Positions 1-32,000 of a DNA stretch of 32,000 nt are shown here, one piece after another. Positions within the stretch are counted from its first letter, which is position 1. Every line of letters starts with the position of its first letter. The stretch lies in NCBI RefSeq assembly GCF_000020025.1, contig NC_010628.1:2910001-2942000 (forward strand), in the 5' to 3' direction. This stretch comes from Nostoc punctiforme PCC 73102 (GTDB lineage: Bacteria; Cyanobacteriota; Cyanobacteriia; Cyanobacteriales; Nostocaceae). The position numbers and the translations under genes are program-made. The notes beneath the pieces are model-generated. The model made no database searches. It had not been told where the DNA came from and saw only the letters and a program-made list of their open reading frames with translations.

Positions 1-575
1 ATGGTTGCCATGTTGGGATGGATCATACCGGAACCTTTGGCAATGCCCCCAATTCTGACAGGGCGTTCACCTACAATTGTCTCTAGGGCAATGGATTTTG
101 TTACTAAATCTGTAGTGATAATCGCCCCAGCTGCGGCATCTGAACCTGTTGCTGATAGTGCTGCTACTACCTTGGGAATCCCACTTCGCAACGCATCCAT
201 CTTAATTCTTTGACCAATCACGCCAGTGGAAGCCAATAAGACAGATTCAGACGAGATGTTTAGTGCGTGAGCTATTGCCAGAGAAGACTCTAGGGTATCA
301 AGGTAGCCTTGATTACCTGTAGCGGCATTTGCTTGTCCAGCGTTGCAAAGGATGGCACGAGCGCTAGGTTTAGCTTGCAAGCGTTGGCGACAATATTCGA
401 CACAGGCAGCTTTAACTTGACTGGTGGTGAATACACCAGCTGCGATCGCTTCCACCTCTGAAAATATCAATGCTAAATCCGGCAACCCCGAAGGTTTCAA
501 CCCTGCGGTTATTCCCGCCGCCTGATACCCCCTTGGTGCTGTGATACCACCTGTGATTCTTTGCCAATCTGCCAT
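1..575 (-). CDS. argJ: ArgJ (bifunctional ornithine acetyltransferase / N-acetylglutamate synthase), N-terminal part; the gene runs off the left edge
   Basis: Absent from the ORF track because it has no stop codon in the window. The reverse complement from the ATG (complement of 573-575) reads MADWQRITGGITAPRGYQAAGITAGLKPSGLPDLALIFSEVEAIAAGVFTTSQVKAACV...VRIGGIAKGSGMIHPNMATM. It ends in the ArgJ-family KGxGMIxPNMATM(L) autoprocessing motif. The track ORF 1..213(+) is antisense to it. Confidence 0.85.
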   Translation of the reverse strand, partial: MADWQRITGGITAPRGYQAAGITAGLKPSGLPDLALIFSEVEAIAAGVFTTSQVKAACVEYCRQRLQAKPSARAILCNAGQANAATGNQGYLDTLESSLAIAHALNISSESVLLASTGVIGQRIKMDALRSGIPKVVAALSATGSDAAAGAIITTDLVTKSIALETIVGERPVRIGGIAKGSGMIHPNMAT

Positions 576-801
576 TATTCTTCCTTATAACTATCAGGTT
601 GGATAGGTCAATTTGTGCTTTAAAAAAGTGCGAAGAGACGCGATTAATCGCATCTGTATAAGAGTTATGAGCTTACCCCCGGTTCCCTTGCTCCCCAATT
701 CCCAGTGACTATTATGAGTTTATTTGCTGATGGCAATAATAATGCACCAGTTGGCGATTAGCATAATTGTTTTTACCTTTCTTATGAAGAAAGACAAATA
801 T

Positions 802-868
802 AAAAAAAGAGAGCGACCCAAGTTGCTCTCTAGAGCATTACGGTGCATCTTTTACTCACAGTATATAT
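802..868 (-). ncRNA. Candidate small RNA unit B: -10-like box plus about 50-nt body ending in an intrinsic terminator
   Basis: Minus strand reads TATACT (complement of 860-865), then ..GAGTAAAAGATGCACCGTAATGCTCT, then a 7-bp stem (808-814 pairs with 825-831, 10-nt loop) followed by a run of 7 T. It is paralogous to the unit at 954-1017. Confidence 0.3.
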
Positions 869-953
869 TTGATTATTTAAAAGTTAATACTTATTGATTA
901 AGATTATTTCTAAAATTTTAATGAGCTACTCCGTAAATACCACAAAATTAGAT

Positions 954-1017
954 AAAAAAGAGAGCTACTTAGGCAGCTCTCCAGATCATCAGGGTGCATC
1001 TACTTACCACACTATAT
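954..1017 (-). ncRNA. Candidate small RNA unit A: -10-like box plus about 50-nt body ending in an intrinsic terminator
   Basis: Minus strand reads TATAGT (complement of 1011-1016), then GTGGTAAGTAGATGCACCCTGATGATCTG, then a 7-bp stem (960-966 pairs with 975-981, 8-nt loop) followed by TTTTTT. It shares GATGCACC and the overall layout with unit B. It could alternatively just be the gatB terminator. Confidence 0.3.
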
Positions 1018-1117
1018 CATTTTAGGTATGCGGGTAGTCACCAGTTTTTATATAAAGATTTTATGAAGAAACACCGAGAAAATACTTACTTTAGGTATGG
1101 GACATTGGGCATTGAAA

Positions 1118-1290
1118 AGAGGCAGAGGGGCAGGGGGAAGAGAGAAGGAAGACAAGGGAGAGGGGGGAGACAAAGAAGGAACTTGTTTAATAATTCTCTC
1201 TTATTCCTCTTCTGCTCCTTGTCCTCCTTGTCCTCCTTGTCCTCCTGCTCCCTTACTCCCTACTCTCTCACCCTTCAAACCTGCTTTGAC
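1118..1290. repeat. Long imperfect purine-arm/pyrimidine-arm inverted repeat containing a 9-bp tandem array (CTCCTTGTC x3 plus a variant, 1215-1250)
   Basis: The purine-rich arm at 1118-1183 (gaaaagaggcagaggggcagggggaagagagaaggaag...) faces the pyrimidine-rich arm at 1196-1285 (ctcttattcctcttctgctccttgtcctccttgtcc...). It lies directly 3' of the gatB stop. It accounts for the spurious ORFs 994..1425 and 1097..1300. Confidence 0.55.
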
Positions 1291-1296
1291 AGACTA

Positions 1297-2772
1297 CTAA
1301 GCATTCAGTTTCTTTTCTACCAATTCGTTAGTCAGCTTAGGATCAGCACGTTTGGCTGTCTTTTTCAGAACTTGTCCCACAAAGAAGCCTTTAAGGTTGG
1401 TGTTACCGTTGCGATACTTTTCTAGTTCTTTAGGATTGGCGGCTATGACTTCATCAACGATAGGTTCTAGTACAGTAGGATCGGTAATTAACTCAAGACC
1501 TGCAAAGGCTTTTTCAGGAGAAATCCCACTGAGCAAATCTGGCAGTTTTTCTTTAGCTTGAGCATTACTAATTTTGCCCGTTTCAATGCGAGTAATGATC
1601 TCAGCTAAATTGGTGGGAGTCAGCTCGATTTGAGTAATAGTGAGTTTTTGCTTATTAAGATGGGCTGCGATATCTTGAGTAATCCAGTTTGCAGCAGCTT
1701 TGGGATTTGCTCCAGATGCGATCGCAGTTTCAAAATATTCGGCTATTGAACGATCTTCTGTCAACACTCGCGCATCGTAAGCCGAAAGCCCTAACTCACT
1801 TTCATAATGATGGCGTTTTTGGGCTGGTAATTCTGGTAGTTCGCTACGCCAATTTTCTAATTGTTCATTTGACACCTCAATTGGTGCTAAATCTGGTTCG
1901 GGGAAGTAGCGGTAATCGCTAGAACCTTCCTTTACCCGCATACTACTTGTGCGTTGAGCGCCTTCTTCCCACAGCCGAGTTTCTTGAATAATGCGATCGC
2001 CTGCTTCAATGGCGGCGATTTGGCGCTCAATTTCGTAGTCAATCGCTCGTTGGATGGCGCTGAACGAGTTCATGTTTTTAATTTCTACCTTAGTGCCAAA
2101 CTCCTTTCGTCCCACTGGACGCACAGAAATATTGACATCGCAGCGCAGAGATCCTTCTTGCATATTACCGTCACTCACGCCGAGATACCGCACAATCCGG
2201 CGTAACTCTTCGGCATATTCAGCAGCTTCTAATCCAGAACGCAGATCGGGTTCCGAGACAATTTCGACTAATGGTATACCTGCGCGATTGTAGTCTACCA
2301 GAGAATAGGAAGAACCAGAAAGGCGATCGCTGCCGGCGTGTACCAATTTTCCTGCATCTTCTTCCATGTGCAGACGTGTAATACCAATGCGTTTGCGGCT
2401 GGGATTGCCTTCAGCATCTACCAATTCTATTTCTAGCCAACCATGTTCTGCGATCGGTAGATCGTATTGAGAAATTTGGTAATTTTTGGGTAAGTCAGGA
2501 TAAAAATATTGTTTCCGGTCAAACTTACTATATCTGGCAATTTGACAATTCAGTGCCAAACCAGTTTTGACAGCGTATTCTAATACTTTTTCATTGAGTA
2601 CAGGTAAGACCCCAGGTAAACCCATACAAACCGGGTCAATGTTAGTATTTGGGTCAGCACCAAATGCCGTAGAGCTATTAGAGAAAATTTTGGTTTTGGT
2701 ACTCAGCTGACAATGGGTTTCTAGACCAATAATCGCTTCATACTCAGTTTTTACAGTTGTAGCAGTCGTCAT
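1297..2772 (-). CDS. gatB: Aspartyl/glutamyl-tRNA(Asn/Gln) amidotransferase subunit B
   Basis: 491-aa ORF. The N-terminus YEAIIGLETHCQLSTKTKIFSNSSTAFGADPNTNIDPVCMGLPGVLPVLN and the C-terminal YRNGNTNLKGFFVGQVLKKT (GatB/YqeY tail) are diagnostic of GatB. Confidence 0.97.
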   Translation of the reverse strand: MTTATTVKTEYEAIIGLETHCQLSTKTKIFSNSSTAFGADPNTNIDPVCMGLPGVLPVLNEKVLEYAVKTGLALNCQIARYSKFDRKQYFYPDLPKNYQISQYDLPIAEHGWLEIELVDAEGNPSRKRIGITRLHMEEDAGKLVHAGSDRLSGSSYSLVDYNRAGIPLVEIVSEPDLRSGLEAAEYAEELRRIVRYLGVSDGNMQEGSLRCDVNISVRPVGRKEFGTKVEIKNMNSFSAIQRAIDYEIERQIAAIEAGDRIIQETRLWEEGAQRTSSMRVKEGSSDYRYFPEPDLAPIEVSNEQLENWRSELPELPAQKRHHYESELGLSAYDARVLTEDRSIAEYFETAIASGANPKAAANWITQDIAAHLNKQKLTITQIELTPTNLAEIITRIETGKISNAQAKEKLPDLLSGISPEKAFAGLELITDPTVLEPIVDEVIAANPKELEKYRNGNTNLKGFFVGQVLKKTAKRADPKLTNELVEKKLNA

Positions 2773-2902
2773 AATATCACTAATTTCGGCATAATCCTTG
2801 TAGTGGTACTATTGTAGCGGCGTATTGAGTTGCGCTGAAGACGGTTATTTGGGTGAGTAATGCTTACCCTCATGAGCTTGAAAAGGAAGTTGTAAACCTA
2901 AG

Positions 2903-3148
2903 ATGAAGAAAATCTTGATTATTGGTTCGGAGGATGCTGGTAAATCTACCCTAGCCCGCGAACTGTGAACCATCTTAGGCTTAGAAGTCATTCACTTAGA
3001 TACTTGGTACTGGAATTCTGGCTGGGTTAAGACTCCAAAAGCAGGTAAGTATCTTGTACTAACTGATGATCTTAAATTAGCAAATTATCTTCAGAGTGTC
3101 GAAATTGACGTGATTAACTTTAACAATATTCGGCTCTTTAACTGGTAG
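2903..3148 (+). pseudogene. Remnant of a small P-loop NTPase (adenylate-kinase-like / topology-modulation-type ATPase)
   Basis: Reads MKKILIIGSEDAGKSTLAREL*TILGLEVIHLDTWYWNSGWVKTPKA.... The Walker A motif is degraded (GSEDAGKST instead of GxxGxGKST). There is an in-frame TGA at 2966-2968. Family-like sequence is lost after about 3046. Confidence 0.55.
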
Positions 3149-3558
3149 TAAAACATAAAATTTCACCACATACCTATTGCCCCAACCTATAGTAGTCCGC
3201 TCAATGGGGTAAATATGCACACGACTAGCTTCCCTTAAAAGGCTAGTTCTAATTCCCTTCTTTTTAAGAAATAAGGGTTAGGAACCATAAAGCCTTTAAA
3301 ATTAAAAGCGTAATTATTTAACTAAATATTAAAAATATACGCACTCGTTAATTAATACTTAAAACTATTTAATAATAAATCAAACTATTAAACAAACTTA
3401 GCACTCAAGGCTTGTTAGTGCTAATTTCTAACTGAACTTTAACACCTATGACATAAATCAAAAGTATACTTTTTATAGATGCTTAAGTTAGGTCAAAAGT
3501 ATTATAATAGAGAGAAAGTAAAGCTTCCTGCAAGTAATTTATAACTCGGAGTACTAGC

Positions 3559-3909
3559 ATGAAATACACTTTTGATATTGTAGGAGTATCTCCACTTTTG
3601 CAGTTTTTTAATCACCAACAGCAAAATGAGCAAAAACCACCCCACCAAGGTGTGGAATACTTGGGGATGTATACGTGTACACTAGATACCTTTCTAGAAT
3701 CGGTAGAATCTGTTCCAGCCAAGTGGGGTTGGAATCTAGATCAAGTGGTAGATACCGTGATTCAGTTTTGGTTGAACAACTCAGACAGTATTGGTTATTG
3801 GAAAGTACGTTTAAGTAATGCTGGTAAAGATAATTTACTAGTCGCAAGATTGGCAGATATAACCGCCTTACAAGCTGAATTTGAATCCCTTCTAGATAAG
3901 AAGTGGTAA
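3559..3909 (+). CDS. Hypothetical protein (116 aa)
   Basis: ATG preceded by GGAG. The amino-acid composition is protein-like (..WGWNLDQVVDTVIQFWLNNSDSIGYWKVRL..), unlike the overlapping antisense ORF 3608..3934. I recognise no family. Confidence 0.55.
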   Translation: MKYTFDIVGVSPLLQFFNHQQQNEQKPPHQGVEYLGMYTCTLDTFLESVESVPAKWGWNLDQVVDTVIQFWLNNSDSIGYWKVRLSNAGKDNLLVARLADITALQAEFESLLDKKW

Positions 3910-3982
3910 ATAGATAGCTAGATATAGGACTCATATTTGATTTTTGAAAAAGCTCAGTATAACTGAAAAATCCTTCTTTCCT

Positions 3983-4017
3983 CTTGCCTATTGCCTATTG
4001 CCTCTTGCCTCTTACCT
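3983..4017. repeat. Heptamer tandem array (CTTGCCT/ATTGCCT x5)
   Basis: cttgcct attgcct attgcct cttgcct cttacct, read directly from the sequence. It is the reverse complement of the array at 11944-11985. Confidence 0.9.
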
Positions 4018-4093
4018 GTCAACGCTACATTGCGCGAACAAAAATCAAAGCAGATTCCTATAGGAGTATGAATTGCTGCGCCTCCAGCCAAAA

Positions 4094-5104
4094 TCAATGC
4101 TTTTCTCTGTTATTTTCGTTTTCAAGTATTTTGAGAATTTTGAGATATAGATTTTCTACTCTCTTGGTCTGAACTTCACCAAAAGATGCATAGTGACTTA
4201 AGCTAGGAGCGCCATTTACTTCAAGGATTGTATAATCTACTATTGGTGAGGTTATATCACTAGCAAGAATATCCACACCTGCTAATCTCAGTTGCATATC
4301 TTTTGTAATACTTACTGCGAGTTTTTGAAAATCAGGATGAATGCTTTCTGTAAAGTCTACTGCTTCACCTCCAGTTGATAAATTTGCATTATCTAAAAGA
4401 TATACAATATTATTCTTAGGTATCACACTACTAAAATTTAGCTTCCGTCTTCGTAAGTTTTTTTTAATTCTGTAATCATCAAAATCTATAATTTCTTTTC
4501 TACCATTTTTGATAAAACTTTCTTGCTTCTGTTGCATAAGCTTTAAAACATTAGACTGGCCATCTCCGGTTATAAATAGGGGAATTCTTTGATATGCTGA
4601 AACTACTTCATCATCAAGTACTACAATTCTATAATCATTACCATTATAAAATCGTTCAACAATAAAGCCTGAGACTTTTTGCAAGATTTTCTTGGCTATT
4701 TGATAGTATTCTTGCTTATTATGAACCTTGGTAACAAATATTCCTTGACTGAGATTAATTGGTTTGACAATTACAGGAAATCCTAACTCTTTGGCATAAT
4801 AAAATCCTTGATCTATATTTCTAATATTACCTATTTCTTCGCATAATTCTTCACTAAAAAATGTTTTTCCTTCGGTAACTTTGTAGCCAAAATTATTCAA
4901 AAAAAAGCTGGAAACACTTTTATCTTTTGCTATTGCCGTTGAACCCGAAGAATTAATACTAAATCTGGTATTTCTGAAAAAACTTGTATTCCCGTTTTTA
5001 AAAGTAATTAATCCCACAAAGATGCATTCTGGGTCTACTAAAACTACTGCTCCTATTTCTTCTGCTACTTTTTGAATGATTGATGTTACAAATGGTGTTT
5101 CCAT
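4094..5104 (-). CDS. Stand-alone ATP-grasp ligase resembling the ATP-grasp (G) domain of cyanophycin synthetase
   Basis: 336-aa ORF with an ATG start. Motifs FPVIVKP..., IVERFYNGNDYRIVVLDDEVVSAYQRIP..ITGDGQS, NANLSTGGEAVDFTESIHPDF and LAGVDILASDITSP...ILEVNGAPSL follow the pattern I recall for CphA/RimK-type ATP-grasp enzymes. No Mur-ligase-like domain is present. Confidence 0.8.
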   Translation of the reverse strand: METPFVTSIIQKVAEEIGAVVLVDPECIFVGLITFKNGNTSFFRNTRFSINSSGSTAIAKDKSVSSFFLNNFGYKVTEGKTFFSEELCEEIGNIRNIDQGFYYAKELGFPVIVKPINLSQGIFVTKVHNKQEYYQIAKKILQKVSGFIVERFYNGNDYRIVVLDDEVVSAYQRIPLFITGDGQSNVLKLMQQKQESFIKNGRKEIIDFDDYRIKKNLRRRKLNFSSVIPKNNIVYLLDNANLSTGGEAVDFTESIHPDFQKLAVSITKDMQLRLAGVDILASDITSPIVDYTILEVNGAPSLSHYASFGEVQTKRVENLYLKILKILENENNREKH

Positions 5105-5487
5105 TATGATAACTATAATTTTATCGGAGGAACGTTAATATTCATTCTCAAATGAACTTTTGAGAGTCTCTTTTAAGACATTAGCGTTAATCTTACCACT
5201 GATACTGATTTTACTTCTGCGTATGCAAACAAATCATGAAAGCTGAATATTTGGCAAACCTTCTGCTTGAAGATTTTTTGGTGCTGGAAACAGTTGCAAA
5301 TTAAGGCTTTGAGATTCATAGCTACCTGAAAATTAGAACTTATTTGGTCTAAAATTTAGCGCTAAGTGTTGACAACTTATTAATAATCGAATAACAAGGT
5401 GGCAGCAGCATAAAAAAAAGCGTTAGTGCATTCCTACCTAGAAACTAATTAACGCCCTTCATTAAACTTCATACGGATAACATCATT

Positions 5488-5724
5488 ATGCCAGAAAATA
5501 CGGTTAACCAAGCTTCTAAATCAGACAATCAGCCTATTGCTTATAAAGAACGCCTCAATTCTTGGGCGATCGCTCGTCAGCTTCCTAATACGCAACGGGA
5601 AATTGTTGCTCGCTTCCGCAGCCGTTCTGATGCCGATGGCTATATGCGACACCTCCCCCAGGAAATTCCAAATGCTTCCTATATGGTTGTTTTTGATTGC
5701 CAACGCGAAGCATCTGTGATTTAA
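5488..5724 (+). CDS. Hypothetical small protein (78 aa)
   Basis: ATG-initiated ORF with hydrophilic, protein-like composition (..WAIARQLPNTQREIVARFRSRSDADGYMRHL..). Two overlapping ORFs in other frames look like by-products. No family assigned. Confidence 0.5.
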   Translation: MPENTVNQASKSDNQPIAYKERLNSWAIARQLPNTQREIVARFRSRSDADGYMRHLPQEIPNASYMVVFDCQREASVI

Positions 5725-5845
5725 AGTACAAGTTTACGCAATAGACCTATCTTGAAAATAGGGAACAGAGAAAGAAATTTTCGTTATAGATTGTGTTCGC
5801 GTAGGGGGTGCTTTGTCCTTACTCTGTTCATTAGTATCTTTTTAC

Positions 5846-5935
5846 ATTCTTGTGGTGAAAAGGGAAGGGTTAAGGGGAAAATCCAATCCCTTTAACCCTT
5901 GCTCTTAATCTCTTCTTTTGCGAGCAAAAAATTAA
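5846..5935. repeat. MITE-like hairpin element (GGGAAGGGTTAAGGGG ... CCCTTTAACCCTT family)
   Basis: cattcttgtggtgaaaagggaagggttaaggggaaaatccaatccctttaacccttgctctt...cttttgcgagcaaaa. It has the same core and TCTTG..G / CTTTTGC..GCAAAA edges as the element at 13814-13940. Confidence 0.55.
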
Positions 5936-6499
5936 AAATGTATAAGTGTAGCATTCACTACAAACTAATTTCAATACAGCAGTTTTCCTTTGCATGAAAA
6001 ACAAAGCTACTAGGGGAGAAGGCAAAAGGTAGAAACTCTTTATATATGATGCGTGAGTTCTGCATTTTTTTACCTTACTTGCTTAGAAGCCGCTATATTT
6101 ATTACATTACTTAACTTACTTTGATTTATTCTCGCCCACTTACTTAATTAGAACCAGAAGTTATTAAATTTTTTACCATTAAATTATATACAAATATATT
6201 ACTAGGAATTACGTACTGCACAAAAGAGTCATGTTGTGAGTCAAAGTAAATACGTCGTTTCAGATTTATATTAATCATTAATGATGGGAAATAAATCTGT
6301 GTGGTAGGAGCAATTCATGAATTACCTCTACGACGGATCTGGTTTCTCAAATCATCTATACTTGGCCTTTCTTGTCAATGCGTAAGTCCTAATTACTTCA
6401 AAAAATCCGTAATTGCCCCCTTGCTATTGATATTTTAAATTACTTAAAAGTAAAGGTTAGTGTAATAAGCCCTGAAAGGAAGTGCTTGAGGGTCAATAA

Positions 6500-9400
6500 G
6501 TGGTCAAACAGCGCCGATATCACTGGTTAAAAGCTGTAATATTTTTCCGCAAACGAAAATTACTAGCTTTGTTGTTGGGGATTTTCTTCTCAATCTCTGT
6601 AGTTTTACTCTGGCAGAGACTTTCAATTCAGACTCCAGGGTTATTAAAACCAGTAGTATTGATTACAGGGTTATTGGTTGTCACGCTGACATTATCAATC
6701 TGTTTTGCCCTGGCGATAAAAGTAAATAATCAGCAAATAGCACTCATAAATCAGGATCTAACTCATAGGATTTTAGAGCAGAAACAGGTAGAAATTACCC
6801 TCCGCGCCAGCGAAAATCGTCTGCGCCAGTTACTGGAAACTGTCAAAGTCATCCCTTGGGAATTAGACTTGAAAACTTGGCGATTTATTTACGTTGGGCC
6901 ACAAGCGGTAGATTTGTTAAATTATGCGATCGCAGACTGGTACGAAGAAAACTTTTGGATCAATCATCTGCATCCGCATGATAAAGAAAAGTCTGTTCGT
7001 TTTCGTCAAGAAGCAACTGCTAGATGTGAGAATCACGAATTAGAATATCGGATGTTAGCAGCCGATGGGCGAGTTGTTTGGCTACGAGACGTTGTTAGCG
7101 TAGTTGAGGAAGCAGGAACTCTTACTACGCTGAGGGGGTTTATGTTTGACATTACTGATTTAAAGCAGGTTGAAGAAACCTTGAGACTCAGAGAGAGGGC
7201 ACTTGCTGCTACCAGTAATGGAATTATTATTGCCGATGCCAGACTTCCCTATAATCCGATTATTTACGTCAACTGCGCTTTTGAGAAAATAACAGGCTAC
7301 ACTGCTGCTGATGTGATTGGGCAAAACTGTCGATTTTTGCAACGCACAGATAGCCAGCAACCAGCACTCAATGAACTGCGTTCATCTCTTCAAGCTGGAA
7401 CAAGTTGCAAAGTTATTCTCCGTAACTATAGTAAAGATGGTGTCTTGTTTTGGAATGAGTTGTGTATTTCTCCTATTCATGACGAAAATGGCAAATTAAG
7501 CCACTTTATTGGAATTCAGACAGATATTAGCCAGCGCAAGCAAGCCGAAGCCAGTCTGCGTCGGCAAGCCCTCACTTTTGAAAACATGCATGATGGCGTA
7601 ATTATCACAGATTTAGGCGGAAATATTATTGACTGGAATCCTGCTGCCCAAAGCATGTTTGGCTATACCAAAGCCGAGATTTTGGCTAAACATATCAGTA
7701 TTTTGCATCGGCCGGAAGTAGCCGCAACATTAAGCGCCAAAATTCTCGAAAAAATCAACCAGCAAGCACGCTGGTCAGGGGAAATACACTTTCTTTGTAA
7801 AGATGGCAGTCAGGCAATTTGCGAAACAACAGTAGTATCTTTACAGGATGAACAAGGAGAAACTGTTGCCACTGTTGGCATCAATCACGACATTACCGAA
7901 AATAAACGAGCTAAAGAAGCATTGCAACGGCAATTGCATCGCACCCTATTACTTGAACAAATTACTCAAGAAATTCGTCAAAGTCTTGATACCAGCAAAA
8001 TCTTTGAGACGGCTGCTACCCAAATTGGAAAAGCTTTTAAAGCCGATCGCTGTCTAATCCATTCTTACATTAGCGACCCTACACCTCGAATCCCCCTAGT
8101 AGCAGAATATAACACACTCCCCGGTTATTGCTCCATGCTGAAATTGGAAGTTCCCATGACTAACAATCCTCATGCAGAGCAGATGATGGCACAAGAAAGT
8201 GCGATCGCTTCCCCGGATGTATATGCCGATCCTTTACTCCAGGCAGCTGAACCTATCTGCCGAAAAATTGAACTGAAGTCTATGCTGTCAATCCGCACCT
8301 CCTATCAAGGAGAACCCAATGGTGCGATCGGATTACATCAGTGCAGCTATTTTCGCCAGTGGACACCAGACGAAATCGAATTACTAGAAGCAGTGGCGGC
8401 TCAACTGGGTATTGCTCTCGCACAGGCTCAGTTACTGGAACAAGAAACCCACCGACGGGAAGAACTTACCTTGAAAAACTTTGCCTTGGAGCAGGCAAAA
8501 CGTCAGGCTGAAGCCGCAAATCGGGCAAAAAGTGAGTTTTTGGCAATGATGAGCCACGAAATTCGGACTCCAATGAATGCTGTTATTGGCATGACCGATC
8601 TCCTGCTGGATACTGACCTCACCCCGCAACAGCAAGACTTTGTAGAAACAGTTCGCAGTAGCGGAGATGCTTTGCTCACCATCATCAACGACATTCTAGA
8701 TTTCTCCAAAATTGAGTCGGGAAAGCTGGAGTTAGAAGAACAGCCTTTTGATTTGAGAGCTTGTGTAGAACAGGCTATTTCTCTATTAGCCCCGAAAGCT
8801 GCCCAAAAAAATATCGAACTAGTTTACCTAATCCAACCGCAAGTTCCAACTCAGATCGTTGGCGATATGACACGTCTGCGCCAAGTCTTAATGAATCTCC
8901 TCAACAACGCCATTAAGTTTACTGAACGCGGAGAAGTGGTACTCTCTGTTGAACTGGGGGCTGGGGATTCAGTCAAGCAGGGGGAAAATTCCTCTCCTCT
9001 GCACCCTTCCCTCGTTCGGCTACGCCCTTCTCTACGAGAAGCTGCGCCCACGACTACGCTCAGGACAAGCTCACGGCAAGCCCGCCCCTCTGCCTCTTCC
9101 GAGTCCCCAATCCAAATTCAATTTGCCATCAAAGATACAGGTATTGGCATTACACCAGAGAAGATAGAGCGGTTATTTCATCCTTTCACTCAGGCTGATG
9201 TCTCCATGACTCGACGATATGGCGGTACAGGGCTAGGGCTAGTAATTAGCAAGCGGCTTAGTAAGATGATGGGAGGAACTCTTTGGGTGGAGAGCCAAGG
9301 GATTGTTGGTGGCAATCCTAGTCCTAGATGGAAAAGTAGAAAATCATTATCATCTCCTTACTCTTCCCAAGGTTCAACATTCTACTTCACCATTACTGCC

Positions 9401-10711
9401 CAAGTGCCTGCTGTACCAGAAGCTGAATTTAGTAATTCGCCGATGCAGCTTCAGGGAAAGCGCCTGTTGATTGTGGACGATAATCTGACTAACTGTCAAA
9501 TTATCAGCTTGCAAGCAGAGTCTTGGGAAATGGAAACTTATGCTGCCAAATCTGCTAAAGAAGCGTTAGCTCAACTTGCTCAGGGAATACAGTTTGATAT
9601 TGCCATTTTAGATATGGAAATGCCAGCAATGGATGGTATAACCCTAGCTCGTCAAATCCGCAGGCAATCTGGTTGTCAAAATCTACCTTTAGTGATTCTT
9701 ACTTCTTTAGGTAGAGAAGAAACATTCTCTGACTTTGGTGATGTCGAGTTTGCTGCCTCTTTGAGTAAACCGATCAAACAGTCTCAACTCTACGATGTTA
9801 TAACCCGTGTTTTAGGAAATCAGCCCAGCGAAGCGAGTATTACTGATTTTCCCTTGGTTGATCGGCATTTGACCCATCCACTGCCACTACGGATTCTTTT
9901 GGCAGAAGATACGATTGTCAATCAAAAAGTTGCCTTACTGATGCTACAGAAAATAGGTTATTCAGCTGATGTCGTAACTAATGGGGTAGAAGTACTCAAG
10001 GCTTTGCAAAAACAGCCTTATGACCTAGTGTTGATGGATGTCCACATGCCCGAAATGGATGGGTTAGAAACAGCTCGAAGAATCTGTCAAGAATGGAAAG
10101 TCGGTTTTCGTCCCCATATCATTGCGATAACTGCCAATGCAATGCGAGGCGATCGCGAAGTCTGTCTTGCTGCTGGTATGGATGACTACATTAGCAAACC
10201 GATTCAGCTTCAAAAGTTAGCTCAGGCACTCAGCAAATGCCCACGCCAAAGAAGTCTTGAAGTCACTCCCATAGTCAAACAAGATCGAGTGAGGTACTTA
10301 GAATTGCAACCTTTGCAAAATATTTTCCAAGAAGGGCAAAACCAGACATTAAAAAGTGACAAAATTGATGCCAAAATTCTCCAATCCTTACGGGATATAG
10401 TCAGAGGCGATCGTGTTGTATTTGCTGAACTAATTAAGTGTTATCTTACAGAAACACTGAGACTGGTACAAGATATTAGCACTGCGATCGCAACTCGGGA
10501 TGCCCAGACTATATGGAAAGCAGCCCATCAACTTAAGTCTAGCAGTGGTTCAATTGGAGCGATCGCTTTAGCACAGCTTTGCAAGGTTTTAGAAGCACAG
10601 GGACGGAGCAGTGAATTAGAAAACACCATAGAATTACTCCCGCAGTTATACCAGGAATATGAACAAGTTAAAACTGCCTTAGAAAAAGAACTTGCGAAGG
10701 AAACACCATGA
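6500..10711 (+). CDS. Membrane-anchored multi-sensor hybrid histidine kinase: 2 TM - PAS - LOV - PAS - GAF - HisKA - HATPase_c - REC - REC - HPt
   Basis: 1403-aa ORF with a GTG start. Hydrophobic N-terminus; LOV motif GQNCRFLQ; H-box [16 protein letters not shown]; N-box [12 protein letters not shown]; G-boxes DTGIGI and GGTGLGL. Two receiver domains (LIVDDN...[11 protein letters not shown]...SKP and LLAEDT...[11 protein letters not shown]...SKP). C-terminal HPt motif [13 protein letters not shown]. Confidence 0.95.
7202..7531 (+). other. LOV (flavin-binding, blue-light) PAS domain within the hybrid kinase
   Basis: [47 protein letters not shown]...[40 protein letters not shown]. The adduct-forming Cys (codon at 7328-7330) sits in the canonical NCRFLQ motif. 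The flanking N/N/Q flavin-contact positions are conserved as in phototropin LOV2. Confidence 0.8.
8958..9113 (+). mobile_element. In-frame GC-rich small dispersed-repeat insertion inside the HATPase_c domain
   Basis: About 156 bp (52 codons) lie between the N-box strand (VVLSVELG) and the strand preceding the G1 box ([14 protein letters not shown]). It translates to low-complexity [50 protein letters not shown]. The ends are imperfectly inverted (GGGGATTCAG / CCGAGTCCCC). It shares exact 15-mer and 10-mer matches with intergenic repeats at 1117-1131 and 13103-13112. Confidence 0.55.
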
Positions 10712-11676
10712 CAGCTACTGCTCAAGAAAGCCAATCTTTAGTTCTAATTGTTGATGATGAGCCTTTTATCCGCATGATACTTCGGCATTTCTTGGAGCGG
10801 GAAGGCTATAAAATAGCGGAAGCTCAAAATGGCAGAGAGGCTTTAACTGCTTTTAACCAACTGCACCCTGACATAATACTTCTTGATGCCATCATGCCGG
10901 ATATGGATGGGTTCGAGTGTTGCACTCACTTAGAGCTTCTTGATTGCAGCAAGCACACTCCAGTTTTAATGATTACAGGACTTGAGGATCAAGAGTCAGT
11001 TGACCGGGCATTTGCAGTGGGAGCAATGGACTATATTACCAAACCGATTCACTGGCCAGTTTTACGACAACGGGTAAAACGCTTGATTGAGCAATCTCAG
11101 TTACAACAAAAACTGGAAGCCGTTAATTTGGAATTGCAGCGATTAGCTACTATTGATGGATTAACTCAAATAGCTAACCGTCGACGCTTTGAAGAGTATC
11201 TTAACCAAGAGTGGCAGCGCCTAAAACGGGATAAACGGCCTCTTTCCCTGATTCTTTGCGATGTTGATTTCTTCAAATTATATAACGATACTTATGGGCA
11301 TCGAGTAGGCGATCGCTGTCTTCAAGAAATTGCTAAGGCTATCAAAGATATTATTAAACGTCCCGGAGATTTAGTTGCCCGTTATGGTGGAGAAGAATTT
11401 GCTGTGATTTTACCTAACACAGACACCGAAGGGGCGACTCATGTTGCCAAGAAAATTTGCCATACTGTCCGAAAATTGGCAATACCTCATGAAAATTCCG
11501 AAGTTAGTCCTTATGTAACCATTAGTGCTGGGTTTACGACAGAAATTCCTCAGTCAGATTCTGACTTGGAAGAAATGATTGCCGCAGCAGATCGGGCATT
11601 GTATCAAGCAAAGGCAGCAGGACGCGATCGCTTTGTGCAAGATATTTTACTACCCAAAAGTAAAAATGAGTGGTAA
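10708..11676 (+). CDS. Response regulator with receiver plus GGDEF diguanylate cyclase domains
   Basis: 322-aa ORF. Its ATG overlaps the upstream stop (ATGA). REC motifs LIVDDEP...[11 protein letters not shown]...TKP. Coiled linker. GGDEF domain with an intact GGEEF (11386-11400) and an RxxD I-site (RPGD) five residues upstream. Confidence 0.95.
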
Positions 11677-11800
11677 AAATCTCTAGTTAAGGCTTGCTGC
11701 AAAAGCTTCGTAGGTTCGGTTGCGCGGAATTCATAAAGTAGTGCGATCGCGGCTTGATTCAGTAGAAAAGCGATCGCGGTTCCGTATGAGCGATCGCTAG

Positions 11801-11826
11801 ATTAATCCCTAACCACAGGGATTAAT
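11801..11826. repeat. Perfect 10-bp-stem hairpin (ATTAATCCCT-aaccac-AGGGATTAAT) next to a cluster of three HIP1 sites
   Basis: Read directly from the sequence. No T-run follows, so a terminator role is uncertain. Confidence 0.5.
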
Positions 11827-11943
11827 TATGACAATTATATTTGTTGCAGTACTTTAACGATTGCAGTGCCAGCCCCCTCATCCCGACGCTTTTAAAAGAT
11901 AAAAAGAATTGCTCTAAATAAGTGGGCGTAAATAATTATCGTT

Positions 11944-11985
11944 GGGATAAGGCAATAGGCAATAGGCAATAGGCAATAGGTATAA
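11944..11985. repeat. Heptamer tandem array (GGCAATA x4 with degenerate flanking units)
   Basis: gggataa ggcaata ggcaata ggcaata ggcaata ggtataa, read directly from the sequence. Confidence 0.9.
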
Positions 11986-12086
11986 GGGTTTTAGCCTAAT
12001 TCATTAATATTACATAGTTTGATTTTATTGTGCCAACCTACTTACTGTAGTATTAGAAGAAAGCGAACTGTATTGACTCTAAAGCT

Positions 12087-13001
12087 TCAAAATTTGGGTT
12101 CCTTTTCCAAAGCTATTATTTGTCTCAAAATAGCCGTGCATAATGAGCTGTCAGTATCTAAAAAACCATTCACGATTGTAAAGTGGTTTTCATTAGGCTG
12201 TGGTAAATATTCACCAGGCAATTCTTTTTCTTTCCATGCAGCCAGAAAATCTAGGGATTGTCGTTGAAACTCTAAAGTCTCTTTGCCGCCATAAGTTACA
12301 AGTAGAGAACCAGCTTTTTCAGGAAGATGACGGATAGGACTATTGCGAAGAACTTCAGCCCAAGTAAGTTGTATTTTGGGTTGTAGCCAGGTGTATGGAA
12401 ATGGCATTAAATCAAACAAACCGCTAATAGCACAACCACCTTTAATGATGTCATCTGGTAGTGCATAGTCGTTTTTCCAGTCTGTAGCCATGAGCATCGC
12501 AGTTAAGTGACCACCGGCTGAGTGACCAGCTACATGGATGCGATTGGGGTCTGCACCAAAGCTTTCTGCATGATTATAAATCCAGGCGATCGCTGAACGA
12601 TTTTGGCGGACAATCTCATCAATGGTTACTTTGGGACACAAGCCATAGTTGACCACTACCACTGTTACATTGGCAGCTACAAGACCTTGGGCGACAAAGC
12701 TAAAATCTTTACTGTTGGACATTATCCAATAGCCACCGTGGATAAATACCAAAATTGGTGCTTGTGGTTGCGTTGCAGGAAAAATATCTAGATGTTCGAC
12801 TACGGTAGAACCAAAAACAACATTTAGATGACAGCGTAGTTTTTCACGCACCTTAGCACTGTTTGTGGCATACAAATTCATATATCCAGGTATATCAAGA
12901 CCTTGTTCACTGGGATTGTACTGGTAATCTAGCTCGGCTTGAGTTTGAAAATTGTGGTACAGCATTGAGTTTTCTGGTTTAGCGCGAGTGATTTTAATCA
13001 A
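12087..13001 (-). CDS. Alpha/beta-fold hydrolase (esterase / arylformamidase-like)
   Basis: HGGYW oxyanion-type motif and GHSAGGH nucleophile elbow. The track start at 13001 is TTG. The first ATG (complement of 12963-12965, MLYHNFQTQ...) is the more likely start. Confidence 0.85.
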   Translation of the reverse strand: MIKITRAKPENSMLYHNFQTQAELDYQYNPSEQGLDIPGYMNLYATNSAKVREKLRCHLNVVFGSTVVEHLDIFPATQPQAPILVFIHGGYWIMSNSKDFSFVAQGLVAANVTVVVVNYGLCPKVTIDEIVRQNRSAIAWIYNHAESFGADPNRIHVAGHSAGGHLTAMLMATDWKNDYALPDDIIKGGCAISGLFDLMPFPYTWLQPKIQLTWAEVLRNSPIRHLPEKAGSLLVTYGGKETLEFQRQSLDFLAAWKEKELPGEYLPQPNENHFTIVNGFLDTDSSLCTAILRQIIALEKEPKF

Positions 13002-13045
13002 AACAAATTAATTCATTCTGTTAGCGGTAGCGGGGCGTTTAGCCC

Positions 13046-13139
13046 ATTCTGACTCCTGATCGAAAAAGCGGATAACGCAGCGTAAAGCCTGCGGCACAGC
13101 GTCTCGTAGAGAGCGTCGCATCTTGATTCTGACTTCTGA
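13046..13139. repeat. GC-rich ~66-bp dispersed-repeat core flanked by a 14-bp near-perfect direct repeat
   Basis: ATTCTGACTCCTGA (13046-13059) and ATTCTGACTTCTGA (13126-13139) bracket tcgaaaaagcggataacgcagcgtaaagcctgcggcacagcgtctcgtagagagcgtcgcatctt. Confidence 0.5.
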
Positions 13140-13646
13140 ATTCTTCTTCAACTAAATTTTTGAGTGAATTAATTCCTTATAAAGTCAAAGTCTTATGTTG
13201 CTTTAAATTAGTTAGAAGAATCGCTAAACAATTACATGAACTTTTATATGGGAAATAGCCTATAATCTTACTGAAATACTCATCATAAATCTGATAAAAG
13301 GAAGTGATAGCAAAGAACACAAAGCCTTTCCACCAAGGATTACATTACTGAATTACATAGGATATTCATAAAGGGTTTAAAACATTTATTCACACAAATA
13401 AATAAGATACAAAAGGTAAATAATTCCGTATAGTTTCGGTGTAAGTCTTTTGATAAATTTACTGCTTCTACGTTCTCTTACGCAAGTTTAATTTTTATTC
13501 TTGAATAAAAATTCACTATTTTCTGACCTTTGTAAAGTTAATATCAAATTATTGGAATAATTGATCTACTCCTTATGGCAGTTGCGGTAGTAAGCGCTAT
13601 CTGAACAATCTTTAGCTTGAGCAAGACAAACTAAGGAGGTTGATTC

Positions 13647-14110
13647 ATGTTGTGTATTGAAGAATTGATCGACTTAGATTTGTTTGAACAGCTCTCTAAA
13701 GAGCAATTAGAGTAGATTTGCGATCGCGCTCAAACGGATGAACTAGGCACCGGAGAAGTATTGACACATAAGGGAGAACCGGGATACGGCTTATTTAGCC
13801 TAGTCAAAGGTAATAGACTTCTTGCAGAAGTGGGGGAAAGGGGAAGGGTTAAGGGGGAAAGGGAAAATTCCATCCCTTTCCCCCTTAACCCTTTAACCTT
13901 TCTCCGACATCTTGCAAAAGGAACTTTTGCAAGATGTCTAATGAATCTTAACCGCTAGACAGAAAGAGTTGAAATTCCTATTGGGCAACATGAAGCCCCA
14001 TCATTTTTTAGTGAAATTCCAGTACTTACCGATGGTTTCTGTGACAGTGCAGGCATTGGCAAATTGTCAATTCTATGAAGTTAAGCAGATATTACATCGT
14101 CAAAGTTAAG
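13647..14110 (+). pseudogene. Decayed cyclic-nucleotide-binding-domain gene (nonsense mutation, MITE insertion and frameshift)
   Basis: A strong SD (taaggagg) precedes the ATG. Reads MLCIEELIDLDLFEQLSKEQLE*ICDRAQTDELGTGEVLTHKGEPGYGLFSLVKG. It is then interrupted by the 13814-13940 element. It resumes as RVEIPIGQHEAPSFFSEIPVLTD, then in another frame as VSVTVQALANCQFYEV, matching the cNMP-binding pattern FFGE..LL....R.A.V.A. Confidence 0.6.
13814..13940. mobile_element. MITE-like element with ~17-bp terminal inverted repeats, inserted in the cNMP-binding pseudogene
   Basis: The left end TAGACTTCTTGCAGAAG matches the reverse complement of the right end, TAGACATCTTGCAAAAG. The internal palindrome is ggggaagggttaaggggg...cccccttaaccctt. 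It generates the spurious ORF 13761..13958. Confidence 0.6.
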
Positions 14111-14703
14111 GATGCGTAGTTTAGCTATGTAGGCATCGCTCTCTTATGTGAGGGGTAAGCGATCGCAGTGTATCCCAAGATTGGCGAAATCACTGCTGAT
14201 GTGGGTCATTGGAGTGGGGAGCTGGCGGTAAATCTGGCGCGAAGATTCGGTTTGGCAGATCCTTTTGGTATAAAAGCATCTGCTGAGGGAAGACTTAAAA
14301 CAAGACCCTCTACTGATGGGATTAAAATTACAAATTATCGAGGATGAAAGTATTACCCCACAATACCTTTACGATTTTGACACTTCATATACTGGCTGTA
14401 GTTCTGCAACGGCTAAATACAAAAGCTGAACCTACCAAAACATTTAGATTCTCTATGTAGCCAAATTTATGGACAAAACCATGATTATTCACAGCTTCCC
14501 CGCACAACAGAAAAGCTTAAAACGCACTTATATAAGCATTTTTAAGCATTTTTTCAAAATTTCTAATTTTAATAAAGACAAATTAAAACTCCTTTGACAC
14601 AATAGTACAGAAACAGAGAGGTATCTAATATTCTCATCTCTCTGTATATATGATTAAGCAACTAGACTGATATAAAAAGAACCAAGCCACTTATCAAAAT
14701 ACG

Positions 14704-15954
14704 ATGAACCCCAACAACCCTTTGCAGACAATGCAAACAAGTTTCCATACGGCTTTAGGTGCTGTTAGTGAATTTACGGCCCTACTTCAAGAGCCCCAAA
14801 AACTCACGAATTACTTTACCAGAATGCAACAAAAGCCGGAGCAATTGTTCCAAGATTTAGCAGTAAAAGGCAAAAATATGGAACAAGATATGAATAGTTT
14901 TTTCAAAAATTACTTTTGCGGAGGTGGTAACAAATCACCATATCCCAAATATATAGAACGGGCAGATGGACAGGCTTTTAACCAACCTTATGAAATCAAA
15001 GGGACAAAAATGTATGGCTTTGTCGTTGAGGGTTCAATGGCGAAGTTGCAAGAGGTCTGTGATAAATATCTCAACGATCCCAATAACGGAGAGATTGAAT
15101 ATCGCCCAGCAATGAACTATCTTGTCCTGACGTTCAACAAGATAGATTCTTTAAGTTCCATCTATCCTCCCGACTATGACAAAGGAACTGTGCATGAAGA
15201 AGAAGCCATCTTTTGGATGTTAACAGTGGTAGGTAAAAGAGTCGGGCCTTTATTCATAGCCGAACGCCTAGCTTGGTTTATGCCTTACGTGTACGTGAAT
15301 AATTCTCCCATCCTAGTTTCTGGTAGAGAAGTCTATGGCTTCTTTAAAGAACTTGGCCTATTTCAGATCCCTGAATTAAATCAAGAACCGGATTTATTTA
15401 CTGTAGATACCTTAGTATTTAAAGAATTTTCTCCTACAAGCCAATCTATAGATGCTCGCCTACTGGAAGTTCAACGCATCAATAAAGGAGAGAAACATCC
15501 AGCTATCAAGACATGGGACACCTTTGAAGAAGCAGCAAGAGCGATCGCTAGTTTATTATTTGACAATAACGAAATTCTGATTCCTGGCTTACAGTTACCC
15601 TTCAATTTCCTCGAATATCTCCTAGAAAAAATCGTCCCACTCGTTACCCTCAAACAAATTCGCGACGTAGAAAACAGCAAAAAAGCCTGCTATCAAGCAC
15701 TGATTGAATCCCCCATGCAACTACAAACCTTCTATGGCGGAAAACTCTTTGGCTTCAATGGTTTTGGCGATCAATTTCAACTAAAAATCAATAATTTCGC
15801 TAGCCAACCCATCGTCCAAGACTTAGGACTACACAAAGGCTATCCCGCAGGTAGCCAATCAGTAAATATCCCCGTAAAGCTTGGTTTCGTGCTGCACTTC
15901 GACTTCACCCTCAAAGATGGGAAAGCCGTTTGGCAAGCACCACAGAAAAATTAG
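14704..15954 (+). CDS. Acetoacetate-decarboxylase-fold (ADC-like) family protein with an N-terminal ~75-aa helical extension
   Basis: 416-aa ORF with an ATG start. The segment MPYVYVNNSPILVSGREVYGFFKELG parallels the clostridial ADC active-site segment as I recall it (MMYLDNEPAIAVGRELSAYPKKLG), and the Schiff-base lysine position is retained. The upstream PYEIKGTKMYGFVVEGSMAKLQEVC parallels PYKFHNREYFNIVYRTDMDALRKVV. Assignment is from memory of the motif, not from a search. Confidence 0.6.
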   Translation: MNPNNPLQTMQTSFHTALGAVSEFTALLQEPQKLTNYFTRMQQKPEQLFQDLAVKGKNMEQDMNSFFKNYFCGGGNKSPYPKYIERADGQAFNQPYEIKGTKMYGFVVEGSMAKLQEVCDKYLNDPNNGEIEYRPAMNYLVLTFNKIDSLSSIYPPDYDKGTVHEEEAIFWMLTVVGKRVGPLFIAERLAWFMPYVYVNNSPILVSGREVYGFFKELGLFQIPELNQEPDLFTVDTLVFKEFSPTSQSIDARLLEVQRINKGEKHPAIKTWDTFEEAARAIASLLFDNNEILIPGLQLPFNFLEYLLEKIVPLVTLKQIRDVENSKKACYQALIESPMQLQTFYGGKLFGFNGFGDQFQLKINNFASQPIVQDLGLHKGYPAGSQSVNIPVKLGFVLHFDFTLKDGKAVWQAPQKN

Positions 15955-16110
15955 CATTGGGCGAATATGATTTCTTACTGCACAAGCAAAATCTATCTAA
16001 TGCAAAATCAAGGGTTTACTAACTAACCTGCGGAGACAGGTTTTGCCTGTGTAGTCGAGACTTCTAGTCGCCCAAACTTTCACAACTAATGCCTATCAGG
16101 AAAAACAAAT

Positions 16111-18420
16111 ATGTCTGAAACCTTTAAGCCCAAAAAAATCGCTATTTTAGGCGGTGGAATATCATCCCTAACCACTGCATACGAATTAACCAGTCAACCA
16201 GGATGGGATAGTCTCTACGATATTACTATTTATCAAACAGGTTGGCGTTTGGGTGGTAAATGTGCAACTGGACGCAACATTAAACCCCATACACCCAATT
16301 CTGAACCAGACTATCGCATCGAAGAACACGGACTGCACATTTTTTTTGGATTCTACGAAAATGCTTTTCGTCTACTCAAGCAATGCTACGACGAACTAGG
16401 TGGTAACGGGCCTTTCAGCACCATAGAAGATGCATTCAAACCTCACAGTCTCATCGTCTTAGAAGAATACATCAATAAAAATTGGAAAACTCTGCCTTTT
16501 GATTTTCCTACCAATTCTCTAGTTCCTTGGGAAGGTGGCGGCATTTCTTCTCTTTGGGAACATATCTGCACAACCATTGAATTCGTCATTCAGACTTACG
16601 CAGTAATTGATGATTATAGTCAGTCAAAGTCTACCAAAAGTTCTTCAACATCTGTTGCCAAACAAATAGCATTAGGCAAGGAGGTAATGGAATTTTTATC
16701 AGATAGTAGTCTCTTACAGTTTCCTAGCCAGTTGATTCAGTTACTTCTCCAACAACCCATGTTTTGGGGAGGATGGCTGAACAATATCAACGAATTTATT
16801 AGTAATATCCTTCAAAACCTAGATTTGACTTCTGAAAAAGTTTTCTTAAATCTTGCCTACAACCTAGTTAAATCACTGCCCAAAAATACCAAAACTCACA
16901 GACGCGAACATCATAAGTTAATTCTTAAGCTCATAGACCGTTTTAAAGAACAGCTGATTCGTCAGATTGAATCTAAGGTTGGGCAAAACCCTGATATGTT
17001 TTGGCGTTTAACACTCATTGATTTAGCATTAGCAAACATCCGGGGTTTGTTTGTGGATGAGATAATTGATTTTCGTTCCCTAGATAGTTTAGATGAGTAC
17101 AACTACAGAGATTGGCTACTAAAACACGGAGCTAGAGAATCAAGCGTTAAATCAGCATTTATTCGCGTCTTATACGATTTAGTTTATGGTTTTCCAGAAG
17201 GTAATACCGATAAACCTCAACTAGCAGCCGGAACAGCTATTCGTGTCCTCACAACTATCTTGTTCAAATACAATGGCGCAATCATGTGGAAAATGCAATC
17301 AGGGATGGCAGAGGTAGTCATCACTCCACTATATGAAGTGCTAAAGCGTCGTGGTGTGAAATTCGAGTTCTTCCATGTTATCAAGCAATTGCATCTGGAT
17401 AACAATCAGCAATCAATTGCCAGTATCACTTTAGCTCGTCAAGTAAATTTAAAAAACCCAAAGCAAGAATATCAACCGCTTATCGCAGTTAAAGACATTC
17501 GTTGTTGGCCTAGCGAACCTCTCTACGATCAGATTGTCGATGAAGAAGCCCAAAAACTTCAAGATCAAGAAATTAACCTTGAGTCATATTGGACACCTTG
17601 GCAGAATGTAGACAAAATTACCCTCACCAAAGGTAATGATTTTGATATTGTGTTGCTGGGAATTTCTATAGCCGCCTTACCCTCCATTTGCAGTGAATTG
17701 CTCCAAGCTAAAAAAAATCCGGCTCACCAAAAATGGAGTGAGATGTTAACGCAAGTCAAAACAGTAACTACTCAAGGCGGACAAATATGGCTTAAGCCTA
17801 CCTTATCGCAATTAGGATGGCAACAATCTAGCCCTGTGCTAGGAGCTTACGTTGAACCACTTGATGTCTATGCAGATATGAGTGAGTTAGTACAACGAGA
17901 AAATTGGCCTTCCGATCATTATCCTTACAATGCAGCTTATTTCACTGGTGTAATTGCAGATCCAGGGATTCCTCCCCACACAGCTTATGATTTCCCAGCT
18001 AAAGCCCAAAAAAAAGTAGAGCAAGAGGCAATTAACTTCCTCAACAATCACATCGGACAGCTTTGGCCTAATGCTACTCAGCCAAAAAATCCCCAAGGTT
18101 TGAATTGGGATTTATTAATAGATTTTCAAAACCGTCAGGGAGTAGAACGCTTTAAAGCTCAATACTGGCGAGTTAACATTAACCCATCAGAACGCTATGT
18201 ACTATCTGTACCTGGAAGTAGCAAGCATCGACTCAAAACTGATGAATCTGGGTTTGATAACCTTTATCTAGCTGGCGACTGGATTAACAACGGTTACAAT
18301 TCCGGTTGTGTGGAAGCGACAGTAATGTCTGCAATGCAAGCAACACGAGCTATTCTAAATCAATGCTTCCATATAAAATACACCAAAGAAATTATTGGTG
18401 AGTGGGATTCTTGGTTATAA
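16111..18420 (+). CDS. Large FAD-dependent oxidoreductase of the amine-oxidase / phytoene-desaturase-like superfamily
   Basis: 769-aa ORF. The N-terminal dinucleotide fold KKIAILGGGISSLTTAYEL...IYQTGWRLGGK and the PDS-like EHGLHIFFGFYEN are present. The C-terminal LYLAGDWINNGYNSGCVEATVMSAMQATRAIL is the closing FAD motif of this family. Confidence 0.85.
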   Translation: MSETFKPKKIAILGGGISSLTTAYELTSQPGWDSLYDITIYQTGWRLGGKCATGRNIKPHTPNSEPDYRIEEHGLHIFFGFYENAFRLLKQCYDELGGNGPFSTIEDAFKPHSLIVLEEYINKNWKTLPFDFPTNSLVPWEGGGISSLWEHICTTIEFVIQTYAVIDDYSQSKSTKSSSTSVAKQIALGKEVMEFLSDSSLLQFPSQLIQLLLQQPMFWGGWLNNINEFISNILQNLDLTSEKVFLNLAYNLVKSLPKNTKTHRREHHKLILKLIDRFKEQLIRQIESKVGQNPDMFWRLTLIDLALANIRGLFVDEIIDFRSLDSLDEYNYRDWLLKHGARESSVKSAFIRVLYDLVYGFPEGNTDKPQLAAGTAIRVLTTILFKYNGAIMWKMQSGMAEVVITPLYEVLKRRGVKFEFFHVIKQLHLDNNQQSIASITLARQVNLKNPKQEYQPLIAVKDIRCWPSEPLYDQIVDEEAQKLQDQEINLESYWTPWQNVDKITLTKGNDFDIVLLGISIAALPSICSELLQAKKNPAHQKWSEMLTQVKTVTTQGGQIWLKPTLSQLGWQQSSPVLGAYVEPLDVYADMSELVQRENWPSDHYPYNAAYFTGVIADPGIPPHTAYDFPAKAQKKVEQEAINFLNNHIGQLWPNATQPKNPQGLNWDLLIDFQNRQGVERFKAQYWRVNINPSERYVLSVPGSSKHRLKTDESGFDNLYLAGDWINNGYNSGCVEATVMSAMQATRAILNQCFHIKYTKEIIGEWDSWL

Positions 18421-18608
18421 TGAGGTGCATTTTGACAAACTCAACAAAAAGTAGCATTATTTAGGTTGTTAAAACCTATACTATTTGATAAATCGATACA
18501 TTTTTAATGTTTGTTCCATAACAGACTTTAAAAATGTATTTATTATTCTCTGAATAATAGGCTCGTTAGTTGGAACATTGAAATTTTATTAAAATATTAG
18601 TATTACCA

Positions 18609-21600
18609 ATGATTGTATTATCGAATTACCAAATTATAGAATTAATTGATGAGGGAATAAAAACTGCTGTTTATCGAGCCAGGAGAAATCAAGATGGTCA
18701 AATAGTAGTTATTAAACTTTTAAAAACAGAATACCCTGAGCTAAGAGATATAGCAGCGTTAAAACATGAATATGAGCTAATCAAAAATTTAGATATCCTA
18801 GGAGTTATTCAAGCTCATAGTTTAGAAAAATACAACAATGGTTTTGCTATTGTTTTAGAAAATTTTGATGGAATTTCTCTCTACAAAAGTATTCAGACAG
18901 AAAAAATAGAGTTACAAAATTTTCTTAATGTAGGCATTCAAATTACTCAAGCTTTAGGTGAATTACACCAAAATTATATTATCCATAAAGATATTAAACC
19001 ACAAAACATTATTGTTAATTTAGTTACCTATCAAGTTAAAATAATTGATTTTTCTATCTCATCATTGCTTTTTCAAGAGAAACCCAAACTCAGCAATCCT
19101 GATTTGCTTGAAGGAACTCTAGCCTATATGTCTCCAGAGCAAACGGGAAGAATGAATCGGTCAGTTGATTACCGTACAGACTTTTATTCGTTGGGTGTAA
19201 CTTTTTATGAAATGCTCACAGGTCAGTTACCATTTTCAGCAACCGATCCAATGGAGTTAGTTCATTGTCATATTGCTAAACAACCCATAACAGTAGAACA
19301 ATTAAATCCACAAATCCCTCAAGTAATTTCTGCAATTATTATGAAGCTACTCAGCAAAACTGCTGAGGGAAGATATCAAAGTGCTTTTGGGATTAAAGCG
19401 GATTTAGAAACCTGTCTCGATCAATTAGAGAAAACTAACTCTATAACCAACTTTTCTATTGGCCAGCAGGATCATTCTAGCCAACTGCAAATTCCCGAAA
19501 AGTTGTATGGACGAGAAGCAGAAATAGATATTTTAATGAATGCTTTTGAAAAAGTTAATCAAGGAAATAAAGAATTACTATTGGTTGCAGGTTACTCAGG
19601 TATTGGTAAATCAGCATTAGTTAACGAAATTCATAAACCTGTTATCAAAAACAGAGGTTATTTTATTGCTGGTAAATTTGAGCAATTTCAGCGCAATATT
19701 CCTTATGCTTCACTGATTCAAGCATTTCAAGAGTTAATGCAGCAATTACTTACAGAAAGTGAAGCACAGTTATCTACTTGGAAAGAAAGACTTTTAGAGG
19801 CTTTAGTTCCGAATGCTCAAATTATTATTGATGTCATTCCTGAACTAGAACTGATTATTGGTAAACAAACAGAAGTACCACAACTAGCTTCAGCAGAAGC
19901 ACAAAATCGCTTTAACTTGGTTTTTCAAAAGTTTATCAATGTGTTTGCTCAAAAAGAACATCCATTAGTTGTATTTTTAGATGATTTACAATGGGCAGAT
20001 TTAGCTTCATTAAAATTAATTCAGTTATTGGCTACAGATGCTGAAATTAAATATTTATTGCTCATAGGAGCTTATCGAGATAATGAAGTTGATCCTAGCC
20101 ATTCTTTAATGCTAGTTTTGCAGGAAATTGAAAAAAATAGTAGCCCTGTCCAGATTGTTCACTGTCAAAATCTGAAAATTACTCATGTTTGTCAATTAGT
20201 TAGCGACACTCTAAAATCTAGTTTAGAGAACTCCAAAGAATTAGCAAAATTGATTTTCAATAAAACTGGTGGTAATCCATTCTTTATAAATCAATTACTC
20301 AAGTTCATTCATCAAGAAAATTTACTTTTATTTGATTTTATCACTGGTCAATGGCAATGGGACATTCAGCACATTCAGACGCTAGGAATTACTGAGAATG
20401 TTGTTGAATTAATGATAGGTAAAATTCAAAAGCTCAAAGACACTACACAGAATATTTTAAAAATAGCTGCGTGTATTGGCAATCGATTTAATTTAAATAT
20501 ACTTTCTTGTGTTAACGAAAAATCTCATAATGACACAGCTTTAGAGATTTGGGAAGCATTACAAGCTGGTTTAATTATACCTTTAAGCGATAATTATAAA
20601 CTACCACATCTATTAGATTATGTTGATATTTTTGTAATTGATTATAAATTTCTTCACGATCGGGTGCAACAAGCGGCTTATGCTTTGATACCCAATGAGC
20701 AGAAAAAGGAGATTCACTTAAATATTGGTAGACTGCTATTAAAGAATATAGACGAAAGTTTACTAGAAGAAATAATCTTCGATATTGTTAACCAATTAAA
20801 TATCGGTATTGAACTAATTATTTCTCCAGAAGAAAGATATAAATTAGCTAAGTTAAATCTTATTTCTGGACGTAAAGCTAAGGATTCTGCTGCTTACGAA
20901 TCTGCTGTAAAGTTTTTGAGGCAAGGTCTAAGTTTACTTGAAGTTGATTGTTGGCAAACCCATTATGAATTAACTCTTAACCTTCATGTAGAAACCGTAG
21001 AAGCGGACTATTTAAATACAAATTTTGAGCAAGCAGAATCATTATTTATCAGTGTTATAACCAATAGTAAAACTATTCTTGATGCTGTTAAAGTATATGA
21101 GAAGAAAATTCAGTTTTATGTTGCTCAAAATCAAATGCGAGAAGCATTAGATTTAGATTTGCAGGTGCTAGAGATGCTGGGAGTTTCTTTATCTCAAACT
21201 CCACCAGCAGAGTTAAAAGTTGAAGAATTAGTCAATTTGCCAGAAATGACTGATGCTCATAAGCTAGCTGCTATGAGGATACTAATGACAGCTATGCCTC
21301 CCGCTTATTTAGCCGATCCTGCACTTTTACCACTGATTGCTTTTACGATGGTTGATTTATGTGTGCAGTATGGCAATTCATCTTTTGCAGCTTATGCCTA
21401 TGGTTTTTATGGGCTAATTTTATGTGGGCCTCTTAAGGAGATTGAATCAGGTTATAGATTTGGTAAATTATCTTTGCAGATTTTAGATAAATTCAACGCT
21501 AGAGAAATCAAATCTAAAGTGTATGCACTATTTAATATTTTTGTTAGACATTGGAAAGAACATATTAAAGCAACTATAGAACCTTTACAAGATGGTGTTC

Positions 21601-23951
21601 AAAGTGGTTTAGATACAGGGGATATTGAGTATGTGGGTTACAATGGATTATTAGTTTGTTGGCATCCTTTTTGGGTTGGAGAAAACTTAAATACTGTTGA
21701 ACAAAGACTAGAACAATATATTAATTTATCACATAAGATAAAGCAAGAGCATTTTACTATTTGTTTGCTTATCTTAAAACAAATGGTAATCGAATTAGTT
21801 CAAGGGCCGGATAATAAATCTTACTTAGAAGGTGATAGTTTTAATGAATCAGTAATGCAGAGGATGGCAGGAAATATTACAGCTATTTTTTATACTTATC
21901 TTGCCAAAAGTATTTTAAGTTATTTCTTTAAAGATTATAGCCAGTCTGTTAAAAATGCTCAATTAGCACAACAGTATGAAGTTGCAGTTGGTGGGACTGT
22001 TTATCTATGTGAATATAAGTTCTATTATTCTCTGGCATCGTTAGCCTTCTTGTTAAAGACTACTTCTGAAACAGATATAAAAGCTGCTATGGAGATAGTA
22101 GAAGAAAATCAAAAACAATTAAAAGATTGGGCAGATCATGCACCTGTAAATAATCAGCACAAATACGATCTAGTAGAGGCAGAAAAAGCACGAGTTTTAG
22201 GGCAAGTGTTAGTAGCAATGGAATACTACGATCGCGCAATTCAAGGGGCTCATAATTTTGGATATATTCATGAAGAAGCGCTAGCTTATGAATGTGCAGC
22301 AGAATTTTATCTCAGTCTAGGAAGAAATGAATTTACCTCACTATACATGACAAAGGCACATTATGGTTATCGCCGTTGGGGAGCAAGTGCTAAATTTAAG
22401 GATCTGGAATTAAAATACCCAGAATTAATTGCTAAGGTTTCCGCTCACTCTCAAGTAGGCTTTACAAGTAATACTATTACTACTTCTACTGCTAATGAAA
22501 AGTCAAGCGGACTAGATTTCATTACAGTTATTAAAGCATCGCAAGCTTTATCAGAAGTAATTTTATTGGAAAATTTGTTAGAAAAGCTCATGAGAATTGT
22601 AATTGAGAATGCTGGCGCTCAAACTGGTATTTTACTTTTACAGAAAGGAGGGAAATTATTTATTGAAGCTCAAGCTGATGTCTACCAAAATGATTTAATT
22701 GTTGGTCAATCAATACCAGTTGAAAATATTCAAAATTTGCCTATATCTGTAATAAATTATGCCACAAGAACAAAAAAAGATGTAGTTTTATCTGATGCCA
22801 GTAATGAAGGAAGTTTTACGATAGACCCGTACATTGTTGAGCATCAAATAAAATCTCTTATGTGTACTTGTATTGTGAATCAAGGCAAACTTATTGGGTT
22901 ACTTTATTTAGAAAATAATTTAACAGTGGGAGCATTTACTTCGGATAGAATACAAGTCTTAAAAATACTATTTTCGCAAGCAGCTATTTCCTTAGAAAAT
23001 GCCCGACTCTACGCCAACTTAGAAGACAAAATTGAGGAAAGAACGAGGGAGCTAAATGAAAAAAATGTGCGATTAAATCAAACACTGCATGAATTAAAAT
23101 TAACTCAAACTCAGCTTATTCAAACAGAGAAAATGTCAAGCTTGGGGCAAATGATTGCTGGTATTGCTCATGAAATTAATAACCCTGTAAGCTTTATTCA
23201 TGGCAACTTAGAGCACATTAATAATTACACGCAGGATTTACTTAGTTTAATTAATATTTATCAAAATCTCTATCCCAATGTAGCACCAGAGATTGAAGAC
23301 TTTTTAGAGAATATAGATGTTGATTTTATTAAAGAAGATATCCCTAAAACTTTATCTTCGATGAAAATTGGTACGCAACGCATTCGAGAAATTGTGCTGA
23401 CATTGCGTAATTTTTCTCGGTTAGATGAGGCTGACATGAAACCTGTTAATATTCATGAGGGAATTGAGAGTACGTTACTAATTTTGCAAAGCCGTCTCCA
23501 AGCCAAACCAGGTAAGCCTGCAATTGAGATTATCAAAAATTATAGTGAGTTACCAAACGTGGAATGTTATGCTGGGCAACTCAATCAGGTATTTATGAAT
23601 ATTCTGAATAATGCGATTGATTCTTTAGAAAGGTCAAATCAGGGAAAAACAGCAGAGGAAATTAAGAGTGATTATGATGCGATCGCTATTCGTACCCAAG
23701 TAGTCAATCCTGATTTAGTCGCAATTTTCATTAGGGATAATGGGGTTGGTATGAGTGATAGTGTCAGACAAAAAATATTTGATCCTTTTTTCACTACTAA
23801 ACCTGTGGGACAAGGTACTGGTTTAGGATTATCAATCACTTATCAAATTGTAGTAGACAAACATCACGGGACAATAGAGTGCATTTCTGCACCTGGGCAG
23901 GGTGCAGAGTTTATTATTCAAATTCCCTGTCGGCAAAAGCGGGTAATCTAG
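18609..23951 (+). CDS. HstK-type multi-kinase: Ser/Thr kinase - AAA(STAND-like) ATPase - TPR/helical repeats - GAF - histidine kinase
   Basis: 1780-aa ORF. Kinase motifs VVIKLLK, IHKDIKPQNIIV and SPEQTGR. Walker A GYSGIGKSALVNE and Walker B VVFLDDLQWAD. A GAF region around residues 1290-1440. H-box GIAHEINNPVSFIHGNL. N/G boxes NILNNAIDS, DNGVGM and GTGLGL. Confidence 0.93.
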   Translation: MIVLSNYQIIELIDEGIKTAVYRARRNQDGQIVVIKLLKTEYPELRDIAALKHEYELIKNLDILGVIQAHSLEKYNNGFAIVLENFDGISLYKSIQTEKIELQNFLNVGIQITQALGELHQNYIIHKDIKPQNIIVNLVTYQVKIIDFSISSLLFQEKPKLSNPDLLEGTLAYMSPEQTGRMNRSVDYRTDFYSLGVTFYEMLTGQLPFSATDPMELVHCHIAKQPITVEQLNPQIPQVISAIIMKLLSKTAEGRYQSAFGIKADLETCLDQLEKTNSITNFSIGQQDHSSQLQIPEKLYGREAEIDILMNAFEKVNQGNKELLLVAGYSGIGKSALVNEIHKPVIKNRGYFIAGKFEQFQRNIPYASLIQAFQELMQQLLTESEAQLSTWKERLLEALVPNAQIIIDVIPELELIIGKQTEVPQLASAEAQNRFNLVFQKFINVFAQKEHPLVVFLDDLQWADLASLKLIQLLATDAEIKYLLLIGAYRDNEVDPSHSLMLVLQEIEKNSSPVQIVHCQNLKITHVCQLVSDTLKSSLENSKELAKLIFNKTGGNPFFINQLLKFIHQENLLLFDFITGQWQWDIQHIQTLGITENVVELMIGKIQKLKDTTQNILKIAACIGNRFNLNILSCVNEKSHNDTALEIWEALQAGLIIPLSDNYKLPHLLDYVDIFVIDYKFLHDRVQQAAYALIPNEQKKEIHLNIGRLLLKNIDESLLEEIIFDIVNQLNIGIELIISPEERYKLAKLNLISGRKAKDSAAYESAVKFLRQGLSLLEVDCWQTHYELTLNLHVETVEADYLNTNFEQAESLFISVITNSKTILDAVKVYEKKIQFYVAQNQMREALDLDLQVLEMLGVSLSQTPPAELKVEELVNLPEMTDAHKLAAMRILMTAMPPAYLADPALLPLIAFTMVDLCVQYGNSSFAAYAYGFYGLILCGPLKEIESGYRFGKLSLQILDKFNAREIKSKVYALFNIFVRHWKEHIKATIEPLQDGVQSGLDTGDIEYVGYNGLLVCWHPFWVGENLNTVEQRLEQYINLSHKIKQEHFTICLLILKQMVIELVQGPDNKSYLEGDSFNESVMQRMAGNITAIFYTYLAKSILSYFFKDYSQSVKNAQLAQQYEVAVGGTVYLCEYKFYYSLASLAFLLKTTSETDIKAAMEIVEENQKQLKDWADHAPVNNQHKYDLVEAEKARVLGQVLVAMEYYDRAIQGAHNFGYIHEEALAYECAAEFYLSLGRNEFTSLYMTKAHYGYRRWGASAKFKDLELKYPELIAKVSAHSQVGFTSNTITTSTANEKSSGLDFITVIKASQALSEVILLENLLEKLMRIVIENAGAQTGILLLQKGGKLFIEAQADVYQNDLIVGQSIPVENIQNLPISVINYATRTKKDVVLSDASNEGSFTIDPYIVEHQIKSLMCTCIVNQGKLIGLLYLENNLTVGAFTSDRIQVLKILFSQAAISLENARLYANLEDKIEERTRELNEKNVRLNQTLHELKLTQTQLIQTEKMSSLGQMIAGIAHEINNPVSFIHGNLEHINNYTQDLLSLINIYQNLYPNVAPEIEDFLENIDVDFIKEDIPKTLSSMKIGTQRIREIVLTLRNFSRLDEADMKPVNIHEGIESTLLILQSRLQAKPGKPAIEIIKNYSELPNVECYAGQLNQVFMNILNNAIDSLERSNQGKTAEEIKSDYDAIAIRTQVVNPDLVAIFIRDNGVGMSDSVRQKIFDPFFTTKPVGQGTGLGLSITYQIVVDKHHGTIECISAPGQGAEFIIQIPCRQKRVI

Positions 23952-23980
23952 CATAAGATAACGCTCTAATTTACACCCAC

Positions 23981-25198
23981 TCAACTAAAAAATCTCTCTA
24001 CGCATCTAACAAATATCTCTACACCCATCCCCAAGGCGGTTTCGTCAAAATCAAATCGGGGATGATGATGGGGATACGCCAAATCTTGCTCTGGATTCGC
24101 AGAACCTAAAAAGAAATAACAGCCAGGAACCTCTTGCAAGAAAAATGACATATCTTCAGCAGCCATAGTTTGACATTCGGGCACAATACCCAACGGGGTT
24201 TCTACCACTTCTTCTGCTACAGTTCGCACCAATTCCGCCATCTTTATATCATTAATTACTGGTGGATAAAGTGACCAGTATTCTAAGTCATAACTCGCAC
24301 CATGACTTTGACAAATTCCAGCAATAATCTGCTCGACGCGCTGGTTGAAAAAGCCTTTCAAACTAGGATTAAAATATCTGACAGTAGCGCTCATTTTTGC
24401 TGTATCAGCAATCACATTCCGCTTGGTTCCAGCATGAAGTTCGCCCACTGTCACCACTGCTGAATCAATGGGATTCAGATTCCGGGCGACAATGGTTTGC
24501 AAGGCATTTACAATTTGGGCAGCAACTACTACAGAGTCAACAGTTTGATGGGGTAGTGCGCCGTGTCCACCTTTGCCCAAAATTGTGCAGTTAAAGCACT
24601 CCACAGCTGCCATCAAAGCCCCAGGACGGACACCCACTGTTCCCAAGGCTAAATTATTCCACAAGTGCAAACCAATAATCGCGTCAACATCAGGATTTTT
24701 CAGAACTCCAGCTTCAATCATCGGCTTTGCGCCTCCTGGTGATTCTTCTGCTGGCTGAAAGATAATTTTCACAGTCCCAGAGAAGTCTTGGCGATGCTGC
24801 TGGAGATAGTAAGCTGTACCTAAAGCGATCGCAGTATGTCCATCATGTCCACAAGCGTGCATCACCCCATCATGCTGCGATTTATAGGGCACTTCGTTAA
24901 GTTCTTGGATTGGCAAAGCATCCATATCCGCCCGAATCGCTAAAACTTTCTCTGCACCTAATTTGTTACCCTTGATGGTGGCAACAATGCCAGTGTGAGC
25001 AATGCCAGTCTGATGCTCAACTCCCCACTCTTGTAACTTTTGTGATACGAACTCAGCAGTCAGTTTTTCTTGAAAACCCAACTCTGGTTGTTGATGCAAT
25101 CGCCGCCGCCACTCTACTAATTGCGGTTGCAATGAGCGAATTGCTAGTCGGATGCGAGATAGATCAACAGAAGAGGAATTGGGAAAGGTAGAAACCAT
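23981..25198 (-). CDS. M20D-family amidohydrolase (N-acyl-L-amino-acid amidohydrolase / hippurate-hydrolase-like)
   Basis: 405-aa ORF. Motifs LAIRADMDALP, HACGHDGH and FQPAEE..GGA are typical of the M20D metal-binding set. Confidence 0.88.
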   Translation of the reverse strand: MVSTFPNSSSVDLSRIRLAIRSLQPQLVEWRRRLHQQPELGFQEKLTAEFVSQKLQEWGVEHQTGIAHTGIVATIKGNKLGAEKVLAIRADMDALPIQELNEVPYKSQHDGVMHACGHDGHTAIALGTAYYLQQHRQDFSGTVKIIFQPAEESPGGAKPMIEAGVLKNPDVDAIIGLHLWNNLALGTVGVRPGALMAAVECFNCTILGKGGHGALPHQTVDSVVVAAQIVNALQTIVARNLNPIDSAVVTVGELHAGTKRNVIADTAKMSATVRYFNPSLKGFFNQRVEQIIAGICQSHGASYDLEYWSLYPPVINDIKMAELVRTVAEEVVETPLGIVPECQTMAAEDMSFFLQEVPGCYFFLGSANPEQDLAYPHHHPRFDFDETALGMGVEIFVRCVERFFS

Positions 25199-25334
25199 TA
25201 TGAAGACAAGCTAGTTTAAGTACAGCTAACTTAGTTTATCGTAGGGAATAGCGAAGAATCATTATCAAAATATTCTTAACCAGTAAACCAAAAAGTTTTT
25301 TCCAAAGAGCGATGCCTGCGGCTACCAGTTAAAA

Positions 25335-26237
25335 TCAATTCTGCAACCAACCAGCCATCACAGCAACTATCAAAAATAAACCCATCACAAAACGGTAAAA
25401 AACAAAAATCCAGGTACTGCGTTTTTCCAGGTAGCGGAGGAGTCCCCAAATTGCGGCAAAAGCGGAAATGCTGGCGGAAATTAAGCCTACCAACAAAGTC
25501 AACCAACCAGCGGTACTCAACCCTGCTTTCGTAAGAGTGTGGAGTTCTATAGCACCTGCCAAAATGACGGCTGGTAAGCCCAACAAAAAAGAAAATCGGG
25601 CTGATGTTTCCCGTTCCATACCCAAAAATAACCCAGCAGTGAGGGTAGAACCAGAGCGAGAAACGCCAGGGATCAGGGCAAAAGCTTGAGCAACTCCTAC
25701 CCAAATGCCATCCCAGAGAGTGAGGTTGTCAAAAGTGCGATCGCGTCCTCCGCGTTTTTCTGCGATCGCTAGCAATCCTGACATAATAATTGAAGCCACA
25801 CCGATAACTACTAACCCTCGCATTGGTGAGTTACAAACGTTAAGAATGGGTTTGAGTAGCACACCAGCCACAGCAATGGGCAAGGTTCCTATCAATAAGC
25901 CCAACATCAGTTGCAAAGAACTAGATTGATAGTCTTGTCCGCTAATTGCTCTAACTGTCTCTCCTGTTAATTTTTTTAAGTCTTGCCAAAAATAGACTAA
26001 AACAGCAGTCAAGCTAGCTAACTGCATTGCTGCTGAAAAAGCAGATCCCGGATCTTTCAGTCCCAGTAGAGTTGGTACTATCCGCAAATGAGCAGTACTG
26101 CTAATTGGTAATAGTTCTGTAATTCCCTGAACGACGCCTAAAATAATTACGTCAATCCAGCTAAAGTTAGCAAAGTCTAGATTCACTTCACTACCGTTGC
26201 CACAGACTGCACTCGCTACCACAAAAGAAAGCATCAT
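25335..26237 (-). CDS. uppP: Undecaprenyl-diphosphate phosphatase
   Basis: VVQGITELLPISSTAHL and PGVSRSGSTL motifs; polytopic hydrophobic protein. The track ORF extends to a TTG at 26270. The first ATG pair (complement of 26232-26237) is the more likely start. Confidence 0.9.
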   Translation of the reverse strand: MMLSFVVASAVCGNGSEVNLDFANFSWIDVIILGVVQGITELLPISSTAHLRIVPTLLGLKDPGSAFSAAMQLASLTAVLVYFWQDLKKLTGETVRAISGQDYQSSSLQLMLGLLIGTLPIAVAGVLLKPILNVCNSPMRGLVVIGVASIIMSGLLAIAEKRGGRDRTFDNLTLWDGIWVGVAQAFALIPGVSRSGSTLTAGLFLGMERETSARFSFLLGLPAVILAGAIELHTLTKAGLSTAGWLTLLVGLISASISAFAAIWGLLRYLEKRSTWIFVFYRFVMGLFLIVAVMAGWLQN

Positions 26238-26473
26238 GATATCAGGCGTGAATAATTTACTTTTAATCAAATACCGACAAAGTAACTTAGCTTAGTGACG
26301 CTTCTGTGACTAAGACATGGCACTTGGATGACATCTAAATACAAATACAAAATATCATGTGTTCGCGCAGTGTACCATTAGCGAAAGAATACCATTCGGT
26401 TATTTTAAAAATGTCTTTAACTAGTCATATTTCGCACATATAAAACTTACTCATGAAGTGTTATTTTTGTCCC

Positions 26474-26505
26474 AAAAATTAAAAAAGGCAGGTAAATCCT
26501 GCCTT
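26474..26505 (-). terminator. Rho-independent terminator downstream of bioD
   Basis: 8-bp stem AAGGCAGG (26485-26492) pairs with CCTGCCTT (26498-26505), with a 5-nt loop. On the minus strand it is followed by TTTTTTAATTTTT. Confidence 0.7.
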
Positions 26506-26658
26506 GTGTGTCACTAAAGTTAGATTAATTTCATCTTTCCTTACCATTGCACGTCTTATTGACAAAGCCATTACCAAGTTATGTCAAAACTGTGACTGTA
26601 TCAGTTGTAAAAAGTGATTGGACATTCGCTACTTTTTCTCTAATAACCAATCCCCAAT

Positions 26659-27339
26659 TCAAAGTGTCAGTGTTTCCCAATCTAAATCTGACGCTATTTG
26701 AGCAAGTTTATCTAAATCAGTCAGATTATCTAAATAGGGTAAGCAGCCTAAAACTGGCGTGTTAGTGAGCGATCTAATCAATTGCTGTGGTGTCCAATCG
26801 GCTATTTCTGCATCTGTTCGAGGTTGTACGCAGTTCAAAACAATGCCTTTAAGATTGATGCGCGATTGTCTAGCTAGTGCGACGTTTGCCACTGCTTGAG
26901 CGATCGCACCCAATCTCACAGGCACTACCAATACCGTTGGTAAACGCCATTCTCCCGCTAAATCAGCTACGGTTAACTCGTCAGTTACTGGCGAACCTAA
27001 ACCTCCCAAGGCTTCTACAAGTACAAAATCACGTTGCGATCGCAATTTAGAAAAAGCTTGCCACACAAGAGCTAAATCAACTTGGCGATTTTCTCGTGCG
27101 GCGGCGATGGGAGGGGCTAAAGGTGCTTCAAAGTATAGCGGTGTAATTTCCTCTGAGGATTGTTCGAGCGCAAATAGCTTTTGATACCACTCGCGATCGC
27201 CAATCCCCGATTGAATCGGTTTCATGATTCCCCAGCTACGTTGTGGGTAATATTTTTGCCAATAGGCTGCTAAGGCTGTTGTTAAAACAGTTTTGCCAGC
27301 TTCGGTATCAGTTCCAGTAATCAGTAGTGTGTTTAACAT
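26659..27339 (-). CDS. bioD: Dethiobiotin synthase
   Basis: 226-aa ORF. The N-terminal LLITGTDTEAGKTVLTTAL P-loop and the EALGGLGSPV motif are typical of BioD. Confidence 0.92.
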   Translation of the reverse strand: MLNTLLITGTDTEAGKTVLTTALAAYWQKYYPQRSWGIMKPIQSGIGDREWYQKLFALEQSSEEITPLYFEAPLAPPIAAARENRQVDLALVWQAFSKLRSQRDFVLVEALGGLGSPVTDELTVADLAGEWRLPTVLVVPVRLGAIAQAVANVALARQSRINLKGIVLNCVQPRTDAEIADWTPQQLIRSLTNTPVLGCLPYLDNLTDLDKLAQIASDLDWETLTL

Positions 27340-29114
27340 TAATTTCTTTGGCCAGAAAATGGTTGTGTTTCATTAACTGGCGGCAAGGTTGGCGTTTCAC
27401 CAGTGGTCGGAGTTGGAATCGGTATCTCAGTGGGAATTGGGAAGGGTGTTTCTGTAGGAATTGGGAGGGGTGTCTCTGTAGGAATGGGGATCGGTGTTTC
27501 TGTGGGAATGGGGATCGGTGTTTCTGTGGGAATGGGGATCGGTGTCTCTGTAGGAATGGGAATCGGTGTCTCGGTGGGAATTGGTTTGACTGGTTTTTCT
27601 AATGAAACATTGAGGTTGTAATTGCTTTCGGCAACTCCCGAAGCCAGTGTTAACTCAATAGTATATCTACCAGTAACTAGCAATATGCCTTCATAAGCTG
27701 TTATTGGCTGGGTATTCTGAGCAAGCGGTTGTTCATTTGGACTTAAAACTGTGAGCAATACGCTGCTTGTTGGGTCAATCAACGCAGTTAACTTGTCACC
27801 TTTCTGCCCAAAAAAAGTATACCGAATGATTTGATTTGTTTTGAGAGTATCTGTAACTGTGGCTGTATTATTTGCTCCCAAATTGAGTCGCCTAGAAATA
27901 GGTTGCTCAATGGTGGGTGTGGGTGTAGCTGTGAATGTAGTACCGCCAGAAATAACTGGTGAAGGGAAATTTTGTGGAAGCGTTTCAGTTGGTGATGGTT
28001 TCGGCTGACTGCGGATTGAACTTACCAGTGCCCAAGAACCAAATCCGGCGACAAAGACTACAGCAGTGCCAATTGCCGCGATCGCTAACGGATTATCCAA
28101 GACTGAACTAGTGGGAGTTGGTGGAATTACAGGATCGGGTTGTTTCTTCGGTGAAGCTGGTGGTATTGAGTCAGGACGGCGACCAACAGCCATTGTCTGC
28201 AAATTAGATGCATTCAGAGGAGGAAGACTGACTTGTTCTAAAGGTTGTAGTGCTTGAGATACACTAGCAGCACTCTGATAGCGATCGCTCGGTATATGAT
28301 TCAACATTCGATTCAAAACTTGAGCAAATCGCGGACTCACTTTTACCCATCGCTGCCAATTCCAAGTTAGTTGGTTTTCATCAAATAGATCCCTTGGTTC
28401 TTTACCAGTCAGCAAAACAATCGCACTCACAGCTAATGCATACAAGTCACTGCTAGGGTAAGCTCCCCCTGTTTGCATTTGTTCGCTCGGAGAGTAGCCT
28501 AATTTTCCCACAGTGGTTTCGGGCATGGCACTCTCTGGCGATCGCAAACGTGTTGCTAGTTCCTTTACCACCCCAAAGTCAATTAACACAGGTTTAGCGT
28601 CACTATCTCGCAAAATAATGTTTTCTGGCGAGATATCTCGGTGAATGATCCCTCGACTGTGAATATGCTCTAAAACAGGCAACAACAACTGTATCAGCTG
28701 CAATACTTCAGCCTCTGTGAAGGTTTTAGCAACAGCTTGACGTTCAGCCAGCATAGCTCGGTAGGTTTGACCTGCAACATAGTCCTCCACCAAAAATAAG
28801 CGTTGGTCTTGCTCAAATCTTTCCCGAAATTTGGGCACTTGTGGATGTTCGATTTGATATAAAATGGCAGCCTCTCGGTGAAAAAGCTCCTTTGCCTTTT
28901 CCCAAGCCGAAGCCTCCGTTGCTGTTGAAATCAATTCCTTGATCGCGCACAGTTCGTTAAAGCGTCTCTGATCTTCTGCCAGATAGGTTCTACCAAATCC
29001 TCCTTGTCCGAGAATTTGAATTATGCGGTAACGGTTTTGCAAGACAGTGCCAACTGTAATGGGTGGTTGCATGAGCGATTGATTGAGTGTAGGAGCAACT
29101 GAGGAGGAAGTCAC
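27339..29114 (-). CDS. Membrane Ser/Thr protein kinase with an extracytoplasmic beta-rich domain and a Pro/Thr/Glu-rich repeat tail
   Basis: GQGGFGRTY, AIKEL, HRDISPENIIL, DFGV and GYSPSEQ kinase motifs. One TM segment (AIAAIGTAVVFVAGFGSWALV). C-terminal (IPTETPIP)x7. The start is GTG at 29114 in the track; an ATG giving MQPPITVG lies 14 codons downstream and is an alternative. Confidence 0.9.
   Translation of the reverse strand: MTSSSVAPTLNQSLMQPPITVGTVLQNRYRIIQILGQGGFGRTYLAEDQRRFNELCAIKELISTATEASAWEKAKELFHREAAILYQIEHPQVPKFRERFEQDQRLFLVEDYVAGQTYRAMLAERQAVAKTFTEAEVLQLIQLLLPVLEHIHSRGIIHRDISPENIILRDSDAKPVLIDFGVVKELATRLRSPESAMPETTVGKLGYSPSEQMQTGGAYPSSDLYALAVSAIVLLTGKEPRDLFDENQLTWNWQRWVKVSPRFAQVLNRMLNHIPSDRYQSAASVSQALQPLEQVSLPPLNASNLQTMAVGRRPDSIPPASPKKQPDPVIPPTPTSSVLDNPLAIAAIGTAVVFVAGFGSWALVSSIRSQPKPSPTETLPQNFPSPVISGGTTFTATPTPTIEQPISRRLNLGANNTATVTDTLKTNQIIRYTFFGQKGDKLTALIDPTSSVLLTVLSPNEQPLAQNTQPITAYEGILLVTGRYTIELTLASGVAESNYNLNVSLEKPVKPIPTETPIPIPTETPIPIPTETPIPIPTETPIPIPTETPLPIPTETPFPIPTEIPIPTPTTGETPTLPPVNETQPFSGQRN
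27415..27584. repeat. 24-bp tandem repeat x7 (coding, IPTETPIP units)
   Basis: ggaatggggatcggtgtttctgtg-type units, read directly from the sequence. They generate the antisense Gly-rich spurious ORFs 27327..27602 and 27403..27621. Confidence 0.9.
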
Positions 29115-29810
29115 CCACCAAGATTAAGTCCGAGAGGCGACACAGTTACATGCAGCGATATTCTACCTTACCTAATGGGTATACCCCCAGTTAGGAGTAT
29201 ACGCAAAGTCACGTTTCAAGTGTCTTATGCAACTTTGGGAACTGTCCACGAGGCAGAGGGCAGAAGGCAGGAGGTAGGAGAACAAAAATTAGCGCAGCTT
29301 GGCGCTGTCAGCCTTGCACGAAAACCACACCTATGAGAGTTTGTTTAAATACAACTATTCTGGAATTTTATTGTGTGAATTAAAACTTAAAATTAAATCT
29401 GCCAGTTTACTTATTTATTGCTAGTATCGTAGAATATAATAGGATACAACTTGAACACTTAGTTGCAAATGCTCCTTGTCTAAGAACAAACTTCAATACC
29501 ACTTAAAGTTATAAATACTTTACTCTCAGTAATAAATGATGTATTTAGAATAAGCAATCTAGTACACCAATCTTTGATAGCTTGAGGTTATTTGTCTCAA
29601 TTAAAAAATTTGAATTATACATCTACTGGACAGACTTGATATCAGTTAAGCTATCAATGGTTTGCTTACAAAGAAAATTAGACAGTTAGCGAATGATAAT
29701 TTTATGGAGAAATGCTTAAATTTTGTATGGAAGCTTTAATAAAACTCACAGATGTTTTTTTTAGGCTATTCCTCAGTTAAATCTATTAAATCTCTAATGA
29801 TAATATTGCT

Positions 29811-30827
29811 ATGAATTCAAATAGAGGATCTGCTGTTCTTAGTTCTGCAACTTTCAAAGTGCAAGCATCTTCAACAGGAATGACTGATAATCATCGCTTG
29901 CGGCTGTTTTCGGGCTCTGCCAATTTACAGCTGTCTCAAGAAGTCGCTCGTTATGTCGGGATGGACTTGGGGCCAATGATTCGCAAGAGATTTGCGGATG
30001 GAGAACTTTACGTTCAAATCCAAGAATCAATTCGGGGTTGTGATGTCTATTTAATTCAGCCATGCTGTCAACCCGTAAACGATCATTTGATGGAATTATT
30101 GATTATGGTTGATGCCTGTCGTCGAGCTTCGGCGCGACAGGTGACGGCAGTAATTCCCTACTATGGCTATGCTCGTGCCGATCGCAAAACGGCAGGACGA
30201 GAGTCTATAACTGCCAAGCTGGTTGCTAACTTGATCACCGAAGCAGGTGCCAACCGCGTTCTAGCAATGGATTTACACTCGGCGCAAATTCAAGGCTATT
30301 TCGATATTCCCTTTGACCATGTTTATGGTTCTCCAGTATTGCTGGATTATCTAGCAAGCAAGGAATTGCCCGACCTTGTGGTTGTTTCCCCCGATGTTGG
30401 CGGTGTAGCAAGAGCCAGAGCATTTGCCAAAAAATTAAATGATGCTCCCCTGGCGATTATTGACAAGCGTCGTCAAGCACATAATGTTGCAGAAGTGTTA
30501 AATATCATCGGCGATGTTAAAGGCAAAACGGCAGTGTTGGTGGATGACATGATTGACACTGGCGGCACGATCGCAGAAGGAGCGCGATTACTGCGTGAAG
30601 AAGGAGCGCGTCAGGTATATGCCTGTGCAACTCATGCGGTATTTTCCCCACCAGCGATGGAACGATTATCCAGTGGTTTGTTTGAGGAAGTTATTGTCAC
30701 CAATACGATCCCCATACCAGAAAACAATCGTTTTCCTCAACTAGTGGTGTTGTCAGTAGCTAATCTCTTAGGAGAAACTATCTGGCGGATTCATGAAGAT
30801 ACTTCAGTTAGTAGTATGTTCCGCTAA
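29811..30827 (+). CDS. prs: Ribose-phosphate pyrophosphokinase (PRPP synthetase)
   Basis: LRLFSGSANLQLSQEVARYVG, YYGYARADRK and the PRPP-binding loop VLVDDMIDTGGT. An alternative start is ATG at 29880 (MTDNHRLRLF...). Confidence 0.95.
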   Translation: MNSNRGSAVLSSATFKVQASSTGMTDNHRLRLFSGSANLQLSQEVARYVGMDLGPMIRKRFADGELYVQIQESIRGCDVYLIQPCCQPVNDHLMELLIMVDACRRASARQVTAVIPYYGYARADRKTAGRESITAKLVANLITEAGANRVLAMDLHSAQIQGYFDIPFDHVYGSPVLLDYLASKELPDLVVVSPDVGGVARARAFAKKLNDAPLAIIDKRRQAHNVAEVLNIIGDVKGKTAVLVDDMIDTGGTIAEGARLLREEGARQVYACATHAVFSPPAMERLSSGLFEEVIVTNTIPIPENNRFPQLVVLSVANLLGETIWRIHEDTSVSSMFR

Positions 30828-30854
30828 CTGCATTCCCGTTACAGGGATAAATTA

Positions 30855-30902
30855 CCCACATTAGCTCCTTGAACGGTTGCAGTGTGGGCTTTTGCTTTTA
30901 GT
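30855..30902 (+). terminator. Possible intrinsic terminator after prs
   Basis: CCCACA (30855-30860) pairs with TGTGGG (30883-30888), followed by CTTTTGCTTTT. The loop is long (22 nt), so confidence is modest. Confidence 0.35.
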
Positions 30903-31134
30903 GATTACGCCAACACTAACGTCCCTTGTCGGCGAAACCCCTAATCGCTGCACAAGACCTTTTTGATGTGCAAATGTAATGAGTATGGAAAAGCCCTGTT
31001 GGAAAAGGCTAATAAATAAAGATGACCAAAACAGACTTATGATACAGTCCCCTAAATTTATTTATAGGAACAAGAATTTTTAATTTTTAATTCCCCGTTC
31101 GCGCAGCGTCTTTGCAGGAGAAGGGGTTGACTCC

Positions 31135-32000
31135 TTACCGATACAGCCAAACTCGGAGCAGTGAAAGCAATTGCTCAGTATCTACAGGTTTGGTGATGTA
31201 GTCAGAAGCTCCAGCTTCGATGCACTTTTCGCGATCGCCTGGCATAGCTTTAGCAGTTAAAGCAATTATTGGTAGTGAGCGAAACTGTTGTTGCTGGCGG
31301 ATGGCGCGGGTGGTTTCGTAACCATCCATTTCCGGCATCATAATATCCATCAGTACTATATTAATGTCAGGATTAGTTTGCAGTCTTTCTATGCCATCTC
31401 TGCCATTTTCGGCAAACAGCACTTGCATTTGATAGCTTTCTAAGAAGCTGGTCAGGGCAAAAATATTCCGCAAGTCATCATCTACAATCAAAATTTTCCG
31501 ATTAGCTAGCACCGGGTCATTTTGATGTAGTTGCTCTAGCATTTGACGCTTTGGTTGCGGCAAATTTGCTTGCACTCGATGCAAAAACAGGGCAGTTTCG
31601 TCTAATAACCGCTCTGGCGATCGCACATTTTTAATGATAATTGTCTCTGCTAATCCCCGCAGTTGGGTTTCTTCTTGGCGGCTGAGTTCTTTGCCGGTAT
31701 AAACGATAATTGGCAGTTTCAACAGCCTGGGTTCTTGCTTGATTTGCTCAATTAGTGCAAACCCGCTCATATCGGGCAGACCAAGATCCAGTACCATACA
31801 GTCAAAGTGTTGCGATCGCAAAATCAACAGCGCTTCTGCTCCCGTACCCACTGCTGTACTCTGGACATCACCATTACCAATCAATTCGATAATACTTTGG
31901 GCTTGTACGGGATCGTCTTCTACGATGAGGAGATTTCTTACCTGACGCTCAATAAAACCTTTAATATCAGTCAATACCTGAGTTAGCGCTTCTGGAGAAA
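31135..32000 (-). CDS. C-terminal part of a larger signalling protein carrying two receiver (REC) domains; continues beyond the right edge
   Basis: Two REC domains (LLIVEDDP...[11 protein letters not shown]...K and ILIVDDD...[12 protein letters not shown]...TKP). The track start at 31974 is TTG, and the frame stays open upstream to position 32000 (..[14 protein letters not shown]), so the start is probably an artefact. Confidence 0.85.

What the first reader, a model, noticed from the sequence alone, without database searches (positions are those of the whole stretch)
14704..18420. Uncharacterised two-enzyme cassette: ADC-fold protein with helical N-extension plus oversized PDS/amine-oxidase-like flavoprotein
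Two same-strand genes are separated by 156 bp. Upstream they are bounded by pseudogene and MITE debris. Downstream lies the AT-rich HstK-type gene. Gene 1 (416 aa) has a core I read as an acetoacetate-decarboxylase-superfamily beta-cone. Its segment YVYVNNSPILVSGREVYGFFKELG aligns with the ADC active-site segment and keeps the Schiff-base Lys position. The neighbouring Lys of ADC is Glu here, which argues against a plain decarboxylase. An extra ~75-aa N-terminal amphipathic helical region (..TALGAVSEFTALLQEPQK..FQDLAVKGKNMEQD..) resembles phasin or granule-binding helices. Gene 2 (769 aa) is a flavin amine-oxidase/PDS-like enzyme. ADC-superfamily members outside true ADC (for example MppR and Sbi00515) perform Schiff-base chemistry on 2-oxo acids made by a partner oxidase. 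An oxidase plus ADC-like pair is therefore a plausible but undescribed small-molecule pathway module. The substrate and product are unknown, and the pathway idea is inference.
Basis: partly seen in the sequence, partly recalled or inferred. Interest (0 to 1): 0.72.

Follow-up and report, generated by a model that had tools for sequence, protein, structure and literature searches.

The report
Coupled lipid-enzyme pair with giant kinase
Two neighbouring genes of unknown function encode an enzyme pair (a Schiff-base enzyme and a flavin enzyme that resembles carotenoid desaturases) that is adjacent or fused into one protein across many bacterial phyla and is repeatedly found beside large signalling proteins, so it may be an undescribed link between lipid chemistry and cell signalling.

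Summary
Gene 1 (14704-15954, 416 aa) has an acetoacetate-decarboxylase (ADC) fold. It keeps the Schiff-base Lys (K215, 159/159 relatives) and the Glu76 equivalent (E165), but has lost ADC's Arg29, Glu61 and Lys116. Gene 2 (16111-18420, 769 aa) is an FAD enzyme whose best structural match is plant phytoene desaturase, enlarged by a ~240-aa helical insertion.

The pair is strongly conserved. The flavoprotein is adjacent or fused in 54/55 cyanobacterial loci and 19/25 loci from other phyla, and fusions occur in both domain orders.

- **The unit has three genes.** The HstK-type kinase (18609-23951) is part of the cassette. Nostocales synteny spans ~14567-23959. STAND-type signalling proteins also flank the pair in Planctomycetota, Chloroflexota, Bacteroidota and Verrucomicrobiota.
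- **Every recurrent enzyme partner found beside the flavoprotein-containing pair is isoprenoid-related.** These are a squalene-synthase-like gene, a CruF-like hydratase, CrtC-like fusions and a sterol-monooxygenase-like Rieske protein. None is amino-acid-related.

My best reading is a physically coupled oxidase/desaturase plus Schiff-base enzyme acting on an isoprenoid lipid and tied to STAND signalling. Substrate and product remain unknown. I found no described equivalent. The phasin-like reading of the N-terminus and the 2-oxo-acid idea are not supported.

The parts
14567..14703 (+). Conserved leader or promoter region of the cassette. It contains a conserved block at ~14574-14633 (AAAGACAAATTAAAACTCCTTTGACACAATAGTACAGAAAC..GGTATCTAATATT).
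   Evidence: Synteny with more than 30 Nostocales genomes starts at 14567-14705. The block is conserved in the window, L012, L016, L033, L036, L037 and L003. Sequence read. Function was not tested.
14704..14937 (+). Gene 1, aa 1-78: N-terminal three-helix extension specific to one cyanobacterial subfamily.
   Evidence: AF2 helices 6-29, 31-43 and 45-70, pLDDT ~80. It is absent from the ~320-aa relatives and from the fusions. No family hit and no homology to gene 2, gene 3 or fusion linkers.
14938..15954 (+). Gene 1, aa 79-416: ADC-superfamily beta-cone core. It holds the GREVYGFFK motif, the Schiff-base Lys K215 (15346-15348), the Glu76-equivalent E165 (15196-15198), and a second conserved motif LKQ(F/I)RD (aa 316-321, K317).
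   Evidence: Foldseek: the top 23 PDB hits are all ADC superfamily. hhalign against validated C. acetobutylicum ADC gave E 4.6e-5. Conservation in 159 relatives: K215 159/159, R208 156, E209 155, E165 139, K317 150.
15955..16110 (+). 156-bp spacer between gene 1 and gene 2, poorly conserved. No terminator-like site on the + strand.
   Evidence: Most Nostocales alignments break at 15954 and resume near 16100.
16111..18420 (+). Gene 2: PDS-like FAD enzyme, 769 aa. The dinucleotide-binding fold is at aa 8-50 (KKIAILGGGISS). A helical insertion spans ~aa 148-386 (16552-17268). The C-terminal amine-oxidase signature is at aa 680-749.
   Evidence: Pfam PF13450 at 42.3 bits and PF01593 at 37.1 bits, both above cutoff. 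AF2 pLDDT 87.6. Best PDB match is rice PDS 5mog, E 1.8e-16, TMt 0.77. NCBIfam best partial hits are ZDS, HpnE and PDS, far below cutoffs.
18432..18460 (+). Conserved promoter-like block (TTGACA, 17 nt, CATTAT) between gene 2 and the kinase gene.
   Evidence: It is only a consensus match, and such matches are not above chance in this region.
18496..18548 (+). Conserved AT-rich hairpin. Arms are at 18496-18509 and 18526-18539 with an inner stem. A T-rich tail (TTATTATTC) follows at 18540-18548. It could be a terminator or attenuator, or a palindromic operator.
   Evidence: Present in ~33 Nostocaceae loci. In 21 sequences the outer helix is 94% paired, with UA<->CG and AU<->UA compensations; 0/500 shuffles reached the observed pairing. 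RNAfold gives about -18 kcal/mol.
18609..23951 (+). Gene 3: HstK-type signalling protein, 1780 aa. Domains are Ser/Thr kinase (aa 7-254), AAA_16 STAND NTPase (298-486), a long helical region, GAF (1320-1462), and HisKA plus HATPase_c (1512-1775). It is the third conserved member of the cassette.
   Evidence: Pfam. It lies directly next to the pair in 51-53 of 55 cyanobacterial loci and falls inside the synteny block that ends at ~23951-23964.

Best explanation
Genes 1 and 2 encode a bi-enzyme that works as a physical unit.

**The two enzymes.** Gene 2 is an FAD enzyme of the phytoene-desaturase / zeta-carotene-desaturase / HpnE neighbourhood. A ~240-aa helical insertion enlarges it. I infer that it oxidises or desaturates a hydrophobic isoprenoid substrate of the squalene, phytoene or acyclic carotenoid-end type. 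Gene 1 is a non-decarboxylase member of the ADC superfamily. I infer that it uses the invariant Lys215, with Glu165 as its partner, to form a Schiff base with a carbonyl (aldehyde or ketone) on the flavoprotein's product or substrate. The chemistry would then be C-C or C=C work of the aldol / retro-aldol, hydration-dehydration or isomerisation type.

**The cassette.** In cyanobacteria the pair forms a three-gene cassette with an HstK-type STAND kinase. I infer that the lipid made or removed by the pair is the input to, or the controlled output of, that signalling protein.

**Shown here:**
- both folds;
- retention of Lys and Glu, and loss of the Arg29, Glu61 and Lys116 equivalents;
- adjacency and fusion of the pair;
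- the cassette boundaries;
- the partner families.

**Inferred, not shown:** the substrate class, the reaction and the signalling role.
For: **Folds and residues.**
- Gene 1's AF2 model has pLDDT 86.4, and its top 23 PDB hits are all ADC superfamily.
- K215 corresponds to ADC K115/K116 and E165 to E76. R29 becomes T101, E61 becomes L140 and K116 becomes E216.
- K215 is kept in 159/159 relatives and E165 in 139/159.
- Gene 2's AF2 model has pLDDT 87.6. Rice PDS is the best match (E 1.8e-16, TMt 0.77), against ~1e-12 and TMt ~0.6 for amino-acid and monoamine oxidases.
- Gene 2's best NCBIfam partial hits are ZDS, HpnE and PDS.

**Coupling of the pair.**
- Single-chain fusions exist in both orders: ADC-N in P0084, P0093, P0094, P0120, P0113, P0154 and P0151, and ADC-C in P0132 and P0035.
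- 27 of 145 family representatives carry the flavoprotein domain.
- In one-genome-per-species loci, the flavoprotein is adjacent or fused in 54/55 cyanobacterial and 19/25 other loci.

**Size of the family.** 2715 clusters at 50% identity have E<=1e-3.

**Isoprenoid context.**
- A squalene-synthase-like SQS_PSY gene sits between the ADC-like gene and the flavoprotein in Microcoleus and Tychonema, and next to the paralogous flavoprotein in Anabaena.
- A CruF-like carotenoid hydratase lies upstream of the fusion in sphingomonads.
- CrtC/AttH hydratase-like domains are fused to the ADC-like domain in both orders, and the flavoprotein follows.
- A Rieske protein whose best hit is sterol 4-beta-methyl monooxygenase precedes another flavoprotein paralog.

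**Signalling link.**
- The kinase is adjacent in 51-53/55 cyanobacterial loci.
- The synteny block spans ~14567-23959 only.
- The adjacent protein keeps Pkinase, AAA_16 and GAF while its output varies: HK, cyclase (L010) or PP2C (L092).
- Cyclase-AAA_16-TPR or Pkinase-AAA_16 proteins flank the pair in Chloroflexia, Planctomycetota, Bacteroidota and Verrucomicrobiota.
Against: - No substrate, product or activity is known for any member, so the isoprenoid assignment rests on fold similarity and gene neighbourhood only.
- The hhalign match to ADC is modest (probability 68.6%, E 4.6e-5), and the Pfam ADC score is below its gathering cutoff.
- A PDS-like fold does not exclude amine or alcohol oxidation.
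- Most loci, including this window, carry no isoprenoid synthase, so the substrate would have to come from elsewhere.
- About 15 of 25 non-cyanobacterial loci show no adjacent signalling gene.
- Five ADC-like loci have no flavoprotein (L072, L076, L077, L078, L086); three of them (L072, L076, L086) sit beside ABC exporters.
- The conserved hairpin and promoter-like block between gene 2 and the kinase suggest the kinase may be transcribed separately.
- Adjacency to a kinase does not show that a ligand passes between them.
Confidence: 0.5

Rival explanations
1. Gene 2 is an amine or L-amino-acid oxidase that makes a 2-oxo acid or an aldehyde from a nitrogenous small molecule. Gene 1 then processes it by Schiff-base chemistry, as MppR or Sbi00515 do.
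For: MppR, Sbi00515 and Swit_4259 are strong structural matches of gene 1 (E ~1e-11 to 1e-8). Like them, gene 1 keeps the Lys and Glu but not the residues specific to decarboxylation. L-amino-acid and monoamine oxidases are second-tier structural matches of gene 2. PF01593 scores above its cutoff.
Against: PDS is a better match by four orders of magnitude in E-value, with a clearly higher TM-score (0.77 against ~0.6). The best sequence-family hits are ZDS, HpnE and PDS. Every recurrent enzyme partner found beside the flavoprotein-containing pair (SQS-like, CruF-like, CrtC-like, sterol-type Rieske) is isoprenoid-related. No aminotransferase, NRPS or amino-acid gene recurs next to the pair.
Confidence: 0.15
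2. The pair is an ordinary lipid or pigment pathway step, for example tailoring of a carotenoid, hopanoid or squalene-derived membrane lipid. The neighbouring kinase only regulates its expression or activity. No signal molecule is involved.
For: The isoprenoid context is the same as for the main model. Many non-cyanobacterial loci have no signalling neighbour. antiSMASH-type mining already lists the paralogous SQS_PSY plus 'phytoene desaturase (COG3349)' pair as a terpene cluster (PMC4558948). From memory, HstK-family kinases Pkn44 and Pkn30 affect a heterocyst glycolipid (Shi et al. 2007, cited; I could not read the paper).
Against: Association with STAND-type signalling proteins recurs across at least five phyla, with different output domains. 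In Nostocales the kinase travels with the pair as a single block. That linkage is tighter than is usual for a structural-lipid pathway and its regulator.
Confidence: 0.22
3. The cassette is a STAND-based conflict, defence or cell-death system. The enzyme pair is the effector, making a toxic lipid or destroying an essential one, and the kinase or NTPase controls it.
For: STAND NTPase (AAA_16) partners are present. A TIR-TPR protein lies next to the sphingomonad fusions. A CHAT/CAP protein lies next to a paralogous cluster. The distribution is enriched in filamentous or otherwise complex bacteria.
Against: PADLOC gave no hit for gene 1 or gene 2; only the generic kinase domain of gene 3 matched. 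The block has been kept as one unit across Nostocales species representatives down to ~75% nucleotide identity, and I saw no mobile-element genes inside it. The enzymes are highly conserved rather than rapidly diversifying.
Confidence: 0.08
4. Gene 1 is not an enzyme. It is a lipid-binding or chaperone subunit, with the beta-cone serving as a hydrophobic pocket that delivers substrate to the flavoprotein.
For: The Pfam ADC score is below its cutoff. ADC residues Arg29, Glu61 and Lys116 are lost. It is fused to lipocalin-like CrtC/AttH domains.
Against: The Schiff-base Lys is kept in 159/159 relatives, with the GRE motif and the Glu76 equivalent also conserved, over sequences only ~30% identical. 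That pattern is typical of a catalytic residue.
Confidence: 0.05

Closest known systems
Non-decarboxylase members of the acetoacetate decarboxylase superfamily: MppR (enduracididine pathway), Sbi00515 (pyruvate aldolase-dehydratase) and Swit_4259
   Same: The beta-cone fold is the same (Foldseek E 1e-11 to 1e-8). The Schiff-base Lys sits in a G-R-E-x-x-G-x-x-K motif and the Glu76 equivalent is kept. The true-ADC residues Arg29, Glu61 and Lys116 are lost.
   Different: Sequence identity is only 10-14%, and the Pfam ADC score is below its cutoff. The core is ~335 aa against ~250-265 aa, with an extra helical segment at ~aa 262-311. There is a second conserved motif, LKQFRD...ACYQ. The obligate partner is a PDS-like flavoprotein, often fused to it. 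The context is isoprenoid, not 2-oxo-acid or amino-acid.
True acetoacetate decarboxylase (C. acetobutylicum 3BH2, C. violaceum 3BGT)
   Same: These are the best structural matches (E 1.9e-13, TMt 0.77). The GPY and GRExxxxPK motifs align.
   Different: The Arg29, Glu61 and Lys116 equivalents are T101, L140 and E216, and in the family mostly V/T/A, V and E/Q/S. It is not expected to decarboxylate acetoacetate.
Plant and cyanobacterial-type phytoene desaturase (PDS), zeta-carotene desaturase, hydroxysqualene dehydroxylase HpnE, and CrtU/CruE (COG3349)
   Same: It has the FAD Rossmann fold plus the amine-oxidase-type architecture. PDS is the best structural match. ZDS, HpnE and PDS are the best NCBIfam partial hits. 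JGI files relatives under the COG3349-type name. A paralog is clustered with a squalene/phytoene-synthase-like gene, as HpnE is with HpnC and HpnD.
   Different: Scores are 10-20 times below every equivalog cutoff. No solved structure is found by sequence. A ~240-aa helical insertion makes it ~770 aa against ~470 aa. Only two Cys (C92, C465) are conserved at 90% or more in the family alignment, so no Fe-S-type Cys cluster is evident. Its partners are ADC-like, CrtC-like or Rieske proteins.
HstK / cbSTKIII dual kinases of filamentous cyanobacteria, and STAND signalling ATPases such as MalT
   Same: Gene 3 has the HstK architecture of Ser/Thr kinase, GAF and His kinase (PMC2176072), plus an AAA_16 STAND module.
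   Different: The papers I could read do not mention a conserved enzyme pair upstream. Here the kinase is co-inherited with the pair. Equivalents with cyclase or PP2C outputs occupy the same position.
Synthase plus flavoprotein isoprenoid modules (HpnC/HpnD/HpnE squalene route; CrtM/CrtN/CrtP C30 carotenoid route). Comparison from established knowledge.
   Same: The logic is shared: a head-to-head prenyl synthase next to one or two paralogous flavoproteins. Non-cyanobacterial loci often carry two flavoprotein paralogs around the ADC-like gene. Microcoleus has ADC-like, SQS-like, flavoprotein.
   Different: No ADC-superfamily enzyme is known in those routes. The proteins here are not equivalogs of any of them.

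Membership tests
Acetoacetate decarboxylase superfamily (fold level) | Beta-cone (double-barrel) ADC fold | tested here: met
   AF2 pLDDT 86.4. The top 23 Foldseek PDB hits are all ADC-superfamily chains, E 1.9e-13 to 1.8e-8, TM (target) 0.64-0.77.
Acetoacetate decarboxylase superfamily (fold level) | Schiff-base Lys (K115 in C. acetobutylicum ADC) and its Glu partner (E76) | tested here: met
   K215 aligns with K115/K116 and E165 with E76. K215 is kept in 159/159 relatives and E165 in 139/159. The Glu alignment rests on an hhalign match of 68.6% probability.
Acetoacetate decarboxylase superfamily (fold level) | Pfam PF06314 score at or above the gathering cutoff | tested here: not met
   15.7 bits against a 29.8-bit cutoff, aa 190-224 only. 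Some relatives do pass, for example P0183 at 43.5 bits and P0168 at 38.6 bits.
True acetoacetate decarboxylase (EC 4.1.1.4) | Arg29, Glu61 and Lys116 of the C. acetobutylicum enzyme | tested here: not met
   The equivalents are T101, L140 and E216. In the family these are mostly V/T/A, V and E/Q/S. NCBIfam NF002614 scores 12.2 bits against a 150-bit cutoff.
Flavin amine-oxidase / PDS-type FAD enzymes | N-terminal dinucleotide-binding fold with GxGxxG and the C-terminal amine-oxidase signature; Pfam PF13450 and PF01593 above cutoff | tested here: met
   PF13450 scores 42.3 bits (cutoff 21.9) and PF01593 scores 37.1 bits (cutoff 19.8). G14, G15 and G16 are nearly invariant. The fold matches PDS, LAAO, MAO and PPOX.
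Phytoene desaturase, zeta-carotene desaturase and HpnE (equivalogs) | NCBIfam equivalog score above cutoff | tested here: not met
   ZDS 44.9 against 622; HpnE 43.7 against 283; PDS 30.0 against 569. It resembles these enzymes but is not a member of any.
Phytoene desaturase, zeta-carotene desaturase and HpnE (equivalogs) | Activity on a C30 or C40 isoprenoid | not testable with these tools
   Only context is available: SQS-like, CruF-like, CrtC-like and sterol-type Rieske partners.
HstK / cbSTKIII dual kinases | N-terminal Ser/Thr kinase, at least one GAF domain, and a C-terminal His kinase in one protein | tested here: met
   Pkinase aa 7-254, GAF 1320-1462, HisKA 1512-1607, HATPase_c 1657-1775, plus AAA_16 at 298-486. 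The family definition is taken from PMC2176072.
Known anti-phage defence systems (PADLOC) | A match of the enzyme genes to a defence-system model | tested here: not met
   No hit for gene 1. Gene 2 matched only over its Rossmann region at E 0.0027. Gene 3 matched only through its generic kinase domain.
   No such Pfam or NCBIfam hit at E<=1.

The most novel reading that the evidence does not exclude
The ADC-like enzyme plus PDS-like flavoprotein is a dedicated generator or destroyer of an isoprenoid-derived carbonyl lipid. That lipid is the cognate ligand of the neighbouring STAND-type signalling protein (the HstK kinase in cyanobacteria; cyclase- or kinase-STAND proteins elsewhere). If so, this is a previously unrecognised, phylum-spanning lipid second-messenger or lipid-status sensing system. 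The partner enzymes (ADC-like, squalene-synthase-like, Rieske, CrtC-like) would act as interchangeable modules that set signal specificity for the different kinase paralogs.
Probability: 0.25. Interest if true: 0.88.

Novelty: new variant of a known kind. Interest (0 to 1): 0.68.

Why it matters
**Scale.** The ADC-like family has about 2,700 clusters at 50% identity. Public records call it 'hypothetical protein' or 'acetoacetate decarboxylase family protein', and I found no functional annotation. Fusion and near-obligate adjacency to a distinctive PDS-like flavoprotein define a bi-enzyme whose chemistry is unknown.

**HstK inputs.** HstK-type dual kinases are abundant in filamentous cyanobacteria, and none of the papers I could read names a sensory input for them. 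A co-inherited enzyme pair gives a concrete and testable candidate for the input or output of one such kinase. The paralogous clusters suggest the same logic for others.

**Enzymology.** An ADC-fold Schiff-base enzyme acting on an isoprenoid-derived carbonyl would extend the known range of that scaffold.

**Genome mining.** The SQS-like plus flavoprotein clusters that terpene miners already flag (PMC4558948) would gain a context.

Tried and rejected
**Libraries and searches that gave nothing**
- Sequence search of the PDB with gene 1, its family profile, gene 2 and its family profile. This gave only a 28-residue ADC motif match and N-terminal Rossmann matches.
- Rfam over the whole window: no hit.
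- PADLOC: nothing meaningful for the two enzymes.
I used A1 instead.

**Literature**
- Searches for ADC-like plus flavin plus cyanobacteria, COG3349, ADC superfamily names, HstK, Pkn30/40/41/44, CruE/CruH, and ADC plus carotenoid plus amine oxidase plus kinase found no description of this module.
- The key HstK papers (Phalip 2001, Cheng 2006, Shi 2007) are not held.

**Ideas tested and dropped**
- The N-terminal extension as a remnant of a fusion linker, or as related to gene 2 or gene 3: no similarity.
- The phasin idea: no support.
- The flavoprotein as CruE itself. I considered this because of the COG3349 name and a Rieske neighbour. The Rieske partner's best hit is a sterol methyl monooxygenase. 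The flavoprotein family alignment shows only two conserved Cys, so no Fe-S-type Cys cluster is evident. The family also has three cyanobacterial subfamilies, each with a different partner. I treat CruE and CrtU as distant relatives only. I did not compare directly with a CruE sequence.

**Inconclusive**
- Promoter and terminator consensus scans were not above chance. They did not settle the operon structure.

Full report
**1. The observation**

The two ORFs are as described. Gene 1 is 14704..15954 (+, 416 aa) and gene 2 is 16111..18420 (+, 769 aa). The gap between them is 156 bp. A 1780-aa gene follows at 18609..23951 on the same strand.

Upstream, 13002-14703 has no ORF longer than 65 aa. It contains a perfect 21-nt palindrome at 13844-13893. 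It is not conserved even in the closest genomes.

The window is from a Nostoc-type cyanobacterium. The best matches to gene 1 and gene 2 are 96-99% identical proteins from Nostoc and Desmonostoc.

**2. Gene 1 is an ADC-superfamily protein, but not an acetoacetate decarboxylase**

Pfam ADC matches aa 190-224 at E=0.011 and 15.7 bits, against a 29.8-bit cutoff. NCBIfam ADC scores 12 bits against a cutoff of 150.

An AlphaFold2 model built on 34 relatives is confident, with mean pLDDT 86.4. Its top 23 Foldseek matches in the PDB are all ADC-superfamily structures. They include C. violaceum, Legionella and C. acetobutylicum ADC, MppR, Sbi00515 and Swit_4259, at E 1.9e-13 to 1.8e-8 and TM (target) 0.64-0.77. 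The next hit is at E=0.007 with TM 0.1.

I checked my recalled C. acetobutylicum ADC sequence against PDB 3BH2 and it matched at 243 of 244 positions. I then aligned it to a profile of 45 diverse relatives (hhalign E 4.6e-5, probability 68.6%). The mapping is:

| This protein | C. acetobutylicum ADC | Status |
|---|---|---|
| P95-Y96 | P23-Y24 | kept |
| G161 | G72 | kept |
| E165 | E76 | kept |
| K215 | K115 (Schiff-base Lys) | kept |
| T101 | R29 | lost |
| L140 | E61 | lost |
| E216 | K116 | lost |

In 159 family members only ~30% identical to each other, conservation is as follows:

| Residue | Kept in |
|---|---|
| K215 | 159/159 |
| G212 | 159/159 |
| R208 | 156/159 |
| E209 | 155/159 |
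| E165 | 139/159 |

A second motif, L316-K317-Q318-F-R320-D321...A328-C-Y330-Q331, is nearly invariant.

The protein groups functionally with the non-decarboxylase branch of the superfamily.

Residues 1-70 are three predicted helices. They occur only in a cyanobacterial subfamily. Most relatives are ~320 aa and match only aa ~78-414. I found no phasin match or any other similarity for this region.

**3. Gene 2 is a PDS-like FAD enzyme with a large helical insertion**

NAD_binding_8 and Amino_oxidase both pass their Pfam cutoffs. The best NCBIfam partial hits are zeta-carotene desaturase, HpnE and phytoene desaturase, all far below cutoff.

The AF2 model has pLDDT 87.6 and pTM 0.88. It matches rice phytoene desaturase best (E 1.8e-16, TM-target 0.77). 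L-amino-acid oxidases, monoamine oxidases, LSD1, NicA2 and PPOX come next, at ~1e-12 to 1e-10 with TM ~0.6.

The extra length is a helical region at ~aa 148-386. No solved structure is detectable by sequence.

**4. The pair is a conserved, often fused unit**

Among gene 2's relatives are ~1020-1110-aa proteins that carry both domains. Some have the ADC-like domain first and some have it last. Of 145 representatives of the ADC-like family, 27 contain the flavoprotein domain. The family is large, with 2715 clusters at 50% identity at E<=1e-3.

I scanned one genome per species with the family profile and obtained 80 loci. I mapped them with custom HMMs.

| Group | Loci | Flavoprotein adjacent or fused |
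|---|---|---|
| Cyanobacteria | 55 | 54 |
| Other phyla | 25 | 19 |

The single cyanobacterial exception is a contig end. The other phyla include Chloroflexota, Planctomycetota, Acidobacteriota, Verrucomicrobiota, Bacteroidota and Proteobacteria, and their loci often carry two flavoprotein paralogs around the ADC-like gene.

Fusion in both orders together with near-obligate adjacency is strong evidence that the two proteins act together.

**5.

In 51-53 of the 55 cyanobacterial loci, a ~1800-aa Pkinase-AAA_16-GAF-HisKA-HATPase_c protein lies directly next to the pair. This holds even where the pair is fused, as in Spirulina and Limnothrix.

I aligned the window to ~35 Nostocales genomes. Conservation starts at 14567-14705 and ends at 23926-23964. 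The flanks differ except in the four closest genomes.

Paralogous flavoproteins (~45% identical) show the same arrangement with a different upstream enzyme:
- a squalene-synthase-like SQS_PSY gene (L007, L009, L094);
- a Rieske/VanA_C oxygenase (L010).

The adjacent protein keeps Pkinase, AAA_16 and GAF, but its output can be a His kinase, a nucleotide cyclase (L010) or a PP2C phosphatase (L092).

Outside cyanobacteria, 9-10 of 25 loci have a signalling neighbour:
- cyclase-AAA_16-TPR in Chloroflexia and Bacteroidota;
- Pkinase-AAA_16 in Planctomycetota;
- Pkinase-AAA_16-GAF-cyclase in Verrucomicrobiota;
- Pkinase-PD40 in Acidobacteriota.

In sphingomonads the fusion is followed by a TIR-TPR protein.

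**6. What kind of substrate**

Every recurrent enzyme partner found beside the flavoprotein-containing pair belongs to an isoprenoid family.
- **SQS_PSY gene.** Its best hit is squalene synthase over its full length, below cutoff. In Microcoleus and Tychonema it sits between the ADC-like gene and the flavoprotein.
- **Sphingomonad neighbour.** It is a CruF-type carotenoid 1,2-hydratase relative.
- **CrtC/AttH fusions.** Two family representatives are fusions of the ADC-like domain with CrtC/AttH hydratase-like lipocalin domains, in both orders. One of them is followed by a 768-aa flavoprotein with overlapping stop and start codons.
- **Rieske partner.** Its best hit is the bacterial sterol 4-beta-methyl monooxygenase.

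**7. Proposed mechanism (inference)**

The flavoprotein desaturates or oxidises a squalene-, phytoene- or acyclic-end-type lipid. Flavoproteins of this broader group that introduce keto or aldehyde groups are known: CrtO and CrtP (established knowledge, not tested here).

The ADC-like subunit then captures a carbonyl on K215 and carries out aldol/retro-aldol, dehydration/hydration or isomerisation chemistry. ADC-superfamily members such as Sbi00515 and MppR work in this way.

The product, or its removal, is linked to the STAND kinase. It could be the ligand for the TPR-like or GAF sensor, or the controlled output.

My confidence by step:

| Claim | Confidence |
|---|---|
| The two enzymes are coupled and the cassette has three genes | ~0.9 |
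| The substrate class is isoprenoid | ~0.55 |
| The lipid acts as a ligand | ~0.25-0.3 |

**8. Transcription signals**

No terminator-like site on the + strand was found in either gap. Promoter-like matches are not above chance.

The gene 2-kinase spacer is nevertheless conserved. It has a TTGACA-17-CATTAT block at 18432-18460, followed by an AT-rich hairpin (arms 18496-18509 and 18526-18539, plus an inner stem) and then TTATTATTC.

In 21 distinct sequences the outer helix is 94% paired, with UA<->CG and AU<->UA double changes. No shuffle out of 500 reached the observed pairing or covariation, and slid registers drop to 33-50% paired. This fits either a terminator or attenuator, or a palindromic operator. 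I cannot tell which.

A conserved block also lies upstream of gene 1, at 14574-14633.

**9. Comparison with what is known**

The folds and the kinase family are known. The paralogous SQS-like plus 'phytoene desaturase (COG3349)' pair has been listed as an unassigned terpene cluster in Subsection V cyanobacteria (PMC4558948).

HstK-family kinases are described in PMC2176072 and PMC2853384. Pkn44 and Pkn30 are linked to a heterocyst glycolipid (cited). None of the text I could read mentions an upstream enzyme pair.

Nine literature searches found no description of the ADC-like plus flavoprotein module. Public names are 'hypothetical protein', 'acetoacetate decarboxylase family protein' or 'NAD(P)-binding protein'.

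**10. Verdict**

This is a real, widespread and uncharacterised bi-enzyme built from known folds. It has a new and consistent genomic link to STAND-type signalling and to isoprenoid enzymes. I rate it a new variant of known kinds with an interest score of 0.68.

The main limits are that there are no biochemical data, the substrate is inferred from context only, and the model coordinates could not be inspected.

Noticed in passing
window 18496-18548: A conserved AT-rich hairpin with a T-rich tail lies between gene 2 and the kinase gene. It is present in ~33 Nostocaceae loci and shows compensatory base changes. It could be a terminator or attenuator, or a palindromic operator. A conserved TTGACA-17-CATTAT block lies just upstream at 18432-18460.
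   Followed up: partly
window 14574-14633: A conserved ~60-nt block lies 70-130 nt upstream of gene 1's ATG in many Nostocales. In L033 and L003 it contains GTA-N8-TAC (NtcA-like), but in this window the second half-site is GAG.
   Followed up: partly
window 13844-13893 (and an insertion in L036:13744-14132): A perfect 21-nt palindrome (AAGGGTTAAGGGGGAAAGGGA / TCCCTTTCCCCCTTAACCCTT) sits in the non-conserved 1.7-kb region upstream of the cassette. A similar G/C-run palindromic insertion sits in the gene 2-kinase spacer of Anabaena azotica (L036). These look like small mobile repeats.
   Followed up: no
L007, L055, L056, L057, L059, L061 (Microcoleus, Tychonema); L009/L044 (Anabaena cylindrica UHCC 0172); L094: A paralogous cluster consists of a squalene-synthase-like SQS_PSY gene, a ~714-aa flavoprotein and an HstK-type kinase. 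In Microcoleus the ADC-like gene precedes it, giving a four-gene cluster. In A. cylindrica the two modules lie back to back and appear to share one kinase.
   Followed up: partly
L010/L011: A third flavoprotein subfamily (727 aa) is preceded by a Rieske/VanA_C oxygenase whose best hit is sterol 4-beta-methyl monooxygenase. It is followed by a Pkinase-AAA_16-GAF-nucleotide-cyclase protein.
   Followed up: partly
L095:8001-12289, L096, L097; proteins P0183 and P0265: A CrtC/AttH-type hydratase-like double lipocalin is fused to the ADC-like domain, in both orders. One fusion is followed by a 768-aa flavoprotein with overlapping stop and start codons.
   Followed up: partly
L090:6912-12806, L091: In sphingomonads the order is a CruF-like membrane hydratase, then the ADC::flavoprotein fusion, then a TIR-TPR protein.
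   Followed up: no
L072, L076, L077, L078, L086: These ADC-like family members (Chloroflexota/Anaerolineae, plus one MAG labelled Rickettsiales) have no adjacent flavoprotein. L072, L076 and L086 sit next to paired ABC exporters, a GNAT acetyltransferase and, in L072 and L076, a DUF1349 gene. They may be a functionally different branch.
   Followed up: no
L001:1-6523: A second STK-AAA_16-GAF-cyclase gene in the same neighbourhood is preceded by an 846-aa protein with a faint Phosphoesterase hit. This hints that other HstK-like genes also have a dedicated upstream enzyme.
   Followed up: no
window 6500-11676 and 27339-29114: The flanks hold other signalling genes: a 1403-aa PAS/GAF hybrid histidine kinase with receiver and Hpt domains, a receiver-GGDEF protein, and a 591-aa Ser/Thr kinase. 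They are not syntenic with the cassette outside the closest genomes.
   Followed up: no
window 18609-23951: The kinase gene is markedly more AT-rich (GC 0.31-0.36) than genes 1 and 2 (~0.40). Its Ser/Thr kinase domain keeps VVIK, HKD and DFS motifs, but its glycine-rich loop is degenerate.
   Followed up: no
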